In this document: positions 1-64,000 of the stretch, one piece after another
Layout: every line of letters begins with the position of its first letter
Position numbering within the stretch: position 1 is the first letter of the stretch
Source of the DNA: Armatimonadota bacterium
GTDB lineage: Bacteria > Armatimonadota > UBA5829 > DTJY01
Direction of reading: 5' to 3'
NCBI GenBank assembly: GCA_963663705.1
Contig: OY760504.1
Location: 1,224,063 to 1,288,062, forward strand
Length of the DNA stretch: 64,000 nucleotides
Position numbers and translations under genes: made by a program
Notes under the pieces: model-generated
What the model was told of the DNA's origin: nothing
The model's database searches: none
The model's input: the letters and a program-made list of their open reading frames with translations, nothing else

Positions 1-64
<64 letters not shown>

Positions 65-320
65 ACATATACCTGTAGGCAATGTCCTCCCGCTAAACCT
101 CTTCACTATGCTCTTTTCTATGTGAGTATTTTTTCACTGTAGCCTTGCTTGGATTGCTATTTTCCGCTTTGGTTCACTTGGATCGTTCTCCACCATTTTG
201 CAAAGGAGAACGCATATAAGGATAGCTACACTAGGCTTGTATATGGCGATATCCTCCATAAGTCATTTGAATCCTGACTGGTGGTATTACCGACAGAAAG
301 CCTAAACCGCCGTATGAATC

Positions 321-1052
321 TCAATCAGCCCAGTTTAAACCGCTGACAAGTTCATAAAAAGAACCCAGTCTAGCCCATCCCAGCAGCCCAGATTCGGTCT
401 TAATGAGGTACCATTCATCAAAGATGTCATTTGACCTGGCGGACGGATAGGTAAGCAGAATGACTAGCTTGCTATCAGGCCTCAATTGGGCCAAGACTGT
501 TGATGATTTCTTTTCCATATATATCGGAAAGCTCTTAATTACTTTGGCATTCTCCCCAACATAATAGAATTCTTGTGGAACTAGATTAAGGGTTCTTGTT
601 TTGCTATTCAGCACATATTTATCAACCGCAACCCAAAAACCTACGAAGTTACGGTTAATTACTATGCCATTGCCTTGAAACGTAAGTGATCCTCCAATTT
701 GTGCAACTTTGTGAATATGCTTTCCATCATACCAGAACAGCGCATATGCAAAGTCATCACTCGGCCCTGAGGTATACACTGCTATCTCCTTGAACTGATC
801 CTTCTTATCAATATCCACGACTCTCATATCCTCGACCATATCGTGAAGTTTACCAGTTACAGCAGAATCGCCAATTTTGAGAGTGAAATTGCCATCATTT
901 TTCCGAGATTGGGATAATGAAATGCTTTCAACTTTTCCATCGCCATTCAAATCTGCTTTGGTAGAAAAAGTGGGCTTGGCGAAGAGCGATGACGGATAGA
1001 GAACAGTAATCAAACAAGCGACGACAGAAGTAATCTTCAACTGTAGTTTCAT
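321..1052 (-). CDS. exported hypothetical protein (N-terminal signal peptide)
   Basis: 243-aa ORF. N-terminus MKLQLKITSVVACLITVLYPSSLFA resembles a signal peptide. No family recognised. Confidence 0.45.
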   Translation of the reverse strand: MKLQLKITSVVACLITVLYPSSLFAKPTFSTKADLNGDGKVESISLSQSRKNDGNFTLKIGDSAVTGKLHDMVEDMRVVDIDKKDQFKEIAVYTSGPSDDFAYALFWYDGKHIHKVAQIGGSLTFQGNGIVINRNFVGFWVAVDKYVLNSKTRTLNLVPQEFYYVGENAKVIKSFPIYMEKKSSTVLAQLRPDSKLVILLTYPSARSNDIFDEWYLIKTESGLLGWARLGSFYELVSGLNWAD

Positions 1053-1168
1053 AACCTATCTCCAAAAAGAGCCTACTTATATATCATATACCTATTGCAT
1101 GATTATAATAAACCCATTTGCTGTTGTATCAAGCAGCAACAAAACACTCTGTAATGATGCTTAGTTAA

Positions 1169-1447
1169 TCATGACTTCACTATAAACCCGAAATCCTCAT
1201 TTATTGCATCACCCCATGAGACATCTATGCTGTCAACATGCGACCGAACGGGACCATGCCTGAGTGCGCCCAGAAATTTCGCAAGCAATCCTTCGTTCCC
1301 CTCTGCCACGACCTCCACTGCTCCATCGTGTGTATTTCTCACATAGCCACGGATTCCCATCTGGTTCGCCAGTTGCCGGGCAAAATACCGGTATCCGACA
1401 CCTTGCACCCGTCCGTTTATCCTGGCAACAAAACGTCTTTCATCCAC
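1169..1447 (-). CDS. acyP: acylphosphatase
   Basis: Motif VARINGRVQGVGYRYFA plus GYVRNTHDGAVEVVAEG are typical of acylphosphatase. The ORF track extends to 1555, but the true start is probably an internal GTG near 1447. Confidence 0.6.
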   Translation of the reverse strand: MDERRFVARINGRVQGVGYRYFARQLANQMGIRGYVRNTHDGAVEVVAEGNEGLLAKFLGALRHGPVRSHVDSIDVSWGDAINEDFGFIVKS

Positions 1448-1673
1448 AGCCGCCTCCGATAATGTATATTTATGCGCACAGTCCCGAAGCTCTATTTGGC
1501 GTTTTAGCACGAAATTCCTGCTTCTTTTGCGCGAGCCGATCGCAGCCAAACCCACCTATCGCTTATATATTCAGCACCAATTTATTGACATTTAACGACT
1601 CAGAGGGTATAATCGTGATGTGAAATGTGCACGATACGCACATGCGAACCTTGCACAATGTAACCACACCAAT

Positions 1674-2024
1674 GGGGGCGATTGGAGTCGACAGAGAAGG
1701 TAGTTGCATAGGTTGCGGGCCGAGGCGCCGCTGGCCTCGTTAAAAGCGGCAAAGCCATAAACGGCACAAATAACTACGCACTAGCTGCTTAATTGACAGC
1801 TCGTCCGACCGGTCTATTTCGGCGAGATCGGACCCGGGCGTCAAATTAGCCGGATTACCCGAGGAACAACGCTCGTAGATTCTGAGGGGAAATAAAAACG
1901 AGCTGGCGCGGCGGCATCCTGCCTGTGGGAGACCAAAGCGCGAGAAACAAATCGCAGGATATGCCTGTAGACGCTTATGTTGACTCTTCTTTGGACCCGA
2001 GTTCGAGTCTCGGCGCCTCCACCA
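1674..2024 (+). ncRNA. ssrA: tmRNA (ssrA)
   Basis: 5' GGGGGCGATTGGAGTCGAC. Acceptor stem 1674-1680 pairs with 2014-2020 and includes the G3:U70 wobble. Tag ORF GGC AAA GCC ATA AAC GGC ACA AAT AAC TAC GCA CTA GCT GCT TAA (1748-1792) encodes GKAINGTNNYALAA*. 3' tRNA-like domain GGACCCGAGTTCGAGTCTCGGCGCCTCCACCA ends in CCA at 2022-2024. Confidence 0.85.
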
Positions 2025-2150
2025 TTTTAACCGAAACAAGGTTTCTCTCTAACGAAAACCTCGCTGGACATACCGGCGGGGTTTTTGTCGTTTTAGGCGT
2101 GAAATTCGTGCTCAACGGCGATGTTTTCACTGCTTCTATCACTTCCACCC

Positions 2151-2254
2151 TTTGGACTCGCTTGCCGTCCAAACATACACATCAAGAGCCGTTTTTCTCT
2201 CTTACAGGCGTTTTTCTCTTTCTCCTTTGGACTTTTGCATTTAAGTCCAAAGGG
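2151..2254. repeat. two inverted repeats sharing a TTTGGAC / GTCCAAA core downstream of the tmRNA
   Basis: IR1 TTTGGAC-9nt-GTCCAAA at 2151-2173. IR2 CCTTTGGACTT-8nt-AAGTCCAAAGG at 2225-2254 (perfect 11-bp arms). No following T-run. Confidence 0.4.
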
Positions 2255-2448
2255 CATTTTACGCTCAGCTTTGTGAGAGTTCGCGACTATTTCGCATTTT
2301 GGCGATTGGAGTAGCACACATTACGTAGCAGGTATTCTTGCACAAACTGCTTAATCATATAGGTGTTCTATGTGCAATCGATAGGTGCAGGGTCGCCTGG
2401 CGAAATAGTGTCTAGAAGGGAAGACAAGCAAGAGCTTGCCTATAAAAC

Positions 2449-2943
2449 ATGAAAAGAGAATTGATGGCCCAAATACTGATGAACCTATTCTGGATAGTCG
2501 TTGGTATCGTAATAACAAGAGTCCTTGATAAGCCTATTGAGCGATTACAGCGACGGTTGATATATCGGTGTCGAAGCATCCTCGCCCGTCTTCGTTCAGG
2601 GGAGAATAGTACAGTTACTCAGGATGAGTTTCGACTAGGCAAATGGCGAGTTCCATGGGTCGTCGTTGATGGTTCTAGTTCTGATCCTTACGCTCCGAGC
2701 AATCTCATATGCCAACTCGATCCACGACCGCTGTCATTGCCCGCAGATAGGCAGTCAAAGAAGGAACAGATAGAGATAGCCCAAGCTCGAATAGCGGAAG
2801 TGGATGGTCGTCGCGAGTTCCACAATGGTCCGACCGTCGCATTAGCGGGCATTGGTCGAGGGCAAATCGGTGTCGCTGAAGATTCGCTACTCATACTGCG
2901 ACTGCGCCATCTGATTACTACACATATATGGCAACAGCATTGA
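2449..2943 (+). CDS. hypothetical protein with N-terminal transmembrane anchor
   Basis: 164-aa ORF. Hydrophobic segment ILMNLFWIVVGIVITRVL. Its stop overlaps the next start (ATGGCAACAGCATTGA), suggesting translational coupling. Confidence 0.4.
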   Translation: MKRELMAQILMNLFWIVVGIVITRVLDKPIERLQRRLIYRCRSILARLRSGENSTVTQDEFRLGKWRVPWVVVDGSSSDPYAPSNLICQLDPRPLSLPADRQSKKEQIEIAQARIAEVDGRREFHNGPTVALAGIGRGQIGVAEDSLLILRLRHLITTHIWQQH

Positions 2944-3614
2944 GCCTTGATGATAGAATTGAGATAGACGGCAGGGTTACGTCTGTACGTGAACTCTATC
3001 TCCGCAATCTTCAATTCGAATCACCCATTCCAGAGTTCGCTAGCGCTTTGTCGGTCAATCTATCCCTGATCACAAGCGATGGATTTATAGTTGTCAGCAA
3101 GCGAGCCATCGATGGCATAGGAGGTTACAGCGGACACATCGCTCATGCACTTAATGAGTGCATGAATCTAGTATCAGATAGGAGCTCGAACGGCACGCTA
3201 TCACTTCTTGCAACCGCGCAAAGAGGTATCAATAACGAGCTGAATATTGAGGTAGCAGAGGACGAGATCACGTTCTTCACTGTTGGTGTCGATCCACAGC
3301 ACTACTTCTGGGGAGTGACCGGCCTTATTAGGTCGAAAGAGTTCACTAGAGCAGATATTCAAACTAGGCGTTCCATTGGGAGCAAAGAGCACTGGGAATC
3401 GACGCAACTTTACTTCTTACCACACAATCCAAGCGCAGTGGCACAATTCATGCGAGACATCTCGCAGACAGAAAAATGGCAGCCTATTGGAATTGTGTGT
3501 CTAATCCAGACCATGATCGCTGAGTTCGGTATTAAGGCGACAGAGAGAGCACTGTGCAGGTACGCGCCACCAAGAAGAAGGATCATATCTACTATATCAG
3601 GAACGAACGACTGA
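2928..3614 (+). CDS. hypothetical protein
   Basis: 228-aa ORF coupled to the upstream and downstream genes. No family recognised. Confidence 0.4.
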   Translation: MATALSLDDRIEIDGRVTSVRELYLRNLQFESPIPEFASALSVNLSLITSDGFIVVSKRAIDGIGGYSGHIAHALNECMNLVSDRSSNGTLSLLATAQRGINNELNIEVAEDEITFFTVGVDPQHYFWGVTGLIRSKEFTRADIQTRRSIGSKEHWESTQLYFLPHNPSAVAQFMRDISQTEKWQPIGIVCLIQTMIAEFGIKATERALCRYAPPRRRIISTISGTND

Positions 3615-4843
3615 TGGAAACTCGCGAGTGTCGGATATGCGGAAGAGGTGAGCTCTCTACGGTGATGTCGTACGGGCGATTACCGCTGGCGAATTCGCTT
3701 CTTACCCAGGGTCAGCTGAGCCGGCACGAAACGCTCTACCCGTTGACCCTAGCTTTTTGCGGTGGCTGCAGCCTCCTACAGATTACCGAGATGATCTCAC
3801 CTGAAAAGATATTCCGCCACTATCCATTTGTATCTTCCTGTTCTAGATCAACCCTATCTCGAGCAGAAGTGTTGGCGAAGCACTTGGTCTCGTCTCGTGC
3901 GCTGTCCGAAAAGAGCTTAGTTGTGGAGATTGGCTGCAATGACGGCTATCTTCTTCGGCACTATATGAATGCAGGCGTTCCCGTTCTAGGGATCGATCCC
4001 GCCATCAATCTGGCCAAGAGAGCCAAGCAATCGTGCGGACTGACCACACTGTGTAAGTACTTTGATGTGCAACTCGCCCACGAGTTAGCTGTTTCGGGCA
4101 TTGAGGCTGATGTAATCCACGCACACAATGTGCTGGCCCATGTGCAGGATCTAAATGGAGTTGTCGCAGGAATGCAGGTGCTGCTTAGAGACGGTGGCGT
4201 GATCGTAGTAGAGGTCCCCTATGTTCGCGATATTATCTCAAAATGCTTGTTTGACACAGTCTACCACGAGCATCTTTGCTACTTCTCTCTCACTACTTTG
4301 GTCCGGCTTTTCAGCAATCATGGACTGGTTGTGAAGGACTGCGAGTATACATCTAACCAAGGCAGATCCTTACGTATATACGCAGCCAAATCAGATGAGG
4401 CAATTCAGGATGATGCGGTTTGTCGTATTCTTGCTGAAGAGGAAGAGTGTGGGATGAACGGGATTGGCTTCTACTCTAGGTTTGCTTCACGTGTAGCCGA
4501 AACTAGAGAACAGCTATATGACTTGCTCATGGAATTGAAGGCATCAGGAAAGAGCATTGCCGCATATGGTGCTTCAGCGAAGGGCTGCGTACTGCTCAAT
4601 TTTTGCGGACTGAATACCAAGACCATAAATTTCGTTGTCGACAACATTCCCCTCAAGATCGGACGATATATGCCTGGTGTCCATATACCAGTATATCATC
4701 CGACAAGCCTTGTAGAACTGATGCCAGACTATGTACTAGTTCTAGCTTGGAACGTCGCTGATGAGATAGTCTCACAGGAAACTGCATATCATTCGCAGGG
4801 CGGACGCTTCATCATCCCCCTTCCACAGCTACATGTTATCTAG
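3611..4843 (+). CDS. Zn-ribbon C-methyltransferase-like SAM-dependent methyltransferase (TylCIII-like architecture)
   Basis: N-terminal CRICG...CGGC zinc ribbon, then the class I SAM motif VVEIGCNDGYLLRHY and a C-terminal C-methyltransferase-like region. The ORF track starts at 3554; M at 3611 abuts the upstream gene. Confidence 0.5.
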   Translation: MMETRECRICGRGELSTVMSYGRLPLANSLLTQGQLSRHETLYPLTLAFCGGCSLLQITEMISPEKIFRHYPFVSSCSRSTLSRAEVLAKHLVSSRALSEKSLVVEIGCNDGYLLRHYMNAGVPVLGIDPAINLAKRAKQSCGLTTLCKYFDVQLAHELAVSGIEADVIHAHNVLAHVQDLNGVVAGMQVLLRDGGVIVVEVPYVRDIISKCLFDTVYHEHLCYFSLTTLVRLFSNHGLVVKDCEYTSNQGRSLRIYAAKSDEAIQDDAVCRILAEEEECGMNGIGFYSRFASRVAETREQLYDLLMELKASGKSIAAYGASAKGCVLLNFCGLNTKTINFVVDNIPLKIGRYMPGVHIPVYHPTSLVELMPDYVLVLAWNVADEIVSQETAYHSQGGRFIIPLPQLHVI

Positions 4844-4970
4844 TCATTCAGCTAGCGGCTTTTCCACATCCGATTCCGGATCGAACAATCCTGAATCGAG
4901 TAGCTTCAGGATCAGCCAGATCGACGAGAATGCTATCGCATTCTTGAGAGTATATGCTACTCATTGCGGA

Positions 4971-5381
4971 CTATGGGAATTGTATTTCTTCCCTTTGCAC
5001 CTCCCAAATGACCGTGCTTTTCTTAGTTAGCATTGTGAGCGACAACCCGCTCGGCTCCTCGCCCATAAGAATCATCTCCACGATATCCGGTGCGAGTAGA
5101 GTGAGTCGCATCAGTCTGGCAGCGAATGATACGTCCAGCCCTATTTCACGGGCAAGATCGGAAATCGACTCGAACTTGCCTTCGTCGAGCAACTTCTGCC
5201 ACCTGTGCGATCGGGCGAGTGCTATGACCAGCGCTTCCTGCTGAGACTGGTACATTGGCTTATCCGAGGCAAACGCCTGCGGCATGATCACCTCTTTCCT
5301 CCCACCCCGTTTCTTCAAGCGGAGCGGCACGTTGATCACTATCCCCTGGTTGTTGTTTTGTACTTCGGTTCCCGATATCAT
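4971..5381 (-). CDS. small helix-turn-helix protein coupled to the recombinase (possible directionality or accessory factor)
   Basis: 136 aa. HTH-like SISDLAREIGLDVSFAARLMRLTLLAPDIVE. Overlaps the recombinase stop by 4 nt. Confidence 0.4.
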   Translation of the reverse strand: MISGTEVQNNNQGIVINVPLRLKKRGGRKEVIMPQAFASDKPMYQSQQEALVIALARSHRWQKLLDEGKFESISDLAREIGLDVSFAARLMRLTLLAPDIVEMILMGEEPSGLSLTMLTKKSTVIWEVQREEIQFP

Positions 5382-6952
5382 TGTGTAATGTTCCTTTCCC
5401 GTCGGTCTGTCTTGTCCCTTACCTCGCTCACCAGCGAATGAAGACCATTGCCCCGAATTTTGATATACATGCCATCTGGATTGACGATCACCTGATCGAT
5501 CAGTAGATGAATAATTCTCGTCTGCTCCAGAGGGAATAGCTCGTCCCAGATAGGATCGAGCCTGCGCAGAGATTCGGCTACATCGCGTTCAGTGACCAGT
5601 TTCGCCTGCATCCCCTGTATCTCATCGTCTACGTCACGGAGTCTGTGCTGGGCACTGATGTGTTCCTCATTGGTCCGGCGGATCTCATCCATCGTGTCAC
5701 TATCCGATGCGCCGGAGTCCAGCAGCCGGGATGCAGTCTGCTTCAGCCGATTGAGACGTCCTTCCAGTTCCATACGCTCCAGCCGCAGCCGATCAAGTTC
5801 CTCTGACTCAAGATCACGGGTTGACCTGTAGGTCTGAGCTATCATCTCAGGCGATTTAAATATCGCGCGAATCTGCTGAATGACGGCCGACTCTATGTCT
5901 CCGGCAGGGACGGACCGCACCGGGCAGTTGCCGTAACCGGTCTTTGCCGCATTCCCGCAAGTATAGTACCTGTAGATCTTACGGGGACCGCCGGTCGATA
6001 CCGGACTCATCGCACTGTCGCATGCTCCGCACCGGATGATACCTTTAAGGAGCGAAGTTGACTTGGCTCGTGTAGGCTGCGAATGGTACTGTTTGTTGCC
6101 CTCGATTACGGAGTGCGCACGATCCCAAAGGTCGCGGCTTACTATCGCTTCATGCTCTCCCGGGTAAGTTTTATCCTTATGTGTGACATCACCTAGATAC
6201 GTGCGATTGCATAGCACTCGGTAGATATGCGATTTATTCCAAGATTTGCCTTCCCGAAATACTCCATGCTTCGTCATCCACGATTTGGTTGTAAGGCCCT
6301 TCTTATTCAGTTCCTGGGCAATAGCAAGAGGTGATCCTACCTCGGTGAAACGTTTGAATATATGGCGTACGAGCTTTGCCTCTTCGGGATTGATGACAAG
6401 CGCTGTTCTCTCCGAATCGACATCGTACCCGAGTGGCGGCGTGCCTCCGGTGAACTTGCCCTTCTTCTTTGCTGCTGCGACCTTGTCGCGGATTCGCTCA
6501 CCGATGATTTCCCGTTCAAACTGGGCAAATGAAAGTAAAATATTGAGGGTCAACCTGCCCATCGAGGACGTAGTATTGAAGGATTGAGTAACCGAAATGA
6601 AGGACACTCCATTATTATCGAAGGTCTCCATGATTTTCGAGAAGTCGAGGAGCGATCTGGAAAGCCGATCCACCTTATAGACCACGATGCAGTCTATCCG
6701 TCGATTCTCCACATCCTGAAGCAGTCTCTCCAGTGCCGGCCGCTCCATGTTCCCACCGGAGAATCCACCATCATCATACCTTTGTGCGACCACCGTCCAT
6801 CCCTCATGTTTCTGGCTCATGATGTAGGCTTCCCCGGCCTCGCGCTGGGCGTCAAGCGAGTTGAACTCCTGATCCAATCCTTCCTCAGTGCTCTTACGGG
6901 TATATATGGCACACCGGATGCGTGGGGTAACGATACTCGACGACCCGCTCAT
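5378..6952 (-). CDS. large serine recombinase (integrase)
   Basis: N-terminal resolvase catalytic domain (CAIYTRKSTEEGLDQEFNSLDAQRE, VVYKVDRLSRS), a recombinase domain, a Zn-ribbon (CGACDSAM...C..C) and a C-terminal coiled coil. The ORF track extends to 7015; M at 6952 abuts the upstream gene. Confidence 0.85.
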   Translation of the reverse strand: MSGSSSIVTPRIRCAIYTRKSTEEGLDQEFNSLDAQREAGEAYIMSQKHEGWTVVAQRYDDGGFSGGNMERPALERLLQDVENRRIDCIVVYKVDRLSRSLLDFSKIMETFDNNGVSFISVTQSFNTTSSMGRLTLNILLSFAQFEREIIGERIRDKVAAAKKKGKFTGGTPPLGYDVDSERTALVINPEEAKLVRHIFKRFTEVGSPLAIAQELNKKGLTTKSWMTKHGVFREGKSWNKSHIYRVLCNRTYLGDVTHKDKTYPGEHEAIVSRDLWDRAHSVIEGNKQYHSQPTRAKSTSLLKGIIRCGACDSAMSPVSTGGPRKIYRYYTCGNAAKTGYGNCPVRSVPAGDIESAVIQQIRAIFKSPEMIAQTYRSTRDLESEELDRLRLERMELEGRLNRLKQTASRLLDSGASDSDTMDEIRRTNEEHISAQHRLRDVDDEIQGMQAKLVTERDVAESLRRLDPIWDELFPLEQTRIIHLLIDQVIVNPDGMYIKIRGNGLHSLVSEVRDKTDRRERNITQ

Positions 6953-7446
6953 GCCACACCTCTGCTTTTCTTCACGTGCGTTTTCTTCAGTCCGAAGAAG
7001 GAGCGGCCATTCCAATGAGTGCCCGTTATCTCAGTCGCTATGGCACTGAGCGATTTGTAGCGCCGGCCTTCATACTCAAAGCCACCATATACGACTATGA
7101 CCTCGTATGCACGTCCGTTCCATTCGCGTACCAACCGGGTGCCTACTACGGGTACGCCTACCTTGCGCTTTTTCTCTGCGCGTCTGCTGTCCATATTGCC
7201 GCCATTCTCATCAAAGCCACGAGAGTCGAGAACCTCGTCCATAATCTTACGTGCCTTGTCCGACAGACCGCCATATGATATCTCCTGGATGCGATATGCC
7301 AGACGCTTCATGAGATACGGCCGGTTCGTTGCGGTCGGCTCCTTGCCGTAGAGCGTGCGCCAGAGAGAACAGAGTTCCCCATGGCTGAGATTGCCCAAAT
7401 CTGCGATCTGCTTTAATACCGAATTGTCTGTTGATCTTAATGCCAT
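6949..7446 (-). CDS. small basic protein, DUF2924-like; from memory this family often sits beside large serine recombinases
   Basis: 165 aa, immediately upstream of and coupled to the recombinase. Family assignment is from recollection only. Confidence 0.4.
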   Translation of the reverse strand: MALRSTDNSVLKQIADLGNLSHGELCSLWRTLYGKEPTATNRPYLMKRLAYRIQEISYGGLSDKARKIMDEVLDSRGFDENGGNMDSRRAEKKRKVGVPVVGTRLVREWNGRAYEVIVVYGGFEYEGRRYKSLSAIATEITGTHWNGRSFFGLKKTHVKKSRGVA

Positions 7447-7493
7447 CTATTACTCCTTAAGTCTGCTTCCGAGTAAAGAGTCCAATGAAATCG

Positions 7494-7904
7494 CTACTTG
7501 TGCACTTTCGCTGCGGCCGCGCGCATCTGGGTAAGCGTTCTGCCGCCGGTAAACTGGACGTGCGGGCGATCCTTCATCGTCTTCCACGTCCCACCCCATT
7601 CGAGACCACACGCACTCGCAATCCTACCGAACGTATCCCACGGCCCGTTCCAGGTGACCTTGCCGTTTATGATAAATGCGTAGTCTGCACCAAGGCCGAA
7701 ATTGTGCCAACTGTATCCACCACGAGCATTTGTCACGATATTCCCGGGCTTGGTGCGGCCAATCTGGTAGAGCCGGTTTTGCTCCTCAATCGAGCGGTAT
7801 CCCCATGTCAGGATTACCTTGATACCTCGACCTGCGAGCTTTTGCTCAAATACGACGAGCTTTTTTGCGAATGAAGGATCGAGTCCAGATCTGGATGCTC
7901 TCAT
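7494..7904 (-). CDS. peptidase M15 family endolysin (L-Ala-D-Glu / D-Ala-D-Ala peptidase type)
   Basis: Motifs SWHNFGLGADYA and WGGTW...DRPHVQF are typical of the Peptidase_M15 metallopeptidase fold. Confidence 0.7.
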   Translation of the reverse strand: MRASRSGLDPSFAKKLVVFEQKLAGRGIKVILTWGYRSIEEQNRLYQIGRTKPGNIVTNARGGYSWHNFGLGADYAFIINGKVTWNGPWDTFGRIASACGLEWGGTWKTMKDRPHVQFTGGRTLTQMRAAAAKVHK

Positions 7905-8086
7905 CGGTTCTCCTCCTCCGGACGCGGTTTGCTATCTACATGAACGCTCTTTCCTGCGAAAACATCAAGTCCATTCGCAGAGAAAGAATGATTTCTTTGC
8001 ATCTCTCTCATCTGTCGTTTTCTCCTCCTTAGTATTCCAGCCGCGAGTATCCCCGCCACCTCCGTCATTTGTTCGTTAAATGTCAT
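7901..8086 (-). CDS. possible small membrane protein upstream of the endolysin (holin-like position)
   Basis: Internal start of the 7901..8221 ORF (MTFNEQMTEVAGILAAGIL...). The hydrophobic stretch is short. Overlaps the 8110..8397 ORF, so one of the two is doubtful. Confidence 0.2.
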   Translation of the reverse strand: MTFNEQMTEVAGILAAGILRRRKRQMREMQRNHSFSANGLDVFAGKSVHVDSKPRPEEENR

Positions 8087-8109
8087 CCATTCAGGGTTGC
8101 ATACTTGAT

Positions 8110-8397
8110 TCACTCCTCTATCACCTCGATGCCATGTGCTGTAAGTACTTCGGCAAGCAATCCACAAGCTTCTTCCAGATCCTCGGCAAGAAGTATGTCT
8201 ACGAGAGTTGAATATCGCCATTCGATCAGCAGTTCATAAGCTTTACAGACGGAATCAATCCCTGAAATAGGCTTATCGATATCTTCAAGGAGAGAGTCTT
8301 CGTTAAAGCCATCACCTGATTCGGCAGCCTCGGCGACGTCGATGTCGCCCAGTTCCGCATATAATTCGGAGTTCAATGTGTATTCATATCCTCTCAA
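8110..8397 (-). CDS. acidic hypothetical protein
   Basis: 95 aa, rich in D/E. No family recognised. Confidence 0.3.
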   Translation of the reverse strand: MRGYEYTLNSELYAELGDIDVAEAAESGDGFNEDSLLEDIDKPISGIDSVCKAYELLIEWRYSTLVDILLAEDLEEACGLLAEVLTAHGIEVIEE

Positions 8398-8479
8398 TCG
8401 TTAGGCCAGGAAGTCCTGTCCGTTGTACTACCACTGGTTACTTACCGGAGAGTTTTGCGGAATGTCGGTCTTTTCAGGA

Positions 8480-9154
8480 CTATTTTTGGAATCCTGCAAT
8501 CTTGAAAGCCCGTTTCAGATTCTTCACTCGATCATAAAGCGTACCTCGAGGTATGCCAGTGTACTTCGATACCGCCGGTATGCTGCCAAACTCGATGATC
8601 TGCTCGCAAAAGTCCTTGAGGTCGGCAGGAAGACCGTTTACGATACTCGCGATTTCCGATTTGAGGTCGACCTCTGCGAGTTTGGATATCGACTGTTTGC
8701 CGATCTGTGCCAAATACTCGTCTTCATCAATCGAATCGCCCGGTCCGTATATCAAGCCCACGCTATCTGTAAACTCTTCATTTAGCGAAAATGCATGCGC
8801 ACGGAAATCAAAATACCAGGACTTCCGCGATTCGATCATGCTTGCAATCTTGCTGTTTAGCACCATGTTGACAAAGGTCATGAGCTTCGACCGCTCCGGA
8901 TTGTGTTTTGGCAGCGATTCCCGAAGGTGCCACGCGAGTTCCGATTCGATGTCGTCCCGGTCGGATTTTGTAAACCCTGCGGTACCTATGAGGTTGTAGC
9001 TCTTGTGCTTGATTGAAATGACCATTTCGGCGGTCAGACCGTCGTAGTTTTTCGGTATACCCATTGATTTTCTCCTCTTGCCGAGGAGGTCGTTGTGGGT
9101 ATCACCGGTGATGCGGAGGTGCTGAGATGACGCATTTGTCTGCGACACCCACAA
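8480..9154 (-). CDS. sigma-70 family (ECF-like) RNA polymerase sigma factor
   Basis: Region-2-like segment and a C-terminal region-4 HTH (IPRGTLYDRVKNLKRAF). Confidence 0.65.
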   Translation of the reverse strand: MWVSQTNASSQHLRITGDTHNDLLGKRRKSMGIPKNYDGLTAEMVISIKHKSYNLIGTAGFTKSDRDDIESELAWHLRESLPKHNPERSKLMTFVNMVLNSKIASMIESRKSWYFDFRAHAFSLNEEFTDSVGLIYGPGDSIDEDEYLAQIGKQSISKLAEVDLKSEIASIVNGLPADLKDFCEQIIEFGSIPAVSKYTGIPRGTLYDRVKNLKRAFKIAGFQK

Positions 9155-9212
9155 CGACCTCCGCTTTGCGGCCAGTCTGTAATGTGATTTTATTGGTGGC
9201 TCTACTTAAAGC

Positions 9213-9680
9213 CTAGTCAGTATTTGAGTCTTCTACTAACATCTGGAAAGGGATGCCGTGATGTGCCTCCAGCGACTGAATCTCTCCGTTGCCGCACCCA
9301 TCCAGGAAGTTCAATAAGTCCGCTACCGCAGGGTTTGCGAAATATGCGGCGCTTGGAACGAATGGTTTCGGGCCGTTATCGCCACCGAGCTTTATCTTGC
9401 GAACGACCCTGGGGCGCGGATCGAGCACCGGCTCACCATCCTTTATCACAAGGTTCTCGATGATGCCGTAGTAGACGTCGTGCAGCAGTTCGAATAACTG
9501 CATGCGTGGTTTAGAGAGCGGTTTCAAGCAAAGCCTCCATGATACTAATTTGAGCTTCTGGTTCGGCGATGATCTCGCTGCAGGCATCGTATCTTGCGGA
9601 GAAGCCTGCGGCGATAACATAGCGAATTGCAAAGCCGTATACTCTTTAATGGTGAAATTTCGCTGGGAGGAGGTTTTCAC
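9213..9680 (-). CDS. hypothetical protein
   Basis: 155-aa ORF; the true start may be the internal MQLFELLHD. Confidence 0.3.
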   Translation of the reverse strand: MKTSSQRNFTIKEYTALQFAMLSPQASPQDTMPAARSSPNQKLKLVSWRLCLKPLSKPRMQLFELLHDVYYGIIENLVIKDGEPVLDPRPRVVRKIKLGGDNGPKPFVPSAAYFANPAVADLLNFLDGCGNGEIQSLEAHHGIPFQMLVEDSNTD

Positions 9681-9760
9681 TGAGGTCAGGAGGATAGAAA
9701 ATGAGCTAATTCACGCACAGAAATGCCAATTTCAAGGCAGAAAAAATATTTCTGGGATAA

Positions 9761-9789
9761 CAAAAAAGCCCAGCGAAATTTCGCTGGGC
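9761..9789 (-). terminator. intrinsic terminator closing the repressor operon
   Basis: Perfect 22-bp palindrome GCCCAGCGAAATTTCGCTGGGC (9768-9789), followed on the minus strand by a U-run (A6 at 9762-9767 on the plus strand). Lies just downstream of the gene ending at 9819. Confidence 0.6.
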
Positions 9790-9818
9790 AGAACGTCAAA
9801 GGTTCGCAACAGTGGAGA

Positions 9819-11003
9819 TTAGCAGCTTACTTTGAACTTAGCATTCCATATTTTACCTTCGTCATCGTAGAAGAACGGGTCATCTTCAATACCGAATATC
9901 CGTCTCAGATGCTTGGAGAGCTGTGTCTTCCAGTCCTTGTTCTTATCTTTATTGCCTATTGAGTAGTCGATAACTCCATGGTTTGTCGCTATATCGTAGA
10001 AGAAATCCCATACCACAATTGGAGTCTTCTTTCTACTGCTGCCCATACCGAGTTCATGGCAGGTAAACTGGCGAGTTCGTCCCGGTGCAATTATCTCAAC
10101 TTGATCTGTATACATGAAATGCACAGAGATATCGGCCCATGCTGTTCCGGGCGGTGTCGGAAATACTGATGATTTGGTATCCTTTGATGGCGCATGGTGG
10201 GACAGGAAGGTCTCTAATGATCTGGAGTACAGTTCATTCGGCACGAACTTGCCGTTAGCGACCGGAACTGCATCAGCGAGATTCAGCAACAGTGACCCTG
10301 TTCTCTCAGCCACCGCGATACAATTTGGCCTGAGCGGCCTACCGCAGGTATGCAGGATTATGGGAGGTTCCTTACATGTGCAGATAAGCATCAGCAGAGT
10401 GTGTTCCAGGTTGGCATATAAGCCGCCGATGACGAGAAACACTGGGAACTTCAGACCGGAGACTGTTTTGATATCCGACAGGTGGTAGACCCCCTGCATG
10501 TCGTCCACCTGTCTCGATATCGAGTCCAACTTTAGAGCTTCGGCAAGTTTCCGACATAGCAGTTGCTCGTTGAAATCATAGATCACAAGATCCGTCTTCG
10601 TTATGGAGAACGCATCGCACTCATAGTACTCGCACTGGCAAACTGCGATAATCTCGCCATTTGAGAGCTCGACCGCTTCGTGCTGGCACATACATTGCCT
10701 TGGGTTCTGGCACGGAACGAAGTCCGCGTACTTCTCCAAGGGACGAAGGAATTGCCGAACCATACCATAATCATCACCTGTCGACAATCGCCATTCCGAA
10801 TCTACGGCAGCAAGCACCGGCAGATCAGCGAGCGCCGACCATAAGTTCTTCGATGTCATCGGTTTCTTCCTCATCAATGATAAACATGCGGGCACGCAGC
10901 CACTGTTCAATAGGGTCGCCGTCTCCGTCTCTATGATACTGCGCCACATTTGATGGCTTGATGACAACCGTTCTCGGACGTTTCGAATCAACGAATCTGA
11001 CAC
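9819..11003 (-). CDS. hypothetical protein B of the repressor operon (Cys-rich N-terminal module)
   Basis: 394-aa ORF. Cys cluster CQNPRQCMCQHE...CQCEYYEC. Overlaps the upstream gene; the likely start is an internal M near 10859-10874. No family recognised. Confidence 0.5.
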   Translation of the reverse strand: MSDSLIRNVRERLSSSHQMWRSIIETETATLLNSGCVPACLSLMRKKPMTSKNLWSALADLPVLAAVDSEWRLSTGDDYGMVRQFLRPLEKYADFVPCQNPRQCMCQHEAVELSNGEIIAVCQCEYYECDAFSITKTDLVIYDFNEQLLCRKLAEALKLDSISRQVDDMQGVYHLSDIKTVSGLKFPVFLVIGGLYANLEHTLLMLICTCKEPPIILHTCGRPLRPNCIAVAERTGSLLLNLADAVPVANGKFVPNELYSRSLETFLSHHAPSKDTKSSVFPTPPGTAWADISVHFMYTDQVEIIAPGRTRQFTCHELGMGSSRKKTPIVVWDFFYDIATNHGVIDYSIGNKDKNKDWKTQLSKHLRRIFGIEDDPFFYDDEGKIWNAKFKVSC

Positions 11004-12015
11004 GAAAACTCGCCTTCAGAATCGGAGCTTCTTCGGGCATATCCTCCCCTCTGCACATAAGGTCCGCGAAAACATCGTCCGCCCTGATCGTGCGAACGGC
11101 GCTGTATGGCCCACCCATATCGAACTGGATTTCTGCAAGCTTTATCTCGACTAACCCCGGGATATCGTTGCAGACTAGCGACCGCACTCCATCCGTTCTG
11201 AGTGGTTCGAGGCTATACCGACCGCAGTCCGGAAAATGCTCGATGTTGTCGAATACGTGTTTGCCGATAACCTGACGGTAGAGGCCGCGTATGCCCTTGG
11301 ACGTATTGTTGATGCGCAGCTCGCCGGTACCAGGCTTGTAGACCACTACATCATGTTTCTCAGGCTGAAAGAATAAACTGGACGATTCGCCGTTTTGAAT
11401 ACGTGGCACTCTCGTGTAAGGCTCACCATGCCTGATAAGAAAGCAGTAATCTTCACCTCTCGGGAACATGAACACTCGCGTGTTGCGGCCCCTCTTGTGC
11501 TCCTCGAACCAGTCGTCGAACTCACTCTCCATCGCCCGGAGCGTCTCCTCGGAGGGTTCACTGAAAGCTTTCAAAGACTGGGCATCGGCATAATAGTTCA
11601 GAAATGTTCGCGGCTTGTGGACGAACTGGCGGGCGTAGGCGCGCTCAACGAGGCTGCTGTCCATCATCCACGCCTGCATGGCGATATCGACCGGTGTCGA
11701 GTCCTTCTCGTCGATGAATCGCCCGTTTCGCGCCAACTCTCGTAGTATGGCATCCATGCCGGGCTCGGTCGCCATCTCGTTGACATAGTAAAGCGCATCG
11801 ATCAGACTCGTCGGGGTATCGCTGTTCGGGGCGAGCAGCACTCTGACCAGGGTATTGTAGTCAAGGCATTCGATCTGTTCCTCGGAATCTTGGATATCGA
11901 TTTGGCGCGACTCCAAATAGCTTGAATGCGGCTCAAGGAAAGCTATGAGGTATTTCGCTCCTACCGATTTCAGTACGTCCGCGTTTGCGAAACGTTTTAG
12001 TGCATAATTGGACAT
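10825..12015 (-). CDS. hypothetical protein A of the repressor operon
   Basis: 396-aa ORF directly downstream of the repressor on the same strand. Acidic C-terminus. No family recognised. Confidence 0.5.
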   Translation of the reverse strand: MSNYALKRFANADVLKSVGAKYLIAFLEPHSSYLESRQIDIQDSEEQIECLDYNTLVRVLLAPNSDTPTSLIDALYYVNEMATEPGMDAILRELARNGRFIDEKDSTPVDIAMQAWMMDSSLVERAYARQFVHKPRTFLNYYADAQSLKAFSEPSEETLRAMESEFDDWFEEHKRGRNTRVFMFPRGEDYCFLIRHGEPYTRVPRIQNGESSSLFFQPEKHDVVVYKPGTGELRINNTSKGIRGLYRQVIGKHVFDNIEHFPDCGRYSLEPLRTDGVRSLVCNDIPGLVEIKLAEIQFDMGGPYSAVRTIRADDVFADLMCRGEDMPEEAPILKASFRVRFVDSKRPRTVVIKPSNVAQYHRDGDGDPIEQWLRARMFIIDEEETDDIEELMVGAR

Positions 12016-12037
12016 GTGATGTGTTCATTTCCTTTCT

Positions 12038-12754
12038 TTACATAACGATTTGGTTGCTGGTTGCCAGGCTTCTTACGGCAACCACTTTTCCAGCTATTCG
12101 AAGGTCATCATCCGACCTGAGAACAATCGGATCGTAACTTGGGTTTTCAGGTTTGAGCAGAATATCCTTCCCATGGATAATAAGGCGCTTTACCGTAGCC
12201 TCATTATCAAGCAGAGCGACCACAATATCGCCGTTCTCGGCAATGGGCTGCTGGCGCACTACTATCAGATCTCCCGGGTCGATACCGGCACCCGTCATGC
12301 TGACGCTCTGAACCTCCAACGCAAAATAGCGACCACTCCGGATCACCGAACTCTCAACCAGAATATTTCCGATAACGTTCTCCTCTGCAAGTATCGGAAG
12401 CCCCGCCGCAACTTTGCCGACGATGGGAATAGAAACCAGGCTAGCCAAGGTGCCGGCCGGTTCATGAACGACTGATATCCCACGGGCTTTGCCGTCCTCT
12501 CGTCTTAGATATCCCTTTTGGATTAGCTGATTGATCTGGTCATGCACCGTTGAACTGCGCAGGCCGAGTATCGACGCGAGATCCGCTACGGTGGGCGGGA
12601 TTCCTCGGTCGAGTATAAACTTTCGGATCGTCTTTAGCGTTCTCTCCTGATGTTCGGTAATACCGGTGGCCGGTTTGCGCCCCGGTCGGCGTGTCTCGCC
12701 GCCAAGACCGTCTTCATCGAATACCAATGTTATCGCCCCTTCATGTCTATTCAT
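12038..12754 (-). CDS. LexA/CI-like repressor (winged-HTH plus S24 self-cleaving peptidase)
   Basis: LexA-type DNA-binding region (TLKTIRKFILDRGIPPTVADLASILGL...). S24 catalytic Ser in EVQSVSMTGAG and Lys in ATVKRL. Confidence 0.8.
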   Translation of the reverse strand: MNRHEGAITLVFDEDGLGGETRRPGRKPATGITEHQERTLKTIRKFILDRGIPPTVADLASILGLRSSTVHDQINQLIQKGYLRREDGKARGISVVHEPAGTLASLVSIPIVGKVAAGLPILAEENVIGNILVESSVIRSGRYFALEVQSVSMTGAGIDPGDLIVVRQQPIAENGDIVVALLDNEATVKRLIIHGKDILLKPENPSYDPIVLRSDDDLRIAGKVVAVRSLATSNQIVM

Positions 12755-12991
12755 TGCAGTTAATAACCTATTTTGAAGAGACTGCTAATTATATCACCGT
12801 ATAGACAATCGGTCAATCCTATGTTTATGTTCGGTTTGCTGTGCTTTCAGCTGGCTATCGTCAAGGGCTGGAATTGCCGTTTGCAAAATATTTGGTGAAT
12901 TTCCGACACTTTGCAAATCTCTCCGGTAAGTAACCAGTGGAGGTAACTTCACGGCGCGCCGATGCTATAGACAAAAACACGGGAGATCACG
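12755..12991. promoter_or_regulatory. divergent early regulatory region between the repressor and the early operon
   Basis: Intergenic 237 bp carrying two copies of the palindromic octamer TTTGCAAA (within 12868-12917), an AAATATTT core, and the 15-mer CCGACACTTTGCAAA also found at 35159-35173. Confidence 0.45.
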
Positions 12992-13318
12992 ATGACAAAT
13001 ACATATTACAAGTTCAGCTTTTCGGAGAATATCCGGCTGGAACGCATCAGGGAGCTATTCGGTCTGGCAATGATCGCAGTAGAGGCGATTCACGGCACTG
13101 CCGCTGTGCGGCTAAATCTATCATGCAAGCTGGACGCGCCAGACCATTCGTTGATGGTCGAGGCTGACTCGGAGACCGGTTACGACCTTGCGAAGGTGCT
13201 GCTCCAGTTCTTCACCAAAGGTTTCGGTGACTGCTTTGAGGTTTGCCAGACAGAAGACCGCCGGAAATACAGCGACTATATCTACCACCTCGGTACGATC
13301 CTCTGGATGACTAGATGA
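12992..13318 (+). CDS. hypothetical early protein
   Basis: 108 aa. First gene of the rightward early operon. Confidence 0.3.
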   Translation: MTNTYYKFSFSENIRLERIRELFGLAMIAVEAIHGTAAVRLNLSCKLDAPDHSLMVEADSETGYDLAKVLLQFFTKGFGDCFEVCQTEDRRKYSDYIYHLGTILWMTR

Positions 13319-14328
13319 TCACCACCTATTCAATGTGGAACGCTTTTCGGAACTGCCGCAAGCTCTGCGAGTGGCGGTATGTAAAAGAACTGGCCCCGGT
13401 TAGCCGGGATCAACGACTCACATTCGGATCGCTCATCCATGAATGTCTGGAGATGTGGCATCGGGATGGGGATATAGCTGCCGTCCAGGGTCACATTGAT
13501 CGGGCGCTGATAAACCGAACGTCCGATGATGCCATGAAATCCGACTGGCATCTCGCCCGAGCGATGATGGCAGGCTATGCCGGCACATACCATACCGAAA
13601 GGTTTCAGGTAGTTGCACTGGAGAAAACCTTCGAAGGCAGCATCATCAATCCATCGACGGGTGCTCCCTCGCGGAGTTTCTCCATCGCCGGAAAAGTAGA
13701 CGGCATAATCAAAATGCGCAGTACCGGCGAGTATTACCTGCTAGAGCACAAGACCGCTGCACAACTCGACGGCAGCTATCTCGAGAAGCTCTGGACGGAT
13801 CTGCAGGTGTCCCTTTACTGCCACTACATCGAGCAAACACTCGGTATCAGGATCGCCGGCGTAATCTACAACGTACTCGTGAAATCCAAGCTCGTGCAGG
13901 GCAAGGGTGAGACGGAATCAGAGTTTGAGGCACGCAGGGCAGAGCTCTTGGCAAAGTCGAAGACCGGTAAGTCATCGGCCACGAGGCGGATGCCGGAATC
14001 TGATGATACCTTCGCCGAGCGTCTGGCTGCCAAGTACAGGGAGCCCGGCATGTTCCACCGGGAGATGCTCTACATCTCTCGCGATCAGTTCGATGCTATG
14101 AAGTCGGACCTCTGGGAGTTTACCCAGCAATTTCTGGATTCACGGAGGCGCGGCGCGTTCTACCGGAACACGTCCTACTGCTTCAACTACCATCGGCCAT
14201 GCGCATACTACCCGCTCTGCAGTTCAAACGGGAGTCCGAACGTTATCGCGAACTTCTACGAGACAAAGCCGCCGCATGAGGAACTGCGGACGGATGATAC
14301 TAGCGACCAAGACAAGGAGATATTCTAA
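13315..14328 (+). CDS. PD-(D/E)XK exonuclease, Cas4/RecB-like with Cys cluster
   Basis: EHK catalytic-type motif (YYLLEHKTAA), C-terminal Cys cluster CFNYHRPCAYYPLC, and N-terminal Cys residues. Confidence 0.6.
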   Translation: MITTYSMWNAFRNCRKLCEWRYVKELAPVSRDQRLTFGSLIHECLEMWHRDGDIAAVQGHIDRALINRTSDDAMKSDWHLARAMMAGYAGTYHTERFQVVALEKTFEGSIINPSTGAPSRSFSIAGKVDGIIKMRSTGEYYLLEHKTAAQLDGSYLEKLWTDLQVSLYCHYIEQTLGIRIAGVIYNVLVKSKLVQGKGETESEFEARRAELLAKSKTGKSSATRRMPESDDTFAERLAAKYREPGMFHREMLYISRDQFDAMKSDLWEFTQQFLDSRRRGAFYRNTSYCFNYHRPCAYYPLCSSNGSPNVIANFYETKPPHEELRTDDTSDQDKEIF

Positions 14329-16122
14329 ATGCTACTGCCTACCGCAAAAACACCGCCAAAGCCTGACCTTGCCGACCTGAGCGTACTGGTATACGGCCCA
14401 ACGAAGATCGGAAAGTGCCTCAAGGGTGATACCTGCATTATCGATCCTGTGACAGGGCGGCCACGGACTATCCGCGAGATCGTAAAAACGCGACAGGGGC
14501 CTGTTCATACTCTCGGAGAGGCCGGATGCATATCCTCAGTGGAGCCTTCGGCGTTCGTAGAGAATGAGCCGGAACAGCTATTCAGGCTTACTACTCAGAC
14601 CGGCAGGGTTATCGAGGCTACTGCAAGTCATCCATTCCTGACCAGAAGTGGATGGAGGCCGCTATCTGAACTAAGGGAGTGCGATAGGGTTGCCGTAATA
14701 GCTGAGTACCCACGGCTATTCGGCTGCACACGAACAGACAGTGATCAGCTTACCATACTTGCGTATCTGATTGCCGATGGCTCACTCGGCGGGAACAAAT
14801 CGCCTATCTTCACGAAGTGCGACCCGGAGGTAAGGCTGGACTTCGAATCATCAGTGGAACGTACCGGAGATGAGTGCATTGAGTACGAGAACACAAATGG
14901 CATCACTCATGTCAGGGTGCGTGGCAAACCTGGATTCCAGAACAATGTCATCGCGCTCCTCAGGGAGCAGGGACTGCAAGGACTGCGTGCACCTGATAAG
15001 TTCATCCCGGATTTCGTGTTCGGATTGCGAAGGTCGAAGCTTGCGCTCTTCCTGAACAAACTGTTCTCCTGCGATGGCAGCATGGAGGCAACGGGGAGGG
15101 TCAGCTACAGTTCTACGTCCATCCGAATGGTGCGCCAGGTCCAGCACCTGCTGCTCCGCTTTGGCATCGTGTCACTGCTGCACAACAGGTTTATCGACGG
15201 CGAACTCTACGGGGCAGAGATACTCGTTGCAGGCAAGACCGATGTGCTGAGGTTCATAGATCAGATCGGGTTCACCGGAGAGAAGGGCGTTAAGGCAGAA
15301 AGTGTTCGGGCTGCGCTCTACAACGTGCGGGCAGCAGAGACCCAACTCGATAAGGTAGGCCCTATCCTTTTCGACCGCATCAGGAGCATCGAGCCGACAA
15401 CCATCGAGTCAGTCTACGATCTCACGATCCCTGATACCCACAATTTCATTGCAAACGATTTTGTGGTCCACAACTCAACATGGTGCTCTCATGCCGATGT
15501 CGCGCTCTTTCTCTCGACCGAACCGGGGCTGAACTCCCTTGAGGTGTTCCAGACGCCCATACGATCCTGGGAGGAGCTGCTCGCCGCTTGTGGTGAGATC
15601 GCCGAGGGGAAACACCCGTTCAAGACGGTCATTATCGATACCATTGATAACGCCTTTCGCATGTGCGCCGACTACGTCTGCCGCAAGTTCAAGATCGAGC
15701 ATGAGTCGGATCTGGGCTACGGCAAGGGGTACTCGCTCATCGCAAATGAGTTTCAGCGCGTGCTAAACAAGCTTGCGTTTATGCCGTATGGGCTGTTTCT
15801 GATCTCCCATTCGCAGAACGTGGAGATCGAGACGCGCACGAGCAAGTACACGAAGACTGTGCCCACGCTTCCCGAGAAGGTAAGAAAGCTCGTGCTGGGA
15901 CTCGTGGATATGGTGCTCTACTGTGACATCGAAACAGGTGCAGGCTCGGATGGCAAGGTATCGGCACGCCGCGTCATGCGCACGAAGCCATCGATCTACT
16001 ACGAAGCCGGTGACAGAACCGTGAGGCTCCCGGACACGATTGACCTCGACTATGACAGATTCATCGAAGCATTCAAAACAGGCTTGAATAACAAAATCAC
16101 AAAGGAGACAGCAAGCAAATGA
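14329..16122 (+). CDS. Sak4-like AAA/RecA-fold ATPase interrupted by an intein
   Basis: Extein Walker A GPTKIGK|ST is split by a 353-aa insert. The extein totals about 244 aa. Confidence 0.7.
   Translation: MLLPTAKTPPKPDLADLSVLVYGPTKIGKCLKGDTCIIDPVTGRPRTIREIVKTRQGPVHTLGEAGCISSVEPSAFVENEPEQLFRLTTQTGRVIEATASHPFLTRSGWRPLSELRECDRVAVIAEYPRLFGCTRTDSDQLTILAYLIADGSLGGNKSPIFTKCDPEVRLDFESSVERTGDECIEYENTNGITHVRVRGKPGFQNNVIALLREQGLQGLRAPDKFIPDFVFGLRRSKLALFLNKLFSCDGSMEATGRVSYSSTSIRMVRQVQHLLLRFGIVSLLHNRFIDGELYGAEILVAGKTDVLRFIDQIGFTGEKGVKAESVRAALYNVRAAETQLDKVGPILFDRIRSIEPTTIESVYDLTIPDTHNFIANDFVVHNSTWCSHADVALFLSTEPGLNSLEVFQTPIRSWEELLAACGEIAEGKHPFKTVIIDTIDNAFRMCADYVCRKFKIEHESDLGYGKGYSLIANEFQRVLNKLAFMPYGLFLISHSQNVEIETRTSKYTKTVPTLPEKVRKLVLGLVDMVLYCDIETGAGSDGKVSARRVMRTKPSIYYEAGDRTVRLPDTIDLDYDRFIEAFKTGLNNKITKETASK
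14416..15474 (+). other. intein with LAGLIDADG homing-endonuclease domain inside the ATPase P-loop
   Basis: Block A CLKGDTCII starts right after the Walker A Lys. Block B TASHPF. LAGLIDADG motifs LAYLIADGS and LFLNKLFSCDGS. Terminal VVHN followed by Ser as the +1 residue. Confidence 0.8.
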
Positions 16123-16577
16123 ATTACGACAACACCGGAATCGGCGACATAGACCTCGCCCAGTTTGACGACGATTATTCCAGCGCTCCCGTTGAGGAAC
16201 GAGAGTTCGACGAGGTACCTGACGCCAAATATCAGGTGAACGTGGAAAAGGTAGAACTTTCCAAAACGCAATCAACCGGCAATCCGATGCTCAAGTGGAC
16301 ACTGAAAATCTTCGGCCCGAAGTGTGCCGGCCGCCTGCTTTGGCGAAACAGCGTTATCACCAAAGCCACGCTTGCATGGCTGAAGACTGACCTCTCCACC
16401 TGCGGGCTTGAGATCGATAGCCTCTCGGAGCTGCCGGGCAGACTCGGCGATCTCCTGGATGTGAAACTTGAGGTTACCAAGCGCACCAAGGGTGAGAACC
16501 AGAACATCTACTTCAACCGGCGAATCGTCCTAGATGATCTGGAAGTCCGAGACGACGATTCTCTCGCCGCGTTTTGA
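16119..16577 (+). CDS. hypothetical protein (DUF669-like, possible ssDNA-binding partner of Sak4)
   Basis: 152 aa, acidic N-terminus. Assignment rests on position in the recombination module and is weak. Confidence 0.3.
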   Translation: MNYDNTGIGDIDLAQFDDDYSSAPVEEREFDEVPDAKYQVNVEKVELSKTQSTGNPMLKWTLKIFGPKCAGRLLWRNSVITKATLAWLKTDLSTCGLEIDSLSELPGRLGDLLDVKLEVTKRTKGENQNIYFNRRIVLDDLEVRDDDSLAAF

Positions 16578-17110
16578 TGGCCGACAAGCCGACCATAGTG
16601 GCCGATACGCGTGAGCAGGAGCCTTACGAGTTTCCTCCAAGCCTGGTCAGCCTCACGAAACGCGCTCTTCCGGCCGGGGATTATTCCCTGGCCGGGCTGG
16701 AGCATGAGGTGGCGGTCGAGAGGAAGACTATGGATGACTTCATTCATACGGTCATTCGAGATAGAGACAGGTTCCGCAGGGAACTCAAGATACTGCAAAC
16801 CTATCCCTGCGCCTGTGTTGTAGTCGAGGCTAATCTTGATGATGTGTTCACAGGCGAATATCATTCCGGCGCTCATCCGAACTCAATCCTTGGGGCGACC
16901 CTCTCCATCATTGTCGACTACGGCATTCCAGTCTATTTCTGCTCCAACCGGCAAATAGCCCGCCGGTTTGTTATGGAGTTCTTAATGCGTTACCACCGAA
17001 AGGGCATAGATTCATGCAATGTACAATCCCAAGTAGCACAACCAGTATCAGAGGAGAGGTCGAGCGAATCTTCTTCTCCTCCGCAAACTTCTCGGCAGGA
17101 CGGTTCCTGA
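16574..17110 (+). CDS. ERCC4-type nuclease
   Basis: Motifs IVADTRE, GDY and VERKTMDDF match the ERCC4/XPF nuclease signature. Confidence 0.55.
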   Translation: MMADKPTIVADTREQEPYEFPPSLVSLTKRALPAGDYSLAGLEHEVAVERKTMDDFIHTVIRDRDRFRRELKILQTYPCACVVVEANLDDVFTGEYHSGAHPNSILGATLSIIVDYGIPVYFCSNRQIARRFVMEFLMRYHRKGIDSCNVQSQVAQPVSEERSSESSSPPQTSRQDGS

Positions 17111-19212
17111 CCAAAGGCGGCGCACGCATCCAGTTTGCCGGTAACATCGTCCCGAAAGAACACGAGCCGCTCGTGCTCCACGGCGAGTTCATGAAGCATC
17201 CGAAGTACGGCCAGCAGTTTGAGGCCCGGAGCATGGAGTTCGATCAGAGGCTCGATGCAAATGGACTTGCCAACTACCTTGCGAATAATCCGGAAATCAA
17301 GGGCATCGGGCCGGCGAAAGCCCGGACTATTGCCGAACGCTTCGGGAGCGCCTTTGAGGAGACTCTTATCTATGCGCCCGAGAAGATAGCAGAGGTGGCT
17401 CGTGTGCCGCTATCTGTTATCGAAGACCTGCGCGACCAGTGGACTCAGACATCTAATACCAATGCCGCGATGACGTCTCTTTCCGCATACGGGCTCACCC
17501 ATCATCAGGTGACCACCCTCGTAAAGAAACTCGGCAATAACGCAGTCGGCATCATTCAGCGGGATCCGTATGTGATCGTCCGTGAGATCGAAGGCTTCGG
17601 TTTCAAGAAGGTCGATAAAATTGCCCGGCAAGTAGGTATAGCAAAGGATGATCCGAACCGTATACGTGCAGGCATCATCTACTGCATCGACAATGCTCTC
17701 GATCAGGGCGACTGCTGGGTCGAGTATGAAGATCTGCTCGACCGGGCAAACATGCTCCTTGTCATGGACTGCCTGGACAGTAGGTCACGTATAGAATCGC
17801 AGTTGGATGATCTCATCGATAAGAATACGCTTACCTGCTATGCCGCCGATTGCCGTTTCCTCATAGCGAAGCCCGTGGTCCGGCAGATGGAAGAGGAGCT
17901 TGCGTCGGTCTTTGCAGAAGCCAGAAAGCCAAATCCACATGTGATCAGAAACACCAATTCTACAAATCCAAAGTTGAACACAATGCAGAGGCAGGCAGTG
18001 GAAGCCGCACGCGCGCATAGCATCTCACTCATCTGCGGCGGTGCAGGTTCAGGCAAGACATACACCATCGCCGCGATTACCGATCTCTATGAGGTCAATG
18101 ACCTGAGTGTCGTACTCTGTGCACCCACTGGCAAAGCGGCCAAACGCATGGAAGAATCGACCGGCAGGTCTGCCCAGACGATTCATAGACTGCTCGGATT
18201 CAATGGGAAGACCTACCCTCGGGATGCTGACAACCCCGTGCAAGCTGATGTGTTGATCGTCGACGAAGTCTCGATGGTCGATGTGCCGCTCGCATGGCGG
18301 CTTTTTCAGGCAGTCGACCTGTCGCGCACATCGGTAGTGCTCGTCGGAGATCAAAATCAGTTGCCGCCGGTCGGACCGGGGAATATACTTCGGGATCTCA
18401 TAGACTCGCACACCATCCCGACGACCGTACTTGATGAAGTCGTGCGACAGGCAGGAATCCTGAAGGAGAACAGCATCGCCATACTCAGGGGCGAAGTACC
18501 GAAGACGCCGCAGAAAGATCATGCCGATCACGGCGCATGGTACGTGGTCGATCAGCACAGCAAATCGGAGGACGTTCAGAAGTTCGTTTTGGACTTGTTT
18601 GAGCATACGCTGCCGGAGAAGCTTGGATTCGATATCCTGCGAGATGTACAGGTACTGACGCCGACCCATAAAGGGCCGCTCGGGACGATGGAGATGAACG
18701 CGAAATTGCAGCAGCTAATCCAGTGGAAGCTCTGGGGCAATACGGTCTCGCCCACTCCACCTAACAGACGTCCGAAGCTCTACGAAAACGACAAGGTTAT
18801 CCAGACTCGCAACAACTACGAACTCGGCATCATGAATGGCGCCATGGGAATAGTTCGTTCCATCGGTACCGATGGATCACTGGCGATCGAGTTTGATGGA
18901 GGTCTTGTAGATATTGAGGCCGGTTCCCCTCATAGGAACGATATCCAGCTTGCGTATGCGCTCACGATTCATAAATGCCAGGGTTCGGAGTTCCCCTGTT
19001 CGATAGTGGTGGCGCACAAATCGCATTCATTCATGCACCATCGGAATCTACTTTACACAGGTGTCACCCGTGCGTCGAAGACCGCCATCATCGTCGGTGA
19101 CCGCTGGGGTATCGCGAATTGTGTGAGGCGCATGCAGGTCGATGCACGGAAGACATTTCTATCACTGATGCTGCCGAACCAGGCGTTACAGCCAACCGGA
19201 GGCGATCTGTGA
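17014..19212 (+). CDS. RecD-like SF1 DNA helicase
   Basis: Walker A GGAGSGKTY, Walker B VLIVDEVSMVD, HhH region, C-terminal motif IHKCQGSEF...TRA. The start may be an internal M near 17191. Confidence 0.8.
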   Translation: MQCTIPSSTTSIRGEVERIFFSSANFSAGRFLTKGGARIQFAGNIVPKEHEPLVLHGEFMKHPKYGQQFEARSMEFDQRLDANGLANYLANNPEIKGIGPAKARTIAERFGSAFEETLIYAPEKIAEVARVPLSVIEDLRDQWTQTSNTNAAMTSLSAYGLTHHQVTTLVKKLGNNAVGIIQRDPYVIVREIEGFGFKKVDKIARQVGIAKDDPNRIRAGIIYCIDNALDQGDCWVEYEDLLDRANMLLVMDCLDSRSRIESQLDDLIDKNTLTCYAADCRFLIAKPVVRQMEEELASVFAEARKPNPHVIRNTNSTNPKLNTMQRQAVEAARAHSISLICGGAGSGKTYTIAAITDLYEVNDLSVVLCAPTGKAAKRMEESTGRSAQTIHRLLGFNGKTYPRDADNPVQADVLIVDEVSMVDVPLAWRLFQAVDLSRTSVVLVGDQNQLPPVGPGNILRDLIDSHTIPTTVLDEVVRQAGILKENSIAILRGEVPKTPQKDHADHGAWYVVDQHSKSEDVQKFVLDLFEHTLPEKLGFDILRDVQVLTPTHKGPLGTMEMNAKLQQLIQWKLWGNTVSPTPPNRRPKLYENDKVIQTRNNYELGIMNGAMGIVRSIGTDGSLAIEFDGGLVDIEAGSPHRNDIQLAYALTIHKCQGSEFPCSIVVAHKSHSFMHHRNLLYTGVTRASKTAIIVGDRWGIANCVRRMQVDARKTFLSLMLPNQALQPTGGDL

Positions 19213-21737
19213 CGATAGATGAAATCATTGGAAGGTTTCCGGGCGCTAAGCCTGACTCAAACGGGTGGCAGGTTAAGTGCCCGGCACATGAAGACAAGGT
19301 AGCCAGCCTGAGCATTCACGAAGAGCCGGGCGGTAAGATACTCGTCCACTGCCATGCGGGCTGTGAGGTAGACAGCATCCTCAGATCCGTCGGACTGCAG
19401 ATGTCCGATCTGTTCCCGGCCAAATCGGACTCACTGGCGAAGGTTGGTCAACCGGAAAAGAGCAAGAGGCGAAAGTTTGGAGAGAAGAAGATAGTTGCCG
19501 AATACGACTACGCCGATGAATCGGGGACACTTCTCTTCCAGGTCTGCCGTACCGATCCTAAGGGATTCATCCAGCGGCGGCGTGTAGTAACCGAGACGAG
19601 CGCCAAATGGGTCTGGGATATCAAGGGGGTGACCAAGGTCATCTTCCGGCTGCCGCAGGTCAAGGCTGCTATAAATGAGGGCAGGGCCATCTACATCGTC
19701 GAGGGCGAGAAAGATGTATTGAATGTGGAGAAGCTCGGGTTCACTGCTACGTGCAACTCAGGCGGCGCCGGGAAGTGGCTGAAGGGCTACTCGAAGCACC
19801 TTGTCGGTGCGGATGTGGTCATACTCCCGGACAACGATGATCCAGGTCTAAAGCACGCAGAAGATGTAGCTCTGAGCCTTATCGATATTGCAAAGCGCAT
19901 CCGGGTAGTGAAGCTCGAAGGGCTCGCGCCAAAGGGTGATGTCTCCGACTGGATTCTAACCGGTGGCACTGCGGAGGCGCTCCTCGCCATGCAGGAGAAG
20001 ACCGATGATTACAAGCAGTGGAGCGTTTATGAGGAGTATAAGACGCCTGAAGGTATCTCGAGGATTGGCGTGTGCAACGTGCCTCTCCGGGAGATCGGCC
20101 GGGCCGCAATCCGTGCCCTCTCGTTCGCAAATTCTCCGCCGTGCCTATTCCTGAAGGGTGGCAGCATGGTCCGTTACCGCGAGACCGAGCTCTCGGCCCC
20201 TCTTATCGAAAAAGCGAACGACGCCATTATCGGGAGCAGGCTCGCAGATGTAGCTGACTTCATTTTTGAGACAAAGGAGATCGAAAAACAAGTGAATCCA
20301 CCAAAGGATGTTATCCACTATGTGATGTCATCAGCTGAACTGCCGTTCCCGAAACTGCTCGGTGTAACGGAATCACCTATGCTTCGCCCTGACGGGACTA
20401 TTCTCTCGAGGCCAGGGTACGATGCCGTGAGCGGGTACTACTATCGACCACCAGACGGTTTTGAGATGCCGGATATCTCGGATGATCCGACGGATGAGCA
20501 GGTCCGTGATGCGGTAGCCTTGATTCAGGAGACAATATGCGACTTCCCGTTTGTAGATGAGGCTAGCCGGACTAATACCATTGCGCTGATGCTGACACCG
20601 CTCATCCGCGGGATAGTGCCGACGGTTCCCATAGCGCTGATCGACGCCACAAACTGGGGAACAGGGAAGTCTCTGCTCTCGGAAGTATGCGCAACCATAT
20701 CGTGCGGAAACTACGAAATGAGTACAGTGCCAAGTGACAGCGAAGAATGGCGTAAGCGGATAACCGCACTGCTCTCTGATGGCAAGCCATTCATCATTCT
20801 CGATAATGTCAAGGGAATGCTCTCATCGGATAGCCTGGCATCGGTTCTGACCAGTGCCAGGTGGTCGGACCGTAAGCTCGGTTCATCGGAGACCGTGGTC
20901 TACCAAAACAGGGCGACCTGGGTCGCTACCGGGAATAACCTGCAGATCGATGGTGATATGGGTCGCAGAGGTTACCTGATAGAACTCGATGCCAAGTGCG
21001 CACGGCCGTACCAGCGTGACTACGAATTCAAGCACCCGAAGCTTGTGGAATGGCTGAATCTAAACAGAGGCATGCTGATCGGTGCGCTTTTCACCATAGT
21101 CCGAGCCTGGTATTCGGCAGGCCAGCCTTCAGCACATACTCCGGCGATGGGCAGCTTCGAGATGTGGGTGGAGATGGTCGGAGGCATCCTCGCTCATGCG
21201 GGCCTGCCCGACTTCCATGCGAACCGGGAGAAGCTTTACCGGGGAGCAGATACGGAGTCTACCCAGTGGGAGGGATTCCTGGCCCGGTGGGTTGAGTTAT
21301 ACGGTAATCAGCCTAAGACCGTCTCCCAGATCAAGGATGACCTCACATCACCTGATGGTTTCGAGGGCGTGCTGCCGGAGGTGCTGTCGTATGCAATTCG
21401 GAGCGACAAGGTCAACCCGAACAAGATAGGCCGTGCATTCCGAGCAAAGGAAGGAACGTATTTCGGCGACCAGGATCTGCGCCTCTGTCGTGCAGGAGAA
21501 CATCACAGAGCAATACTCTGGACTGTTGCCAGTGCCGCTCGCGCCAAGTCCGGTGAGTATGACGAGTTTGGTGAGTTAGATTCCGCCGGTCTCGCGCGCG
21601 TGAACAATACTGCGCATACACATATAGAGAATAATACTTCTCTTAGTAACCAGAGGGAAGAAACTCGTAATACTCGTCATACTCACCCGGAGTTCCCAGG
21701 TGACGGTCTTGATTGGTCGGGAAGAGTAGTGATTTGA
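19210..21737 (+). CDS. DNA primase/helicase (Zn-binding, Toprim, P-loop ATPase)
   Basis: Zn-binding CPAH...HCHAGC. Toprim YIVEGEKDV...ILPDNDDPG. P-loop NWGTGKS. A GTG at 19210 with a GGAGG Shine-Dalgarno is preferred over the track start at 19119. Confidence 0.7.
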
Positions 21738-22669
21738 TGGGCTATATTGACATGTTCAGCAGACGCGGATTGCGCATAACCCTGCGCCATCGGAAGTATC
21801 TCTGCATAGACCCGGATGAACTGGTTACGGATGATCTCATACAGACCGCCCGAGAGCATAAGGGTGAGATAGTCAAGGAGATCTTGGCATTGGCAGCACA
21901 GCATAATAAGAATGCTGCCGAGATCATGCCGGACTACCGTTTCCTATGGGTTGCTACTACCCTGGAATCCTTTGAAGAATGCGACCCACGTTATGGCTAT
22001 GAAATCGGCCGCGATCCTGTGTACCGAATGCTGGACGCTCCATACTACGCATGGCTTCGTCATCGCATGGAAGGTGCCAGCAAGGCCCATCAGGATGGTC
22101 ACCTGTCGGATGATGAGTTTACCGTCCTCAGGAACCGATTTAACGCTGTTCATAACTGGGCCGTTGCCCACATAGGCGATCAGACACTTCGCCGGGCGAT
22201 CCGGACGACTAATACCAAGCGGTATGTCCCACCGTCTGATTCAACAGTCGATGCTTACCATCGAACATGGGATGAAGCCCGGGAATCAAATGCAAAGCGC
22301 AGATCTACTCCAGATGATCCATCAATCAGGCAAACTGATACCCAGGGAACGCTATTTAGTAAAATGCCAGATCGACCGATCGTGAAATCTGTGTCAGCTG
22401 AATCGAAAGCCAAAGTGGACGCGATTCACGACCAGGCGATATCCCTCGGGTGGACGGAAGATGGGTTATATCGAGCCACCGGAGACCATCCATTTCCATA
22501 TGGGCAGGACTACGGACTTATTTGCTTTGTGGAACCCAATATCCAGATCGGTGAAGTAACAACAGAGTCCATAGAACTTATTAAGATGCATACGGCAAAG
22601 AATGGACGGATAATTCGTTCGTCCACAAGATACTATAACCCGGATATTAAGCAGTCATGGATGAAATAG
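21713..22669 (+). CDS. hypothetical protein
   Basis: 318 aa. No family recognised. Confidence 0.35.
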   Translation: MVGKSSDLMGYIDMFSRRGLRITLRHRKYLCIDPDELVTDDLIQTAREHKGEIVKEILALAAQHNKNAAEIMPDYRFLWVATTLESFEECDPRYGYEIGRDPVYRMLDAPYYAWLRHRMEGASKAHQDGHLSDDEFTVLRNRFNAVHNWAVAHIGDQTLRRAIRTTNTKRYVPPSDSTVDAYHRTWDEARESNAKRRSTPDDPSIRQTDTQGTLFSKMPDRPIVKSVSAESKAKVDAIHDQAISLGWTEDGLYRATGDHPFPYGQDYGLICFVEPNIQIGEVTTESIELIKMHTAKNGRIIRSSTRYYNPDIKQSWMK

Positions 22670-22754
22670 ATGGAGAGAGGGCAGATGGGCAAATGAAGGC
22701 GAAATCAGTTTTCCCCGCCCATCTCCGAGTTGCCGGAACGAGAGGAGTTAACAA

Positions 22755-23261
22755 ATGACAGACATCAACAATACAAACGAATCGGAGCCAGCTATAGGCA
22801 TCAGAGATATAGACGGCATGGATCGATGGCATAGAAATACGAAATCACGGGAGGGTCGTGGGGCAGTGGAAGGAAACCTCAATGCCCTGAAGCACGGCAT
22901 CTACGCAGACCGGTTCCTTTCGCCGGATGAGAAGAAACTCTTCGACGCGATCATTGAGCAGTTGCACGATGACTTTGTGTTCAACAAGAGCAGTGACTTT
23001 CTGCAGGTCGAACTCGTCGGAGTCTATTTTGTAAAGCTGGGGCGTGCCCAGGAGGCTGGTGATCACGATGCGGCTGAGCGGTTGGATCGTATGATCCGCT
23101 GTCACCTGAAGGACCTGAAGACAACCAAGATTACCCGTGAGGGCACCGAGCCGAAGCTCCCTGAGACCACGCCTGCGGAATGGGCGACGGCGCTCCTCGA
23201 GAAATTGGCTGAGGCAGAGAAGAAGGGCGAGGTTATAGTCGAGTCCGAGATAATGCGGTAA
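22755..23261 (+). CDS. hypothetical protein (weak candidate small terminase by position only)
   Basis: 168 aa, last plus-strand gene before the minus-strand block and terL. An imperfect stem-loop (GGCAGATGGGC ... GCCCATCTCC) lies just upstream. Confidence 0.25.
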   Translation: MTDINNTNESEPAIGIRDIDGMDRWHRNTKSREGRGAVEGNLNALKHGIYADRFLSPDEKKLFDAIIEQLHDDFVFNKSSDFLQVELVGVYFVKLGRAQEAGDHDAAERLDRMIRCHLKDLKTTKITREGTEPKLPETTPAEWATALLEKLAEAEKKGEVIVESEIMR

Positions 23262-23306
23262 TAGTTTCTTAGTTATTCGTCACCTACTCTATCAGATTTT
23301 CTGGAG

Positions 23307-23624
23307 TTATGCTGTATAGATATCAATTCCTTCTGTCAGTGCTTCTCTGTATACGAGGCCAGAGGTCTCTGCATAATTAGCCAGATCGGATACAGTAGCG
23401 ACGACTACGTCCACGTCAATCTTAGAACCAAGCAGTGCTCGGTAGATATCAGTCGTAGTTTTACGCCTATGGATTCCATCAGGCATCACAACAATGATAT
23501 CTATGTCACTATCCGGACGAGCCTGCCTACGCACAGTTGAGCCAAAGAGGATAATGCGCAGCGGATGGACAGCTTGTACAATCAGCTCTACTAGCTCTGA
23601 TGTTTTCTTATCTGCAATGTTCAA
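23307..23624 (-). CDS. minimal nucleotidyltransferase (MNT, NTP_transf_2)
   Basis: Motif LFGSTVRRQARPDSDIDIIVV; 105 aa; TTG start. Confidence 0.6.
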   Translation of the reverse strand: MNIADKKTSELVELIVQAVHPLRIILFGSTVRRQARPDSDIDIIVVMPDGIHRRKTTTDIYRALLGSKIDVDVVVATVSDLANYAETSGLVYREALTEGIDIYTA

Positions 23625-23775
23625 TGGGTTGTATCTTGGTTTTTTGAGGGTCTAAGCAGAATAGCTTCCGGCGTTGACTCCAGAGTAATGTAGTCACCAG
23701 AGCGAATTCCTACTTGATCAAGAAGTTCCTTCGGTAGAGTAATTCGACCATTTGGGCCGACTCGGATTAACCAGT
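23621..23775 (-). CDS. small AbrB/SpoVT-fold protein coupled to the MNT gene (not in the ORF track, under 60 aa)
   Basis: Manual translation gives MSKHWLIRVGPNGRITLPKELLDQVGIRSGDYITLESTPEAILLRPSKNQDTTH. Its stop overlaps the MNT start. Confidence 0.4.
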
Positions 23776-23976
23776 GTTTTGACATCGATCAACTCCTCTA
23801 GGGTTGTTGATTCACTTTACCACTGATTGGCCTTGTTTTCCAGTGATAAATCAGGCAAGCTAACGAAAACGCAAGAATTAGTTCAGATAACACCGAGGCA
23901 ACTAAAGCATTTCACGCGTGGGACGTCCCACTTGAGTTCACATAATACATGTTCTTTGACAATCGAATACCGTAGT

Positions 23977-24204
23977 CTACTCTGCCAGACGCTTCAGGGT
24001 ACGGCCATACTTACGATTGACCTGCGCTAAAGCGTTCTTGAACTTGGTTGCACGTTCCTCATCACGAACCGGCGAAACTATAAGGACGTTGCCGTCGGTG
24101 GATATTTCAAGTGGAGTATCGTCGTTGATCTTGAGTAAATCGAGCACCCCGCGATCGATGACCAATGCCATGCTGTTGCCGTGTTTGGTGAGTTTTTTGA
24201 TCAT
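23977..24204 (-). CDS. AbrB/MazE-type antitoxin-like protein
   Basis: 75 aa; MIKKLTKHGNSMALVIDRGVLDLL matches the SpoVT_AbrB fold. No toxin ORF immediately downstream. Confidence 0.55.
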   Translation of the reverse strand: MIKKLTKHGNSMALVIDRGVLDLLKINDDTPLEISTDGNVLIVSPVRDEERATKFKNALAQVNRKYGRTLKRLAE

Positions 24205-24278
24205 GGTGTCGAGACTTCCTTCTGGTTAATCATTGTATACACAATGTATCACCAAAATGCGCTGATGTCAATCGTGAA

Positions 24279-25157
24279 TTATAGTCTCTCAATCGCATCT
24301 TCGAGGATGTCGTCCGAGAGGTGTGTGTAGATCTCAGTTGTGGAGATATCCCGGTGGCCGAGCGCACGCTTGACGAGGAGCAGGTCGGATGTGTTTGCGT
24401 AGAGGTGAGTGGCGAAGGTATGGCGGAGTCCGTGCGGCGTGATCTTCTTTGAGATGCCGGCCTTTGCGAGCCAATAGGAAAGTCTCTGTGCTACCTGCCG
24501 ATTGCAAAGCCGGGTGTTGCGAGATGAGACAAAGAGCGCCGTGGTCTCGCTACCTGTGTGATGCCTGCGCTCTTTCAGGTAAGTCCGCAGCAACGTCCGA
24601 AGGGATGACTTGAGAAACTTGATCTGAGGCACTCCGCCCTTGCCCATGATGCGGATGTGCTTGCCGTCAAGGTCGACATCGTCGATATCGAGGTTCACCA
24701 GTTCCGAGAGTCGGATGCCGGTGCCGAGGAAGATCTCGAAGATCACTCTGTCACGACGTGCCAACGGATTCGAGCGGTCGTGCAGTTCCTTGAGCAGTCG
24801 TCTTTTCTCCGGCTCGGTGAGATACTCCGGCGGTGTTCGCGACAACCGTTTCATGGTGACCGAGCGTGCAGGATTGGAAGCAATGATCCCGGCATCCATC
24901 GCCCAGGCGAAGAAGGATTTTATTACCGCTTTCATACGATGCATTGTCGCGGGTGACTTGTGCCGCCCGTCGGGAGTGTTTGCGGCAGTCGGGTCGATCA
25001 GTGCGGCGTCGATTGTAGCTGGCGTTATATCGGCAAGGTCTATGCCTTTCAGAGCCCGCGCAAAGGTATGCAGGTCGCGCATGTAGGCGGAGATGGTATG
25101 CTCCGAGCGACCTTGCGCCCGGAGCCGTGTCTCGAAGTCAGCGACGGCAGAATTCAT
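24279..25157 (-). CDS. tyrosine recombinase (XerC/D or phage integrase family)
   Basis: C-terminal HGLRHTFATHL...LGHRDISTTEIYTHL with catalytic Tyr. SAM-like core-binding N-domain. The ORF track extends to 25316; M at about 25157 is preferred. Confidence 0.8.
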   Translation of the reverse strand: MNSAVADFETRLRAQGRSEHTISAYMRDLHTFARALKGIDLADITPATIDAALIDPTAANTPDGRHKSPATMHRMKAVIKSFFAWAMDAGIIASNPARSVTMKRLSRTPPEYLTEPEKRRLLKELHDRSNPLARRDRVIFEIFLGTGIRLSELVNLDIDDVDLDGKHIRIMGKGGVPQIKFLKSSLRTLLRTYLKERRHHTGSETTALFVSSRNTRLCNRQVAQRLSYWLAKAGISKKITPHGLRHTFATHLYANTSDLLLVKRALGHRDISTTEIYTHLSDDILEDAIERL

Positions 25158-25176
25158 GCTGCCGGAAGTGATGATT

Positions 25177-25563
25177 CTAATCGGTGCCTGTGCTACTGGC
25201 ATCCGGTACCTCCATCGTGTTCGTTGTGCTGTGACCCATGGGCATATCCTTTGGGAAGGGAAGCTTTGTGATATAGCCCTTGCCAAGCGTCCAGACGAGA
25301 AACATGCGGAAGACACGAACCGTTTTCTTTATGGTAGGTTCAGAGCGTTCCTTGCCGCTCGGCAGTTTCAGCAGCGCATCCGACTTCAGGAATCCTGCAA
25401 CATGCGGGATGAGTATCGCTGACAGCTTCTTCTCGGGACCGAAGTAGGCTTCGATCTGTTGTGCATCCTTGTTGTAAGTGTAAAGTGTCCGCTCGCTCTT
25501 CCCTTCAGCATTGAGGTGGCCGAGGTACTCCCGGAGAGCGCCTTGCAGTGTGATATCAGACAT
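25177..25563 (-). CDS. stand-alone integrase SAM-like (core-binding) N-domain protein
   Basis: 128 aa; ALREYLGHLNAEGKSERTLYTYNKDAQQIEAYFG resembles the phage integrase N-terminal SAM-like domain. Confidence 0.5.
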   Translation of the reverse strand: MSDITLQGALREYLGHLNAEGKSERTLYTYNKDAQQIEAYFGPEKKLSAILIPHVAGFLKSDALLKLPSGKERSEPTIKKTVRVFRMFLVWTLGKGYITKLPFPKDMPMGHSTTNTMEVPDASSTGTD

Positions 25564-25655
25564 TGTGTCTGCCTCCTAATTTGATGTGACTACATTCATG
25601 CTCTCTCTCCGGGCGGGAAGTCAAGTCTGAATATGAACAAACGAAAGGTTATACA

Positions 25656-27182
25656 GTGAACAACTTCACAGAAGAACAGCACAAGATCGCACTATCGCTC
25701 AGAGATCCAGTGGTCTGGGGTCAGTCGTATCTCACAAATCGCGACGGCTCTCCCAGAGAATACTGGCCACACCAGGTCGATGACCTTATGTGCGATGACC
25801 GGAACATAATCCACCTGGACGGACGGGATTCCGGGAAGTCGATATCGCTTACGACGGATGCCCTGCACTATGCCTTCACCGTACGCGGAGGTCAGGGGCT
25901 TATCGCCGCCCCTCACCAGGGGCATCTCGATACATTGATCGAGGAGATCGAGTTTCAACTGGACTCCAACCCCGAACTGATGAAGAGCATCGGCATCACG
26001 AAATACGGCAAGCCGAAGATCTACCGGAAGCCCTACTTCCGGCTGGAGTTCACGAACGGCTCGGTGCTCTATTTTCGTCCTGCAGGCGCATACGGAGATG
26101 CATTCCGGTCGCTGCACGTCGAGCGGGTATGGGTGGATGAGGGCGCGTGGCTCACGGAGAAGGCATGGAAGGCACTCAGGCAGTGTCTCAAGGCAGGCGG
26201 CAGGCTCAGGATCTATTCGACGCCGAATGGACTACGGGACACCACCTACTACCGGCTGACCACATCGTCGCAGTTCAAGGTATTTCGCTGGCCGTCGTGG
26301 ATAAACCCTGACTGGAGCGATGAGCGGGAGAGCGAACTCCTTGAGTTTTACGGCGGGCGCGATACGGCAGGCTGGCAGCATGAGGTCGCCGGCGAACACG
26401 GCAAGCCGTCATACGGGGCATTCAGCCTGGAGAACCTGAATATCTGCCGTCAGGAGACATTGGAATATCGGAAGGTCACTGTGCTGGGAGAAGACATATC
26501 TTCCTGCGCTACGGAAGAAGAATCCCACGACCGGCTGGAGATACTCCTGAACCTCATGCCGCAGACTGGAGTGTTCTGGATAGGAGGCGATCTCGGCTAC
26601 ACCAACGACCCAACGGAACTTGTGATCTTCCGGGAGATGGAGGTCGGGGAGAGATCGATCATGACTCTTGCGCTCCGCATACACATGGAGCATGTGTCGT
26701 ATCCGCATATCGCCCAGACGATATCACTCCTGGATCGGTACTATACTCCGGTCGGCATTGGTGTGGACAACGGTGGAAACGGTCTATCGGTCGTGCAGGA
26801 ACTCCTCACACTTGATAAGTACAAACCGCTCCAGCTTGAGGGCCGGCTCAGGGGTTACGACTTCGGCGGGATGACGACGCTCGCCATCCGGGACGGCCGT
26901 GAGATCAGGAAGCGGACAAAGGAACTGATGACGAGCCTTATCAGCGGCGCCCTGCAACGGCGGCAGATCGTCCTTCCGGCAGAAGACTTAGAGATCGAGG
27001 ACCAGTTTACAACGCAAACATACACGCTCTCGAACGGGAACATCATCTACTCGAAGGGGAACGACCACATCGTTGATGCGGTGAGATGCGCCATGCTCGC
27101 ACGTGAACAGGGAACTCTCGACCAGGTGACCGAGGAGACGGTCTGCGTAATGCCGGTACTCACGAAACCGATCTTCCTATGA
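25656..27182 (+). CDS. terminase large subunit
   Basis: ATPase Walker A-like DGRDSGKS, Walker B VWVDEGAW, and a C-terminal nuclease region. Position just before the portal gene. Confidence 0.8.
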   Translation: MNNFTEEQHKIALSLRDPVVWGQSYLTNRDGSPREYWPHQVDDLMCDDRNIIHLDGRDSGKSISLTTDALHYAFTVRGGQGLIAAPHQGHLDTLIEEIEFQLDSNPELMKSIGITKYGKPKIYRKPYFRLEFTNGSVLYFRPAGAYGDAFRSLHVERVWVDEGAWLTEKAWKALRQCLKAGGRLRIYSTPNGLRDTTYYRLTTSSQFKVFRWPSWINPDWSDERESELLEFYGGRDTAGWQHEVAGEHGKPSYGAFSLENLNICRQETLEYRKVTVLGEDISSCATEEESHDRLEILLNLMPQTGVFWIGGDLGYTNDPTELVIFREMEVGERSIMTLALRIHMEHVSYPHIAQTISLLDRYYTPVGIGVDNGGNGLSVVQELLTLDKYKPLQLEGRLRGYDFGGMTTLAIRDGREIRKRTKELMTSLISGALQRRQIVLPAEDLEIEDQFTTQTYTLSNGNIIYSKGNDHIVDAVRCAMLAREQGTLDQVTEETVCVMPVLTKPIFL

Positions 27183-27269
27183 CTTATCATTGCCGATAAA
27201 GTCTACCGCAATATTCGCATGATTTCAACTTTTATTGCCCGCCCGGCATTATTTATCGAGACAAATCGT

Positions 27270-28126
27270 ACTCTCGCGCTGTTAGCGAACGTCACGCGAA
27301 CAAACGCTAATGACGGTTAAGTCGATCTACAAATCATCACGATTTCGCCAGGAGACAGTGGGCTTGGATTTTTTGAATCGGCATCCCAGCATCGAATATG
27401 TGATACTTCCCATATAGCGGCCATCGCCCTCGGCTAGGAGTCCGTATGCTTTGGGGACAGGAGAATTGATGTCGCCAAAATCGATATTGTCATCGCCGCC
27501 ACCTCCAACTTCCCATCTCGATAGGTCATCAGTACATTTACCTACATAGAGATGACCATCAATCCGAGCGATTTGCCTGATGCCGCCATGCTTCAAATCA
27601 AGAATATACTCTTGTGACGGATCGACAAACCTTAGGTACGGTCCCTCTTGTTTGTTTCCTGGATACCAGTACACATCCACTGGAGTATCTCCGCAGCCGT
27701 CTATCGGCGCAATAAGGGTTGTGGAAGGGAAGGACTTTGTCTCTATTCTGATCTGCCTGTCGAACTCAGCAACAAGATGGTGTTTGGCTTGAACCATGAA
27801 CTTCACATGTCCAGATCTATCTGGAAGCTTGATATCGGTCGAAATCCAGTGTGTCATTGCCCAAGCTATTACAACCTGTCCTGCAATCAAGTATAGGCAT
27901 GGAAACACGACTATGGCGATTATGGCGCAGATTGCAAAACGAAGGAAAGGTCTTCGTCGTACAGTTTTAATAGGCTCTTCCACGTGCTTCTCCTAAATCG
28001 AATGATGACTACTTATGTGAGATTGTGGTCACTTATACAACTATAACCTTGTCTCAGTACAGCCGTCAAGGTCTACAGCTAGGACCTCTCGCGCCACTAT
28101 CGAGCGTGGCGGGAACAAACGCTAAT
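27270..28126. repeat. about 41-bp imperfect direct repeats flanking an opposite-strand moron
   Basis: Left copy CTCTCGCGCTGTTAGCGAACGTCACGCGAACAAACGCTAAT (27270-27311). Right copy CTCTCGCGCCACTATCGAGCGTGGCGGGAACAAACGCTAAT (28086-28126). Shared 14-mer GAACAAACGCTAAT. Confidence 0.55.
27327..27983 (-). CDS. membrane-anchored hypothetical protein (moron between terL and portal)
   Basis: 218 aa. N-terminal TM FLRFAICAIIAIVVFPCLYLIAGQVVIAWAM. Opposite strand to the surrounding late genes. Flanked by direct repeats. Confidence 0.5.
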   Translation of the reverse strand: MEEPIKTVRRRPFLRFAICAIIAIVVFPCLYLIAGQVVIAWAMTHWISTDIKLPDRSGHVKFMVQAKHHLVAEFDRQIRIETKSFPSTTLIAPIDGCGDTPVDVYWYPGNKQEGPYLRFVDPSQEYILDLKHGGIRQIARIDGHLYVGKCTDDLSRWEVGGGGDDNIDFGDINSPVPKAYGLLAEGDGRYMGSITYSMLGCRFKKSKPTVSWRNRDDL

Positions 28127-28152
28127 TCCGCTAATGAAGAAGGAGTAACTAC

Positions 28153-29643
28153 TTGAATAACTCAACCGAACAAATGAATCTCGTCGAATCCGAGAACTCT
28201 GCCGACGGCATGGTGCTCACCCCGCTTGCTGCCGCAGCGGCGCTCGCCACTTCTGCGTTCGCAAGCGTCAATGCTTCCGATGCTATCCCTGCAGCATGGG
28301 AAGACCGGGCGCACAAGGCTTGGGAGTATTACACCGAGGAGCCGCTCGTGAAGAATGCCGTCAACTCGTGGCGCACATTTGCAGTGGGCGATGAGATCAA
28401 GATCAAGAGCGATGATGACACGGTAAAGGAGGAAGCGAACTTGCTTGCTGACAGGCTTGGACTGTCCGACTTCGTGAAGGATATGGTCCTCCAGCTTCTG
28501 GTGAAGGGCGATGCAGTCGGGTTCAAGCGGTATACGAAGGACCTCAAAGATATCGAGGAGGTTACCTGCGTCAACCCGGTATCGGTCAAAGTAAAGTATA
28601 CCCAGGGGCAGCTTGTTGAGGTTCGCCAATACCCGGAGGATACGCCAACGGCGGGTGAGGGATTATCACTTCCAGTAGAGCAGACCATCCACCTGAAGTG
28701 GGATGCGCCGGAGTTCTCACAGAGAGGTAACTCGCTTGTCCTGCCTGCATTCCAGTCCATCGAGCTGCTCCGGGATTACCGAAAAGCTGAACAGGCAATT
28801 GCAAAGCGCTGGGCGACACCGTTTAGGCTCATCAAAGTCGGCGGCGCGTTCGGGCAGAAGATGGTTATGCCGGATCAGAAGATGCTCGAGCAGATCAGGG
28901 ATATGGTTGACAAGATGGATATGAAGAGCGGGCTCGTCGTCCCCTTCTACGTGACAGCGGAGACCCACGGCACGGAAGGCCATGTCCTAAACGTCGAGGA
29001 GAAGGTGAAGGAGGTCAAGGAAGATATCGTCGTGGCCCTCGGGCTCTCCCGATCGCTTGTCGCAGGTGACGGCCCGAACTTTGCCACCGCATCGATCAGC
29101 ATGCAGAAGATGATCGTCATGATCCGGGAGATAAAGCATGCCGCGCGTGCGATACTCGATTGGCTCTTTAATGACTGGCTCGAACTCTCAGGACATCAGG
29201 GGAAGAGCATCCAGTATATCTTCAGCGATCTTGATCCCACCGATGCCGTCGATGTGAAGAAACTCTTGATCGAACTCTATGATCGCAAGCTGATCAGCCG
29301 ATCGAGTCTTCAGATCAAGATGGACCTCGATCCGGATATCGAGGAGGCGAACAGAGAAAGCGAAGGTAAGTCCGTTGACCTACTCGATGAGAAGCAAGTC
29401 AAGCCGATAGTCGATATGGTCGTATCCGGCATAATGGGAGTCGAAACTGCACAGGAGATGTTGGGACTCGATCCGGCAAAGAATAAGCCGATGAACGGGG
29501 CGCAGGCTTCGGTATACGCCGGTGAGATATGCGACTCGTGCGGTTACTTCGATGAGGACAGGAACAAATGCGGTGTCACGCAGGGAGATGTCACCTTCGA
29601 CTCCCACGCCTGCAGGTTTATGCAGTATAGGAGAGATAATTGA
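28153..29643 (+). CDS. portal protein (SPP1 gp6-like by position and size)
   Basis: 496 aa between terL and the MuF gene, with an acidic C-terminus. Family inferred from the conserved SPP1-like gene order. Confidence 0.55.
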   Translation: MNNSTEQMNLVESENSADGMVLTPLAAAAALATSAFASVNASDAIPAAWEDRAHKAWEYYTEEPLVKNAVNSWRTFAVGDEIKIKSDDDTVKEEANLLADRLGLSDFVKDMVLQLLVKGDAVGFKRYTKDLKDIEEVTCVNPVSVKVKYTQGQLVEVRQYPEDTPTAGEGLSLPVEQTIHLKWDAPEFSQRGNSLVLPAFQSIELLRDYRKAEQAIAKRWATPFRLIKVGGAFGQKMVMPDQKMLEQIRDMVDKMDMKSGLVVPFYVTAETHGTEGHVLNVEEKVKEVKEDIVVALGLSRSLVAGDGPNFATASISMQKMIVMIREIKHAARAILDWLFNDWLELSGHQGKSIQYIFSDLDPTDAVDVKKLLIELYDRKLISRSSLQIKMDLDPDIEEANRESEGKSVDLLDEKQVKPIVDMVVSGIMGVETAQEMLGLDPAKNKPMNGAQASVYAGEICDSCGYFDEDRNKCGVTQGDVTFDSHACRFMQYRRDN

Positions 29644-32600
29644 AAGCAGGCTCCACGAGTGTGATGTGTGCCATCGCTGATGTCTCGCAGCAGGCGCAGG
29701 CGATCCGCGAGGCAACGGACAAGTCAATCATGGCTCGTGATATGTATACCGAGCAGGTAGTCTCAGAGCTTACCCAGTCGCTCAAGGCGGCACAGGATCA
29801 GGTTCATAAGTCACTGCTCGGATACAAGGACATCGGCTCGCTACCGGACAGCAAGCTCGCGGCAGTAAGCGGCCTTGAGAAGCTAAATGCCAGGATTGCA
29901 GATACCATGAAGGCACTCAGGCGTGACCAGAGTCTGATGTTCCGTCAGGCATCAACTGCATCATTTCGATCTGGTATATACCGAGGGATCGAGGAGTTCG
30001 CCGCAGCCCAGATGCCGTTTTACAAAGATCTGACTCCTGACGGCATAGACAAACTGACGACCTCTGTGTTCACGCTGATAGATACGGATGCGCTCGAATT
30101 CATGGCGAACTACAACCTGGTTCTCGCAGGCGACGTCCATCGTGAGCTTGCCGATGGCATTAAGAAGAGCATACTCTCCGGCATAGCGACCGGCAAGGGC
30201 GTGGAAGGCATCGTCTCCGATATGGGCAAGGTCATCGAGGATAAAGAATCTTTCCGACATGCCGGAAGCAAGGTATTCACAAAAGCACAGTACCGCATGG
30301 AGACGATCGCCCGGACGGAGATCCTGCGTGCGCATAATCAGGGACGGCTCAAGTTCCACGCGCAGGTCGGCGTACAAAGGCTCGAGTGGATGACGATGGC
30401 CGATGAGCGCACCTGTCCGGTCTGCGGAGCACTCGATGGCAAGCAGTTCGATACGGACAAGTTCCCGAACCAGCCGGCACATCCACTATGCAGATGTTCT
30501 TCGCTGGTAGCCTGGCCACTCGTCATCTGCGGTGGTGAACTCGGATCCGTGGCAGCAGACAGCTCACCGTCGTGTATCCTGCCTCTACAGGCGATAGAGC
30601 AGCAGGCCAAACAGAAATCTGACGAAGAGAAGAAACTGAAATACGCATTCGACTCCGGCGAGATAGGCGATCTATCTGCTCTGACGGTGAAACAGCTTCA
30701 GACCATTGCAAAGCAGAACGGCATATCGATAGCACGCACCAAGGCCGACTTCATTAAGCTGCTCGATGCGGCAGAGCCGGGTATTCACCACGGCGATATG
30801 TCGGGGGCCATCCTTATGGCAAAAGTCAAACAGTACAATATAGCGGCACTCCGGAGTAAAGACGATCTAGTGAAGCTTCTTGCAGATAAGCAGGCCGTTA
30901 TCAAACAGGCGAAGGCATTCGAGGAAGCGGCAAAGAAGGCTGCACCCCAGGGTGGACTATCGAACCTTACGATGGTTCAGCTAAAGGAAATGGCGAAGGA
31001 TCAGGGTATATCGCTGAACCTCACGAAAAGCGAAGTCATCGATATGCTTGATTCTCTTGAACCGGGCGTAGATCATTCCGACATTGCCGGTAAAGCACTC
31101 CTTGCCGCTAAGCAGAAGCACGGCATCCCACCGCTCAAGAACAAAGAACAACTCGTAAAAGTCCTGGAAAAGTCCGCTGGCAATCAGATGGCAGAGCAGG
31201 CAAAGCAGCAGGCGCTCGAAGCCGCAAAGCAGGCGGCTATGAATAAGGCAGCGCAGGCGCTCTCGGATGCCACGGCAAAGGTAGTCGTTCCATCGTCCCC
31301 TACCCAATATTTACAGTTTCTGGAGTCGGTGAAGGGAGCGGAAGCAGAACTCGCAAAAGGCACTGGACTACCGCAATCGGTCCTCTGCGAACAGGCGAAG
31401 GATATTGCTCTGAAGAAGAAGCTCTTTGCAGACCAGATATCTGCTCTGAAGGTCGGCGAACTGAAGGAACTGGCGAAGCAGACAAAGGTCACGCATTGGC
31501 AGTGGTCGAACAAGGATGAACTCGTTACAATATTCACCGAAACTGACGCCAATAAGATCGCCGCTGCAAAGGCAGGAATAGAGGCGAAACATGCCAAGTG
31601 GGCGGAGAAGCACCTGAGTGGCAAATCGGGAAAAGCCAAACCAAATGAACAGAAACCTGTCTCCACTCCATCAGCGCCGGAATCGAAGATCACCGGATCC
31701 CCGACCTTTACAAAGAAAGGTTCTGAGTTCGATGCGGCAGATGCGGTATGGGCTGAATCCGGGAAGCCATCCAAATTCAAATATGATGGCAAGGCCAACG
31801 TAGGCGGCGCACACGAGAAGGAGTTCTGGCTCGATGAAAACGGCGAAAAATGGCTTTTCAAACCGGTCGGCAAGTCGGATGATGACTTCATCGCCTATGG
31901 CGAAGAGGCTGCATACAAGATCGGCAGACTGATCGATCCAGACGCGGTCGAGGTGCGAACGGTGATACTTAAGGGCCGGGTCGGTTCCATGCAAAAATGG
32001 AGAACCGGCCTTGCTGAGAAGTACGATTTCTCAAACATGGATGTTACCGATCTCAGTCCTGATGAGGTAGCGCAGGTTCAACGTGAACACGTCCTCGACT
32101 GGTTGATTTCAAACCATGACGGCCACGCTAAACAGTTCCTGCGGGCAAAAGATGGCAAGGTCTACGGTATCGACAAGGGACAGCTGTTCAAGTTCCTGGG
32201 CTCGGACAAGCTCAATGCCGACTACCATCCTAACCAGGTATGCGGAGAACAGGAGCCGTTCTACAACACGGTCTTCCGTGCTGCAAGAGACGGCAATGTC
32301 AAGTTCGACCCATCCGTCACAATGCGCTATATCCGTGAGGTCGAGAAGATAGCGGATGATGATTATCTGGCACTCCTTCGACCATATGTCGAAGGCAGAT
32401 TCGGCGGAGATGACCTCAAGAAGAAGGCGTTTTATGATCTGGCCCTTTCACGTAAGCATAGTCTGCGGGACGACTTCGAGTCGTTCTACGTCGATGTACT
32501 ACACAAGCCCGGTTTTCGGTTTGATGACGCCATACCGGAAATATCGGTTGCTGGACGTATCGGTAAGGCAGAAGAGGAGATTATCCATGATGCCGAGCGT

Positions 32601-34235
32601 CTTGGCTGGCAGGGAAAGTGCCTTCCCATCGATGCAAACGACATTGAGGATCAGAATGCTCTCATATTCACAGAAAAGGTTGGCAAGGGAGAGCGAACCG
32701 TCGTCAAGATGAAACTCCGTCCGGAAGCAGAACCGAAGATCCTTCCATCCTTGAAGAAAGCGGAGAAACAGGCGGTAGTGAAGATTGGAGAAGCTATCCC
32801 TGAGGATGACTTTGCGAATGATATCCTCTCGGCGGTAAAAACAATCAACCACCATGCCAAGGACGGTAACTACAATCAGGGAACGCTCGATAAAGCTATA
32901 AAGCATATGAAGGCCCTTCGTGCGCTTGCCAAGTCGGACGATTCCGACGTACGCCGGATGGCGGAAACATACATCGGCTGGCTGGATAAGGTACAGCAGG
33001 CTGCATCAGGCAGACAGGGCATTGCTGAGAACTTCACACAGTACCTGAAGCAGTATAAACCTGCGGCAAAGAAAGGGTCCGAGGATCTTGGCTACACGGT
33101 CCGAAAATCGAAGGTGCTCCTTACCAAGCGCACAATAAGCAAAGGCGAACTTGCTGTCGAAAATGAAGCCGCTAACCTGACTGACATCTTCCGTGGGAAC
33201 TCAATGCCCGAAGGCGAACAGTACGAAATAGACTTTGGCGATGGTGTGAAGGCCGTCTACCGACCATGGAATGACAAGAACCTGTATGCTCATTCTGGTG
33301 AGTTTGAGATGGTAATACCGGAGAGGCCGGACCCAAAGAGCCTCAACAAGGCGATGGAACATATGGAAAAGATCGGGATTAAGGCGAACGTCGCCAGTCC
33401 AGAGGATGCCGAGATAATGTATCTTCACAAGCAGTCATATGCCACCAAGGTCGATAGTAACGTGGAGTACAAGAAGATGATGGCAGGCTTGGATCAGAGG
33501 AATGCGACGGGGACAGAGCGGGTTCAGGCCATGCGGGCGTTCTGGGAGAAACGGCTCGGTGTGACTGACATCACAAAGATGCCGGGATACGATCCGGTCG
33601 GCGAATACCAGATGGGTTTCAAAGACCGTTCGATCAAGGGCGGTTATCGGTACCAGTATCGCTTCGATCTATCGGATGCTGACATGGAAAAACAGATGGC
33701 TGGATACAGCCTGTATCATAACATCACGAACGGAAACTCGGTGAGCGGATTCCTAGATACAGCACTTGGGGACAACGGCGCGATGATCAGCACGGTTGAG
33801 AAGATACGCGCCGGTGTGCCGCCCGGAGGGATGTCCCCCGAAGCTGATATGCGAAGCGGTGGAGCGAGCTACATCTTCACACGCATCAAGAAATCGCCAG
33901 TGTCGGGAGGCGACAGGAGCACGGGTCTCTACTTCAAGAAACGGCTTCTGCGTCGAATGGATGCGATCAGCTATGACCATGATGCCTATGGCAAGGTGAT
34001 AGATAATTACGTCGTGGAACATCGTGGATTCGACCCGAAGGAGTGGAAACGGTTCTCAAAGAACGGCAGCAACGAGACGATCCTCAAATACTCGGTCACT
34101 CTGCTCGACAATTTGGAGAATATCGTCGTCGGCACGGAGAGTGAGCGTAAGACTGTGCTCGGTGTGTTCAAGAAGCATGGGGTATCCGTCCTTCCTGATG
34201 GTCGGAAGATAGAAGAAATAGTATTAAAGAGGTGA
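29640..34235 (+). CDS. MuF/SPP1-gp7 head-morphogenesis protein with long polymorphic C-terminal extension (HeH repeats, PI3/PI4-kinase-like domain, unknown region)
   Basis: N-terminal MuF domain with CPVCGALDGKQFD...PLCRC. Three tandem HeH/Rho_N-like repeats (LTVKQLQTIAKQNGISIARTKADFIKLL...). Kinase-like LFKPVGKSDDDF, ISNHDGHAKQ and GIDKGQ. About 500-aa C-terminus with no assignment. Confidence 0.7.
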   Translation: MKAGSTSVMCAIADVSQQAQAIREATDKSIMARDMYTEQVVSELTQSLKAAQDQVHKSLLGYKDIGSLPDSKLAAVSGLEKLNARIADTMKALRRDQSLMFRQASTASFRSGIYRGIEEFAAAQMPFYKDLTPDGIDKLTTSVFTLIDTDALEFMANYNLVLAGDVHRELADGIKKSILSGIATGKGVEGIVSDMGKVIEDKESFRHAGSKVFTKAQYRMETIARTEILRAHNQGRLKFHAQVGVQRLEWMTMADERTCPVCGALDGKQFDTDKFPNQPAHPLCRCSSLVAWPLVICGGELGSVAADSSPSCILPLQAIEQQAKQKSDEEKKLKYAFDSGEIGDLSALTVKQLQTIAKQNGISIARTKADFIKLLDAAEPGIHHGDMSGAILMAKVKQYNIAALRSKDDLVKLLADKQAVIKQAKAFEEAAKKAAPQGGLSNLTMVQLKEMAKDQGISLNLTKSEVIDMLDSLEPGVDHSDIAGKALLAAKQKHGIPPLKNKEQLVKVLEKSAGNQMAEQAKQQALEAAKQAAMNKAAQALSDATAKVVVPSSPTQYLQFLESVKGAEAELAKGTGLPQSVLCEQAKDIALKKKLFADQISALKVGELKELAKQTKVTHWQWSNKDELVTIFTETDANKIAAAKAGIEAKHAKWAEKHLSGKSGKAKPNEQKPVSTPSAPESKITGSPTFTKKGSEFDAADAVWAESGKPSKFKYDGKANVGGAHEKEFWLDENGEKWLFKPVGKSDDDFIAYGEEAAYKIGRLIDPDAVEVRTVILKGRVGSMQKWRTGLAEKYDFSNMDVTDLSPDEVAQVQREHVLDWLISNHDGHAKQFLRAKDGKVYGIDKGQLFKFLGSDKLNADYHPNQVCGEQEPFYNTVFRAARDGNVKFDPSVTMRYIREVEKIADDDYLALLRPYVEGRFGGDDLKKKAFYDLALSRKHSLRDDFESFYVDVLHKPGFRFDDAIPEISVAGRIGKAEEEIIHDAERLGWQGKCLPIDANDIEDQNALIFTEKVGKGERTVVKMKLRPEAEPKILPSLKKAEKQAVVKIGEAIPEDDFANDILSAVKTINHHAKDGNYNQGTLDKAIKHMKALRALAKSDDSDVRRMAETYIGWLDKVQQAASGRQGIAENFTQYLKQYKPAAKKGSEDLGYTVRKSKVLLTKRTISKGELAVENEAANLTDIFRGNSMPEGEQYEIDFGDGVKAVYRPWNDKNLYAHSGEFEMVIPERPDPKSLNKAMEHMEKIGIKANVASPEDAEIMYLHKQSYATKVDSNVEYKKMMAGLDQRNATGTERVQAMRAFWEKRLGVTDITKMPGYDPVGEYQMGFKDRSIKGGYRYQYRFDLSDADMEKQMAGYSLYHNITNGNSVSGFLDTALGDNGAMISTVEKIRAGVPPGGMSPEADMRSGGASYIFTRIKKSPVSGGDRSTGLYFKKRLLRRMDAISYDHDAYGKVIDNYVVEHRGFDPKEWKRFSKNGSNETILKYSVTLLDNLENIVVGTESERKTVLGVFKKHGVSVLPDGRKIEEIVLKR

Positions 34236-34714
34236 TAATGAAAGACTATGTAATCGGTGAAAAAGCAAGGCTTCAGACCCTGTTCGATGAGTTTAACATG
34301 GGCGGTTCATTTATGGTTATGCACGAGGGGAACTATGATCCGCTCAAATTCGGGCTGATCGACAGCTGCGTGGTAACGCGGGTGGCACCACACTTCGATG
34401 CCCAGGGCAACGTCACGAAGACCGATTTTTGGCTTCTCTGGAAATCGGTCGGCTACAATAACGGCTTCCAGCACGCGCATACCATCAAAGTGGTTGACTG
34501 GAGTCAGGACGACACATATCTCATCGATCTGATTGATGACCGGGGCCGACGGCACCATGTCGAACTGATAATGGATGTTTCTGAGCCGGATTATGTAGTC
34601 TCCTGGCGAAAATGGCAGAGGTACAAAGCCGATAACAGGGCGATGTTCGAACAGATTGACACGCAACTACTGGAGGAACATCTTTCCATTGCGGAGGGCT
34701 GGGATGCGGATTAG
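34232..34714 (+). CDS. hypothetical protein (candidate immunity/partner of the MuF toxin)
   Basis: 160 aa, translationally coupled to the MuF gene stop. Confidence 0.35.
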   Translation: MIMKDYVIGEKARLQTLFDEFNMGGSFMVMHEGNYDPLKFGLIDSCVVTRVAPHFDAQGNVTKTDFWLLWKSVGYNNGFQHAHTIKVVDWSQDDTYLIDLIDDRGRRHHVELIMDVSEPDYVVSWRKWQRYKADNRAMFEQIDTQLLEEHLSIAEGWDAD

Positions 34715-35033
34715 ATATGTGATCGAGTATGCAATAAGAGACCGGGATTCGAACCCGCGCTACGAACCGATAGGTGTGTGGGTACAGGGACCAGGCCCTG
34801 GGCTGGATATCGAGATGGCGTATTTGCCCGGCAATGATGAGTATCAGGAGGAAGCGGATTGGGTGATCAATCGGCTGGTGGAGAACGGTGTTCGGTCACT
34901 GCCGGATGATTTTCTGGAGTATCACCGGGCGACCATGTCGCCATATCGAGGGATGTTCGGGGAGAGCGTGGAGGCGGAAGCGTATTCCACAATCCAATTG
35001 TGCACGGCGACGATTCTCGCCTCATTGAAGTGA
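34704..35033 (+). CDS. hypothetical protein (second small gene after the MuF toxin)
   Basis: About 109 aa from MRIRYVIEY. The ORF track gives 34656. Confidence 0.3.
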   Translation: MRIRYVIEYAIRDRDSNPRYEPIGVWVQGPGPGLDIEMAYLPGNDEYQEEADWVINRLVENGVRSLPDDFLEYHRATMSPYRGMFGESVEAEAYSTIQLCTATILASLK

Positions 35034-35222
35034 TTTACTCGGCATCAGACCTTATCGTTAAGAATACCACCTGGCACTTAAGAGTCTCCAGCTACAAATG
35101 CCGAGGTAGGCCTCTCAGCTATTTTTTTTTGCACTTCGAAAACCAGTCAAAAAAAAAGCCGACACTTTGCAAACTTTTTCAATACATATTAAGTGGGAGG
35201 GCTTAATTATTAAGCCCACGGT
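35034..35222. promoter_or_regulatory. unusual intergenic region before the capsid operon (terminator-like T9, A9 run, repeated 15-mer, palindrome)
   Basis: GAGG-TAGG-CCTC stem plus T9 (35122-35130). A9 (35149-35157). CCGACACTTTGCAAA (35159-35173), identical to 12903-12917. Perfect palindrome GGGCTTAATTATTAAGCCC (35199-35217). Confidence 0.4.
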
Positions 35223-37643
35223 TTGCGAGGTAAATCATACGTGCAACTTTTTGCCACCGACTACGATAGACTGGCATTCCTTCTCGAGACAGACGCATCT
35301 CTTGCCCTGGGTGAACTTATCGCTCAGGGTGAGGAGCCTGACTCCGAGGAAGTGCCGGAAGATAAACGACCCAAATACATAACGAACTACATCGGCTCGA
35401 AGCAGAAGCTCGTCGACTGGATATGGAAGCATACCCCGGAAGGTGTCGCGTCCGTACTGGATGCATTCTCCGGCTCGGCGGTCGTGGCATATATGTACAA
35501 GACCAAGGGGCTCTCTGTATATGCCAACGACCGCCTCCACTACGCCTACCATGCCGCTCGCGCCATAGTCGAAAACGACAGCGTTCGGATATCGGAAGAT
35601 GAACTCGCTGCTCTCCTTGCGAAAAGCCCAAAGGCCGGGACCTTTGTCCAAGATAACTTTAAGGGGCTTTTCTTCGCAAACGGAGTGCACGGCGTCATCG
35701 ATAATATTCGGGCAAACGCAGACAGTCTTTCCGGGTTCAAGAAAGATATCGCGCTCTTTGCACTCGGAAAGACCTGCATGTCCGGCAAGGGTGGGTTCGG
35801 TCACTTCTCATCGTCCACCGATTACGGGAAGCGCCAGGACACGCCTGAGGAGTTCGAAGAGCGATTCACGGATAATGTCACCCGCATCAACGCTCTCGTC
35901 TTCGATAACGGCAAGGAATGCAAGGCATATGCCAAGGATATCAACGACATACTCCCGGGGTCTAAAGTCGACCTTGCATACTTCGATCCGCCTTATGCAA
36001 CCGAGTTCTCGACCACAAATTACGAGAAGTCCTACCACTTCATAGAAGGGCTCATGACATACTGGGACGGCCTCGAGATAAACCAGGACTCGAAGACCCA
36101 TCACTATGCGACGGACCATAAAACAGTGACCAAGGCTAACGCGAGTGAGTTCTTCGGTACTTTCCTTGCGAACGCCAATCACATACCAAATTGGCTGATC
36201 TCATACCGCGACCATGCCTACCCGAACGAGGGTGAGATGAAAGATATTATCTCGGCAAGCGGCATGCAGTCCAGAATGCAGTCCCAGCAGCATAAGTACA
36301 ACATCTCATCGAAGCATTCGGAGAACTCGACCGCAATGGAGCGGCTCTTCATCTGCTCAAAGTCATCTGCGTCTACCCAGGCGGATAGCGCGAATGAAGA
36401 GCCGCGCCCTGTTACTAAGATTCTATCGGCTGCATCACTCGCGGCAAACTGCCACACATCGATACCGGTCGAAGTAAGGCTGGGCGCAAATGATTCGATG
36501 TCTGCTCATGCCATCGATTTGAATACGAATGCCGGCGATCCACAGTTCAGCCTTATCATGTGCCGGGTCGGGACTAACAGAAACGGCGACCACTTCCTGC
36601 CGGAAGAGTTGTCTACCCGGTACACAACAGCAATCAACAAGAAGATCGACCTCAAACACTCCCAGGACCTGACTGACATAGTCGGCGGCATCGTGGGCGC
36701 TGAATACGTCGATGATGAGACAGGCGGCAGAGTCGAATGCGTGGGCGAGCTATACACAGCGGACACCCCCACCGCTGCGCTCGCCTACAAGCTCATGAAA
36801 CGCGGCATCATCTCTCAGGTCTCTATGGAGTGCGATTACGAGGCTGGTGAATGTTCGATCTGCGGGAAGACCGTAGCTAACAAGAACGACTACTGCGTTC
36901 ACCTCAGAAAGTTCAAAGGTGCAGAGTACCAGGGCAAACCGGTCTACGAGATACTGCACGGCGTAACGTTCACCGGCCTCGGCCTCCTCGATCGGAAGGG
37001 GGCAGACGAGAATGCACGCATCACACAGGTAGCAAGCGAACAGATAAACACAGGAGGCAACAAGTTGGAAGACGATAAGAAAGATATAGATGACGGCGCA
37101 GATGCCGCAAAGAAGAAGGCGCCGGATGGTGGTGGCAATAGTAATCCTTCTGCGCCCCCTATCCCGCCGGCAGATGATAAGGCCCGAATCAAGGAACTCG
37201 AGTCGGAGAATAAGACACTGAAGCAGCAGGTCATCGATCTTGAAAAGCAGGTACAGGAACTCGAAGCCGCGAGCCAGGCCGCCGCTAACAAGACGCGCGC
37301 TCAGAAACTAATCCAGAAGCTCGAGAAGTCGGGGATGTCCTTCGGCTCGGATGAAGACCGGGAGAAGGAGATGAGCAGGCTATCGGAACTCTCAGACGAT
37401 GCTTTCTCTGCAACGGAAGCCGCTTACGACAGGGCGATACAGCCGAAATCGGAGTGTCCCTGTACCGATAAATCCGGCGAAAAGGAAGAGAAGAACGCTG
37501 CATCTGCTTCCATGCGATCAAACGCCAATGTTCGGCCCGTAGATGTCGACGATAAGAAGCTTTCTCTCGAAGACAAGCTCAAGCAGGGATTCATGACGGC
37601 GTACCGGGAGCGTGTCGGCGCAGTCACTGGTGAAAAGAATTAG
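35223..37643 (+). CDS. Dam-like N6-adenine DNA methyltransferase fused to prohead protease/scaffold-like C-terminal region
   Basis: N-terminal FSGSA (motif I) and DPPY (motif IV) in alpha-class spacing. The middle region resembles a prohead protease (GDHF..., SMECDYE). The C-terminus is a coiled-coil scaffold (KELESENKTLKQQVIDLEKQVQELEAA). The start is possibly a GTG at 35241 with a GAGG Shine-Dalgarno. Confidence 0.55.
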   Translation: MRGKSYVQLFATDYDRLAFLLETDASLALGELIAQGEEPDSEEVPEDKRPKYITNYIGSKQKLVDWIWKHTPEGVASVLDAFSGSAVVAYMYKTKGLSVYANDRLHYAYHAARAIVENDSVRISEDELAALLAKSPKAGTFVQDNFKGLFFANGVHGVIDNIRANADSLSGFKKDIALFALGKTCMSGKGGFGHFSSSTDYGKRQDTPEEFEERFTDNVTRINALVFDNGKECKAYAKDINDILPGSKVDLAYFDPPYATEFSTTNYEKSYHFIEGLMTYWDGLEINQDSKTHHYATDHKTVTKANASEFFGTFLANANHIPNWLISYRDHAYPNEGEMKDIISASGMQSRMQSQQHKYNISSKHSENSTAMERLFICSKSSASTQADSANEEPRPVTKILSAASLAANCHTSIPVEVRLGANDSMSAHAIDLNTNAGDPQFSLIMCRVGTNRNGDHFLPEELSTRYTTAINKKIDLKHSQDLTDIVGGIVGAEYVDDETGGRVECVGELYTADTPTAALAYKLMKRGIISQVSMECDYEAGECSICGKTVANKNDYCVHLRKFKGAEYQGKPVYEILHGVTFTGLGLLDRKGADENARITQVASEQINTGGNKLEDDKKDIDDGADAAKKKAPDGGGNSNPSAPPIPPADDKARIKELESENKTLKQQVIDLEKQVQELEAASQAAANKTRAQKLIQKLEKSGMSFGSDEDREKEMSRLSELSDDAFSATEAAYDRAIQPKSECPCTDKSGEKEEKNAASASMRSNANVRPVDVDDKKLSLEDKLKQGFMTAYRERVGAVTGEKN

Positions 37644-37657
37644 GAAGGGAGACAGTC

Positions 37658-38020
37658 ATGGGATTTTTGAACCCTAATCACAGAGGCCTCGCTTATGGCG
37701 ATGGCTATATACAGGCTGAAGGAAAGTGCGGCCAGTTCGTGAAGCTGGTCGGAAACGATCTCTTCGCAGTAAACACCGATCCGACCGCCAAGTCGTTTGG
37801 CGTGCTGATCAAAGACTACAAAGCAGGCGATATGCCCGGCATATTCTGCATGGGCGGCGTCTATGAGACCGATGTGTTCGACGGCACCATCGCGGCAGGA
37901 GACGACCTGAAGGTAGCAGCTACCGGCCATCTGACCGCAGGCGTTGGTGTCGGCGACGTAGTAGTGGCCACTGCCATATCGGTATCCGGTGGCACGCTCA
38001 AGTTCCGCCTGCTGATATAG
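37658..38020 (+). CDS. hypothetical head protein (possible decoration protein, DUF2190-like)
   Basis: 120 aa, Gly/Ala/Val-rich, between the scaffold gene and the capsid gene. Confidence 0.3.
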   Translation: MGFLNPNHRGLAYGDGYIQAEGKCGQFVKLVGNDLFAVNTDPTAKSFGVLIKDYKAGDMPGIFCMGGVYETDVFDGTIAAGDDLKVAATGHLTAGVGVGDVVVATAISVSGGTLKFRLLI

Positions 38021-38039
38021 GAGAGACGAGGAGACAGCA

Positions 38040-38903
38040 TTGGAGAACAATAAGATAAACATTCACAGCCAGGAATATATGGAGACGATGGCGCGTCTCA
38101 TGAGCGAGGCACTGGAATCCCCTGATGGAATGAGGGCACTCGCGGCGGCTATAGCAGTCCCGATCGAACAGGAGATCGCGAGGAAAGAGATTACCTCACT
38201 TCTCCTCACCCAGCATACGCTCCCGAAAGGCGAGCGCCCGATCTACCAGAAGAAACCTAAAGTGAACGCCTACTGGATCAGCACCGAGGGTGAGGCAAGG
38301 GAGCAGGAACTCGGACAGGACGAGGTCGAATTTCCAACCAACCGCATCCATTCCACGCCGATGGTCGACGTTAGCGTCCTAAAAAATGGAAACATCGGCA
38401 CCTTGATGGACATCCAGACTTCCGCTTCCGACGAGATCAGGAAGGAGATCGACAGGCGAACACTCACCGTCCTCTCTGCCGCAGTGCCGGCCGCGAACAC
38501 GATCACGGTTACAGGCGGCAAGCTCACCGACGATGCGCTGAACGAAGCTATCTCCATCATCGAGGATTTGGAGCTTTCAGTAAAGTATATCGTCATGCGA
38601 GGCAGGCGTTTTAACGACATGCGTGACTGGGACCTCGACCCTGAGACGCGGGCAGAGCTCAGAACCAAGGGTGTCATCAAAAACTACGGCACCGGCGGGA
38701 TTCTTCTCACTGCATCCGCCGATATGACTGAGATACTGCTTCTTCCGGATGAGGAGATCGGCAAGATGCCGGTTCGTGAAGCGCTCAGGACCGAGGCAAT
38801 CGACCAGAAGACACGGTTCAAGACCGGATGGCTTGTCTGGACGGAACTCGGACAGGGTGTGACTCGCCCTGAAATCATGGCGAAGATCAAGATAACAGCC
38901 TAA
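38040..38903 (+). CDS. putative major capsid protein
   Basis: 287 aa, directly after the protease/scaffold and decoration genes. Assigned by position; no motif verified. Confidence 0.45.
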   Translation: MENNKINIHSQEYMETMARLMSEALESPDGMRALAAAIAVPIEQEIARKEITSLLLTQHTLPKGERPIYQKKPKVNAYWISTEGEAREQELGQDEVEFPTNRIHSTPMVDVSVLKNGNIGTLMDIQTSASDEIRKEIDRRTLTVLSAAVPAANTITVTGGKLTDDALNEAISIIEDLELSVKYIVMRGRRFNDMRDWDLDPETRAELRTKGVIKNYGTGGILLTASADMTEILLLPDEEIGKMPVREALRTEAIDQKTRFKTGWLVWTELGQGVTRPEIMAKIKITA

Positions 38904-38914
38904 GGAGGGCAACT

Positions 38915-39214
38915 GTGTCCAAAGTAAAGAATGTCCAGCCCGGCATACTAATAATTGCCGATGCAGGGCTGAAGCTCACGCCGGGAGAAGTCGCCGAGAT
39001 GGAGACACTTACGGTGCAGGTAAAGAGAGCCATCGAGAATGGGCTTCTTGCCCATGTCGAGGTCGAAGTTAAGCAGAAAGCAAAATCGCCCGGCAAAGAA
39101 AACGAAAAAACTAGCGCCGATGTAAAGGCACCTGAATCAAACTTGCAGATGGATCTCAAAACGAATGCTCAGACTGCAAAGCCCGATACTGGAGTGACTA
39201 ATGGCGCTGGTTGA
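38915..39214 (+). CDS. hypothetical head-associated protein
   Basis: 99 aa. Confidence 0.3.
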   Translation: MSKVKNVQPGILIIADAGLKLTPGEVAEMETLTVQVKRAIENGLLAHVEVEVKQKAKSPGKENEKTSADVKAPESNLQMDLKTNAQTAKPDTGVTNGAG

Positions 39215-39713
39215 TCTGGTGGCGATGCTTCGCACAGATCTCGCCGATCCTAATGCAGACCGCTTTTCTGATGTAGTGCTTGAGCGGTGTATCCTGAAGT
39301 CGGTCGCCTCCGTGGCCCGTGATCTGGAGGTCGATATGAGCGTTTCAGGCAGCGACACCCTGAATTGTCCAACTCAGGCTGAAACGCTTGAGATGCTCAT
39401 ACTCCAGTCGCAGATCGAGGCGTGCAGGTTCATGCGAGCGGCAACGGCGAATGCCTTCTCGTTCTCATCAGGCGATAAGCGGGTCGATAAGACCAGTCAG
39501 CCGGAGCACTGGGCGAAGCTCGAATCGGATCTGTCGGCCACGTACAGGATGCGCCTCCACGATCTAAGGCCGGATGGCATGCCGGAGGATGATTATATCA
39601 TCACCCCGCGTGAACTGAGACCGGTGATATTTGAACAGGGAGTCCACCATTGCAGGAACCACTTCTCTCGCGGAGCGAACGGATCGACGCCGCATCACAG
39701 GTGCGAGGACTGA
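39201..39713 (+). CDS. hypothetical protein (head-tail connector region)
   Basis: 170 aa; position only. Confidence 0.3.
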   Translation: MALVDLVAMLRTDLADPNADRFSDVVLERCILKSVASVARDLEVDMSVSGSDTLNCPTQAETLEMLILQSQIEACRFMRAATANAFSFSSGDKRVDKTSQPEHWAKLESDLSATYRMRLHDLRPDGMPEDDYIITPRELRPVIFEQGVHHCRNHFSRGANGSTPHHRCED

Positions 39714-40012
39714 TTACGTCGTCAGGTCAGGCGGCAGTACTACTTCGAAAGCAGGCTGGCGAAAACCTTTACGGGACCGACGAGGGCACGTTCGCGGAGA
39801 TATGCACATTCCCGCTCGAGATTAACGAGGCGCCGCCGGTAGACTTGACAAAGAAAGTCGATGCAATAGCGAGTGTTCTCCCTGAAATAGATGTACGAGT
39901 ATGCGATCGTGTTCATTTCGGGGCTAACGAGTACCGAGTCCAGGCCGTCACAGAGGAGTCGCTCTTTGGAACCCGGACCCACAAGGTTCTCGATCTCGTG
40001 CTACTCCGCTGA
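39650..40012 (+). CDS. hypothetical protein (head-tail joining region)
   Basis: 120 aa; the start is likely downstream of the track start. Confidence 0.3.
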   Translation: MQEPLLSRSERIDAASQVRGLITSSGQAAVLLRKQAGENLYGTDEGTFAEICTFPLEINEAPPVDLTKKVDAIASVLPEIDVRVCDRVHFGANEYRVQAVTEESLFGTRTHKVLDLVLLR

Positions 40013-40014
40013 TA

Positions 40015-40272
40015 TCAGGACTCTTTCCTGCGGCAGCAATCTGAAAAAGCGGATAAGAGCATCAGGCCTCCGGCGAGAGCATTAGTTATGCCCCAGTATA
40101 AATAAACACTTGGGCTGGCATCCGCGAACTCCTTCAGGGTGCCGTGATAACAACTTGGGAGAAAGCGGGACTTGGTCGTGCAGCTCCACTGTACATACCT
40201 TTTCTTTCCTATTATTAACGCCAACCCGGCAGCAAGAAAGAATGATCCTGCTGTTATCTGTAATTTTCGCAT
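40015..40272 (-). CDS. small two-TM membrane protein (opposite-strand moron in the head-tail module)
   Basis: 85 aa with two hydrophobic helices (ITAGSFFLAAGLALIIG and YLYWGITNALAGGLMLLSAF). Fills the 314-bp gap between plus-strand genes. Confidence 0.4.
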   Translation of the reverse strand: MRKLQITAGSFFLAAGLALIIGKKRYVQWSCTTKSRFLPSCYHGTLKEFADASPSVYLYWGITNALAGGLMLLSAFSDCCRRKES

Positions 40273-40326
40273 GATTCACCTCGTGGTCTTAATAGACTAT
40301 ATGCAGGGTATTCCCTGCCGCCGTGC

Positions 40327-40854
40327 TTGCGAAACGGCTCATGGTCTCCGAATTGGAGGATTCACATGACAGTTAGAAGATTCGGTGACTGGGACAGGGC
40401 AAAGGAACTTCTCTGCAATAATCTGGGTCACCGCATGGCCCTCGAGATCAGGAAGGCGACGATCAAAAACGCACTGCTTCTGGTTCGGGAGATCAAGCGT
40501 GGAATCCGCGATCAGGCCCCAGGTGGGCAGCAGTTTACGCCGCTCGCACAAGTCACGATAGACCATAAAGGTTCGAGCAAGGCGCTCATAGACACGGGCT
40601 TTCTCGTGAATTCGATAACTCAGAAGATAATGTCAGATGGCGCCTTTGTTGGCCTTCTCCGTACATCATTGAACAAGGACGGTGAAAACATGGCAAACAT
40701 TGGGGCGATCATGGAGTATGGCTGTACGATCAACCATCCGAGCGGTGCTGTGATAGTGATACCGCCCAGGCCGTTCCTTCACCCGACCATGGTCAAATAC
40801 CAGGACGAAGTGATACTAAACTATCGTGATGCGCTGCTTGCCATCCTGAAATGA
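40327..40854 (+). CDS. hypothetical tail-completion region protein
   Basis: 175 aa; position only. Confidence 0.3.
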   Translation: MRNGSWSPNWRIHMTVRRFGDWDRAKELLCNNLGHRMALEIRKATIKNALLLVREIKRGIRDQAPGGQQFTPLAQVTIDHKGSSKALIDTGFLVNSITQKIMSDGAFVGLLRTSLNKDGENMANIGAIMEYGCTINHPSGAVIVIPPRPFLHPTMVKYQDEVILNYRDALLAILK

Positions 40855-40866
40855 GGTGTTCGTACA

Positions 40867-41385
40867 TTGGAACTTATTCGCGAAGTAGTAGAGGCGTTCG
40901 TCCGTCTGATCAAGGCAGAGGTACATACGAGCGCGGTTCTAGTATCGGCGGACGATATCTTTGAAATCGCCAAGTCGCCAAGCCTTATTCTCCATGGACC
41001 GACGATCTCGGAGGATGCGGGACGTCGCTCACTCGTAAAGATGGTGGCAAAGCATGTCAATGAATCGACCTTCGAGGAGCGAAATCGTCCGAGGCTGTAC
41101 CACCTGGACTTCGATCTGATCGCCACTACCGCGACCGAAGGTGAACTCCTTGACATGATGGAGGGAGTCGCGCGCTTCTACCAAGTGCATCCGATGATCA
41201 TGGTCGGAGATCATGGGACACTCAATCTGACGGAACTCGTGTCGCTCGGAGGGCTGAAGAGGGTCAACCTCTCGAATCTACGCCAGGCATCCGGTAGGTG
41301 CAGGATCGAGGACTGCCCGGTCTTCGATGGTCGTGTGATTATCGGCCCGCTGGTCAAAGAAATTCTGCTTGATATTAAAGCGTAG
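40867..41385 (+). CDS. hypothetical protein (possible tail terminator/sheath stabiliser by position)
   Basis: 172 aa; position only. Confidence 0.3.
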   Translation: MELIREVVEAFVRLIKAEVHTSAVLVSADDIFEIAKSPSLILHGPTISEDAGRRSLVKMVAKHVNESTFEERNRPRLYHLDFDLIATTATEGELLDMMEGVARFYQVHPMIMVGDHGTLNLTELVSLGGLKRVNLSNLRQASGRCRIEDCPVFDGRVIIGPLVKEILLDIKA

Positions 41386-41452
41386 AAAAAAGATCCTTCG
41401 CATTGCTCAGGATGACATTATCAGCCGTTACTATTAGCCAAAAGGAGTCGTC

Positions 41453-41692
41453 ATGAAACTCAAGAACCTGCTCTTTCAGCCGCTCACGCTCAACATAGCC
41501 CTCGACAGTAAAGGGCTGCACCTGAACGCACGGGAGGCTACGGATATCCTCGAAAGCCGCATATCGGATGAAATATTGAAGGCTGAGGTGCACGGCATAG
41601 TGTCGCTCATGAACGCGGTGGACGAAGGGATAACGAGCCCGCTCGGCAGAGGCAAGGATTCCTCGACTCAAAAGAAAGTGAGCACCAAATGA
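41453..41692 (+). CDS. hypothetical protein
   Basis: 79 aa, coupled to the sheath gene. Confidence 0.3.
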   Translation: MKLKNLLFQPLTLNIALDSKGLHLNAREATDILESRISDEILKAEVHGIVSLMNAVDEGITSPLGRGKDSSTQKKVSTK

Positions 41693-43215
41693 CTTCATAC
41701 CTCTCCCCAGGGGTTTACACAAAAGAAACCGATTTCAGCTTCTACGTGAAGCGTATATCCACGAGCGCATGCGGCATGGTCGGCATCGCGGAGAAGGGAC
41801 CCATCAACGAAGCAACGCTCGTCACAAGCTGGGAGCAGTTTGTGCGAAAGTTCGGCGGCTATACGCAGGATGGCTACCTTGCCTACTCCGCGCGCGCCTT
41901 CTTCGACAACGGCGGGCAGGTGCTGTACGTCAATCGAGTGGCCCATTATGCGGAGACGGTCTTATCAGCAAAGAAGGCATCCGTAACCGTAAAGAACCGT
42001 AAAACCGGCGAGACTGCGCAGGACACCCTCAAAGTGAGCGCCGTGTCTGAAGGCAAGTGGGGCGAAAACCTCTCCGTCACCATATCCGACGGAATCGCCG
42101 ATCCAGCGATCGGGTTCAACATCGCGGTTAGTCTTAAAGGTGAGGTCGTAGAAGTCTTCAGAGATCTGTCGATGGACGAATCGAAGGCGAATCACGTGGC
42201 ACTCTCGGTCAACGGGCACTCGGCGTATATCACCGTGGAAGATATGTCCCTTACCGCCAACACGCCTGACGATCGACCGGCAGTCGGGACAGTACTCCTT
42301 GCAAATGGAGACAACGGCGTCACCGGAATGACCGATGTGGATTACATCGGTGACTCAACTCAGCATACCGGATTGTACGCCTTCGACGGCATTGAAGACC
42401 TTAACCTGCTGTGCGTTCCGGGTGTCACAACTGCTGGAGTCATCACGGGCGGGATCGCATATGCCGAAGGGCGCAAAGACATCCTGTTCGTCGCCGATGC
42501 GCCGATGATGCTTGAACCGCTCGATACCGTGGACTTCCGCAAGGGCGAAGGGACTTACACGCATGCCGCCTTCAACTCTTCATATGCAGCGCTGTACTAC
42601 CCATGGCTCGTGATCTACGATCCGCTCACAGGGAGAAACAAGACAGTCCCTCCATCGGGGGCAGTCACGGGATGCATCGCTCGCTCTGATGAAAAGACAG
42701 AGGTCTGGTACGCGCCTGCCGGGATAGATCGTGGTCGAATTGCCGGGGTGCTCTCTCTTGCATACAAGGCGGGCCGTGGTGAACGTGACGTCCTCTACTC
42801 AGAAGGGATCAACGTGATCGCGTCGTTCCCTGACACCGGCATCAACATCTGGGGGCAGAAGACCCTGCAGAGCCAGTCATCGGCAACTGACCGCATCAAC
42901 GTCCGTCGGCTGATGATGCACGTGGAGAAGGCGATTTCGCAGTCATCGCGCTTTGTGGTGTTCGAGCCGCACAACGCGAAAACCTGGCGCTCATTGGTGC
43001 GAACCATCGATCCATTTATGCTCGGTATCAAGAGCCGGGGTGGCCTGTACGACTACCGCATTCAGTGCGACGAAGAGACAAACACTGCCGATATGATCGA
43101 TAAGAACCAACTCGTTCTGCGTGTCTTCGCGAAGCCCACGAAGACCGCTGAGTTCATCGAGTTGAACTTCGTCCTTATGGCGACGGGCGCGGACTTCAAG
43201 GAACTGGAGGGATAA
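41689..43215 (+). CDS. contractile tail sheath protein
   Basis: N-terminal SPGVYTKE..., 508 aa, followed by tube and chaperone genes. Confidence 0.8.
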   Translation: MTSYLSPGVYTKETDFSFYVKRISTSACGMVGIAEKGPINEATLVTSWEQFVRKFGGYTQDGYLAYSARAFFDNGGQVLYVNRVAHYAETVLSAKKASVTVKNRKTGETAQDTLKVSAVSEGKWGENLSVTISDGIADPAIGFNIAVSLKGEVVEVFRDLSMDESKANHVALSVNGHSAYITVEDMSLTANTPDDRPAVGTVLLANGDNGVTGMTDVDYIGDSTQHTGLYAFDGIEDLNLLCVPGVTTAGVITGGIAYAEGRKDILFVADAPMMLEPLDTVDFRKGEGTYTHAAFNSSYAALYYPWLVIYDPLTGRNKTVPPSGAVTGCIARSDEKTEVWYAPAGIDRGRIAGVLSLAYKAGRGERDVLYSEGINVIASFPDTGINIWGQKTLQSQSSATDRINVRRLMMHVEKAISQSSRFVVFEPHNAKTWRSLVRTIDPFMLGIKSRGGLYDYRIQCDEETNTADMIDKNQLVLRVFAKPTKTAEFIELNFVLMATGADFKELEG

Positions 43216-43218
43216 GCC

Positions 43219-43677
43219 ATGAATGTTTCAATGCCGGAGAGCCTGTACCAGAATTGGCAGTTTGCCATCGAGGTGAACGGGTTCGATGTGGCTCTCTTTA
43301 AGAAAGGCCAGGAGCCAAAGACAGAGTTTGAGGAAGTGACATTCTCCCCTGCTGGATCGATGTTCGACCAGAAGGTCGCCGGGCGTATGAAATTCGGCGA
43401 CATCACGCTTGAAAAAGGAGTGCTCGCCGACGGTTCGGACGAGGCAGCCCGCGATTGGGTGCGTATCCAGGCGGATGTGAACCTCGGGGTCGGCGCGCTG
43501 CCTGAAGAGTACATGCGCGATGTTGACATAGTACGCTACGACAGGGCCGGAAATGAGACCCGGCGCTGGACTCTCCACGGAGCATGGGTGAAGTCGCTCG
43601 AGTACGACGACCTCGAAGGCGGGAGCAGCGATAACACAATCGAGAAGATTACCTTGGCGTTCCAGTATTGGGACTAA
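43219..43677 (+). CDS. tail tube protein
   Basis: 152 aa, immediately after the sheath gene. Confidence 0.6.
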   Translation: MNVSMPESLYQNWQFAIEVNGFDVALFKKGQEPKTEFEEVTFSPAGSMFDQKVAGRMKFGDITLEKGVLADGSDEAARDWVRIQADVNLGVGALPEEYMRDVDIVRYDRAGNETRRWTLHGAWVKSLEYDDLEGGSSDNTIEKITLAFQYWD

Positions 43678-43701
43678 TGAGTACAACAAAGGAGATTAAT
43701 C

Positions 43702-44376
43702 TTGTACACATACGAACTGCCGAGCGGGCCTGAAATAGAGATCCGGGAGATGACCGGGGTAGAGGAAGAGATACTCACCAACCAAAGGCTTATACGTTCA
43801 GGTGATGCTATTAATCAGGTTCTCAAGAACTGCGTCCTTCGTATCGGGGATAATACCGAACCGGACATGAATGACGTTCAGGCAATGCTCTCCGGTGATA
43901 GATTATTCACGCTGGTGAAACTCCGCGCGATATCCCTCGGCGATGGGGTGGAGCTGATGCTCACTTGTCCGAACACTGTCTGCCGAGCGAAGAACCATGT
44001 CGTAATCAATCTGGACGATTTGGCTGTAACTCCATATGGCTTGGAGAGGGAGTTTGCCTTTGCCTTACCGGTCACCGGAGAGAAGGTACGGTTCTGCTAT
44101 CTCGATGGCTCTAAGGAGAAGCGCCTTGCCCAGATGAAGGAGCCGACCATCTCTGCTGCAATGATGATCCGGATACTCGATATCGACGGCAATGCTCCCT
44201 CAAAGAAGACTCTTGCTGAAATGTCGATGCGTGACCGCTCGGCACTCAGGCAGGAAATGATGCGTGTAGATGCCGGTATCGACACGAACGTCATCACCCA
44301 ATGTGACGCCTGCGGCGCGGAGATTCGGACAAAGCTCGAGGCTGAACCGGCTTTTTTATTCCCAGGAGTACGCTGA
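43702..44376 (+). CDS. tail assembly chaperone (G-like, zero-frame product)
   Basis: Position between the tube and tape-measure genes. Ends just past a slippery heptamer. Confidence 0.55.
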   Translation: MYTYELPSGPEIEIREMTGVEEEILTNQRLIRSGDAINQVLKNCVLRIGDNTEPDMNDVQAMLSGDRLFTLVKLRAISLGDGVELMLTCPNTVCRAKNHVVINLDDLAVTPYGLEREFAFALPVTGEKVRFCYLDGSKEKRLAQMKEPTISAAMMIRILDIDGNAPSKKTLAEMSMRDRSALRQEMMRVDAGIDTNVITQCDACGAEIRTKLEAEPAFLFPGVR

Positions 44377-44528
44377 TTCAGGATGCGTTCTTCCTCGGTT
44401 ACGGCGGCCTGCATTGGGGCTATGCCGAGGTGGCGCATCTGCCGATTCGGGTTCGCAAAGAGTTTGTGGAATCCCTTCAGAATCAGTTGGACTTTGAAAA
44501 GCAGGAAATCGAAAGACAGCGCAGGTAG
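44352..44528 (+). other. programmed -1 frameshift site and extension of the tail assembly chaperone (GT-like product)
   Basis: Slippery heptamer T_TTT_TTA at 44352-44358 in the zero frame of the chaperone. The -1 frame reads FFIPRSTLIQDAFFLGYGGLHWGYAEVAHLPIRVRKEFVESLQNQLDFEKQEIERQRR and stops at 44526-44528, just before the tape-measure start at 44532. Confidence 0.6.
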
Positions 44529-44531
44529 CAT

Positions 44532-47462
44532 ATGAATGATCTCGGACTCGGCATAATCGTATCCCTGAAAGATGCCTTCACGCAGAACGCATCCCGCATC
44601 CAGTCATCCATGCAGTCGCTCGATTCATCCATCGATATGGCAGGCGCGAATATGACCCGCAACCTCGGCCTGATCGAGAAAGGGACGATGATGATCGGGG
44701 CGGGATTGGCGCTCCTTGCTATACCAACCGCATTGGTGGCGTCTACAGCTGCAACACAGCGAGCACTCGGAGAGCTTGCATCTGTCGGCGTAAAGGACTT
44801 TCGGGCGATGGAAGATGCGGCTGAGTCGTTCACGAACCAGTGGGCCGGAGCGAACAAGGCCGAGTTCATCACCGCTGCGTATGATGTGAAGTCGGCGCTT
44901 GCAAGTCTATCAGATACGGCTGTCGGAACGTTTGCGGCTATGGCTGCACTCACCGCAAAAGCGACTAAGGCCACGACACAGGAGATGGTGGAGACTTTCA
45001 CGACCGCATACGGAATCTTCAAGCCGATGATGGCCGAGATGTCCGATATGGACTGGGCGAAGATGTTCTCAGGGGCGCTCTCGGAAACGGTTGGTGTCTT
45101 TAAGACCACTGGACCGCAGATGGCTGAAGCGATAAAGAATATCGGCGCGATTGCGGCGGCATCGAATGTGCCGCTCCAGGAACAAATGGCGATCCTCGGG
45201 CAGCTTCAGACGACCATGCCGGGATCGGAAGCAGGTACGCTCTACAAGGCATTTATGCTCAAAGTTGCGGAAGCAGGGAAAGAGCTTGGAGCATCGTTTA
45301 TCGGTACAAATGGCCAGCTTAAGGGAATAGTCCCGATCCTTGAGGAAGTTAAACGGAAGTTCCCGGATCTATCGCAGGCAATGGTACAGGTGAAACTTAA
45401 GAAGGCGTTCGGCTCTGACGAGGCAGTGCGTTTTCTGCTACAGATGTCGATGGGACTTGGCCAGCTTCAAGGCAATATCAAACTTATCGAACAGGCAATG
45501 AAAGGCGGTACTGCCGTAACCCTTGAGATGGCAAAAGCCATGAACATGGACATTGGCTCGCAGTTCACCGTAGTTAAGCAGCAGGCCCAGAACCTTGTGG
45601 AGATACTCGGCCGGACGCTTCTTCCTGTGGTGACTCCCGTATTCCAGTCCGTATCACGGTTCATCCTTCACCTGCAGGGCATGGCCAGGTCGATGCCGGG
45701 TGTCACGCGGGTAGTGCTCACCCTCTGCGCGGTATTCGGGGTTGTGCTCGTTGCTGTTGGCAGCGTCATTTCGGTGATAGGCACAGTCGGCATAGTCCTT
45801 CCGGCAGTCGAGGCGGGGCTTGCCGCAATGGGCACAACCCTTGCTGGGGTTGGAGGCGCAATCTCCGCCGCATTCCTGCCAGTGACAGCCATTATCGCGG
45901 GTGTGATCATTGCGGTTGTACTGCTTAAAAAAGCCTGGGAGACGAACTTCGGCGGCATACGGGACGTGGTATCGAATGCCTGGAATAAAGTTTCGATGGT
46001 CTTCCAAGGCATAAAGGCGCTTATTGGTTCGCTCTCCGGTGGCACAGGCCAGATGTCGTCGGAACTCGCCCAGAAACTGCAGTCGGCTGGACTCATGCAG
46101 TTCGTGACAGGTGTGTTCCAAGTCTACTACCGAATACGTGAATTTCTATCCGGATTCTGGCAGGTGCTTACGGCAAGCTTTGGCAAAGTTCGCGGCATAA
46201 TAGAGCCCGCGGTCAAGACGCTGGTCGGTGCCTTTGCACCACTTGGGGATGCGTTCAGATCTGTACTCTCCGTATTCGGGATAGCCGCAAATCAAATCGA
46301 CGCATCATCCTTCAGGAACTTCGGGAAGATCCTCGGATCAGTCCTTGGCATAGTGGTGCAGGTCGGAGCATACATCATTAAGTTTTTGGTCTACCCGCTT
46401 GCGCTTGCAATCAGGGTTATCGCACTGGTAATACAGGGCGCCGTATGGCTCGGGAAGGCGATTGCGAATGCACTTCTAACGGCCGCACCATACGTCTACC
46501 GGTTCTTCCTGCCACTCAGAATGCTTATGGAAGCGTTCCGTCTTGTAGGCAGCATTGTCTATACGGTCTGGCAGATGATTACAGGCAACGTCTCGGTAAT
46601 TGGCGGTCTGCGGTCCATCGGGAGTGCCGTAGCGAATTATCTGGCAACGCCATTTCTGTGGGCCAGAGATGTTGTGTCCGGTGTCTGGGCTTTCATACGC
46701 GATGTATTTTCATCGATCGGCAGATATGCAGGTAGTGCCGCCGGTGCAGTGAAGGGCGCTATATCAGGCGCATTCTCGTCTGTTCTCTCTGCCGCATCGA
46801 ATCTTGCCTCATCAGCATTTCAGAGCGGACGGTCGATAATGACCACACTCGCATCCGGCATACGGTCGGCTGTCATGGCTCCTTACGAGGCGGCAAAGTC
46901 TGTGCTCGCGAAAGTGAGAAGACTGCTACCGTTCTCCGATGCGAAGGAAGGCCCGCTCTCGGCACTTACGGCAAGCGGTATGGCAATGCTTCATGCCTTT
47001 TCCGTCGGTATTGATAGGGCATCGGAGATTCCAGCAAAGGCAGTGTCGAGATCACTTTTGTCAGCACGGCGGATAATGAATGCGTCTCTTATGTCGGGCG
47101 TAGTTACTGGGACACTGGCACTCTCGCCAACGATTACTGGTGCGATGCCAAGCCTATCTACTGCGCCGGTGCCTGTAGTGACTTCGGTGTCTGCCGATCA
47201 GCCTGTGGACAACAACGTCCAGTCGCAGACAAGGCTTCTTGCAGAGACCAGAGGTGTCGCATCTCGGGGTACTGGCCTTACAACTACCGGAAGAACGGAT
47301 GATCTGCAGTCGGTAATATCCGCGCTATGTGCAAAGCTCGATTCGATCTCCGAACGCCCGATTGAGATTCAGGTTACAACAACCCTCGACGGGCGAAAGA
47401 TAGCGCAGTCGGTATACAAAGATATGCGTGAACGCAAGGTCAAGAATTATGAAACCATGTGA
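44532..47462 (+). CDS. tail tape measure protein
   Basis: 976 aa, Ala/Gly-rich with multiple hydrophobic segments, downstream of the chaperone frameshift. Confidence 0.8.
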   Translation: MNDLGLGIIVSLKDAFTQNASRIQSSMQSLDSSIDMAGANMTRNLGLIEKGTMMIGAGLALLAIPTALVASTAATQRALGELASVGVKDFRAMEDAAESFTNQWAGANKAEFITAAYDVKSALASLSDTAVGTFAAMAALTAKATKATTQEMVETFTTAYGIFKPMMAEMSDMDWAKMFSGALSETVGVFKTTGPQMAEAIKNIGAIAAASNVPLQEQMAILGQLQTTMPGSEAGTLYKAFMLKVAEAGKELGASFIGTNGQLKGIVPILEEVKRKFPDLSQAMVQVKLKKAFGSDEAVRFLLQMSMGLGQLQGNIKLIEQAMKGGTAVTLEMAKAMNMDIGSQFTVVKQQAQNLVEILGRTLLPVVTPVFQSVSRFILHLQGMARSMPGVTRVVLTLCAVFGVVLVAVGSVISVIGTVGIVLPAVEAGLAAMGTTLAGVGGAISAAFLPVTAIIAGVIIAVVLLKKAWETNFGGIRDVVSNAWNKVSMVFQGIKALIGSLSGGTGQMSSELAQKLQSAGLMQFVTGVFQVYYRIREFLSGFWQVLTASFGKVRGIIEPAVKTLVGAFAPLGDAFRSVLSVFGIAANQIDASSFRNFGKILGSVLGIVVQVGAYIIKFLVYPLALAIRVIALVIQGAVWLGKAIANALLTAAPYVYRFFLPLRMLMEAFRLVGSIVYTVWQMITGNVSVIGGLRSIGSAVANYLATPFLWARDVVSGVWAFIRDVFSSIGRYAGSAAGAVKGAISGAFSSVLSAASNLASSAFQSGRSIMTTLASGIRSAVMAPYEAAKSVLAKVRRLLPFSDAKEGPLSALTASGMAMLHAFSVGIDRASEIPAKAVSRSLLSARRIMNASLMSGVVTGTLALSPTITGAMPSLSTAPVPVVTSVSADQPVDNNVQSQTRLLAETRGVASRGTGLTTTGRTDDLQSVISALCAKLDSISERPIEIQVTTTLDGRKIAQSVYKDMRERKVKNYETM

Positions 47463-47938
47463 GGTTAAAGTTGGATAGCAGGCAGATCACAACCGGGCAT
47501 CTGGTAGACGTGGTAACCAGGGAGTCCCTCGAATTCCAGTACAACCCGGACGAGATCACCGATGATAAGAGCACCGACTTCGCCACCATCAAAGTGCCCG
47601 GGATGAGCCATCCGAGGTATCAGTACGTTGCAGGAGAGGCACGTCGAATTAACTTTAGGCTCACATTCTTCAAGGGTGAGGTAAAGAAAAAGGTTGCGTG
47701 GCTCCAGTCGCTTCTATATCCGCAGCACGAGAAAACAATGCTCCGGAATGCTCCGCACAAGGTTCTGTTCTTCTTCGGCGATCTGTATGCTGGTGTTCCC
47801 TGTATAGTGCGGCAGGTCAGGGTCAGATATTTTCATATGTTCGATGCATCAAATCTGCTGCCTCAGCATGCGGAGGTAGAGATCACCCTTGAGGAGATTG
47901 TGAATAAGTCTGTTAGTTACAGCGAGGTGAGGAAATGA
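47459..47938 (+). CDS. tail protein (P2 gpU-like by size and position)
   Basis: 159 aa, immediately after the tape-measure gene. Confidence 0.4.
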   Translation: MRLKLDSRQITTGHLVDVVTRESLEFQYNPDEITDDKSTDFATIKVPGMSHPRYQYVAGEARRINFRLTFFKGEVKKKVAWLQSLLYPQHEKTMLRNAPHKVLFFFGDLYAGVPCIVRQVRVRYFHMFDASNLLPQHAEVEITLEEIVNKSVSYSEVRK

Positions 47939-48225
47939 TCAACGAATCGTCGAGATATGCGAATTGTGTTCTCTATGTGGATGGCTCGGATGAGTTCATC
48001 GGCAGCCGAACCCTAATCGATACGTTGCCGGAACCGGACGATATCTTCCACACGATTCAGGAAGGTGACCGCATTGATCTGCTAGCATACAGATATCTGG
48101 GAGATGCATCGCTTTGGTGGATTATCTGCGATTACAACTACATATTCTTTCCGCTCGATATGGAAATTGGGGCAGTCCTCAGAATTCCATCCATGGGGCA
48201 TTTACAGATGAGATTATCAATATGA
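47935..48225 (+). CDS. LysM-domain tail protein (P2 gpX-like)
   Basis: LysM-like GDRIDLLAYRYLGDASLWWII. Confidence 0.5.
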   Translation: MINESSRYANCVLYVDGSDEFIGSRTLIDTLPEPDDIFHTIQEGDRIDLLAYRYLGDASLWWIICDYNYIFFPLDMEIGAVLRIPSMGHLQMRLSI

Positions 48226-48253
48226 CTCGACTAGACTTTGATGTCTGGACAAG

Positions 48254-48862
48254 CTATTTGTCATTTACGAAAGTGTCCAGCAGTTCACGGAACGAAGGTG
48301 CTATATGGCGAACAATATCAATTTGGCCAGCGCACAATATTCCTTCGTGGTCTATCTGAACTATTGGGCAATCGCCACCAGACCCACGGTTCATATCAAA
48401 ACAGATTGGGTCGTAATTTACAGTCTCAGGCTCACCAAACTGAATGAATCCTCCAGGTAATAAAGCCTTACAGAGCCCTGGATCGCAAAATATCCTTTTT
48501 CTGAGTTCAAAGTAATCCGTTCCTTCAGGTGTATTGCCAAAGAAGAAAATATCTCCTGCTTCGAACCCAGGGAAGATATAGCGTGTTATCAGCGACCTAT
48601 ATGCTATTGGAAACCTGTGCCCTAGCTTCTGTTCAAGCGGTTCTACCCAGTCCTCATTGGCAAAGGGCTTGATCATCCAATCGCAGTAACTATATTCATC
48701 CGGCTCGCCTACGAGGACGCTAGGAGGCGTTTCATAGATATCGATAGCAATGGGCTCGCGATAGCCAGCATTCACCTTGGCAATAAAAATATCTACCAAG
48801 GTATCTATATCCTCGTTCATAACCGTTTTGGGCAGTCTATTGGTGGTACGTGATTCCTTCAT
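48254..48862 (-). CDS. SMI1/KNR4 (SUKH-1)-like immunity-type protein, opposite-strand moron
   Basis: 202 aa. N-terminal WVEPLEQKLGHRFPIAYRSLITRY and later ICFDMNRGSGGDCPIVQIDHEG resemble the SUKH-1 pattern. Sits on the minus strand between the plus-strand X and D tail genes. Confidence 0.45.
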   Translation of the reverse strand: MKESRTTNRLPKTVMNEDIDTLVDIFIAKVNAGYREPIAIDIYETPPSVLVGEPDEYSYCDWMIKPFANEDWVEPLEQKLGHRFPIAYRSLITRYIFPGFEAGDIFFFGNTPEGTDYFELRKRIFCDPGLCKALLPGGFIQFGEPETVNYDPICFDMNRGSGGDCPIVQIDHEGILCAGQIDIVRHIAPSFRELLDTFVNDK

Positions 48863-48947
48863 ATTCTCTGTATACCCATGCCAAGTTGCTTATTGCAAGA
48901 ATTATAGCATAACAGTTCGGTATATGGAATCATCTTGAGGATACGCA

Positions 48948-50213
48948 ATGATTGATGAACGCTTTGCCCCAACCTTCATAATCGAAATTGAAGGCCATCG
49001 GCTCTCGAAAGACATAACACGCGAGATCACCTCCTTTGTCTTTGAAGATAACGAGGAAGAACTCGATGTGATGGAGGTATCGGTTACGGACAGATATCTC
49101 CAGTTCGTAGACGATCCGCTTTTTCAGGAAGGCAATGAGATAGTCGCCCGGTTCGGCTACGTCGACAATCTCTCGCCAAAGAAGATTGCAGTCATCAAGG
49201 AGATCGACTACGACTTCCCGGAGAGCGGCGAACCGACAATCAGGATCAGGGCTTACGATAGAGGGCACAAACTCACCGGCAGTCAGATTCAGCGCGTCTG
49301 GCAGAAACCCGCTCCCGGGATACTGTATTCAGAGATCGCGGAACAAATCGCTCACGAACATGGTTTGTCTCCGGTGATAGAGACTACGACTGGTCGGCAT
49401 CTGCGGGTCGCCCAGGGGAATATGTCCGACGCGGCGTTCCTTAAGGGTCTGGCATTGAAGTCGAGAAGCGCTGGTGGTACTGCCGGTTACGTGTTCTTCG
49501 TACAGGACAACGAATTGCACTTCCACTCAAGGAAACTCCATACACGACCGGCGCTCATATTGGAGTACTTCACCGATAAAGATGGTGTGCTCAGATCGTT
49601 TGCGCCATCGACGCAAACCCAAACGGTGAAAGGTACCGGCACGGAGACAAAGAGTATCGGCGTCGATCCAAGGAAGAAACGCCATGTCGAACACAAGGCC
49701 AACGATGCCAGCACAACAGAGCGTACTGTTCTAGGTAAGAAGACCTACCTGGTAGATGGCAAGTACCGTAAGCAGGAGTCGGGCAGGATAATCCCGCACT
49801 ACGGTCACGGGCGTGAGCATGCGGAGAGCCGCTTCAAAAGCGCCGAACTGCGGCAGGTCGAAGCGACTGCCGTTACCGTCGGAATCCCGGCGCTTGTTGC
49901 CAAGCAGAACATAGAGATCAGGGGAGTCGGCAGGAAGTTCTCAGGCATCTACTACTGTACATCAGTCAGGCATATCTTCGAGAACGGCTATTCGTGTGAA
50001 CTGAAGCTCAAACGGAACGCCCTTGGCAAGGGTACAGGCGCTAAGGCATCGGATACCAATGGTAAGAGGAACGAGCAGTCGGCGCCAAAGCATTCGAAGA
50101 AGAAACCGGCACATGCCAGGCCCGGAACACAAAGCTCTGCGCCAAGGCCGGTTAAACCAAAACCGAAGATGGTCAGAATCGATGCGAACACGGGTCGCAT
50201 CATCAGCAAGTAA
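48948..50213 (+). CDS. tail protein D (late control gpD family)
   Basis: 421 aa. RFGYVDNLSPKKIAVIKEIDYDFPESGEPTIRIRAYD is typical of gpD. Confidence 0.6.
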   Translation: MIDERFAPTFIIEIEGHRLSKDITREITSFVFEDNEEELDVMEVSVTDRYLQFVDDPLFQEGNEIVARFGYVDNLSPKKIAVIKEIDYDFPESGEPTIRIRAYDRGHKLTGSQIQRVWQKPAPGILYSEIAEQIAHEHGLSPVIETTTGRHLRVAQGNMSDAAFLKGLALKSRSAGGTAGYVFFVQDNELHFHSRKLHTRPALILEYFTDKDGVLRSFAPSTQTQTVKGTGTETKSIGVDPRKKRHVEHKANDASTTERTVLGKKTYLVDGKYRKQESGRIIPHYGHGREHAESRFKSAELRQVEATAVTVGIPALVAKQNIEIRGVGRKFSGIYYCTSVRHIFENGYSCELKLKRNALGKGTGAKASDTNGKRNEQSAPKHSKKKPAHARPGTQSSAPRPVKPKPKMVRIDANTGRIISK

Positions 50214-50237
50214 TCAAATACCAAGGAGGCAAATCAC

Positions 50238-50549
50238 ATGCACGTTAGTGACACTATCAGGTTCATCATTGAGAATAGGGACGTACTCATCACCTTTCTC
50301 ATCGCTCTTATAGCGGTAGTAAAGCTTACTGCCTGGGGAAAAGCGCAGTCATCTGCGCTCGACGCGGTGGTCGGCGTAATCGAAGGGCTTGGGGCGCGCA
50401 ATATTAAGGCGGGAGTCTCGGATGCGGTCAGCGATCTTCCTGCAGGCGCACAGGACGCTATCGGTGATTCCGTGGCAAAGGCAGACCCTAAGAAGGAATC
50501 ATCGAGCCTCTTCACCCGAATCGTGCGCGAAGTCTTTCGAGGGATATAG
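50238..50549 (+). CDS. small membrane-anchored hypothetical protein
   Basis: 103 aa; N-terminal hydrophobic helix VLITFLIALIAVVKLTAW. Confidence 0.3.
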   Translation: MHVSDTIRFIIENRDVLITFLIALIAVVKLTAWGKAQSSALDAVVGVIEGLGARNIKAGVSDAVSDLPAGAQDAIGDSVAKADPKKESSSLFTRIVREVFRGI

Positions 50550-50552
50550 GCG

Positions 50553-51230
50553 ATGCTCGAATTTGAAAACGAGGAGCAGAGAGATCGGTATGCCGGAAAG
50601 TGGTATGGGAAGTATCGGGCATTCGTTCGCGATCACCATGATCCGGAACGCCTGGGAAGATGCCGCCTTGAAATACCGGCGGTACTTGGGGTCGGCGAAG
50701 ATAACTGGTCTGACTGGGCAGCACCCTGTTTCCCATACGGCGGCATCGACAACTGCGGAATGTTCCTCGTTCCCGAAGAAGGTGCATCGGTATGGGCTGA
50801 GTTCGAGGGCGGTGATCCGCAGTATCCGATATGGAGCGGCGTCTGGCTCGCGATGAGCAATCCTGGCGAACAGCCGGACGAGGCTAAGCGGCTCTGTGAG
50901 ATCGCAACGTGTTCAAATTGCCCCGATGCACGCGAACACGCAATGAACCGAGCCGATAACATTGAACACAAAAAGTATCACACACATCCGCCGTACTACT
51001 GTCCAAAGATGAAGGTGCTCGCAAAGACAGCGCTCGGCCATACGATTCTATTCGATGACAAGGACGATACCGCCTGCATACGGATTGTCGATTCGTCCGG
51101 ACAGGAGATACTGCTTGAAAGCGGCAAAAGAGTGCAGATCACCGACAAGGCGGGCAGTAGCCTGGCAATGGACTCTGCAACCGGAAATATTATCATCCGC
51201 TCAGCTGGCAAAGTCCTGATCAACCCATGA
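50553..51230 (+). CDS. baseplate spike/hub protein gpV
   Basis: OB-fold motif FLVPEEGASVWAEFEGGDPQYPIWSGVW is typical of the Phage_base_V family. Confidence 0.65.
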   Translation: MLEFENEEQRDRYAGKWYGKYRAFVRDHHDPERLGRCRLEIPAVLGVGEDNWSDWAAPCFPYGGIDNCGMFLVPEEGASVWAEFEGGDPQYPIWSGVWLAMSNPGEQPDEAKRLCEIATCSNCPDAREHAMNRADNIEHKKYHTHPPYYCPKMKVLAKTALGHTILFDDKDDTACIRIVDSSGQEILLESGKRVQITDKAGSSLAMDSATGNIIIRSAGKVLINP

Positions 51231-51245
51231 CATAGAGAGGAAACT

Positions 51246-51623
51246 ATGACAGAACCAACAGAATGCCAGGGGCCCGGAAAGTGCGGCTGGGTAGAGAGCG
51301 AGCGAATGCTCGCAAAGACCTTCGACCAGTGGCGTGCGGAGTTTCGGGAAATCCTAGAAGATCATCGCAGGGACATACAAAGCCGCCTTGAAACTATCGA
51401 ACGGAGAATCGAACTGAAATCGGATAAGGAATCGGTCGACCTGGTCGTTCGGAGCATCAACGATGAACTCGCGAGGCATGCAGACGATATCAAATCACTA
51501 CGGTCGGAGATCGGTTGCAAGGTAGGCAGCGACACACTCTGGAAGATGGTCGGCCTCGTAGTAGCGCTCGGCGGGATAATCTCCGGCATAGTGAGCGCCA
51601 TCATAGGATTCTACAGAAAGTAG
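51246..51623 (+). CDS. coiled-coil protein with C-terminal TM helix (XhlA-like)
   Basis: 125 aa. Central coiled coil and C-terminal VGLVVALGGIISGIVSAIIGF. Confidence 0.3.
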   Translation: MTEPTECQGPGKCGWVESERMLAKTFDQWRAEFREILEDHRRDIQSRLETIERRIELKSDKESVDLVVRSINDELARHADDIKSLRSEIGCKVGSDTLWKMVGLVVALGGIISGIVSAIIGFYRK

Positions 51624-51630
51624 GTGTGCT

Positions 51631-51897
51631 ATGGGAAGACCATCTGCACGACTTGGCGATACATCGAGCCACGGTGGAACCATTATCACGGGCTCTGACA
51701 CTACTTCAATAAACGGCAAACCTGCCGCAAGGGTTGGCGATCTCCACACATGTTCGATACCGGGTCATGGGGTCACATCTATAACATCAGGAAGCAAGAG
51801 CGTCATGATAGAAGGCAGCTCAGCCGCACGTGTCGGTGATTCCGTCGGCTGCGGTGCGGTCATCGTTTCAGGCAGCCCGGACACGGAGGTTGATTAA
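51631..51897 (+). CDS. PAAR-repeat spike-tip protein
   Basis: Repeated GDxxxHGG / ARVGD / GCGAV motifs across 88 aa. Confidence 0.75.
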   Translation: MGRPSARLGDTSSHGGTIITGSDTTSINGKPAARVGDLHTCSIPGHGVTSITSGSKSVMIEGSSAARVGDSVGCGAVIVSGSPDTEVD

Positions 51898-52307
51898 TGA
51901 ATACGGATTTCCTTGGCAAAGGGCTAAAGTTTCCGCTCGAGTTCCACAGGCGTTCGGGAGGCGCTCGGATATCGACCGCAACGTCGGCCGACCATGCGCA
52001 CATACACGAGAGCATCCACCAGATCCTCGCAACGCGTCTCGGCGAGCGGCTCATGAACCCGGAGTTCGGTTGCCGACTCATGGATCTGGTATTCGAGCCG
52101 GACGGGCACGTGCTTCGAGGGCTCATCCGTCACTACGTGATAGATGCCCTCGATCGATGGGAGAAGCGGATAGTTGTGACTGATGTGACCTTTGACGATT
52201 CGAACGACGAAGGAAACATCAACATTCAGATCTCTTACAGAATCATCGATTGTCAGGTAGATGGGAACATGATTTACCCGTTCTGCCGCGAGATTACAGG
52301 AGCATAA
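51897..52307 (+). CDS. baseplate protein gpW / gp25-like
   Basis: IHESIHQILATRLGERLMNPEFGCRLMDLVFEP matches the GPW_gp25 signature. Confidence 0.75.
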   Translation: MNTDFLGKGLKFPLEFHRRSGGARISTATSADHAHIHESIHQILATRLGERLMNPEFGCRLMDLVFEPDGHVLRGLIRHYVIDALDRWEKRIVVTDVTFDDSNDEGNINIQISYRIIDCQVDGNMIYPFCREITGA

Positions 52308-53717
52308 ATGGGAAGGGCAAGCATCTCATATACAAACAAGGACTACGAGTCGATACGGGCCGAACTTCTCGCCCGCATTCCGCAGCTCACCGATCGCTGG
52401 ACTGATCTTAATGAGTCCGATCTCGGTGTCGTGCTCCTCGAGCTATTCGCGGGCATCGGTGATATGCTCGCATACTATATCGACTCACAGGCGGCAGAGG
52501 GGTTCCTCCCGACGGCCCGCCAGCGGCAGAGCGTGATCAACCTGTGCAAGCTGATCGGCTACAAATTAAGTGATCCTGTCCCTGCGCGAACGACTCTCCG
52601 GTTCACGCTCAGTGCGGCGAGAGAGGATGATGTAGTCATCCCAAAAGGTACGGTTTGCAGGGCCGTAATGGACGAAGGGGATGTCTATTTTGAAACCATA
52701 TCCGATGCGATCATTCCAAGAGGAGAATTCGGCGCAGATATCGAGGCCATACAGGGCGAGCGCAAAACAGAAGATTTTATCGGCACCGGTCTTGCAAATC
52801 AGGTGATACAGCTCAACTCGACAAACATCGCGGAGGGTTCGGCTAGAATAACGATCAGCGATAACCTCTGGACAAATGTGCCAAGCTTTATAGAGAGCGG
52901 CATGGACTCCCTGCATTACGCAGTGGAAACGGATGGACTGGGTGTAACCCGCATCAGGTTCGGGGACGGCTATCGGGGCAGGATACCGTATCTGAATGAA
53001 ACGATTGCCGCAAGTTACCTTGAGACCCTTGGGGATGACGGCAACATCGGGCGCGGGCTGGTGTCGGAGATAGTGACCTCCATATATGCCGGCGGCGAAC
53101 AGGCCAACCTGTCAGTCACAAATATCACTCCCGCCGCAAGTGGAGCGGACAGGGAATCGGTCGATCATGCAAAGCTCCATGCGCCTGTAGAACTATCGTC
53201 GCTCTGGAAGGCGGTGACTAAGGCCGATTACAAGGCGCTCGTCGAGGGCTACCCCGGAGTTGCGAAGGCCGAGATCATCGACGCCAACGATTCAGGCGAT
53301 CTCAGGTACTACCAGGTCAAGATCGCCATCGCCCCTGACGGCGGTGGAATGCCCGCTCCTTCGCTTTTACAGGAAGTGGCCGATTATATAGAATCAAGGA
53401 AAGTGATCACCATAGAAGTCAACCTTGTATCGCCGGTCTATGTCCCGGCTTCTGTGTCGGCGGAGGTTTATATCTACAGGCAGGCCGACCCGAATGCCGT
53501 TCGCCGCCGTATAGAAGAGGTCATTGGACGCTTGTTCGCCTTCGATAGTGTATCCTTCGGCATGCCGATACACAGCTCGCGGATCATCTCGGCGATATCG
53601 GGAGTATCCGGCGTGAGCCACGTGAAACTCATTTTGCCATCCGATGATACAGCAATCGGACAGACTGAAATCCCCATTCTCGGCGAAGTAACCCTCGATA
53701 TCAGGAGGGTCGAGTAA
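52308..53717 (+). CDS. baseplate protein gpJ-like
   Basis: 469 aa, follows gpW in the conserved W-J-I order. Confidence 0.6.
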   Translation: MGRASISYTNKDYESIRAELLARIPQLTDRWTDLNESDLGVVLLELFAGIGDMLAYYIDSQAAEGFLPTARQRQSVINLCKLIGYKLSDPVPARTTLRFTLSAAREDDVVIPKGTVCRAVMDEGDVYFETISDAIIPRGEFGADIEAIQGERKTEDFIGTGLANQVIQLNSTNIAEGSARITISDNLWTNVPSFIESGMDSLHYAVETDGLGVTRIRFGDGYRGRIPYLNETIAASYLETLGDDGNIGRGLVSEIVTSIYAGGEQANLSVTNITPAASGADRESVDHAKLHAPVELSSLWKAVTKADYKALVEGYPGVAKAEIIDANDSGDLRYYQVKIAIAPDGGGMPAPSLLQEVADYIESRKVITIEVNLVSPVYVPASVSAEVYIYRQADPNAVRRRIEEVIGRLFAFDSVSFGMPIHSSRIISAISGVSGVSHVKLILPSDDTAIGQTEIPILGEVTLDIRRVE

Positions 53718-54688
53718 TGGCGTCATACTTTAAGGATAAACTGCTCGATCTCCTGCCGCCTGTATATCGTGAGAAAGACTCAACGGGCGATCTGCGTACA
53801 TTCCTTCAAGTGCCATCAGAGACGCTGGACGAGATCAAAGCGTTGATCGACCGCATGACCAGCCTCTTTGATATCGACACCTGCGAGGCCCGGTTTCTTC
53901 CTCATATCGGCGCAATTGTTGGCTGCGAGTACGATCCGACCCGCGACCCGGAGTCACAGCGTCGGGAGATCAAAGAATCAGTAGATCGGTACAGGCGGAA
54001 TGGCACAAAGGAGAGCATCCGCCGGTCACTTGAGCGCGCAGGCTGGCGTGGGAACGTCGACGAGACTTACCGGAGCAGGCTCAGGTTGAATAGCAAGGGC
54101 GTGCTCAACGTGCAGAAACTGCCCGGCAAGATCTACAGCATGGGAGTCTACCAGGTCGAGTGCAGAAATTTGATCGAGGGCCTGCGCCACGCACTTGCGA
54201 GCGAGCATCCGGCTGGAGCCAAAGCGTATTTCAAGCAGTGGATGAACGCCCTTCTCTACTCCGGGGACGAGATACTCGCCTACATCGCCGAGATCATCAC
54301 TACCACTATCTTTGCCGAACCGAGGCATGCCTTTGGACTGAACAAAACAGCCCTTAATTCATATATGCCGCTTACTCGTCGGGAAACATCGTGGGCGTAC
54401 TGGCGGATCACCGATCAGGTCTTTGCGGCACATGATCTCGGCGGCGCCGGGATCAGGGTCGACAGATGGATGGGCATATCGGCGAATGGAAAACTGAACG
54501 GTCTTCAGCTAAACGAGGGAAAGCTTGCCGATGTAGACAGTGCTTCCTGCCTACATCTATCGTGCGCCAACTTTGACGTGGGCACACGCGGCATCGAGGC
54601 CAAAAGTACCATGCGGTTATGCCGCAGTCATCTCTCAAAATACAGGCTTGCAAGGAATATCCCCTGCTGCGAATTCCAGAACATATGA
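53717..54688 (+). CDS. tail protein gpI-like
   Basis: 323 aa, next in the W-J-I order. Confidence 0.45.
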   Translation: MASYFKDKLLDLLPPVYREKDSTGDLRTFLQVPSETLDEIKALIDRMTSLFDIDTCEARFLPHIGAIVGCEYDPTRDPESQRREIKESVDRYRRNGTKESIRRSLERAGWRGNVDETYRSRLRLNSKGVLNVQKLPGKIYSMGVYQVECRNLIEGLRHALASEHPAGAKAYFKQWMNALLYSGDEILAYIAEIITTTIFAEPRHAFGLNKTALNSYMPLTRRETSWAYWRITDQVFAAHDLGGAGIRVDRWMGISANGKLNGLQLNEGKLADVDSASCLHLSCANFDVGTRGIEAKSTMRLCRSHLSKYRLARNIPCCEFQNI

Positions 54689-54697
54689 GGTGTTCTT

Positions 54698-55294
54698 TTG
54701 ACTCTGCACATATATCTTGATTCCGAACTGACAAAGCCGATATCGGAGGGCGACATGACGAGCCCCGATGCCGATTCGTTCGATGGGACGCACGGTGAGT
54801 CGTATGACAGGGAACTCTTCCTTGCAAACGAGCAGAGCGCCCTCGCGGGGCAAATCGACGGCGTTCAGACCGGAATAACGCTCGTGCGTCCAGCTTTCCG
54901 TGACGGCGATCTCGTCATAGTAGGACAGGAGGTCATAAAGATAGTTATGGGCGGCGGCACATGCGGCATCGCGGTCGAACGAGGTTACGGTGGTACGGCT
55001 GCCATCCCACACGAAGCCGGATCGAAGGTCTACACGGCCTGCGACTACACGGACATCGTGGTAGCGCCGGTGGACATATCGGGCACGGATGAATCGGACT
55101 GGTGTACCCTTGCAATGCGCCCGGAGGATCTCCCTGTCGCCATTCCGGGCGATCCCGTCTACATTGGCGACAAACCGTACAGTGAGACCGTCCCGTTCAT
55201 GCGCAGGTTCACCGTTCCGGCTGAGACGCCCCTTCAGATTAAGCGGGATGTCAAGCTTAGAGCAAGCGGCATCGCCCATCCAATTCGGGCATAG
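54698..55294 (+). CDS. hypothetical tail protein
   Basis: 198 aa. Confidence 0.3.
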   Translation: MTLHIYLDSELTKPISEGDMTSPDADSFDGTHGESYDRELFLANEQSALAGQIDGVQTGITLVRPAFRDGDLVIVGQEVIKIVMGGGTCGIAVERGYGGTAAIPHEAGSKVYTACDYTDIVVAPVDISGTDESDWCTLAMRPEDLPVAIPGDPVYIGDKPYSETVPFMRRFTVPAETPLQIKRDVKLRASGIAHPIRA

Positions 55295-55333
55295 GGGCTG
55301 GCTCATTACATTATATATGGAGGTTCTTTCATC

Positions 55334-56338
55334 ATGGCCTTGAGGTTCTGCGACAGCTTCGATCATTACTCATCGGCTGATATCCCAAAGAAATACACCG
55401 CTAATTTCAGCGGCTCAATCGGTTCTACATACGGCCGGTTCAACAAAGGCCTGCACTTCGGCACCATGTCTGAATATGTAACGAGGGGTCTTGACTCTCA
55501 GAGCACTTGGATAGTCGGCATGGCACTCCGTGTCGGCAGCATCGCAAGTCAGCGAACTCTTCTCGGAATTCTGAACGGTTCCACTGCTCAGATATACCTG
55601 CAGATCGGAGCAGACTACCGGTTCAGGCTGTACAATGGCGCCAATACGCTCCTCGCCACCTCTGAGAACACGATCACGACCCAGACGTTCTACTACATTG
55701 AGATTAAGGTGACGGTTGGTGCGACCGGTTCATATGAACTGCGTGTAAACGGCTTCTCGGCAGGGTGGATGCCGCATGCAGTCGGACAGACGCGGGCTAA
55801 CTCGAATCCTGACACGGCAAACACCATATCGCTTTATGGCATGTACAACACATCTACGGATATCGATGACCTGTATATCTGCGACGGCACCGGGACTGCA
55901 AACAATGACTTCCTCGGCGATGTGCGTATAGACGCCGTGATGCCTACTGCCGACGACACCCCGTGCGAATGGCTCTGCTCATCCGGGACGTCACACTTTG
56001 CGCTTATAGACGAAGCAGCCCCAAACGGTGATACCGATTACATCTACTCTGAGGTCGCTGGTAATCAGGATACCTTCCAATTTGCCGCGCTCCCGGATCT
56101 TGGAAACACGCCGATCAAAGGCGTTCAAATGGTCAGCTGCGCACGGAAAGATGATGCCTCCACAAAACAGATGGCGCAAGTGGCAAGGCTTGGCGATGTT
56201 ACACAGACAGGTGCCGCCATATCGCTCTCGGACAGCTACTCGTACGTGCGCGATGTCTTCCCTAAAGACCCTGAAGGGAACGACTGGACCGTGAGTTCCA
56301 TCCAGAGCGCCAGATTCGGCGTAAAGGTGGTCGGCTAG
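55334..56338 (+). CDS. hypothetical tail fibre/baseplate-associated protein
   Basis: 334 aa. Confidence 0.3.
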   Translation: MALRFCDSFDHYSSADIPKKYTANFSGSIGSTYGRFNKGLHFGTMSEYVTRGLDSQSTWIVGMALRVGSIASQRTLLGILNGSTAQIYLQIGADYRFRLYNGANTLLATSENTITTQTFYYIEIKVTVGATGSYELRVNGFSAGWMPHAVGQTRANSNPDTANTISLYGMYNTSTDIDDLYICDGTGTANNDFLGDVRIDAVMPTADDTPCEWLCSSGTSHFALIDEAAPNGDTDYIYSEVAGNQDTFQFAALPDLGNTPIKGVQMVSCARKDDASTKQMAQVARLGDVTQTGAAISLSDSYSYVRDVFPKDPEGNDWTVSSIQSARFGVKVVG

Positions 56339-56343
56339 CAAGT

Positions 56344-57213
56344 ATGGGAAATGCACGAGTAACCCAGGAGCGGATCGAAGTCGTCAGGTCGGCATACCCA
56401 AAGGCACGGATCTCGCAGTCGGCCGTTGAGATCATTCGAACCATCCCCGCAAACATAAATGTCACCCAGTTGGCGATCGAGGTCATACGCCCGAGGCTTG
56501 CAAGCATAGTCGCAAGCCAACTCGTGACGGAGGTTGCAAAACGGCGGTTTCCCGACCCGGTGCCGGTGCCTTTTGAGTTCACGGCTGATTTCGAGGCTGA
56601 GATCACGAACAACCAAATATTCGACTTTGATGTTGAACTCAGGATAGTCAAAGTAGCGCATTTTGAGAAGGAGGACGAGAGGATGTCCCTTGGACTTATC
56701 ACTATGAACGGGAGGATACTCACCGCACGGCTTATGATGGGAGAGGCGCTCGATGGCATCACCCACTGCGCCATAGGAGACGGCGACGATACATTCGCCG
56801 ATTCGAAGCATCCGCCCGAGCCGAGTTATGATCAGACAGGGCTCAGGCATGAGCGAGCCAGGAAACGCTGCTACAAAACAGCCTTTCTTATAGAGGATAC
56901 TGAAGGGTCGATAGAAGTCGGAGGCCAAAGGTATTCGGAGACAGCTGTGCCGACCCCGATCATAGGGTTATACTTCCGGTTCGATGAGGGGGAAGCAAAC
57001 GGCATCACTATCAAAGAGTACGGGTTCTTCGGCGGAAACGTGCAGTATATGGGGAGCGTCGGCGGTGACTACGCAGAGGGCGGCGTCTACTCATCGACCA
57101 ACCCTGGGGGCCAGGTTCTCCGCTCGGGCTACCTCTATGAGGTGAAGAATATCCCCGACTTTACAAAGACCTCCGACACAAGGGTGGAACTCGTCGGAGT
57201 GATCAGGTTCTAA
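56344..57213 (+). CDS. hypothetical tail protein
   Basis: 289 aa. Confidence 0.3.
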   Translation: MGNARVTQERIEVVRSAYPKARISQSAVEIIRTIPANINVTQLAIEVIRPRLASIVASQLVTEVAKRRFPDPVPVPFEFTADFEAEITNNQIFDFDVELRIVKVAHFEKEDERMSLGLITMNGRILTARLMMGEALDGITHCAIGDGDDTFADSKHPPEPSYDQTGLRHERARKRCYKTAFLIEDTEGSIEVGGQRYSETAVPTPIIGLYFRFDEGEANGITIKEYGFFGGNVQYMGSVGGDYAEGGVYSSTNPGGQVLRSGYLYEVKNIPDFTKTSDTRVELVGVIRF

Positions 57214-57232
57214 TCAAAGGAGTATATTACCC

Positions 57233-60200
57233 ATGACAGTATCGCGAAATACCTTCGACCCGTCGAAGAACTACAAGCGCATAAACTACCACCAGGACAG
57301 GGATCTCCTCGACTCGGAATTGAACGAGGGGCAGGAGATCGCATTCCATGAGCAGAAGAAAATCAACGACATGGTGTTCAGAGACGGCTCAATCGTCTCG
57401 GGGCTTCTTGCGTCAGTTAATGCAAACACTGTGACGGTGGCATCCGGCGCCGTGTATATCGGCGGTCGGATGGAAAGCGTATCAGCCGCAATACTCACCT
57501 ATGACCAGGCGAAGACCGCTGGCGTCGATTACGTATACGCCGAACTCGTGAAGTACAACTTCGGCCGTGCCCAGGACTCGTCGCTCATAAACTCTGCCAC
57601 AGGCGAGGCAACGGCAGAGCGTGAGAAGTGGGTGGTCAGCCTCAAATCGCAGGATACTTCGGCCGATCCGCTCCCGGTGAACGCCACGGAGCGTGCGGTA
57701 GTCGCTATATACCAATTCGACCGAGCTACGGGTGAAGTATCGCCGACTGTCGCCCAGAAATCGAACATGTATCTCTCAGACTTCGGCGGAACTCTGCCCG
57801 GAAGCCGGATCACCGTGTCGTCGATATCCGAAAACCAGCTCTCATTTGCCGCTGCGGAGGGCCTGAACTCGCTCCTCGATAATCTCGCAGAGCGCACCTA
57901 CGATCAATCGGGAAGCTACCTAGTCCGCGGCTTCGACTCATTCATCGGCGCGGCAGACGCTGAAAACGTGCAGGTCGTGACGAACGCAGGCCGTGCGTAC
58001 ATTGAGGGCTTCAGGCTCGACAAGGCGCTTCCACAGTCAACGACTATCCCGAAATGCATCGCGACGAAATCTGTACGTGGGGAGCAGAAGACGTATAACT
58101 CGTCCCAGAGACGGTATACATTAAACAGCACGCCACTCAAGTCAACATCGCAGGTGGAGGCCGTCGTCGAGATCATCGGGAGCGTCACCCGGGGCTCAGT
58201 CGGTGGAGGAGAGGATGTGCTGTCCCCGAATCCCGTCGTCGATATCATCGAGGTTTCCCAGGGTGCCACCGTCTATCAGGAAGGCGTCGACTGGCAGCAG
58301 TCAGGGAACGCCGTTGACTGGCTCGGCTCCGGGAGTGAGCCGATGATCGGTACCACGTACACCGTCCGCTGGACATACACCAAGCAGATGGAGAAAGGGG
58401 TAGATTATGTAGACGGCGGCTGGTTTGGTGCAAGCGGTTATCCCACACCCGGTACATACTTCTACATAGTCACCGCTGTTAAGAACACCGGGGAAACGGA
58501 ATACGATCTTGCAAATATTGTATCGGCACAGACCCTTTCAGGCGATATCAGCAAACTCACCTGGCGCCTGATCGCTGGGGCGGAAGGGTACAGGGTGTAT
58601 CGCGGCACGACATCGAGCCGCACGAACCTTAAGCGGCTGATAGAACTCGGACCGACCGCAACCTCATATATCGATGACGGCGTGGACGATCCTAATACGA
58701 CAAATCCGCCATCGAGTAACAATGCGGGCATCTCCACGCCGAGTATGGAAATCGCCCCCGGGAATACAAGCGTCGTGAACTTCGGGAGAATAGGCTCCGG
58801 TAGCGACCCGGTCACGGGCAGCAACATGAGCATCGACTACGAGTACTACCTCGGGAGAAAGGACATAATCTACGCCACGCCGGATGGTATCGAACGCGTG
58901 GCTGGCGCGCCGTCGGACAACCCGAAGCTCCCGATTGCGCCGGAAGGCACACTGTCACTCGCAAGCGTCGACTGCCCGCCTAATTCGACCGATATGTCGA
59001 TCAAGAACTTCGGGCTTGCTCGAGTCACGATGGATCAGGTCAGGAAAATCATGGAGGACGTTGAGGCGCTAAAATACAACGATGCCCTGTCTCAGATGAA
59101 CAGCGCTCTTGCCCAGAGGGATGGAGCGGCGAAGAAGGGGATCTACTCCGACGACTTCCAAAGCGACGCCCAATCGGATGCGGCCCATCCACAGTATTCC
59201 GCACGCGTGGACACTCTGCAGAAATTCGTCGCGCCGGGGAGAGCGGCATCGTCGCATGTCCTTCAGGTCGATACCGCTGCAAGCACCGTGAAGCTCACCG
59301 GAAGCCTTGCACTCCTTCCGGGAGCCGAGCGCGTGCTGATCGAGCAGCTCGACTGGTCGGAAGCAAAAAACGTGAACCCTTACGCCGCCTTCGATCCCCC
59401 ACCGGCAAATATCGCTGTGACGCCGAATATAGGCCGACGTGGTCAGACAGGAATCGCAATAACGGGCTCGAGCTTTACGCCGAACGCCAGTAATATCACC
59501 GTAAAGTGCGACGGGCAGTCGGTGGCAACGAGCGTCTCCGCAGACTCTACAGGGAGGATGACATCGTCCTTTGTGATCCCGGAAAGTGCGACGAACGGGA
59601 GCAGGACGGTCGAGGCGACGGATGGCGTCCACTCTGCCCAGGCAAGCCTGCAAATAAACGATCCGCTCGCAGTCACACGAATTGAGCGCATAGTCGAGGA
59701 GCGGATAGTCCGCGTTCAAGTCGAGCGCATCGTATGGAGATGGCATCCGTGGTGGGGTTTTATCGATCCACTCGCGCAGACATTCTCCTTCGGCGATAAC
59801 CGGGTGGTCTCTGCGGTCGGCCTCTACTTTACACACAAGGATGCGAGCATTCCTGTCAGGGTTCAGATCAGGGGTGTGACATCCGGACTCCCGAACAGCA
59901 CCGTCTTTGCAGAAAAGATACTGTCGCCTGGGGAAGTGAACGTCGATGCCGAGACCAGGGTAGCGTTTTCCGATCCATTCTGTGCATCTGCCAACACTAG
60001 CTATGCGCTTGTAATAATGACCGACAGCACGAATTACCGGATGCGCGTGGCGACGCTTGGGCAGCCTGGGCAAAACGGGATAATAACTAGACAGGCGTAC
60101 GCTGCCGGAGTGCTCCTCGAGAGCTCGAACGCCGAGACCTGGACACCATTGAACGGCTCCGATCTCTCGATGCGGGTGTACGGCTACGACTTCGCGCAGT

Positions 60201-60778
60201 CGGGTGAGCTCCGCTTTCAGGGTATAACAGGCATTCAAGTGAGCGATTTGAATATCGACGAATATTCCTCAATCCCGCTCGGCACTTCTATAACGTGGGA
60301 GTACTCGGTAGATGACGGCTTCACATGGGATGCCCTCGTGCCGGAAGAAGAGGAGCGGCTGCCGAATGTGGAATCGCAGGTACTCGTTCGCGCGAAGTTT
60401 GCAAGCAGCACGACGAACGATACCCCGGCCCTGAACTATAAGGACGTCAACTTGCTTGGCTACTTAAACAACGGAATGGGCATATACGTCACCCGTGAGT
60501 GCGCACTCCTGCAGGGCGTCGCGTCGACCAAAGTCTACGCCGAGATGAACATCCCGAGCGGCACCACCGTGAACTGGTACGCCTCAAACGACGGCGGCAC
60601 GACCTGGGAAGCGATGTCTCTCGATTCGACGCGGCCGATAGATGAGACGTGGACGGAGTATGCGCTCAGCCGTACATTCGCCGATTCTGCTGGAAACAGG
60701 GTCCGCTACAAGGCGGTCATGACCGGGAGCAGCCTGATCTACTCGAGGATTCACACTCTCGGTGCAACACTCAGTTGA
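57233..60778 (+). CDS. large tail fibre / host-specificity protein
   Basis: 1181 aa, Ser/Thr/Gly-rich, last big gene of the tail module. Confidence 0.5.
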   Translation: MTVSRNTFDPSKNYKRINYHQDRDLLDSELNEGQEIAFHEQKKINDMVFRDGSIVSGLLASVNANTVTVASGAVYIGGRMESVSAAILTYDQAKTAGVDYVYAELVKYNFGRAQDSSLINSATGEATAEREKWVVSLKSQDTSADPLPVNATERAVVAIYQFDRATGEVSPTVAQKSNMYLSDFGGTLPGSRITVSSISENQLSFAAAEGLNSLLDNLAERTYDQSGSYLVRGFDSFIGAADAENVQVVTNAGRAYIEGFRLDKALPQSTTIPKCIATKSVRGEQKTYNSSQRRYTLNSTPLKSTSQVEAVVEIIGSVTRGSVGGGEDVLSPNPVVDIIEVSQGATVYQEGVDWQQSGNAVDWLGSGSEPMIGTTYTVRWTYTKQMEKGVDYVDGGWFGASGYPTPGTYFYIVTAVKNTGETEYDLANIVSAQTLSGDISKLTWRLIAGAEGYRVYRGTTSSRTNLKRLIELGPTATSYIDDGVDDPNTTNPPSSNNAGISTPSMEIAPGNTSVVNFGRIGSGSDPVTGSNMSIDYEYYLGRKDIIYATPDGIERVAGAPSDNPKLPIAPEGTLSLASVDCPPNSTDMSIKNFGLARVTMDQVRKIMEDVEALKYNDALSQMNSALAQRDGAAKKGIYSDDFQSDAQSDAAHPQYSARVDTLQKFVAPGRAASSHVLQVDTAASTVKLTGSLALLPGAERVLIEQLDWSEAKNVNPYAAFDPPPANIAVTPNIGRRGQTGIAITGSSFTPNASNITVKCDGQSVATSVSADSTGRMTSSFVIPESATNGSRTVEATDGVHSAQASLQINDPLAVTRIERIVEERIVRVQVERIVWRWHPWWGFIDPLAQTFSFGDNRVVSAVGLYFTHKDASIPVRVQIRGVTSGLPNSTVFAEKILSPGEVNVDAETRVAFSDPFCASANTSYALVIMTDSTNYRMRVATLGQPGQNGIITRQAYAAGVLLESSNAETWTPLNGSDLSMRVYGYDFAQSGELRFQGITGIQVSDLNIDEYSSIPLGTSITWEYSVDDGFTWDALVPEEEERLPNVESQVLVRAKFASSTTNDTPALNYKDVNLLGYLNNGMGIYVTRECALLQGVASTKVYAEMNIPSGTTVNWYASNDGGTTWEAMSLDSTRPIDETWTEYALSRTFADSAGNRVRYKAVMTGSSLIYSRIHTLGATLS

Positions 60779-60793
60779 TAGGAGGGATGGCAT

Positions 60794-61033
60794 ATGCGCG
60801 CAAAGCAAATCGGTGGCATGGTCGAATTCATCCCGACTCCTGCGGAGAAGCGTGAGGCGATAATCCGAGACAACGTGCTTGGCCTGATAGGAAATCTTGG
60901 CGAGCGGATATCCAACATTGAAGAAGCCATCGGAGTGGAGACCAAACTTGCGGATGAGCTCAGGGAAACCATGCGCCGAATCGAATCGGAAGAGATGCTC
61001 GTCGAGGCGCTTCATATCGGGCTGAAGGGTTAA
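60794..61033 (+). CDS. hypothetical protein
   Basis: 79 aa. Confidence 0.25.
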   Translation: MRAKQIGGMVEFIPTPAEKREAIIRDNVLGLIGNLGERISNIEEAIGVETKLADELRETMRRIESEEMLVEALHIGLKG

Positions 61034-61086
61034 AATGAAGGCAAGCGTACGGTGTATCAGGTACGCTTGCCTTCAGTAATATAGCC

Positions 61087-61434
61087 TTACTTCTGAAACA
61101 ATTCTTCCCGGTCAGCCTTTGGTAGACTGTTCACCACTAAATCGTAGGACATGCCGACCATATCGAATACTTCATCGTCCGGGATGCTCCCGTCCAGGGT
61201 GACGGTGTTCCAGTGGCGTTTGTTAGTGTGGTAACCCGGCTGAACGGCTGGATAGACTGCCCTAAGCATAATGGCGGTGTCTGGGTCGCATTTTATGGTA
61301 ATGGCGAGAGGTTCACGCCCAAGACCGATATATGCGAATACTTTGCCACCAGCCTTAAAGACCATAGTAGTTTCATCGAACGGGTAGCATTCCACCGCTC
61401 CCTTCTTCTTGAGTTTGATAGTTTGAAGCTCCAT
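61087..61434 (-). CDS. MmcQ/YjbR family protein
   Basis: CYPFDETTMVFKAGGKVFAYIG...HWNTVTLDGSIPDDEV matches YjbR. Confidence 0.6.
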   Translation of the reverse strand: MELQTIKLKKKGAVECYPFDETTMVFKAGGKVFAYIGLGREPLAITIKCDPDTAIMLRAVYPAVQPGYHTNKRHWNTVTLDGSIPDDEVFDMVGMSYDLVVNSLPKADREELFQK

Positions 61435-61474
61435 TTGCCCTAACCCCTTTGAAACTCTGCGTTCAGATGCCTAA

Positions 61475-61924
61475 TTATATCACACCCCCATCCAGCTTAT
61501 ACGCCTTTCTCTTGAAATCATCGCTCTGATAGCGAATGAGCGTTTCCGTGACAACCGCTGTGCCGCAGCCGGGATAACTCTCGATATCCACTGAATCCGC
61601 TGATTTTACGATGAGTGAAAGCCCGTATCCGCCTATCTGCCCGGGCACAGGTTCCTTGACGCTCGTCCTGTCATAGCCCTTTCCTGAATCGGTGATGGCG
61701 ATAATCATGCGGTCGGCGAAGTATTGCAGATGCACGGTGTAGGTCGAGCGGTCGGTGTATGCATACTTGACTACGTTCGAACAGCCCTCAGAGATGATGG
61801 TCGCCACACGGTCGACATCTTCATCGATCACGCCCATTTCCTTTAGCGGATGGATTGCAATGCGCCGGATGATCGGAACGAGCGAGCTGTCGTTTGTTAC
61901 TTCGAGTGCGGTTTCAAAAATCAT
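61475..61924 (-). CDS. HATPase_c-type anti-sigma regulatory kinase-like protein (RsbW/SpoIIAB-like)
   Basis: 149 aa. Pattern SEGCSNVVKYAY ... DSGKGYD ... GGYGL is typical of GHKL ATPase anti-sigma factors. Confidence 0.6.
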   Translation of the reverse strand: MIFETALEVTNDSSLVPIIRRIAIHPLKEMGVIDEDVDRVATIISEGCSNVVKYAYTDRSTYTVHLQYFADRMIIAITDSGKGYDRTSVKEPVPGQIGGYGLSLIVKSADSVDIESYPGCGTAVVTETLIRYQSDDFKRKAYKLDGGVI

Positions 61925-61980
61925 GATATACCCCTCCTAAGGTGATTTAGCAGGGTGTATTCATCACTCTGTAGCTCTAA

Positions 61981-62029
61981 ATTGTCAAGTATAAGTATTC
62001 TTCTAAATATTTATAGAATCACTTGACAT
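61981..62029. promoter_or_regulatory. nested inverted repeats in the divergent HATPase/amidoligase intergenic region
   Basis: TGTCAAGT (61983-61990) pairs with ACTTGACA (62021-62028), around an imperfect inner IR ATTCTTCTAAATATTTATAGAAT. A TTGACA hexamer sits upstream of the amidoligase gene. Confidence 0.3.
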
Positions 62030-62044
62030 CCATCCAGCAGAAGA

Positions 62045-63046
62045 GTGATTGATGTGTCTAAACACAATACGCTGTTCAGAAATGGAGGAAACCACTCGTT
62101 GGTAGAACTGAACGAAATCAAATTCGGTATCGAGTTGGAAACGGTTTCCCAGACACGAGAAACCGTGGCAAGAGCGATTCAATCCGTAGTAGGCGGTGAA
62201 GTCCGGCATATAGGCACTCCAGGGACATTCGATCCATGGGAGGTAGTTGATGCTAATCAGCGTTCTTGGAAAGTAGTGGCAGATGCGTCATTAACCGATG
62301 TTCCCGCGAATCTCAGGGCAGAGATAGTGAGCCCTATCCTCAGTTATGATGATATACCTGAGCTCCAGGAGGTTGTCCGTGCCGCAAGGAAAGCGGGCTG
62401 CCGCGCATCGAAGACCTGCGGGATCCACGTCCATCTTAGCCATCCCGATGTCACCCCCAAGGCGCTCGCTAATCTTACCAAGCTGATCTACAAGCAGGAG
62501 GCAATCATCTACGCGGCACTCGGAGTAACCACTGAGCGCATGAGCAAATACTGCAAACCGATCGATCCCAAATTCATTGAACGAATCACAAAGAACCCTC
62601 CGGGGACATGGAGCCAGCTAAATAAAGCGTGGTATGGCTACCATGAAACGAACCCTCAGAGATATCACAGCTCGAGATATTCGATTTTGAACCTGAACGG
62701 TTGGTTTCTTAGGGGTGCTTTGGAATTGAGAGCGTATTCAGGTTCGCTTCACGCTGGTCGCGTACGCGCTGCCCTGATTTTCAGCATGGCGCTCCTTGCG
62801 CGTGCAATGAATTGCCGTGGAGCGTCCGCAAAGAGACGGGACTATGACCCTGCTTCGGGGAAGTATGACATGCGCGTATTCCTCATATCTGCCCTTAAGC
62901 TAAACGGCGAGCCATACAAGAACGTAAGGCGGCATCTACTTGCAAACCTTACTGGCGACTCGGCATGGAAGCGTGGAAAACCGACTTCCAAACGTCCTGC
63001 CGCAAAGAATACAAAGACAACGGAGGTGTGCTGTGGAACGGAGTAA
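62045..63046 (+). CDS. amidoligase-family protein (glutamine-synthetase-like fold)
   Basis: FGIELETVS, IHVHLSHPD and a C-terminal NLNGWFLRGALELRAY resemble the Amidoligase_2 family. Start codon uncertain (TTG or GTG). Confidence 0.55.
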   Translation: MIDVSKHNTLFRNGGNHSLVELNEIKFGIELETVSQTRETVARAIQSVVGGEVRHIGTPGTFDPWEVVDANQRSWKVVADASLTDVPANLRAEIVSPILSYDDIPELQEVVRAARKAGCRASKTCGIHVHLSHPDVTPKALANLTKLIYKQEAIIYAALGVTTERMSKYCKPIDPKFIERITKNPPGTWSQLNKAWYGYHETNPQRYHSSRYSILNLNGWFLRGALELRAYSGSLHAGRVRAALIFSMALLARAMNCRGASAKRRDYDPASGKYDMRVFLISALKLNGEPYKNVRRHLLANLTGDSAWKRGKPTSKRPAAKNTKTTEVCCGTE

Positions 63047-63263
63047 AGTCTGGATTCCTGCAAACGTGCTGAAAGGCCTGGAAGCAGTCCGGCGCTCTGG
63101 CAAGACCAATATGCTTGACATACCGGTGGTCATAGATGTTCTTATCAAGATGGCCTATATCGATGCTGCCTTCTGGGTGTACGATAACAGGCATTTCTAC
63201 AGCAGGTGTGTAATCCGAGGTTTCGAACCGGAAGAAGAAGGCCGCGATCAGTGTGCGGATTAG
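63021..63263 (+). CDS. small hypothetical protein
   Basis: GTG start with a GGAGG Shine-Dalgarno 6 nt upstream, inside the 62940..63263 ORF. About 80 aa. Confidence 0.25.
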   Translation, partial: RRCAVERSKVWIPANVLKGLEAVRRSGKTNMLDIPVVIDVLIKMAYIDAAFWVYDNRHFYSRCVIRGFEPEEEGRDQCAD

Positions 63264-63472
63264 CGGGTATTGTGCTTGGAAATGCAGAGAAGGCAGGCGC
63301 TAGCACCAGATTCTTTATAGGACAAACAAGCGAAACAAAGCGGATCCTGAAGGGCTTTGACTGGAAGCGGTTATCTGCAGACGGCATAATCATCAACTCA
63401 CGGGGCAGGGATCCCAAATCAGCGAACGTCGATTCTATTTATGTCGACAGAGTCTTCATTAAGAAGGAATAA
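63206..63472 (+). CDS. small hypothetical protein or gene remnant
   Basis: 88-aa ORF with a basic N-terminus and no family recognised. Could be the 3' remnant of a host gene split by integration. Confidence 0.2.
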   Translation: MCNPRFRTGRRRPRSVCGLAGIVLGNAEKAGASTRFFIGQTSETKRILKGFDWKRLSADGIIINSRGRDPKSANVDSIYVDRVFIKKE

Positions 63473-63516
63473 AAGCATATAGTGTGTAACTCCCTAGATA
63501 ATCAATATTTAAAGCG

Positions 63517-63576
63517 CAGGCACTATCAGTTGGCCCGAAAATTCACGTGAATTTTCGGGCCAACTGATAGTGCCTG
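63517..63576. repeat. 60-bp perfect palindrome (30-bp arms, no spacer)
   Basis: CAGGCACTATCAGTTGGCCCGAAAATTCAC | GTGAATTTTCGGGCCAACTGATAGTGCCTG, centred on CACGTG. Ends 17 bp upstream of the GH20 start codon. Confidence 0.8.
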
Positions 63577-63592
63577 CCGACTGGAGTTAACA

Positions 63593-64000
63593 ATGATTCA
63601 CGAATCAAATATGCTACGATTGCTGCCTCAGCCCCAAAGTATTGCTATGCACGAGGGTTTTTTCAGCGTAAGAGATGTTACGGCCATTCTCTTGGAGGCT
63701 GGAACATCGGTTGCTGATTTTGCAACTGCCATGAGACTGAAACAGGGATTGTTAAGTGCTACGGGGTATGATGCTGAAATTATCCGTCTAGACGCGAATT
63801 GCACGTCTGGCGATCTGATTCTAAGAATCTCACCGAATGACAGGAACCCTGAATCGTACAATCTTCTGATCACTCCCGCCTCTGTAGTAGTCGATGGCGC
63901 GTCTGCGGCTGGGCTTCGCTACGGCGTGGAAACGCTCCTGCAGATCGTGAATCAAGCCGGAATCGATCTTCCTTCGCTGGAAATTTATGACACGCCAGAC
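63593..64000 (+). CDS. beta-N-acetylhexosaminidase (GH20) N-terminal fragment, runs off the window
   Basis: MIHESNMLRLLPQPQSIAMHEGFF... resembles the GH20b N-domain start. The ORF continues past 64000. Confidence 0.55.
   Translation, partial: MIHESNMLRLLPQPQSIAMHEGFFSVRDVTAILLEAGTSVADFATAMRLKQGLLSATGYDAEIIRLDANCTSGDLILRISPNDRNPESYNLLITPASVVVDGASAAGLRYGVETLLQIVNQAGIDLPSLEIYDTPD

What the first reader, a model, noticed from the sequence alone, without database searches (positions are those of the whole stretch)
9761..12991. Repressor-linked two-gene cassette in the lambda cI-rexAB position: candidate undescribed exclusion/defence system
A LexA/CI-type self-cleaving repressor (12038-12754) is followed on the same strand by two translationally coupled ~395-aa ORFs (10825-12015 and 9819-11003). 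I could not assign either to any family. The unit is closed by a strong intrinsic terminator (22-bp palindrome plus U-run, 9761-9789). It is driven from the divergent operator region (12755-12991) that carries TTTGCAAA palindromes. This is the architecture of lysogeny-expressed exclusion systems co-transcribed with the phage repressor, such as lambda rexAB. Protein B has a Cys-rich CxxxxCxC...CxCxxxxC module that suggests Zn binding. Protein A has a strongly acidic tail. Neither shows ATPase, nuclease or kinase motifs that I can see.
Basis: partly seen in the sequence, partly recalled or inferred. Interest (0 to 1): 0.8.

Follow-up and report, generated by a model that had tools for sequence, protein, structure and literature searches.

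The report
Unknown prophage cassette beside LexA-like repressor
A prophage carries, just after its LexA-type repressor gene, a strictly paired and so far unnamed two-gene cassette (an RdgC/RexA-fold DNA-binding protein plus a soluble Cys-rich partner) that sits where related phages carry known anti-phage defence genes, so it is a good but unproven candidate for a new prophage-encoded exclusion system.

Summary
The window holds a LexA-type repressor (12038-12754, -), protein A (10825-12015, 396 aa) and protein B. B most likely starts at ATG 10859 (346 aa), not GTG 11003. A strong promoter-like site, two TTTGCAAA palindromes and a strong terminator bound the unit.

- **No known family.** A and B match nothing in Pfam, NCBIfam, PHROGs, PADLOC or PDB sequences.
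- **Obligate pair.** A B-family ORF follows A in 115 of 121 related loci. In 53 loci anchored on another gene, 35 had both, 18 neither and none only one. Natural A-B fusions exist.
- **Folds.** A's model has the RdgC/CENP-N/Chl4 fold, which is the published fold class of lambda RexA. I found no sequence or direct structural link to RexA. B is soluble, lacks a conserved catalytic constellation, and is unlike membrane RexB.
- **Cargo slot.** In related phages the same slot holds QatC-like, PD-Lambda-3 and Hachiman-helicase-like genes. One pair of 92-97% identical phages shows a clean swap.
- **Regulators.** Upstream regulators vary: LexA-type, HTH+M78 or none.

Best reading (about 0.45): an accessory, probably DNA-damage-responsive, prophage exclusion or defence module that acts through DNA binding. 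A Rex-like role in the lysis-lysogeny switch is the main rival. No function has been demonstrated.

The parts
12788..12816 (-). Sigma-70-type promoter-like site (TTGACC, 17 nt, TG-TATAAT) 34 nt upstream of the repressor start; presumed promoter of the repressor-A-B transcript
   Evidence: 11 of 12 matches; the best of 5 sites in 5.4 kb. The total number of sites is not above the shuffle expectation, so this is a consensus match only.
12880..12917 (.). Two exact 8-bp palindromes TTTGCAAA (12880-12887, 12910-12917), 30 bp start to start, in the 237-bp divergent intergenic region; candidate operators. The second lies inside a 15-nt motif CCGACACTTTGCAAA that recurs at 35159-35173.
   Evidence: Not conserved in other loci. 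Binding by the repressor is inferred, not shown.
12038..12754 (-). LexA-type self-cleaving repressor (winged-helix LexA DNA-binding domain plus S24 peptidase domain), 238 aa
   Evidence: Pfam; TIGR00498 lexA 174.6 bits against a cut-off of 110.95; PHROG 4 transcriptional repressor. Homologues sit directly upstream of A in 54 of 119 loci, median 55% identity.
10825..12015 (-). Protein A, 396 aa: N-terminal helical domain (about 1-130), an RdgC/CENP-N/Chl4-like (TBP-like) alpha/beta body, and an acidic C-terminal tail; many conserved Arg/Lys
9819..10859 (-). Protein B, 346 aa (start ATG 10859, overlapping the end of A by 35 nt): N-terminal alpha/beta domain with a Cys cluster, a Rossmann/CheY-like middle domain, and a fast-evolving, exchangeable C-terminal domain; soluble
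9759..9789 (-). Intrinsic terminator (GCCCAGCGA-AATT-TCGCTGGGC followed by TTTTTTGTT) 30 nt after the B stop codon
   Evidence: sequence.

Best explanation
The repressor-A-B unit is an accessory (moron-type) module of a widespread family of uncultivated temperate phages. It is most likely a prophage-encoded exclusion or defence system whose working part is an A-B protein complex that acts on DNA.

Shown:
- The three genes lie between one promoter-like site and one terminator.
- A and B are an obligate, translationally coupled pair that is sometimes fused.
- A has the RdgC/RexA-class fold of non-specific DNA-binding rings or horseshoes and carries many conserved basic residues.
- B is a soluble three-domain protein without a conserved catalytic constellation. 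Its last domain varies or is replaced between relatives.
- The cassette occupies a cargo slot, next to the immunity or integration genes, that holds known defence genes in sister phages.
- The cassette is gained, lost or swapped as a block.

Inferred:
- The LexA-type repressor controls the cassette. In other phages an HTH+M78 pair of the ImmR/ImmA or CapH/CapP type takes this place. Expression would then be basal in the lysogen and rise on DNA damage or infection stress.
- A clamps or coats DNA of an incoming or replicating element, as RdgC does when it blocks RecA-dependent reactions.
- B, through its variable C-terminal domain, supplies target recognition or control.
- The outcome is a block of the competitor's replication or recombination, not a RexB-like membrane depolarisation.
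For: - **Pairing.** A B-family ORF starts within -600 to +400 nt of A's end in 115 of 121 loci. In 53 loci anchored on the neighbouring PD-(D/E)XK gene, 35 have both A and B, 18 have neither and 0 have one alone. Divergent short partners of about 240 aa are still B family, hhalign 98.8-99.7%. A-B fusion proteins exist: P0119, with A at 1-379 and B at 388-733, plus P0212 and P0228.
- **Accessory status and hotspot.** L155 and L162 are 92-97% identical in their flanks, but [repressor C-terminus + A + B] is replaced by [262 aa + 700-aa QatC-like protein]. The slot holds PD-Lambda-3_B (1e-83) in L202 and a HamB-like helicase (4.5e-37) in L209. It is empty in L205.
- **Rapid divergence.** Median identity to the window is 42% for A and 27% for B, against about 60% for the replication genes. 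Remote A-like versions occur in the slot (hhalign 95.9%).
- **Regulators.** The upstream neighbour is LexA-type in 54 loci, HTH_3+Peptidase_M78 in 7, and the end of the integrase operon in 16. DNA-damage-sensing regulator modules upstream of immune operons are documented (10.1101/2022.04.27.489752; PMC13228613).
- **Phage association.** 50 IMG/VR contigs carry A. The surrounding genes are phage-like, including a serine recombinase with DUF2924.
Against: - No experiment exists.
- PADLOC has no model for either protein. That fits novelty but is not support.
- The hotspot argument is guilt by association. The same slot also holds non-defence or possibly anti-defence cargo, such as LigT/2H+cupin in L197.
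- A and B occur in about two thirds of the sampled relatives. That is more like a semi-core lysogeny function than a sporadic moron.
- No effector activity can be named, because B lacks conserved catalytic residues.
- A in this window is acidic overall, net charge -18.
- In some phages every gene, including A and B, is on one strand (L058, L070), so expression in the lysogen is not implied there.
- Operator binding and autoregulation are not shown.
Confidence: 0.45

Rival explanations
1. Switch modulator. A-B is part of the phage's own lysis-lysogeny circuitry rather than a defence system. A would be an RdgC-like DNA binder (RdgC inhibits RecA activities, including LexA cleavage). With B it would tune induction: damping or sharpening RecA-dependent cleavage of the LexA-type repressor, or locking the switch once flipped, as reported for lambda RexA.
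For: - Position immediately after the repressor in 54 of 119 loci, with 1-50 nt gaps.
- In L018, a close relative, A-B is itself the first leftward unit divergent from the early operon, with no repressor gene in between.
- Presence in about 66% of relatives.
- A has the RdgC fold.
- RdgC reduces RecA-dependent LexA cleavage, and RexA biases the lambda switch (PMC11077077).
- The fast-evolving DNA-binding-like C-terminus of B would suit an immunity-specificity determinant.
Against: - Sister phages with 71-97% identical flanks lack A-B entirely or carry defence genes in its place, so it is dispensable for the lineage's life cycle.
- A-B also follows HTH+M78 regulators or integrase operons, where RecA-mediated self-cleavage is not the trigger.
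- No sequence homology to RdgC or RexA.
Confidence: 0.27
2. Phage-benefit function at induction or infection, such as counter-defence or DNA protection or repair. Derepressed together with the repressor gene on DNA damage, A would encircle or coat phage DNA, ends or replication intermediates and shield them from host nucleases or recombination. B would act as an adaptor.
For: - The upstream regulators are of DNA-damage-responsive types.
- In several phages A-B is co-oriented with the early replication genes (L054, L058, L070).
- A Y-family polymerase follows B in L019, L020 and L040.
- The slot also contains a LigT/2H phosphoesterase+cupin protein, which could be anti-defence cargo.
- A has the RdgC-like fold.
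Against: - The known cargo identified in the slot is mostly defence rather than anti-defence.
- The cassette lies next to the repressor or integrase at the prophage end, the classical place for lysogenic-conversion genes.
- No nuclease-inhibitor or end-binding family signature was found.
Confidence: 0.15
3. Ordinary early phage function (replication initiator, antirepressor, partition or recombination-directionality factor) that is simply too divergent to recognise.
For: - Both proteins are orphan families, so nothing is strictly excluded.
- A-B often lies beside the serine recombinase/DUF2924 operon.
Against: - The replication module is complete elsewhere: PD-(D/E)XK, AAA_24, DUF669, RecD2-like helicase and primase.
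- A-B occurs with unrelated replication modules (Prim-Pol type) and with both tyrosine and serine integrases.
- It is dispensable in sister phages.
- There is no ATPase or nuclease signature.
Confidence: 0.08

Closest known systems
Lambda RexA-RexB and RexAB-type systems (mycobacteriophages Sbash, CarolAnn, Butters; Pseudomonas putida RexABpp)
   Same: - Two-gene cassette transcribed with or just after the prophage immunity repressor.
- The first protein is cytoplasmic. It has the RdgC/Iml3/Chl4 fold class that is reported for RexA (PMC11077077).
- It is an accessory, prophage-borne unit.
   Different: - No sequence homology of A to RexA (hhalign 0.2%).
- A has an extra helical domain of about 130 aa.
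- B is a soluble 346-aa multidomain protein, not a 4-transmembrane RexB.
- Natural A-B fusions occur.
RdgC (recombination-associated, nucleoid-associated DNA-binding ring; Pfam RdgC)
   Same: - Conserved basic residues consistent with DNA binding.
   Different: - No Pfam RdgC hit in any of 32 family members, even at E up to 1.
- hhalign against E. coli RdgC gives 0.1%.
- Low TM-scores (0.3-0.39), meaning different domain orientation.
- Extra N-terminal domain and an obligate partner protein.
- Phage-borne and linked to a repressor.
DNA-damage-regulated immune operons (CapH+CapP, CapW/BrxR, CapK/CapS upstream of CBASS and other systems) and ImmR/ImmA prophage immunity modules
   Same: A-B is preceded either by a self-cleaving LexA-type repressor or by an HTH_3 protein plus a Peptidase_M78 protein. 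This is the same logic as regulators that switch on immune operons after DNA damage (10.1101/2022.04.27.489752; PMC13228613).
   Different: - Here the regulator is co-oriented with the cargo and lies in the same transcript.
- In this window it also faces the phage early operon, so it may double as the phage repressor.
- The regulated cargo is unknown.
Card1/Can2/VC1899 (CARF plus PD-(D/E)XK nuclease) and restriction-endonuclease-fold proteins
   Different: - No sequence similarity.
- No conserved D...(D/E)xK or other catalytic constellation.
- A Cys cluster sits where the active-site strands would be (inference from the secondary structure).

Membership tests
LexA / S24 self-cleaving repressors (for the 12038-12754 gene) | N-terminal LexA-type winged-helix DNA-binding domain plus C-terminal S24 peptidase domain, scoring above the curated family cut-off | tested here: met
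   Pfam LexA_DNA_bind 1.4e-14 and Peptidase_S24 2e-31. TIGR00498 lexA equivalog 174.6 bits against a cut-off of 110.95, covering 3-198 of 203.
LexA / S24 self-cleaving repressors (for the 12038-12754 gene) | RecA-stimulated autocleavage and binding to operators in its own control region | not testable with these tools
   Two TTTGCAAA palindromes are candidate operators. They are not conserved in other loci.
[not shown]
   [not shown]
RexAB-type exclusion systems | Second component is a small polytopic inner-membrane protein (RexB, four transmembrane helices) | tested here: not met
   B is 346 aa. Its highest 19-residue Kyte-Doolittle mean is 1.55, in a predicted buried beta-strand. It is modelled as three globular domains at pLDDT 92.
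RexAB-type exclusion systems | Located downstream of, and co-transcribed with, the prophage CI-like repressor | tested here: met
   The gap between repressor and A is 22 nt. One promoter-like site and one terminator bound the unit. The same arrangement is found in 54 of 119 loci. Co-transcription itself is inferred.
RexAB-type exclusion systems | Excludes superinfecting phages | not testable with these tools
RdgC family (Pfam RdgC) | Sequence match to the RdgC profile | tested here: not met
   No RdgC hit for any of 32 members at E up to 1. hhalign against E. coli RdgC gives 0.1%. The PDB sequence profile search does not return RdgC.
RdgC family (Pfam RdgC) | RdgC three-dimensional fold | tested here: met
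   [not shown]
Known anti-phage defence systems (PADLOC-DB v2.0.0) | Match of either protein to any defence-system model | tested here: not met
   No hit for A or B at E up to 0.1. Neighbouring-slot cargo in sister phages does match QatC, PD-Lambda-3_B and HamB.
PD-(D/E)XK nucleases (for the B N-terminal or middle region) | Conserved acidic and lysine catalytic residues on the core strands | tested here: not met
   [not shown]

The most novel reading that the evidence does not exclude
A-B is a previously unrecognised, very widespread defence or conflict system. The B family has more than 2000 clusters at 50% identity, across Acidobacteriota, Planctomycetota, Desulfobacterota, Latescibacterota, Nitrospirota, Chloroflexota and others. 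In it an RdgC-fold DNA clamp, distantly akin to RexA, works with a soluble non-enzymatic sensor or adaptor instead of a membrane channel. It would give a tractable second model for how the RdgC/RexA fold senses or blocks foreign DNA. It may also link SOS-type regulators directly to immunity.
Probability: 0.3. Interest if true: 0.8.

Novelty: new variant of a known kind. Interest (0 to 1): 0.62.

Why it matters
How RexA senses infection is a question some 70 years old, and the fold it shares with RdgC was recognised only in 2024. A second, much larger and phylogenetically broader family with the same fold class sits in the same genomic position. It has a different, soluble partner and even natural fusions. 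That would help separate what the DNA-binding fold does from what the RexB membrane effector does.

It also adds two large orphan protein families with no Pfam, NCBIfam, PHROG or PADLOC model to the list of candidate prophage cargo. It defines a cargo hotspot in a widespread group of environmental temperate phages that could be mined for further systems.

Tried and rejected
- **Family libraries.** Pfam, PHROGs, PADLOC and NCBIfam on A and B gave nothing, singly or across 32 and 77 family members at E up to 1.
- **PDB sequence searches.** Profile searches with the A and B alignments gave only chance-level hits.
- **Word-indexed homologue search for B.** It found only 4-5 relatives. The exhaustive representative search was needed.
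- **afdb50 fold library.** Not available.
- **Isolated phages and plasmids.** tblastn of A against INPHARED phages and PLSDB plasmids gave no match, so no cultured phage carries it in those collections.
- **RexA and RdgC homology.** hhalign tests were negative.
- **Conserved operator.** TTTGCAAA is specific to this element.
- **Large proteins clustered with B.** My single-linkage clustering placed proteins of about 1100 aa with B. They are DnaG-type primases, so this is a clustering artefact.
- **lexA-imuA-imuB-type SOS mutagenesis cassette.** Considered and rejected. A and B show no RecA-like or Y-family polymerase signature. A Y-family polymerase follows B in only three related loci.
- **Literature searches.** DUF2924, RdgC-like, and RdgC with anti-phage defence returned nothing describing this pair.
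Full report
**1. What is in the sequence**

On the minus strand, three ORFs follow one another.
- A 238-aa repressor lies at 12038-12754.
- Protein A (396 aa) lies at 10825-12015, starting 22 nt after the repressor stop.
- Protein B ends at 9819.

The mechanical ORF for B begins at GTG 11003. Three lines of evidence favour ATG 10859, giving 346 aa and a 35-nt overlap with A.
- Public gene calls use it.
- All homologues begin at the equivalent position.
- A GAGGAAG Shine-Dalgarno-like stretch precedes it.

A near-consensus extended -10 promoter-like site (TTGACC-17-TG-TATAAT) lies at 12816-12788. A strong hairpin with a T-run lies at 9789-9759. The 237-bp divergent intergenic region holds two exact TTTGCAAA palindromes 30 bp apart. 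The whole window has 4 copies against 0.82 expected.

The repressor is a full-length LexA-type protein. It has LexA_DNA_bind and Peptidase_S24 domains and exceeds the NCBIfam lexA cut-off.

The window is a prophage-like element.
- To the left are a large serine recombinase with DUF2924, an M15 peptidase and a sigma-like protein.
- To the right are a PD-(D/E)XK nuclease, an intein-bearing AAA_24 protein, DUF669, a RecD2-like helicase and a primase-like protein, followed by long rightward ORFs (not annotated here).
- A tmRNA gene lies at the left edge.

**2. A and B are orphan families and an obligate pair**

Neither protein, nor any of 32 A or 77 B relatives, matches Pfam. Neither window protein matches PHROGs, PADLOC or NCBIfam, and the family profiles find no PDB sequence.
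- A has 83 homologues in the word-indexed search.
- A was found in 80 genome loci spanning many phyla and in 50 IMG/VR viral contigs.
- A is absent from isolated phages and plasmids in the collections searched.
- B evolves faster, at 27% median identity against 42% for A and about 60% for the replication genes.
- An exhaustive profile search finds 2086 B representative clusters.

The pairing evidence is strong.
- A B-family ORF starts at or just before A's stop in 115 of 121 loci.
- In 53 viral loci anchored on the neighbouring nuclease gene rather than on A, 35 have both, 18 have neither and none has only one.
- Short partners of about 240 aa in divergent branches are still B family (hhalign 98.8-99.7%).
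- Fused A-B proteins of about 735 aa exist.

**3. Structure**

*Protein A.* The AF2 model has pLDDT 84.6. It has an N-terminal helical domain and an alpha/beta body.
- Foldseek puts RdgC first, at E 1.2e-4 and probability 1.00, covering nearly the whole chain.

However, I could not connect A to RexA directly.
- Profile comparisons give 0.2% probability.
- Sequence comparison with RdgC is also negative.

So A works, by inference, like an RdgC/RexA-class DNA binder, but it is not shown to be a member of either family.

*Protein B.* The model has pLDDT 92.4. It is soluble with no transmembrane segment. It has three domains.
- The N-terminal alpha/beta domain carries the Cys cluster, which is plausibly metal-binding but is missing in some relatives.
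- The middle domain is Rossmann/CheY-like.
- The C-terminal domain is replaced in many relatives.

**4. Context: an exchangeable cargo slot**

Over 119 loci the gene directly upstream of A is:
- a LexA-type repressor in 54;
- the last gene of the serine-recombinase operon in 16;
- an HTH_3 plus Peptidase_M78 pair (ImmR/ImmA or CapH/CapP type) in 7;
- a tyrosine integrase in 1;
- something else in 41.

A-B also occurs in prophages with unrelated replication modules, next to the integrase at the prophage end.

In sister phages that lack A-B, the same slot between the immunity or integration genes and the sigma-like gene carries different cargo.
- A QatC-like 700-aa protein (PADLOC 2.4e-53).
- PD-Lambda-3_B (1e-83).
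- A HamB-like helicase (4.5e-37).
- A LigT/2H+cupin protein.
- Highly diverged A-like/B-like pairs (hhalign 95.9%).

Two viral contigs, L155 and L162, are 92-97% identical over more than 13 kb of flanks. They differ by a clean replacement of [repressor C-terminal part + A + B] with [262 aa + QatC-like protein]. L205 has none of the three genes. Repressor-A-B therefore behaves as accessory, block-exchangeable cargo in a hotspot that otherwise holds recognised defence genes.

**5. Interpretation**

The most likely reading (about 0.45) is a prophage-encoded exclusion or defence module.
- It would be transcribed from the repressor promoter.
- Both kinds of upstream regulator respond to DNA damage, so it is probably boosted by DNA damage. 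This is the logic documented for CapH/CapP-type regulators of immune operons (10.1101/2022.04.27.489752; PMC13228613).
- A would bind DNA, and B would supply recognition or control through its variable domain.

The steps from "binds DNA" onwards are inference.

The main rival (about 0.27) is a Rex-like or RdgC-like modulator of the phage's own lysis-lysogeny switch. This fits the tight link to a RecA-dependent repressor. It also fits the L018 arrangement, where A-B itself faces the early operon. Block loss or replacement in near-identical phages weakens it.

A phage-benefit role at induction (about 0.15) and an unrecognised ordinary early function (about 0.08) remain possible.

**6. Novelty and verdict**

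- The architecture, the orphan status and the conservation as a pair hold.
- The Rex analogy gains a fold-level argument for A but fails for B.
- Defence is supported by context only.

I rate it a new variant of a known kind: repressor-linked prophage exclusion cassettes built around an RdgC/RexA-fold protein. There is a real chance that it is a distinct system. Interest is 0.62.

Noticed in passing
window 1674-2024 (+): A tmRNA (ssrA) gene with tag peptide GTNNYALAA lies about 3 kb left of the recombinase module (4971-7446). It is a plausible attachment region, but the prophage boundary was not mapped.
   Followed up: no
window 14329-16122 (+): The AAA_24 recombination/replication ATPase gene is interrupted by an intein with a LAGLIDADG homing-endonuclease domain (Intein_splicing 2.5e-18, LAGLIDADG_3 1.6e-14). 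Relatives of about 250-270 aa lack it.
   Followed up: partly
window 12903-12917 and 35159-35173: The 15-nt motif CCGACACTTTGCAAA occurs in the early control region and again in an intergenic gap just upstream of the 806-aa ORF 35223-37643. A fourth TTTGCAAA lies at 197-204. It may be a shared operator or a promoter element, for example for the phage sigma-like protein at 8480-9154.
   Followed up: partly
L019 12014-13737 (also L020, L040): In three Acidobacteriota/Terriglobia loci a Y-family DNA polymerase (IMS, 4e-32; 490 aa) and a 108-aa ORF follow directly after B. This gives a LexA-like / A / B / translesion-polymerase string.
   Followed up: no
L010, L014, L017 (one Bryobacterales chromosome, OZ252029.1): One genome carries three copies of the repressor-A module (repressors 75-79% identical, A 76-92%). 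One copy, L017, showed no intact B-length ORF in the ORF list.
   Followed up: partly
L162 3097-6244 (same in L159, L163, L166, L170, L175, L177, L180, L183, L184): About ten viral contigs keep only a 77-aa ORF that corresponds to the N-terminal DNA-binding part of the LexA-like repressor. It is followed by a 262-aa protein and a 700-aa QatC-like protein. This would be a repressor lacking the S24 domain (no self-cleavage expected) next to a partial Qat-like system.
   Followed up: partly
L018 9287-12212: A close relative of the window's element (neighbouring nuclease 74% identical) has A-B directly divergent from the first early gene, with a gap of about 400 bp and no repressor gene. The LexA-like gene is therefore not needed for that arrangement.
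   Followed up: no
window 7494-7904 (-) and 8480-9154 (-): An M15-family peptidase (endolysin-like) and a sigma-factor-like protein (PHROG 1740, 1.6e-4) lie on the same strand as the lysogeny and integration genes, downstream of the terminator that closes repressor-A-B.
   Followed up: no
L197 4247-5482: In the same cargo slot one sister phage encodes a 411-aa protein with 2H/LigT phosphoesterase and cupin domains. It could be counter-defence cargo, for example degradation of a cyclic-nucleotide signal.
   Followed up: no

Follow-up and report, generated by a model that had tools for sequence, protein, structure and literature searches.

Why does a lone minus-strand gene lie between the plus-strand terminase and portal genes of a prophage, with nearly the same short sequence on both sides of it? 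The gene is part of a 64-kb stretch of DNA (the window, by which we mean the whole stretch that was analysed) from a contig of 3.78 Mb. A first-pass annotation had read the flanking repeats as the footprint of moron acquisition or, alternatively, as duplicated promoter or terminator elements. We think it likely that a foreign cassette was inserted at a hotspot between terL and portal, and that the repeats are two copies of an element of the portal leader.

The window is a myovirus-like prophage. Its first part encodes a large serine recombinase (5378-7015, minus strand), a PD-(D/E)XK nuclease (13315-14328), an AAA_24 ATPase that is split by a LAGLIDADG intein (14329-16122), a RecD2-like helicase (17014-19212), and, upstream of terL, a XerD-like tyrosine recombinase (24279-25316, minus strand). 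The block of terL, insert, and portal (25656-29643) is followed by genes for a MuF fusion protein of 1531 aa (29640-34235), a Dam-like methylase fusion (35223-37643), the tail sheath (41689-43215), the tape measure (44532-47462), baseplate J (52308-53717), and a DUF4815 protein (57233-60778). On the left flank of the hotspot, terL, the large terminase subunit (25656-27182, plus strand), matches PHROG 2 (1e-28) and also, weakly, Terminase_6N/6C; on the right flank, the portal gene (28153-29643, plus strand) matches PHROG 2739 (1e-62). The best match to terL from a cultured phage is at most 27% identical. Among the relatives that we collected, terL is 66-92% identical (in those that possess it), with close terL relatives in an Armatimonadota MAG (88% identical), and portal is 67-89% identical over 81 loci. 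The tyrosine recombinase and a small SAM-like ORF adjoin terL in all of the close relatives examined. Positions 27183-28152 make up the entire gap between terL and portal and contain one long ORF, which confirms the earlier description of a 218-aa minus-strand ORF between these two plus-strand genes.

The pattern CTCTCGCGC-N16-GNGAACAAACGCTAAT has exactly two matches in the 64-kb window, at 27271-27311 (the terL-proximal copy, which we will term E_L) and at 28086-28126 (the portal-proximal copy, E_R), and it has no matches in shuffled sequence. The repeat pair that had been reported around the ORF is therefore present, with the first copy starting at 27271, or 1 nt away from the position given before (27270). 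Exact occurrences of the 14-mer GAACAAACGCTAAT in the window are also confined to E_L and E_R. The two copies are identical at 33 of 41 positions, and a repeat search returned them as a 41-nt family with 80% identity. All eight mismatches fall inside the central 18 nt (P = 4.6e-4 for random placement), and the outer 9 and 14 nt are identical. By local alignment, the duplication is exactly 41 bp long, without extension. A search with an nhmmer profile found no further copy of the 41-nt element in the window, so we rejected the idea that it recurs before other operons. An independent Logan assembly (L002) has the same arrangement with identical sequence, which rules out an assembly artefact.

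What does this junction look like in relatives? Starting from portal and terL, we gathered 170 related loci; in 144 of these, both genes could be located. Over these 144 junctions, the distance from terL to portal varies between 75 and 4825 bp, with 68 junctions above 400 bp. Judging from this range (75 bp to 4.8 kb), the terL-portal junction is a cargo hotspot in this lineage. The cargo falls into 74 unrelated ORF clusters, two thirds of which are on the minus strand. The commonest cargo in relatives is PDC-S01 (AAA_14 and DUF4143); others are AbiEi/AbiEii, Fic/SoFic, PDC-S04, PDC-S24, a C5 methylase, Phd/YefM, HicAB, ankyrin, IS200, and rve.

The repeat can be traced in the close clade (terL at least 79% identical), in which an nhmmer profile found the element in 28 distinct junctions, 20 of them empty and 8 filled. 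Every one of the 20 empty sites has exactly one element, which ends 17-39 nt before portal begins, within a gap of 116-205 bp. The positions of the two copies in the window correspond to the two sides of such a site. E_L lies 92 nt past the terL stop, and the single element of the empty junctions L061 and L093 lies at +89 and +90. The distance from the end of E_R to the portal start is 27 nt, the same as in L061 and inside the range for empty sites (17-39 nt, n = 20). The flanking sequences agree as well: to the left of their single element, L061 and L093 resemble the window to the left of E_L (…TATCGAGAC.AA.CGTA), and to the right of it they resemble the window to the right of E_R (…C.GC.AAT.A..AAGGAGT.ACTACTTGAATAAC). 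As both flanks and distances match, the window corresponds to an empty site enlarged by 815 bp, namely by the cassette (774 bp) and by one more copy of the element. Thus the comparison with relatives lacking the insert, which the first-pass annotation had put forward as a check, came out in favour of an insertion: they carry one copy of the repeat.

Other parts of the leader are recognizable too. The terL-proximal part of the original leader (27183-27270, plus strand) is collinear with the leaders of the empty sites L061, L093, and L091. It contains one copy of a ATTGCCGATAA motif (27189-27199, plus strand) and a TATCGAG box (27254-27260, plus strand); the three empty leaders have ATTGCCGATAA-like motifs up to three times and a GGCTCATCTATCG box before the hairpin element. 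On the other side of the insert, a portal RBS, AAGGAGT, can be read from the sequence at 28140-28146 (plus strand), and relatives keep this RBS as AAGGAG or GGAGG ahead of a TTG or ATG start.

The element consists of TCGCGC-loop-GCGCGA and then ACAAACGCTAA, for a length of about 41 nt. Across the 28 alleles, the outer six stem pairs (TCGCGC/GCGCGA) hardly vary, the inner three pairs change only between T.G and C-G or between G.T and A-T, the loop varies freely, and the tail GAACA(A/G)NCGCTAA is conserved. (Stem pairs were counted with an anchored script; MAFFT had put a 2-nt length difference on the 5' side instead of in the loop.) In E_R, the stem TCGCGCCAC/GTGGCGGGA has 8 of 9 positions paired and the minimum free energy is −14.4 kcal/mol. 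The stem of E_L is weakened: GTGGC is changed to GTCAC in the 3' arm, so that part of the otherwise near-invariant GTGGCGCGA arm is lost and five contiguous pairs are left. The minimum free energy of E_L over 48 nt is −9.1 kcal/mol, which is among the three weakest of the set (−8.7 to −20.8). In the filled junction L084, which also has a left copy, it is the conserved tail of that copy that is altered. These departures from near-invariant positions fit the idea that the terL-proximal copy is a relic in both the window and L084.

The element could be an RNA hairpin in the 5' leader of portal, a protein-binding inverted repeat, or a packaging signal. We found no two-sided covariation in the stem among the 28 alleles, no asymmetry in folding energy between the strands of the element, and no Rfam match in 27100-28250, so these data do not separate an RNA hairpin from a protein-binding site. 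We rejected an intrinsic terminator because a T-run is absent after either copy and none is predicted there; more broadly, prediction gave no intrinsic terminator on the plus strand anywhere from terL to portal. Of the earlier suggestion of duplicated promoter or terminator elements, the part that stands is the duplication of a pre-existing, conserved 5' leader element of portal. Distant relatives have an analogous but different leader, made up of CCTCCGGTAGATAAC, a hairpin GGCGCGAATGTCGCGCC, and then the RBS.

Between the two copies, and bounded exactly by them, lies a low-GC cassette of 774 bp (27312-28085, minus strand) with a promoter, an RBS, and the ORF. Its GC content is 0.43-0.48, as compared to 0.55-0.58 in the terL and portal flanks. 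The ORF (27327-27983, minus strand) encodes 218 aa from a GTG start, and an RBS, AGGAGA, can be read 5 nt ahead of the GTG (27989-27994, minus strand). The predicted promoter is sigma-70-like, TTGACG-18-TATAGT (28069-28040, minus strand), with 10 of 12 matches to the consensus. We found no site like an intrinsic terminator past the end of the ORF on its strand, and the cassette, in which there is one ORF of at least 100 aa, lacks both a transposase and terminal inverted repeats. None of the 144 related junctions has the ORF. By its GC content, its own predicted promoter, and its absence in relatives, the gene is foreign to the prophage.

The closest homologue (P0002) is 68% identical and is found on an unrelated ENA contig of 1160 bp (L001), where it adjoins a fragment of a Ser/Thr-kinase-like gene. 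It has a promoter TTGACG-18-TATAAT at the same distance to the start; the spacer and surroundings have diverged. Nucleotide homology between L001 and the window covers 27327-27993 and, apart from that, only the promoter hexamers, and the GTG start of the ORF aligns with an ATG in L001. Because homology stops beyond the gene and these hexamers, the mobile unit would be essentially promoter to stop. Neither repeat is present beside the L001 homologue, and we therefore rejected the possibility that the repeats are part of the cassette. Relative to this homologue, the dN/dS of the ORF is 0.17, which indicates purifying selection and hence a real gene. Our search for a donor locus for the cassette returned none, and the sole close homologue is the one on L001.

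The first-pass annotation had assigned the protein a single N-terminal membrane anchor, and prediction agrees: there is one hydrophobic helix, at residues 12-44 (nt 27852-27950), which is preceded by RRR, and the Kyte-Doolittle maximum over 19 residues is 2.81. Word-indexed searches for homologues gave 2-5 proteins only, and the family emerged from an exhaustive HMMER search, with 115 cluster representatives (E ≤ 1e-3), mostly of 140-290 aa. A hydrophobic N-terminal segment follows a net positive charge in 61 of 65 family members, and it is the single such segment in 58 of those 61. An AF2 model that was built from a 65-sequence alignment (pLDDT 90.1, pTM 0.84) has the helix at 12-44 and then about 13 beta strands; it replaced a single-sequence model that was unusable (pLDDT 38). 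The hydrophobic segment and the charge before it predict a bitopic membrane protein, N-in/C-out, whose domain of beta strands would be extracytoplasmic. Also, the AWA/M motif at residues 40-43 might be cleaved by signal peptidase.

Neither the ORF nor its family has a significant assignment among Pfam, PHROG, NCBIfam, or PDB profiles: isolated Pfam matches in the family are few, and the best PDB sequence-profile E-value is 0.24. Foldseek found no significant fold match in PDB or BFVD, and PADLOC (E ≤ 0.1) returned nothing when the ORF and three of its homologues were searched. Those homologues that could be placed lie amid housekeeping genes, including fumarase, Band_7, ApbE, DAC, and LexA, and no homologues were found in phage records. 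As the placeable homologues are chromosomal and none are in phage records, the prophage copy would be a captured chromosomal gene, and the cassette probably originated in a bacterial chromosome.

An envelope-level role for the 218-aa protein in superinfection exclusion or defence is possible, though less likely than not. The greater part of the weight lies with another benefit to the lysogen or with neutral cargo. The defence-rich cargo of the relatives gives moderate, indirect support for a role in protecting the lysogen. Searches of PHROGs, Pfam, phage records, and the BFVD fold library brought up no homologue among characterised superinfection-exclusion proteins.

How did the junction come to have two copies of the element? 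Duplication is the exception at this hotspot. In 6 of the 8 filled sites of the close clade, the cargo abuts the terL stop and the whole leader is present once, on the portal side. We screened all 60 distinct filled junctions for direct repeats between left and right, relative to shuffled controls, and 4 of them had direct duplications above the controls. In the window, 41 bp are duplicated around the 218-aa anchored protein. In L084, the duplication is about 77 bp, includes the box upstream of the element, and surrounds a minus-strand transglutaminase-like gene. In L029 and L041, duplications of 137 and 117 bp with a promoter-like box and both hairpins surround minus-strand HicA/HicB; the one in L029 also takes in the portal RBS and the first ~20 nt of the portal gene. 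L029 and L041 share their cargo and are probably a single event, so we count them together, which gives three independent duplication events.

The explanation that we favour, an insertion that duplicated the leader element, would run as follows. The ancestral form would be empty, with a leader of 116-205 bp and one element of ~41 nt. The 774-bp cassette would have been inserted immediately 3' of the element, and duplicatively, so that E_L stays on the terL side and E_R lies by the portal RBS. The duplication most likely arose via illegitimate or short-homology recombination between two genome copies, and a dedicated recombinase or transposase would not have been involved. The variable lengths and endpoints of the duplications, together with the lack of a transposase and of terminal inverted repeats, are the reason for preferring this type of recombination. 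The duplicate was probably kept because the element is required immediately ahead of portal; a need for an intact leader (in L029, for an intact portal 5' end) would explain why it is the portal-proximal copy that is retained. E_L would then be a relic whose stem has decayed. The gene of the cassette would be driven by its own promoter and run antisense to the late transcripts, and it is presumably on in the lysogen. As to the earlier reading of the repeats as a footprint of moron acquisition, the insertion holds up, but a footprint that is specific to a mechanism, such as a target-site duplication or an att site, does not, as the lengths vary and most filled sites have no repeats.

The best-surviving alternative starts from E_R, which is the most divergent allele of its length class. 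Its 5' CAC is also found in the alleles of L062, L063, L095, and L106, so it is conceivable that E_R was imported with the cassette from another phage. In a Campbell-type capture, a circle with the cargo and one element (excised from a related prophage, for example) would have recombined with the resident element to give hybrid copies E_L and E_R, and the unit of element, cargo, and element would be exchangeable among prophages. The mismatches between E_L and E_R would suit such an exchange, as they are all central, where the lineages vary, and E_L is like the TGTT...AACGT alleles of the nearest relatives. Related prophages can also share one genome (there are three in GCA_054604175.1 and four in OZ252029.1), and the PD-(D/E)XK nuclease of the prophage could belong to a recombination module. 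Nevertheless, we consider a Campbell-type capture unlikely. The best match to E_R of the same length is E_L itself (33/41), which fits duplication in situ and subsequent divergence, and terL and portal share their nearest relatives, with no sign of mosaicism across the junction. We found no other locus in which this cargo lies between two elements. Also, the first unit of this kind would still require illegitimate recombination.

A bolder proposal is that the element acts as a homology handle, by which units of element, cargo, and element leave as circles with one element and re-integrate in the leader of any related prophage, and that the 218-aa protein comes from one such cassette and is a new type of envelope-level exclusion factor. 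If this were true, then the terL-portal junction of this lineage, which spans several phyla, would be a recombinase-independent, integron-like platform for cassette exchange. We regard this combination as very unlikely.

A site-specific system is highly improbable. The repeats would then be the target-site duplication of a transposase, or att or integron-like sites of the adjacent tyrosine recombinase. The edges of the cassette do fall precisely where the element ends on either side, the element is able to form a hairpin, and the left junction lies right after ...CTAAT/...GTAAG in the window and in L084. The conservation of the tyrosine recombinase and the SAM-like ORF beside terL in close relatives could be taken in the same sense. 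However, 6 of the 8 filled sites of the clade have one element and cargo that abuts the terL stop, which speaks against an integron-like cassette or att site. A transposon or IS insertion is disfavoured by the lack of a transposase gene and of inverted repeats at the ends of the cassette, and by duplications that are not of fixed length (41, 77, or 117-137 bp, with that of L029 entering the portal coding sequence). Furthermore, the element is fixed relative to the portal start in the 20 empty sites, as a leader feature would be, and it occurs nowhere else in the window. Finally, the view that the copies are independent regulatory elements of the backbone (for example, one that stabilises or terminates the 3' end of terL and one that serves as the leader of portal) that are unrelated to the insertion would suit the perfect conservation of the outer parts of both and the presence of the element both after terL and before portal, but it is barely credible given the single copy in 20 of 20 distinct empty relatives, the partial loss of the GTGGCGCGA arm in E_L and of the conserved tail in the left copy of L084, and the lack of a T-run or of a predicted terminator after either copy.

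The insertion of a foreign cassette with duplication of the leader element, as we propose it, is a clean and comparatively documented case in which a prophage gains a minimal unit of promoter plus gene from a bacterial chromosome. It also illustrates that direct repeats on both sides of a gene may simply be two copies of a regulatory leader and need not be the signature of a mobile-element enzyme. The terL-portal hotspot is now defined in an uncultured prophage lineage of many bacterial phyla and could be mined for new defence genes. Furthermore, the cassette leads to an unannotated family of anchored beta-domain proteins, with about 115 sequence clusters and a confident predicted fold that has no match in the PDB and BFVD libraries that we searched. 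The finding would go beyond the ordinary only if the 218-aa protein proves to be an exclusion or defence factor.

How does this locus compare to known systems? Transposon target-site duplications and integron attC sites share with it direct repeats, able to fold into a hairpin, around an inserted gene. Unlike a transposon, the cassette in the window carries neither a transposase nor terminal inverted repeats, and the length of the repeat differs between events; unlike transposon or attC repeats, the repeat pre-exists, once per empty site, and most cargo at the hotspot is unflanked.

Membrane-anchored superinfection-exclusion proteins are known from prophages, for example SieA of P22, Imm and Sp of T4, the lactococcal Sie2009, and Ltp of Streptococcus. 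Like these, the 218-aa protein is small and prophage-encoded, and it is predicted to have an N-terminal anchor, an extracytoplasmic domain, and a promoter of its own. In contrast, it has no sequence or fold similarity to SieA, Imm/Sp, Sie2009, or Ltp, nor to any other entry of the libraries searched, and its family is mostly chromosomal.

P2-like phages and P4 satellites have hotspots for accessory and defence genes (Rousset et al., 2022, PMC9122126), and the old/tin hotspot of P2 adjoins the portal gene (10.1101/2024.10.15.618418). The terL-portal hotspot resembles them in its conserved flanks and in its highly variable cargo, with many anti-phage systems among it. It belongs to a different phage lineage and lies between terL and portal, and the cargo in the window itself has no match among known defence families.

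Overall, we read the locus as an ordinary case of moron acquisition, in which an accessory gene enters a hotspot; this is a known type of event. To morons as they have been described (Juhala et al., 2000; Cumby et al., 2012, via 10.1101/2024.10.15.618418), the likeness is close: a lone autonomous gene with its own (predicted) promoter and deviating base composition lies between genes that are adjacent in relatives, on the strand opposite to the late operon. Set against the same account, the cassette in the window differs in that we found no terminator of its own. It also differs from classical morons, so described, in that its insertion appears to have duplicated 41 bp of the recipient's portal leader.

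In two relatives from Bryobacterales (loci L029 and L041), the entire portal leader, the conserved stretch before the portal start, is present twice and flanks a HicA/HicB toxin-antitoxin pair on the minus strand. The two copies lie at 4988-5124 and 5810-5945 in L029 and at 4956-5071 and 5749-5865 in L041. Because the duplicate in L029 extends over the ribosome binding site and ~20 nt into the portal gene, it leaves a truncated portal pseudo-start on the terL side. Directly 3' of the terL stop, many relatives (L061, L091, L092, L151, L160) carry up to three repeats of ATTGCCGATAA/ATTGCCGTTGT motifs, and the window has one intact motif (27189-27199). These motifs, which are missing from some relatives with an empty site (L005, L064, L065), could be sites that are bound by a regulator or by a packaging protein.

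Only one close homologue of the cassette gene was found. It lies on another contig (L001, ena:ERZ27297509:k141_1588211), where it adjoins a divergent gene fragment (1-306 of that contig) with the motifs of a Ser/Thr protein kinase (HRDVKPANI...DFG); this contig does not extend far enough to reveal the wider setting.

A XerD-like tyrosine recombinase and a small ORF of ~125-129 aa (24279-25563, minus strand) lie just upstream of terL and point away from it. The same pair is found at this position in four relatives (L084 and L090-L092), and in relatives the N-terminal domain of the small ORF is weakly SAM-like. A further recombinase, a large serine recombinase, is encoded at the left end of the prophage (5378-7015). 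Possible roles for the XerD-like recombinase are dimer resolution or inversion. Between the tyrosine recombinase and the replication module is a 75-aa ORF (23977-24204, minus strand) that by eye resembles an AbrB/MazE-type antitoxin (MIKKLTKHGNSMALVIDRGVLDLL...); a search for Pfam matches at E <= 0.01 gave none. Within the replication module, an AAA_24 ATPase (14329-16122, plus strand) is split by an intein (Intein_splicing, 2.5e-18) that contains a LAGLIDADG homing-endonuclease domain (LAGLIDADG_3, 1.6e-14).

Two fusion proteins are encoded on the plus strand. In the first (1531 aa, 29640-34235), repeated SAP/Rho_N-like modules come after a Phage_Mu_F domain at the N-terminus; the C-terminal ~900 aa of this protein have no Pfam match, and its length is kept at about 1525-1531 aa among close relatives. 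The second (806 aa, 35223-37643), which lies within the structural module, carries an N-terminal D12-class N6-adenine DNA methyltransferase domain (2.7e-22).

When we compared loci L003-L172, the relatives found via portal and terL, to 25656-29643 of the window, the amino-acid identity of terL and portal was 65-92% across genomes that are labelled as many phyla. Members of the lineage are found in isolate genomes (Desulfosarcina and Syntrophus), in closed MAG chromosomes (Bryobacterales, Nitrospira, Zixibacteria, and Vicinamibacterales), in Armatimonadota MAGs, and in bins labelled archaeal. One genome can hold several copies (four in OZ252029.1 and three in GCA_054604175.1). Some of the labels may stem from binning errors. 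Tailed prophages do not usually show such conservation of terL and portal across phyla. The terL of the closest cultured phage is only 27% identical.

What the first reader, a model, noticed from the sequence alone, without database searches (positions are those of the whole stretch)
35223..37643. Dam-like N6-adenine methyltransferase fused in-frame to the prohead protease/scaffold: candidate capsid-packaged anti-restriction methylase
One 806-aa ORF has an N-terminal alpha-class adenine methyltransferase (motif I FSGSA, motif IV DPPY, about 165 aa apart). It continues into a region resembling a prohead maturation protease and ends in a long coiled-coil scaffold segment (KELESENKTLKQQVIDLEKQVQELEAASQ). 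It lies immediately before the decoration and major capsid genes. Attaching a methyltransferase to the scaffold/protease module would place it inside the procapsid, where it could methylate DNA during packaging or be co-injected, as in capsid-internal anti-restriction methylases such as P1 DarB.
Basis: partly seen in the sequence, partly recalled or inferred. Interest (0 to 1): 0.65.

Follow-up and report, generated by a model that had tools for sequence, protein, structure and literature searches.

The report
Methyltransferase fused to phage head protease-scaffold
A prophage's head-maturation protease/scaffold gene carries an intact DNA adenine methyltransferase at its front end and a hidden internal start for free scaffold protein, an arrangement found in hundreds of uncultured phages that probably loads the methyltransferase into the capsid, although this has not been shown.

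Summary
ORF 35223-37643 (probable start GTG 35241, 800 aa) has three parts: a D12-class N6-adenine DNA methyltransferase, an assemblin/HK97-fold prohead serine protease with a conserved Cys/His cluster, and an alpha-helical coiled-coil tail. It occupies the protease/scaffold slot of a myovirus-type prophage. The fusion is not a sequencing artefact: more than 500 database proteins and over 300 loci across many bacterial phyla keep the frame, and many carry two tandem methyltransferases. New here: a conserved internal AGGAGG-N7-start (TTG 37065; 164 of 165 loci) predicts a nested 192-aa scaffold, as I recall for Mu I/Z and lambda C/Nu3. No start for a methyltransferase-free protease exists in this phage, so the methyltransferase very probably enters the procapsid. 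Whether it acts there, after ejection, or earlier in the cytoplasm is untested. A related phage encodes the orthologous methyltransferase (48% identity) as a free gene, so fusion is not essential for its basic role. "Dam-like" is too specific, because the Dam subfamily cut-off is not met. P1 DarB is only a functional analogy. Verdict: a new variant of known kinds (nested protease/scaffold plus capsid-loaded effector), of moderately high interest, and testable in cultured Desulfobacterota lysogens.

The parts
35241..37643 (+). Full-length gene for methyltransferase-protease-scaffold (800 aa from GTG 35241; the longest ORF starts at TTG 35223)
   Evidence: Identical to P0001. Full-length match to phrog_27806, aa 8-800 against profile 2-788/798, 1067.7 bits.
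35241..35312 (+). Conserved N-terminal peptide (x-LFATDxDRLAFLLExDA) found only in fused forms; function unknown
   Evidence: Near-invariant columns in alignment A1. N-termini of fused homologues. Absent from the free orthologue L167:280-1404.
35388..36377 (+). D12-class (alpha-type) N6-adenine DNA methyltransferase domain, aa 56 to about 385
   Evidence: PF02086 aa 56-272, E 2.7e-22. 48% identical over 343 aa to the free-standing MTase of a related phage. Below the Dam subfamily cut-off.
35466..35480 (+). Motif I, FSGSA (AdoMet binding)
   Evidence: DAFSG[SG][AG] is intact in essentially all MTase domains found in the 156 fusion genes examined.
35985..35996 (+). Motif IV, DPPY (catalytic)
   Evidence: [FL]DPPY was found 209 times across the 156 fusion genes examined.
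36378..36443 (+). Variable linker between methyltransferase and protease module; contains no start codon here
36444..37034 (+). Prohead (head-maturation) serine protease of the assemblin/HK97 fold, aa 408-604, beginning at the conserved HTSIPVE motif (36453)
   Evidence: AF2 model with pLDDT 97-98 over aa 440-604. PDB top four matches are herpesvirus assemblins. BFVD gives 178 matches at E<=1e-3, best phage G gp19 at 2.9e-17, with many named prohead protease. phrog_18299 is matched by 31 of 53 relatives. Methyltransferase-less relatives start at the HTS motif.
36657..36659 (+). His479, candidate catalytic histidine
   Evidence: Near-invariant in A2. The HSQ[DE] motif is present in 156 of 156 genes. 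Pairs with HK97 gp4 His65 in hhalign.
36822..36824 (+). Ser534, candidate catalytic serine (VSMEC)
   Evidence: Near-invariant in A2. Pairs with HK97 gp4 Ser114 in hhalign.
36852..36902 (+). Cys/His cluster C544-x2-C547...C558-x-H560, a probable zinc site and an insertion relative to HK97 gp4
   Evidence: Near-invariant down to about 25% identity. Weak zinc-finger-like matches. Falls in a gap against HK97 gp4.
37052..37057 (+). Internal Shine-Dalgarno sequence AGGAGG, encoded by the Gly-Gly codons
   Evidence: GGA-GGN in six of six loci. SD plus start in 164 of 165 loci against 0.24 expected.
37065..37643 (+). Nested in-frame gene from TTG codon 615: predicted free scaffolding protein of 192 aa
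   Evidence: Also present in methyltransferase-less relatives L167 and L169.
37176..37328 (+). Long alpha-helix / coiled coil, aa 652-702
   Evidence: AF2 helix at fragment residues 258-308, pLDDT 83-91. Generic coiled-coil Pfam hits.
37566..37628 (+). Conserved C-terminal helix, aa 782-802; candidate capsid-protein-binding end of the scaffold (inferred)
   Evidence: AF2 helix at fragment residues 388-408. Invariant columns E389, L392 and G395 in A1.
37658..38020 (+). Conserved 120-aa head gene (decoration or accessory protein; identity unresolved)
   Evidence: phrog_673, E 2.2e-8. The same 119-120-aa gene is present in all related loci.
38040..38903 (+). HK97-fold major capsid protein, 287 aa, too short to carry a delta domain
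   Evidence: NF042927, 280.6 bits. phrog_2522, E 5.2e-86.
28153..29643 (+). Portal protein (context)
   Evidence: phrog_2739, E 1.1e-62.
29640..34235 (+). Giant MuF-domain head protein, 1531 aa (context; candidate capsid-delivered polyvalent effector)
   Evidence: PF04233 at aa 173-287. phrog_6577. Conserved in relatives.

Best explanation
This is the head-maturation protease/scaffold gene of a temperate, contractile-tailed prophage, and it has acquired a DNA methyltransferase as an N-terminal passenger. The gene gives two products. (1) From GTG 35241 comes an 800-aa polyprotein with three parts: an intact D12-class N6-adenine methyltransferase, an assemblin/HK97-fold serine protease (His479/Ser534, with a Cys/His cluster), and a helical scaffold segment. 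(2) From a strong internal ribosome-binding site and TTG at 37065 comes a 192-aa free scaffold protein. During head assembly, the scaffold segment of the polyprotein would co-assemble with free scaffold and the 287-aa capsid protein, carrying protease and methyltransferase into the procapsid. The protease would then cut scaffold and linkers, whose fragments leave. The folded methyltransferase of about 45 kDa is too large to escape and would stay with the genome. There it would methylate the DNA in cis, during or after packaging or after co-ejection into the next host, pre-empting restriction. SHOWN: the ORF, the three domain identities, intact catalytic motifs, the conserved nested start, conserved synteny, and the absence of any other protease gene or any start for a methyltransferase-free protease. 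INFERRED: co-assembly, retention in the capsid, where and when methylation happens, and the anti-restriction benefit.
For: Domains: PF02086 at 80 bits. The protease model has pLDDT 97-98. Herpesvirus assemblins are the top PDB matches, and 178 BFVD matches are dominated by prohead proteases. phrog_18299 'head maturation protease' is matched by 31 of 53 relatives. H479 and S534 are near-invariant and pair with HK97 gp4 H65 and S114. The helix at aa 652-702 is confident. Nested start: AGGAGG-N7-TTG, GGAGG plus ATG/GTG/TTG in six of six loci, and 164 of 165 loci against 0.24 expected, giving a product of 174-228 aa. It is also present in methyltransferase-less relatives. Slot: TerL, portal, MuF, [gene], 120 aa, capsid protein, then sheath, here and in relatives, with no other protease found. 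Selection for linkage: over 500 proteins. Of 159 genes, 92 have one and 49 have two (D/N)PPY methyltransferase motifs. The four complete genes with none are decayed fusions. Catalytic motifs are intact throughout. No start codon precedes the protease here. Precedents: effectors fused upstream of assemblin-like peptidases in phage polyvalent proteins, and MuF-fused effectors (PMC5512222); T4 internal proteins and Alt targeted to the prohead core, trimmed by the protease and ejected (PMC7411985).
Against: There are no virion proteomics, methylome or expression data. A related phage encodes the orthologous methyltransferase (48% identity) as a free gene next to its terminase genes, so the enzyme can serve this phage group without being tethered. 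Some recombinant prohead proteases self-cleave outside capsids (PMC7411985), so the methyltransferase might be released before assembly. One subclade has a possible extra start just before the protease. Methylation inside a densely packed capsid needs AdoMet and access to DNA, and both are uncertain. The scaffold role of the C-terminal segment rests on position, helicity and the nested start, not on homology. The adjacent 120-aa gene weakly matches a 'scaffolding' PHROG.
Confidence: 0.5

Rival explanations
1. This is an ordinary late-expressed phage methyltransferase that acts in the cytoplasm. The unassembled polyprotein methylates replicating phage DNA before packaging, as free phage orphan methyltransferases do. 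The fusion only couples its expression, timing or dosage to the head operon, or removes the enzyme afterwards. Any encapsidation is incidental.
For: A related phage has the orthologous enzyme (48% identity over 343 aa, E 6e-120) as a separate 375-aa gene beside TerS/TerL, with a plain 392-aa protease-scaffold. The methyltransferase sequence is well conserved across the family rather than diversifying.
Against: In the large clade that includes the window, the covalent fusion is universal, or secondarily decayed, across many phyla despite hypervariable linkers. A second methyltransferase was added inside the same polypeptide rather than as a separate gene. Full-length product depends on a GTG start with a weaker GAGG site, while the nested scaffold has AGGAGG. 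That suggests a low-copy protein, which suits bulk cytoplasmic methylation poorly. This last point is inference.
Confidence: 0.3
2. This is a host-directed injected effector. The encapsidated methyltransferase is ejected with the DNA and methylates the new host's chromosome, or other targets, to reprogram gene expression, influence the lysogeny decision or blunt methylation-sensing defences, rather than protecting phage DNA.
For: The neighbouring 1531-aa MuF-domain protein indicates that this lineage invests in capsid-delivered effectors (PMC5512222). The architecture is compatible with ejection.
Against: Nothing specific supports it. A few dozen enzyme molecules are unlikely to modify a megabase chromosome quickly. 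The simplest substrate in cis is the co-packaged genome.
Confidence: 0.1
3. The methyltransferase domain has a structural or DNA-handling role. It would serve as an internal head protein that binds DNA, helping packaging, condensation or ejection, with catalysis secondary or lost.
For: It would sit inside the procapsid. Other relatives carry non-enzymatic add-ons of unknown function at the same position.
Against: The AdoMet-binding and DPPY catalytic motifs are intact in essentially every copy, including both copies of the tandem forms, which argues for selection on catalysis.
Confidence: 0.07
4. The fusion is an artefact: a missed stop or frameshift has joined two adjacent genes.
For: None.
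Against: The same in-frame architecture occurs in over 500 database proteins, in at least 144 loci of species-representative genomes and in at least 158 viral contigs from independent assemblies. It also has a full-length PHROG family.
Confidence: 0.01

Closest known systems
Phage Mu gpI/gpZ and lambda gpC/gpNu3 (nested protease/scaffold genes); details from my own knowledge of the literature
   Same: One reading frame encodes an N-terminal head protease and a C-terminal scaffold segment. An in-frame internal start produces abundant free scaffold that shares its C-terminus with the protease, and that is how the protease is incorporated. The gene lies between portal/MuF and the capsid gene. Here the internal SD plus start is conserved in 164 of 165 loci.
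   Different: Mu and lambda have no enzyme upstream of the protease. Lambda gpC is, to my knowledge, a ClpP/S49-type protease rather than assemblin-fold. The protease here has a Cys/His cluster insertion and is not covered by the Pfam Mu-like_Pro or S78 models.
HK97 gp4 / herpesvirus assemblin-type prohead serine proteases (the Pfam families Peptidase_S78, S78_2 and Mu-like_Pro, which I recall as one clan)
   Same: The fold matches. The His...Ser pair is in the same order and pairs with gp4 H65 and S114. Those residue numbers are from my own knowledge of Duda et al. 2013, which I could not verify in the held library. The C-terminal region is used for encapsidation (PMC7411985).
   Different: Sequence similarity is very low: hhalign E 0.036, and Pfam S78 reaches only sporadic sub-threshold hits on relatives. 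There is an extra zinc-ribbon-like insertion. The closest named relatives are Bacillus phage G gp19 and Gordonia phage 'capsid maturation protease'.
Polyvalent proteins of phages with a C-terminal assemblin-like peptidase, and MuF-fused effectors (Iyer, Burroughs, Anand, de Souza & Aravind 2017, PMC5512222)
   Same: Disparate effector domains in one polypeptide are encoded in the head/packaging module, predicted to be packaged and released by an embedded peptidase. The assemblin-like peptidase lies downstream of the effectors. The window also has a giant MuF protein next door.
   Different: In the passages returned by my term searches, that paper's prevalent methylase is the DarB-type methylase-helicase dyad. 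Those passages do not mention a D12 methyltransferase fused to a protease-scaffold with a nested scaffold start. Here the peptidase is not at the very C-terminus, because a scaffold segment follows it.
T4 internal proteins (IPI-III) and Alt, loaded by a capsid-targeting sequence
   Same: Non-structural proteins are loaded into the prohead through interaction with the scaffold core, trimmed by the prohead protease, retained in the head and ejected with the DNA. As I recall, IPI is an anti-restriction protein (PMC7411985; PMC5512222).
   Different: T4 uses a short N-terminal propeptide of 10-20 aa on separate genes. Here the cargo is covalently fused to the protease-scaffold itself.
Phage P1 DarB (capsid-packaged anti-restriction methyltransferase)
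   Same: It is a DNA methyltransferase that is a head component and protects the incoming genome in cis against restriction (PMC5512222).
   Different: DarB is a giant protein with a different class of adenine methylase, fused to an SF2 helicase and an LPD36 domain. To my knowledge it is loaded with help from other Dar proteins. The window protein has none of these. It is a functional analogy only, not homology.
Engineered P22 scaffold-fusion nanoreactors and encapsulin cargo-loading peptides (my own knowledge; reviewed in PMC11626933 and PMC6387247, seen only as titles and abstract openings)
   Same: Cargo enzymes are directed into an HK97-fold shell by tethering them to the scaffold or a shell-binding peptide.
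   Different: Those are engineered systems or non-viral compartments. This would be a natural, widespread phage example.

Membership tests
D12-class N6-adenine DNA methyltransferase (Pfam PF02086) | Score above the Pfam gathering threshold | tested here: met
   80.2 bits against 22, aa 56-272. Homologues score 80-165 bits.
D12-class N6-adenine DNA methyltransferase (Pfam PF02086) | AdoMet-binding motif I (FxGxG-like) upstream of catalytic motif IV (DPPY), the alpha-type order | tested here: met
   FSGSA at aa 82 and DPPY at aa 255. Both are intact family-wide.
D12-class N6-adenine DNA methyltransferase (Pfam PF02086) | AdoMet-dependent methylation of adenine N6 in DNA, and the target sequence | not testable with these tools
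   There is no close solved or characterised relative. Palindrome statistics were uninformative.
Dam subfamily (NCBIfam TIGR00571, GATC-specific) | Score above the curated subfamily cut-off | tested here: not met
   25.5 bits against a cut-off of 114.85, and only aa 55-110 matched.
Assemblin/HK97-fold prohead serine protease | Characteristic fold | tested here: met
   Model pLDDT is 97-98 over aa 440-604. The top four PDB hits are herpesvirus proteases, best E 7.7e-3 with probability 1.00 but TM only about 0.39. BFVD gives 178 hits at E<=1e-3, the named ones being prohead proteases, with TMq up to 0.70.
Assemblin/HK97-fold prohead serine protease | Conserved catalytic His followed by catalytic Ser | tested here: met
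   H479 and S534 are near-invariant down to 25% identity, and the His motif is present in 156 of 156 fusion genes. They pair with HK97 gp4 H65 and S114. The catalytic role of those gp4 residues is from my own knowledge.
Assemblin/HK97-fold prohead serine protease | Third catalytic residue | tested here: inconclusive
   Candidates H560, H579 and D595 are conserved. Model coordinates could not be inspected and the alignment does not decide.
Assemblin/HK97-fold prohead serine protease | Membership of a curated sequence family (Pfam Peptidase_S78, S78_2 or Mu-like_Pro) | tested here: not met
   The window protein has no hit. There are only single sub-threshold hits among relatives. It is matched by PHROG families instead.
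Assemblin/HK97-fold prohead serine protease | Gene located in the head module between portal/MuF and the major capsid gene, as the only protease | tested here: met
Nested protease/scaffold gene (Mu I/Z, lambda C/Nu3 type) | In-frame internal ribosome-binding site and start codon giving a C-terminal co-terminal product | tested here: met
   AGGAGG-N7-TTG at 37052-37067. Conserved in 164 of 165 loci against 0.24 expected. Present in methyltransferase-less relatives. Actual translation is untested.
Nested protease/scaffold gene (Mu I/Z, lambda C/Nu3 type) | C-terminal product is an elongated alpha-helical scaffold that binds the capsid protein | tested here: inconclusive
   A long confident helix at aa 652-702 and further helices. 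There is no homology to a characterised scaffold. The capsid protein lacks a delta domain, so a separate scaffold is expected (inference).
P1 DarB-type capsid methyltransferase | DarB-type adenine methylase fused to an SF2 helicase and an LPD36 domain | tested here: not met
   The only enzymatic domains are the D12 methyltransferase and the protease. The DarB architecture is as described in PMC5512222.
Phage polyvalent protein (Iyer et al. 2017) | Several functionally disparate domains in one polypeptide, in a portal-terminase packaging context, with an embedded peptidase | tested here: met
   Methyltransferase (one or two copies), assemblin-like peptidase and scaffold, within the head module. 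The definition is from PMC5512222.
Capsid-packaged / ejected protein | Physical presence in procapsids and virions, and entry into the host | not testable with these tools
   Requires virion proteomics and infection experiments.

The most novel reading that the evidence does not exclude
The N-terminus of this protease-scaffold is a natural, modular cargo port for the phage capsid. Cargo includes one or two DNA methyltransferases here, an uncharacterised domain of about 100 aa in relatives, and possibly Dps/ferritin in other phages. The tethered methyltransferases would methylate each genome in cis, inside the head or immediately on ejection, so that every virion carries its own anti-restriction enzyme. 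That could help explain why nearly the same head module turns up in prophages of many bacterial phyla.
Probability: 0.3. Interest if true: 0.75.

Novelty: new variant of a known kind. Interest (0 to 1): 0.58.

Why it matters
If the methyltransferase really travels inside the capsid, this would be a simple, genetically encoded way for a phage to give each genome its own modification enzyme. It would be independent of the producing host and different from the few studied cases (P1 DarB, T4 internal proteins). It would also be a natural counterpart of engineered scaffold-fusion cargo loading in HK97-fold shells. The family is large: hundreds of loci in Armatimonadota, Desulfobacterota, Acidobacteriota, Planctomycetota, Chloroflexota, Nitrospirota and others. 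Current databases label it only 'DNA adenine methylase', so head-protease and scaffold genes are being mis-annotated. The nested scaffold gene is not listed as a separate gene in any of the gene tables returned here. Several cultured strains carry the element, including Desulfosarcina alkanivorans, D. widdelii, Syntrophus buswellii DM-2, Desulfobulbus rhabdoformis and Desulfofustis glycolicus, so the prediction is directly testable.

Tried and rejected
- A near-DNA search of the 16-kb head region against deposited phages found nothing, and protein-level hits there were only partial.
- The first structure model, built on 31 close homologues, was poor for the protease (pLDDT about 50). It was replaced by a model built on 53 diverse relatives.
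- A profile search of the protease family against PDB sequences returned only zinc-finger and coiled-coil noise.
- A phmmer search of the methyltransferase against PDB found nothing.
- Pfam has no model for this protease.
- Palindrome and GATC statistics did not reveal a target site.
- An extra internal start that would give methyltransferase-free protease was considered. It exists only in one subclade and not in the window.
- Apparently methyltransferase-less members of the close clade proved to be frameshifted or interrupted fusions.
- The source organism could not be identified. P0001 carries no name, the exact-product look-up failed, and no 100% match appeared among species representatives. 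The nearest relatives are Armatimonadota MAGs.
- The HK97 H65/S114 catalytic assignment could not be verified in the held literature.
- Literature searches found no description of this architecture.
Full report
**1. The observation**

The + strand carries an 806-aa ORF from TTG 35223 to the stop at 37643. The more likely start is GTG 35241, which has GAGG 8 nt upstream. It gives an 800-aa product identical to database protein P0001.
- Motif I (FSGSA) is at aa 82 and motif IV (DPPY) at aa 255.
- Pfam PF02086, the D12-class N6-adenine DNA methyltransferase, matches aa 56-272 at 80.2 bits against a 22-bit threshold.

**2. The fusion is real**

- PHROG family phrog_27806 matches end to end: aa 8-800 against profile positions 2-788 of 798, 1067.7 bits.
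- A search of 5.8 billion proteins returned 513 homologues. They fall into two size classes.
  - One class is about 800 aa, like the window.
  - The other is 1,150-1,400 aa and carries two tandem D12 methyltransferase domains ahead of the same C-terminal module.
- Scans found at least 144 loci in species-representative genomes and at least 158 in IMG/VR viral contigs.
- Of 159 genes recovered from those loci, 92 have one (D/N)PPY motif upstream of the protease and 49 have two.
- The four complete genes with no such motif are frameshifted or interrupted remnants of fusions.
- One search seed lay in the methyltransferase, so these proportions are biased toward fusions.
- A sequencing artefact is excluded.

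**3. The middle region is a prohead protease**

- Direct profile hits for the window protein were weak: phrog_18299 'head maturation protease' at E 0.0018, and tblastn hits to Bacillus phage G gp19 and a Gordonia phage 'capsid maturation protease'.
- An exhaustive search with aa 420-640 found 937 relatives.
- In an alignment of 53 of them, down to 25% identity, the near-invariant residues are N452, N454, E462, H479, G488, S534, C544, C547, C558, H560 and D595.
- 31 of the 53 match phrog_18299, best E 5.5e-28.
- Pfam gives only isolated sub-threshold hits to Peptidase_S78, S78_2 and Mu-like_Pro.
- AlphaFold2 on this alignment gave pLDDT 97-98 over aa 440-604.
- Foldseek against the PDB put four herpesvirus assemblins on top, with modest scores: E 7.7e-3, probability 1.00, TM about 0.39.
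- Foldseek against BFVD gave 178 matches at E<=1e-3. The best is phage G gp19 at 2.9e-17, and the named hits are prohead or head-maturation proteases.
- hhalign against HK97 gp4 scores weakly (E 0.036), but it pairs H479 with gp4 H65 and S534 with gp4 S114.
  - From my own knowledge those are the catalytic residues of gp4. I could not verify this in the held literature.
- The Cys/His cluster is an insertion relative to gp4.
- I conclude that this is an assemblin/HK97-fold prohead serine protease of a lineage that Pfam does not model.

**4. The C-terminal part and a nested gene**

- The model of aa 395-806 shows a confident long helix at aa 652-702 and further helices up to aa 802.
- In the otherwise hypervariable linker after the protease, the family conserves G-G/D-x-x-[M/L/V]-[D/E].
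- The window DNA there reads ACA GGA GGC AAC AAG TTG. That is AGGAGG, 7 nt, then an in-frame TTG at codon 615 (37065), leaving 192 codons.
- In six loci the Gly codons are always GGA-GGN, and the start is ATG, TTG or GTG.
- Across 165 complete genes, 164 have an in-frame SD plus start 81-91 codons after the catalytic-Ser motif.
  - The codon is ATG in 138, GTG in 15 and TTG in 11.
  - The background expectation is 0.24 sites per window.
  - The predicted product is 174-228 aa.
- The loci are phylogenetically related, so these are not 164 independent events. Even so, the signal survives in a linker that is otherwise unconserved.
- Methyltransferase-less relatives have the same feature.
- This is the nested protease/scaffold arrangement known, to my recollection, from Mu I/Z and lambda C/Nu3.

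**5. Context**

- The window is a myovirus-type prophage beside a tmRNA gene.
- It carries recombinases, a LexA-like repressor and replication genes.
- Its late region runs in this order:
  - TerS-like gene, TerL and portal
  - a 1531-aa MuF-domain protein and two small genes
  - this gene, then a 120-aa gene
  - a 287-aa HK97-fold capsid protein (NF042927, 280.6 bits)
  - neck, sheath, tube, tape measure and baseplate
- No other protease was found.
- The same order holds in Desulfosarcina alkanivorans and four other loci.
- The 120-aa gene was not confirmed as a decoration protein.

**6. Is the methyltransferase an add-on?**

- More distant relatives of about 390-450 aa begin within a few residues of the conserved HTS motif that opens the protease module.
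- Others carry a different N-terminal domain of about 100 aa, once or twice.
- The N-terminus is therefore a modular attachment point.
- In the window there is no start codon between the methyltransferase and the protease. A possible one exists only in one subclade.
- So the only protease this phage appears to make is the fusion.
- Motifs I and IV are intact in essentially every methyltransferase domain.

**7. A caution**

- A methyltransferase-less relative (L167) has the same head module, plus a free-standing 375-aa D12 methyltransferase next to its terminase genes.
- That enzyme is 48% identical over 343 aa to the window's domain (E 6e-120). The two protease-scaffolds are 37% identical.
- The enzyme therefore belongs to this phage lineage whether free or fused, and fusion is not required for its basic role.
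- The free form lacks the conserved N-terminal peptide of the fused forms.

**8. Mechanism**

- Best-supported reading:
  - The polyprotein co-assembles with free scaffold and capsid protein through its C-terminal segment, taking protease and methyltransferase into the procapsid.
  - Proteolysis removes the scaffold.
  - The methyltransferase, about 45 kDa, stays trapped with the genome and methylates it in cis, or after ejection, which protects it from restriction.
- The anatomy is shown. Incorporation, retention, the site of action and the benefit are inferred.
- Precedents from the literature:
  - T4 internal proteins and Alt are loaded through the prohead core, trimmed and ejected (PMC7411985).
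  - In phage polyvalent proteins, effectors sit upstream of an assemblin-like peptidase (PMC5512222).
- The main rival is a cytoplasmic late methyltransferase whose fusion merely couples expression.

**9. Comparison and novelty**

- The enzyme is D12-class, but it does not meet the Dam subfamily cut-off: 25.5 bits against 114.85.
- It is not a DarB relative.
- Literature searches found no description of a methyltransferase-protease-scaffold fusion.
- Databases call it 'DNA adenine methylase'.
- I rate it a new variant of known kinds, of moderately high interest, and testable in cultured lysogens.

Noticed in passing
window 29640-34235 (+): A 1531-aa MuF-domain head protein: PF04233 at aa 173-287, SAP/Rho_N-like repeats at about aa 340-470, and about 1000 aa of unannotated C-terminal sequence. 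It is conserved at 1524-1531 aa in relatives L002-L004. It looks like a capsid-delivered 'polyvalent' effector.
   Followed up: no
window 14329-16122 (+): An AAA_24 ATPase gene of the replication module is interrupted by an intein carrying a LAGLIDADG homing-endonuclease domain.
   Followed up: no
window 1674-2024, 5378-7015 (-), 24279-25316 (-): A tmRNA gene flanks the element, a likely attachment site. The element has both a large serine recombinase and a tyrosine integrase. The integrase sits oddly between the TerS-like gene (22755-23261) and TerL (25656-27182), and Desulfosarcina locus L001 has a similar arrangement.
   Followed up: no
L002 2169-5232; L003 4406-5724; L005 921-5638; window 35033-35223: In relatives, a variable island of reverse-strand genes lies immediately upstream of the methyltransferase-protease gene. 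Contents include S74 peptidase plus FRG domain, an alpha/beta hydrolase, and an MmeI-like type IIL restriction-modification enzyme. The window has only a 190-nt gap there, so this looks like a moron or defence hot-spot.
   Followed up: partly
proteins P0127, P0138, P0141, P0147, P0150, P0161; between the two methyltransferases in P0090, P0095, P0098: An uncharacterised domain of about 100 aa (consensus ETxNEIRYRVRDPxxFxPDxFR...GVxGV...GKLK...DP..MV.Q.YRF) is an alternative or additional N-terminal add-on of the same protease. The four members scanned (P0127, P0141, P0147, P0161) had no Pfam match.
   Followed up: partly
BFVD entries A0A6J5RFH1 (622 aa) and A0A6J5N5R9 (679 aa): Proteins annotated as Dps/ferritin match the prohead-protease model at E about 1e-8. 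This suggests other cargo fused to prohead proteases in uncultured phages.
   Followed up: no
window 36852-36902 (aa 544-560): A C-x2-C...C-x-H cluster inside the protease is conserved down to 25% identity and is absent from HK97 gp4. It is probably a structural zinc site typical of the phage G gp19-like protease lineage.
   Followed up: partly
window 35241-35312 (aa 7-30 of the ORF): A conserved N-terminal peptide (LFATDxDRLAFLLExDA) followed by an acidic variable stretch occurs in all fused methyltransferases but not in the free-standing orthologue. Its role is unknown; targeting or regulation are possibilities.
   Followed up: partly
loci L006-L085: The protease-scaffold part is 56-73% identical in prophages of many phyla: Armatimonadota, Desulfobacterota, Acidobacteriota, Nitrospirota, Planctomycetota, Chloroflexota, Kiritimatiellota, Gammaproteobacteria and others. 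One Bryobacterales genome has four copies. That is unusually broad for one head module.
   Followed up: no
It is conserved at 119-120 aa in all related loci.
   Followed up: partly
window 3554-4843 (+), 57233-60778 (+) and 62045-63046 (+): A C-methyltransferase (Methyltransf_14/13) lies near the tmRNA end. An Amidoligase_2 protein lies near the other end, after a 1181-aa DUF4815 protein. It is not determined whether these are host genes or phage cargo.
   Followed up: no

Follow-up and report, generated by a model that had tools for sequence, protein, structure and literature searches.

A SUKH-1 gene carried as cargo between two baseplate genes of a prophage from an uncultivated Armatimonadota-like host

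The window analysed here, a stretch of 64,000 nucleotides from an Armatimonadota genome assembly, contains a prophage whose plus-strand tail operon is interrupted by a single gene on the minus strand. The original prediction, which was made from the sequence, described this 202-aa ORF as a SUKH (SMI1/KNR4-like) immunity-type gene embedded between tail genes X and D, carried by the prophage as a moron, and proposed that it could protect the lysogen from contact-dependent toxins or act as antidote to the phage's own MuF protein. This raises the question of whether such an ORF is a gene at all, how it came to lie inside a tail operon and what its product could do there. The arrangement itself is as described: both flanking genes are on the plus strand, with a gpX-like LysM protein on the left and a gpD/gp27-like hub on the right (Table 1).

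Table 1. Position and assignment of the features discussed in the text
Feature	Position	Strand	Basis or remark
SUKH-1 (SMI1/KNR4) coding sequence, 202 aa, ATG start	48254..48862	-	ORF listing, Pfam, family alignment, AF2, Foldseek
Inserted cargo segment, 722 bp, gpX-like stop to gpD-like start	48226..48947		low GC, junction comparison
Left border, gpX-like LysM-type baseplate protein, 96 aa	47935..48225	+	phrog_7145, E=5.8e-22
Right border, gpD/gp27-like baseplate hub, 421 aa	48948..50213	+	phrog_52 tail protein, E=2.5e-35
T6SS/CIS-like baseplate organisation	50553-52307	+	gp27-like hub, gp5-like spike, PAAR tip, TssE/gp25-like wedge
Extended -10 promoter-like element TGCTATAAT	48901..48909	-	39 nt upstream of the SUKH ATG; consensus match only
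TGNTATAAT sites	12788-12796, 39592-39600, 48901-48909, 61474-61482	-	pattern search
MuF protein, 1531 aa	29640-34235		MuF domain at aa 173-287 and long C-terminal extension
MuF last 332 aa (aa ~1200-1531)	33237-34232		ADP-ribosyltransferase-like in its predicted fold
orf160	34232-34714		start overlaps MuF stop; kept alongside the MuF C-terminus in most relatives
orf125	34656-35033		with orf160 directly downstream of MuF; likewise kept in most relatives that have the MuF C-terminus
218-aa ORF, GC3 0.46	27327-27983	-	between large terminase and portal
105-aa ORF	23307-23624	-	PADLOC candidate defence family PDC-S09, E=1e-11
Replication-module AAA_24 ATPase	14329-16122	+	split by an intein that contains a homing-endonuclease domain of the LAGLIDADG type
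Dam-type N6-adenine DNA methyltransferase fusion, 806 aa	35223-37643	+	phrog_27806, full length
tmRNA gene	1674-2024	+	prophage left end
Large serine recombinase	5378-7015	-	prophage left end
Tyrosine-type integrase	24279-25316	-	just ahead of the terminase

The gene and its product

Antisense ORFs as long as this one are frequent in the GC-rich operon (for example 44483..45109), so that ORF length alone is no proof of a gene. Its status as a real, intact gene rather than a chance antisense ORF is confirmed by its 36 homologues (E=3e-86 to 4e-21), which a family profile extends to more than 160, by a Pfam match above the cut-off, by a confidently predicted fold and by the retention of 48 of the 49 family positions that are conserved at 80% or more. 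The layout of gpX end, SUKH gene and gpD start is 100% identical in an independent Logan assembly (L001), which rules out an assembly artefact.

The Pfam match is to PF09346 (SMI1_KNR4), with 28.3 bits against a gathering score of 25.4 (E=3e-6) over positions 2-124 of the 125 in the profile, and many of the homologues are already annotated with this family; matches to SUKH_6 and SUKH_5 were sub-threshold. The canonical SUKH domain corresponds to aa 68-196. In front of it lies a conserved helical N-terminal region of about 50 aa, and a basic tail is present too; conservation in the close family (alignment A1) covers the ~65 residues ahead of the match to Pfam. The AF2 model (pLDDT 90.7, pTM 0.85) contains helices at residues 73-80, 86-94, 128-134 and 191-200 and strands at 100-102/105-107 and 139-145/153-156/167-170/183-188. 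This predicted order, several helices with two short strands and then four, agrees with the SUKH core as Zhang 2011 describes it, an alpha+beta fold in which four helices are combined with a beta-hairpin and a four-stranded meander. When the model was compared with the PDB by Foldseek, YobK (2PRV) was the top match (E=1.4e-4), followed by Listeria 2ICG, Syd (3FFV), yeast Knr4 and FBXO3, all of them founding members of the SUKH superfamily, and nothing significant was found outside it; the best full-length superposition was that on Syd 3FFV (TM 0.58/0.63 over 206 columns). The family profile retrieved from the PDB sequences only YobK (E=0.025, near-significant) and 3D5P, a single-sequence search of the PDB with the protein returned noise only, and there was no match to the Syd Pfam family at E<=1, so that the resemblance to Syd is structural only. 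PHROGs, PADLOC and NCBIfam gave no match for the protein. The Pfam score, the YobK profile match and the exclusively SUKH top Foldseek matches uphold the SUKH/SMI1-KNR4 identity that had been proposed, and by family and predicted fold the protein is a non-enzymatic SUKH-1 member. Two peptides had been quoted in favour of this identity and both occur in the translation, WVEPLEQKLGHRFPIAYRSLITRY over aa 72-95 and ICFDMNRGSGGDCPIVQIDHEG over aa 153-174, although the GG stressed in the second falls in a variable loop.

The conserved motifs of the family lie elsewhere (YDPICFD and PIVQIDHE in alignment A1), and D151, C154 and D171-H172-E173 are the invariant polar residues of a subfamily that is uniformly ~185-205 aa long, with 9 invariant and ~25 near-invariant residues. 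A profile scan of 1.84 billion representatives recovered 879 clusters, 172 of them at E<=1e-30, composed of full-length members and of shorter ones without the N-terminal ~45 residues.

The cargo slot between gpX and gpD

The segment inserted between the two baseplate genes deviates in composition from its surroundings. Its GC content is 0.44, against 0.54-0.55 for the flanking tail module, GC drops from 0.52-0.58 to 0.42-0.46 over positions 48050-49100, and the GC3 of the SUKH coding sequence (0.45) is below that of the tail, head and MuF genes (0.59-0.69) and nearer to that of the host-side ORFs (0.41-0.54). The gpX-like protein on the left is kept at 50-70% identity across related prophages, its match to Pfam Phage_tail_X (E=0.009) being below threshold. 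The hub on the right matches NCBIfam VgrG_rel with its N-terminal half (E=2.9e-19, below the curated cut-off) and is followed by genes for a gp5-like spike, a PAAR protein and a TssE/gp25-like protein. The organisation of this baseplate is T6SS/CIS-like, and its PAAR tip is minimal, with 88 aa and without toxin extension.

At the DNA level, positions 47400-50300 had no match among the phages of GenBank (distant mode) or in genomes of E. coli. Related prophages were gathered with the hub protein, yielding 24 IMG/VR and 66 genome loci that were compared over 13 kb of the tail region. The closest hub matches (75% aa identity) are in Armatimonadota MAGs, and further ones are in Desulfosarcina, Syntrophus, Bryobacterales, Nitrospirales, Phycisphaerae and other groups. 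In ~45 loci the gpX stop and the gpD start are separated by 0-165 bp, often 6 bp, which corresponds to an empty junction; in 26 loci that contain unrelated cargo the spacing is 345-4365 bp, compared with 722 bp in the prophage studied here. The occupied slots hold ~40 unrelated ORF families, mostly of lower GC than the flanks, and 28 of the 40 large cargo ORFs are on the opposite strand. Among them are AbiEii (PADLOC, 2e-98), an AAA_14+DUF4143 protein (PDC-S01, 6e-105), PDC-M41A (1e-80) plus DUF5131, HTH+HEPN_AbiU2, a 989-aa STAND-like NTPase (a weak, sub-threshold nSTAND3 match), a GHKL ATPase, HTH+Peptidase_M78, Trypsin_2 with Endonuclease_NS, a PAPS reductase and methyltransferases. The gpX(LysM)/gpD(hub) junction is thus a hotspot of variable cargo, rich in conflict systems, in a prophage lineage that extends over many phyla.

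None of the ~90 related loci contains a SUKH homologue (tblastn, 13-kb tail regions), and this cargo is unique to the present prophage among its relatives. The deviant GC and GC3, the opposite orientation and the junction that is empty or differently filled in the relatives show that the SUKH gene is a moron, a captured accessory gene in a temperate contractile-tailed prophage, as had been claimed. The situation is similar to that in P2-like phages and P4 satellites (Rousset et al. 2022, PMC9122126), in which a fixed slot also receives varied, mostly conflict-related cargo of deviant composition and independent orientation; it differs from it in the lineage, which is uncultivated (Armatimonadota-like and in many other phyla), in the junction, formed here by a LysM gpX and a hub gpD, and in the cargo, since the SUKH protein is not an anti-phage system recognised by PADLOC.

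From the alignment it seemed plausible that the gpX/gpD junction is duplicated on either side of the insert, but the left-versus-right repeat scored no better than shuffles and the duplication was rejected; a 'stranded ancestral gpD start' at 48213-48236 was significant against one of five relatives (9/1000) and is a weak hint. Two Bryobacterales prophages carry in the same slot a signal-peptide Endonuclease_NS (NucA-type) and a Trypsin_2 protease (L056 ~4166-5986, L063 ~3069-5986); Zhang 2012 names NucA-type toxins as one of the classes that Imm-SUKH neutralises, and the presence of such a gene in the slot may be a coincidence.

Expression, relatives and possible roles of the SUKH protein

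The promoter-like element upstream of the gene is of the extended -10 type and its -35 is weak by eye. A generic sigma-70 scan of this upstream region found nothing, a miss explained by the poor -35, and the extended -10 came from a pattern search. The TGNTATAAT pattern occurs four times in the 64-kb window against 1.47 expected, every time on the minus strand, and three of the four sites are 34-40 nt upstream of minus-strand start codons, those of an S24/LexA-like prophage repressor (ATG 12754), of the SUKH gene and of a 115-aa ORF at the prophage right end. From their sequence and placement, these sites may be a small set of promoters expressed in lysogeny, and the candidate promoter of the SUKH gene, being of the same type and spacing as that of the repressor, provides the strongest, if indirect, argument for its expression in the lysogen. 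No intrinsic terminator or hairpin was found between the convergent gpX and SUKH stops, and late transcription must read antisense through the SUKH gene to reach the hub gene.

In all 12 contexts examined (32-67% identity to the SUKH protein) the homologue is a single-copy, solo gene in ordinary chromosomal surroundings, with glycoside hydrolases, glutamate synthase, tRNA-modification enzymes or regulators as neighbours. None of the 12 has an RHS, LXG, CdiA, nuclease or deaminase toxin beside it, none is in a phage, and arrayed or diversifying SUKH paralogues were found in none of these contexts; two pairs are syntenic across samples (P0024/P0028 and P0009/P0012). A profile scan of IMG/VR found no viral contig encoding a SUKH relative and BFVD contained no structural match to the protein. 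Since the 12 homologues examined are all chromosomal and no relative is in either viral collection, the copy studied here is a rare phage capture of a chromosomal gene. Prophage-borne SMI1/KNR4 genes are listed among the cargo of S. meliloti prophages; a literature search on SMI1/KNR4 immunity in prophages gave no match. The solo genes, their uniform length and their partial synteny are unlike typical toxin-immunity cassettes, and the uniform length together with the invariant polar residues forms a pattern that points to a single conserved partner and away from an arms race against polymorphic toxins.

The proposal that the SUKH protein is the cognate immunity for a toxin domain of the phage's MuF protein can be judged from that protein and its relatives. 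Beyond its MuF domain the protein indeed has a long C-terminal extension, which matches phrog_6577 (function not known). Its last 332 aa are found at 35-82% identity and over their full length in relatives across phyla, with invariant R, H, S-T, R and E residues, and the six best PDB matches of the AF2 model of this part (pLDDT 80.9) are to the ADP-ribosyltransferases DarT and SopF, with modest fold scores (E about 0.02, probability 0.98-0.99). Sequence searches of the PDB, Pfam and NCBIfam with this C-terminus were negative. In its predicted structure the domain looks ADP-ribosyltransferase-like, and MuF-ART toxins require immunity (Alexei 2024). As read from its alignment, however, the tip is conserved and not polymorphic, given the identity that many relatives retain over the full length, and the same C-terminus exists where the slot is empty (3300027863_001680, 83 bp; 3300038805_000522, 10 bp) or holds other cargo (a 511-kb Armatimonadetes contig and OZ252241); a SUKH homologue was detected neither in their fetched 13-kb tail loci (tblastn) nor in any contig of IMG/VR (profile scan). 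The SUKH gene is 14 kb downstream of the MuF gene and on the opposite strand, and the adjacent position is filled by orf160 and orf125, which match no known family and would be the natural immunity candidates if the MuF tip is toxic. Characterised MuF toxins have their immunity genes adjacent (Jamet 2017; Bxa/Bsi/BAH, Alexei 2024), SUKH is absent from Jamet 2017, and ART toxins pair with Imm41, ARH (ADP-ribosylhydrolases) or My6CBD rather than with SUKH. The prophage thus resembles the known MuF toxin-immunity modules in having a MuF protein with an ART-like C-terminus followed by small ORFs, and differs from them in a SUKH gene that is distant, on the opposite strand and not co-occurring with a MuF tip that is conserved. 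The lack of co-occurrence, the adjacent small ORFs, the adjacency reported in the literature and the immunity families of ART toxins make the MuF antidote very unlikely, and this part of the original prediction is not supported. Separately from this, the MuF protein contains SAP/Rho_N-like repeats, and its residues ~700-960 resemble by eye a PI3/4-kinase-like catalytic loop (HDGHAKQF...GIDKG).

The reading tentatively preferred is that of an orphan immunity gene, which by analogy is a possible explanation of the locus: a moron with its own promoter in the lysogen, whose product would neutralise an incoming toxin. The gene would be transcribed alone from the extended -10 promoter, antisense to the late tail operon; the SUKH fold, as it does elsewhere, would clamp a partner protein in a surface cleft and block it; and the partner would be a protein toxin arriving from outside, for example a competitor's effector of the nuclease or deaminase type, so that the lysogen would benefit as do the hosts of orphan immunity genes on other mobile elements. 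This reading draws on the precedent of the superfamily, whose members are immunity proteins against many nuclease and deaminase toxins (Zhang et al. 2011, 2012), and orphan immunity genes on mobile elements are known to protect against T6SS toxins (bioRxiv 10.1101/471110). The locus shares with these an immunity-type gene without toxin on a mobile element, and it differs from the acquired interbacterial defence clusters in being a single gene, whereas those are arrays with demonstrated T6SS toxin partners. Further points in its favour are the conflict-related cargo that relatives carry in the slot, the intact ORF and the candidate promoter of the repressor's type. The toxin-free contexts of all 12 homologues and the absence of an adjoining toxin here, where the neighbours are baseplate genes, count against it. 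So do the uniform length and invariant polar residues of the subfamily, the lack of relatives in IMG/VR and BFVD, the negative searches of PADLOC, PHROGs and NCBIfam, and the terminator that was looked for and not found. The comparison with YobK of B. subtilis (2PRV) and the other Imm-SUKH proteins shows the same tension, because PF09346 and the predicted fold are shared, whereas no toxin gene is adjacent here or in the homologue contexts, an extra conserved N-terminal region of ~50 aa is present, and the family is solo, uniform and partly syntenic while Imm-SUKH genes are arrayed and fast-evolving.

The solo, partly syntenic and highly conserved nature of the subfamily favours a protein that binds a conserved cellular or phage partner, as Syd binds SecY and Knr4 acts as a hub, and that the prophage would use for superinfection exclusion, anti-phage defence or host manipulation. 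E. coli Syd (3FFV), a SUKH-2 protein of similar length, is encoded by a lone chromosomal gene, has a single conserved partner in the cell and gives the best structural superposition, and the slot holds mostly anti-phage systems in the relatives. The protein is SUKH-1 by Pfam, however, and its likeness to Syd is that of a predicted structure; it matches neither the Syd family nor PADLOC, and the SUKH-1 members of known bacterial function are immunity proteins (Zhang 2011), so that a conserved partner is considered somewhat unlikely. The wider proposal that an undescribed, phylum-spanning LysM/hub hotspot has captured an N-extended, never toxin-linked SUKH-1 protein with a conserved non-toxin partner, used for exclusion or defence, is unlikely when taken as a whole. 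The cleft could also serve the phage itself, if the protein were made on infection or induction and inhibited a nuclease-type effector of host defence, given that many nuclease folds are inhibited by SUKH proteins and that eukaryotic DNA viruses have recruited SUKH domains (Zhang 2011); this is improbable for a gene that is antisense to the late operon and has a candidate promoter of the lysogeny repressor's type, arguing for expression in the lysogen, that related phages manage without and that has no viral homologues in IMG/VR or BFVD. A similarly low probability is assigned to a functionless passenger, a host gene of recent capture that serves neither phage nor lysogen: the gene is found in this prophage and in none of its relatives, but its ORF is intact with nearly all conserved positions retained, a promoter-like element stands at the expected distance and the slot is filled elsewhere by functional-looking defence genes.

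SUKH immunity proteins, morons and phage cargo hotspots were each already known, and the present locus is a new instance of them in an uncultivated phage lineage. Should the protein shield lysogens against the toxins of competitors, as in the preferred orphan-immunity reading, this would be a lysogenic conversion by an orphan immunity gene in an uncultivated, probably Armatimonadota-like host, tying phage mobility to interbacterial warfare; a conserved partner, if true, would mean a non-immunity role for a bacterial SUKH-1 protein. The gpX/gpD hotspot, present in dozens of prophages from many phyla, could be mined for new defence genes, and a SUKH-1 subfamily of more than 170 clusters that is toxin-free in the contexts examined questions the automatic annotation of SUKH domains as immunity proteins. 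These two, the hotspot and the large toxin-free subfamily, are the results most worth following.

Other features of the prophage

Several further features of the element were observed in the window (Table 1). Searches of Pfam, PHROGs, PADLOC and NCBIfam gave no match for the 218-aa ORF between the large terminase and the portal, which may be a second moron, and the 105-aa ORF assigned to a candidate defence family lies beside the small terminase/integrase region. The Dam-type methyltransferase fusion is located between the MuF gene and the scaffold/capsid genes, and is seemingly split or duplicated in two of the related loci (L103 and L105). The replication module includes the intein-split ATPase. 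At the left end, the tmRNA gene is ~3.4 kb from the large serine recombinase, and a second integrase, of the tyrosine type, is found inside the element, which could correspond to two recombinases in one element or to two juxtaposed elements.
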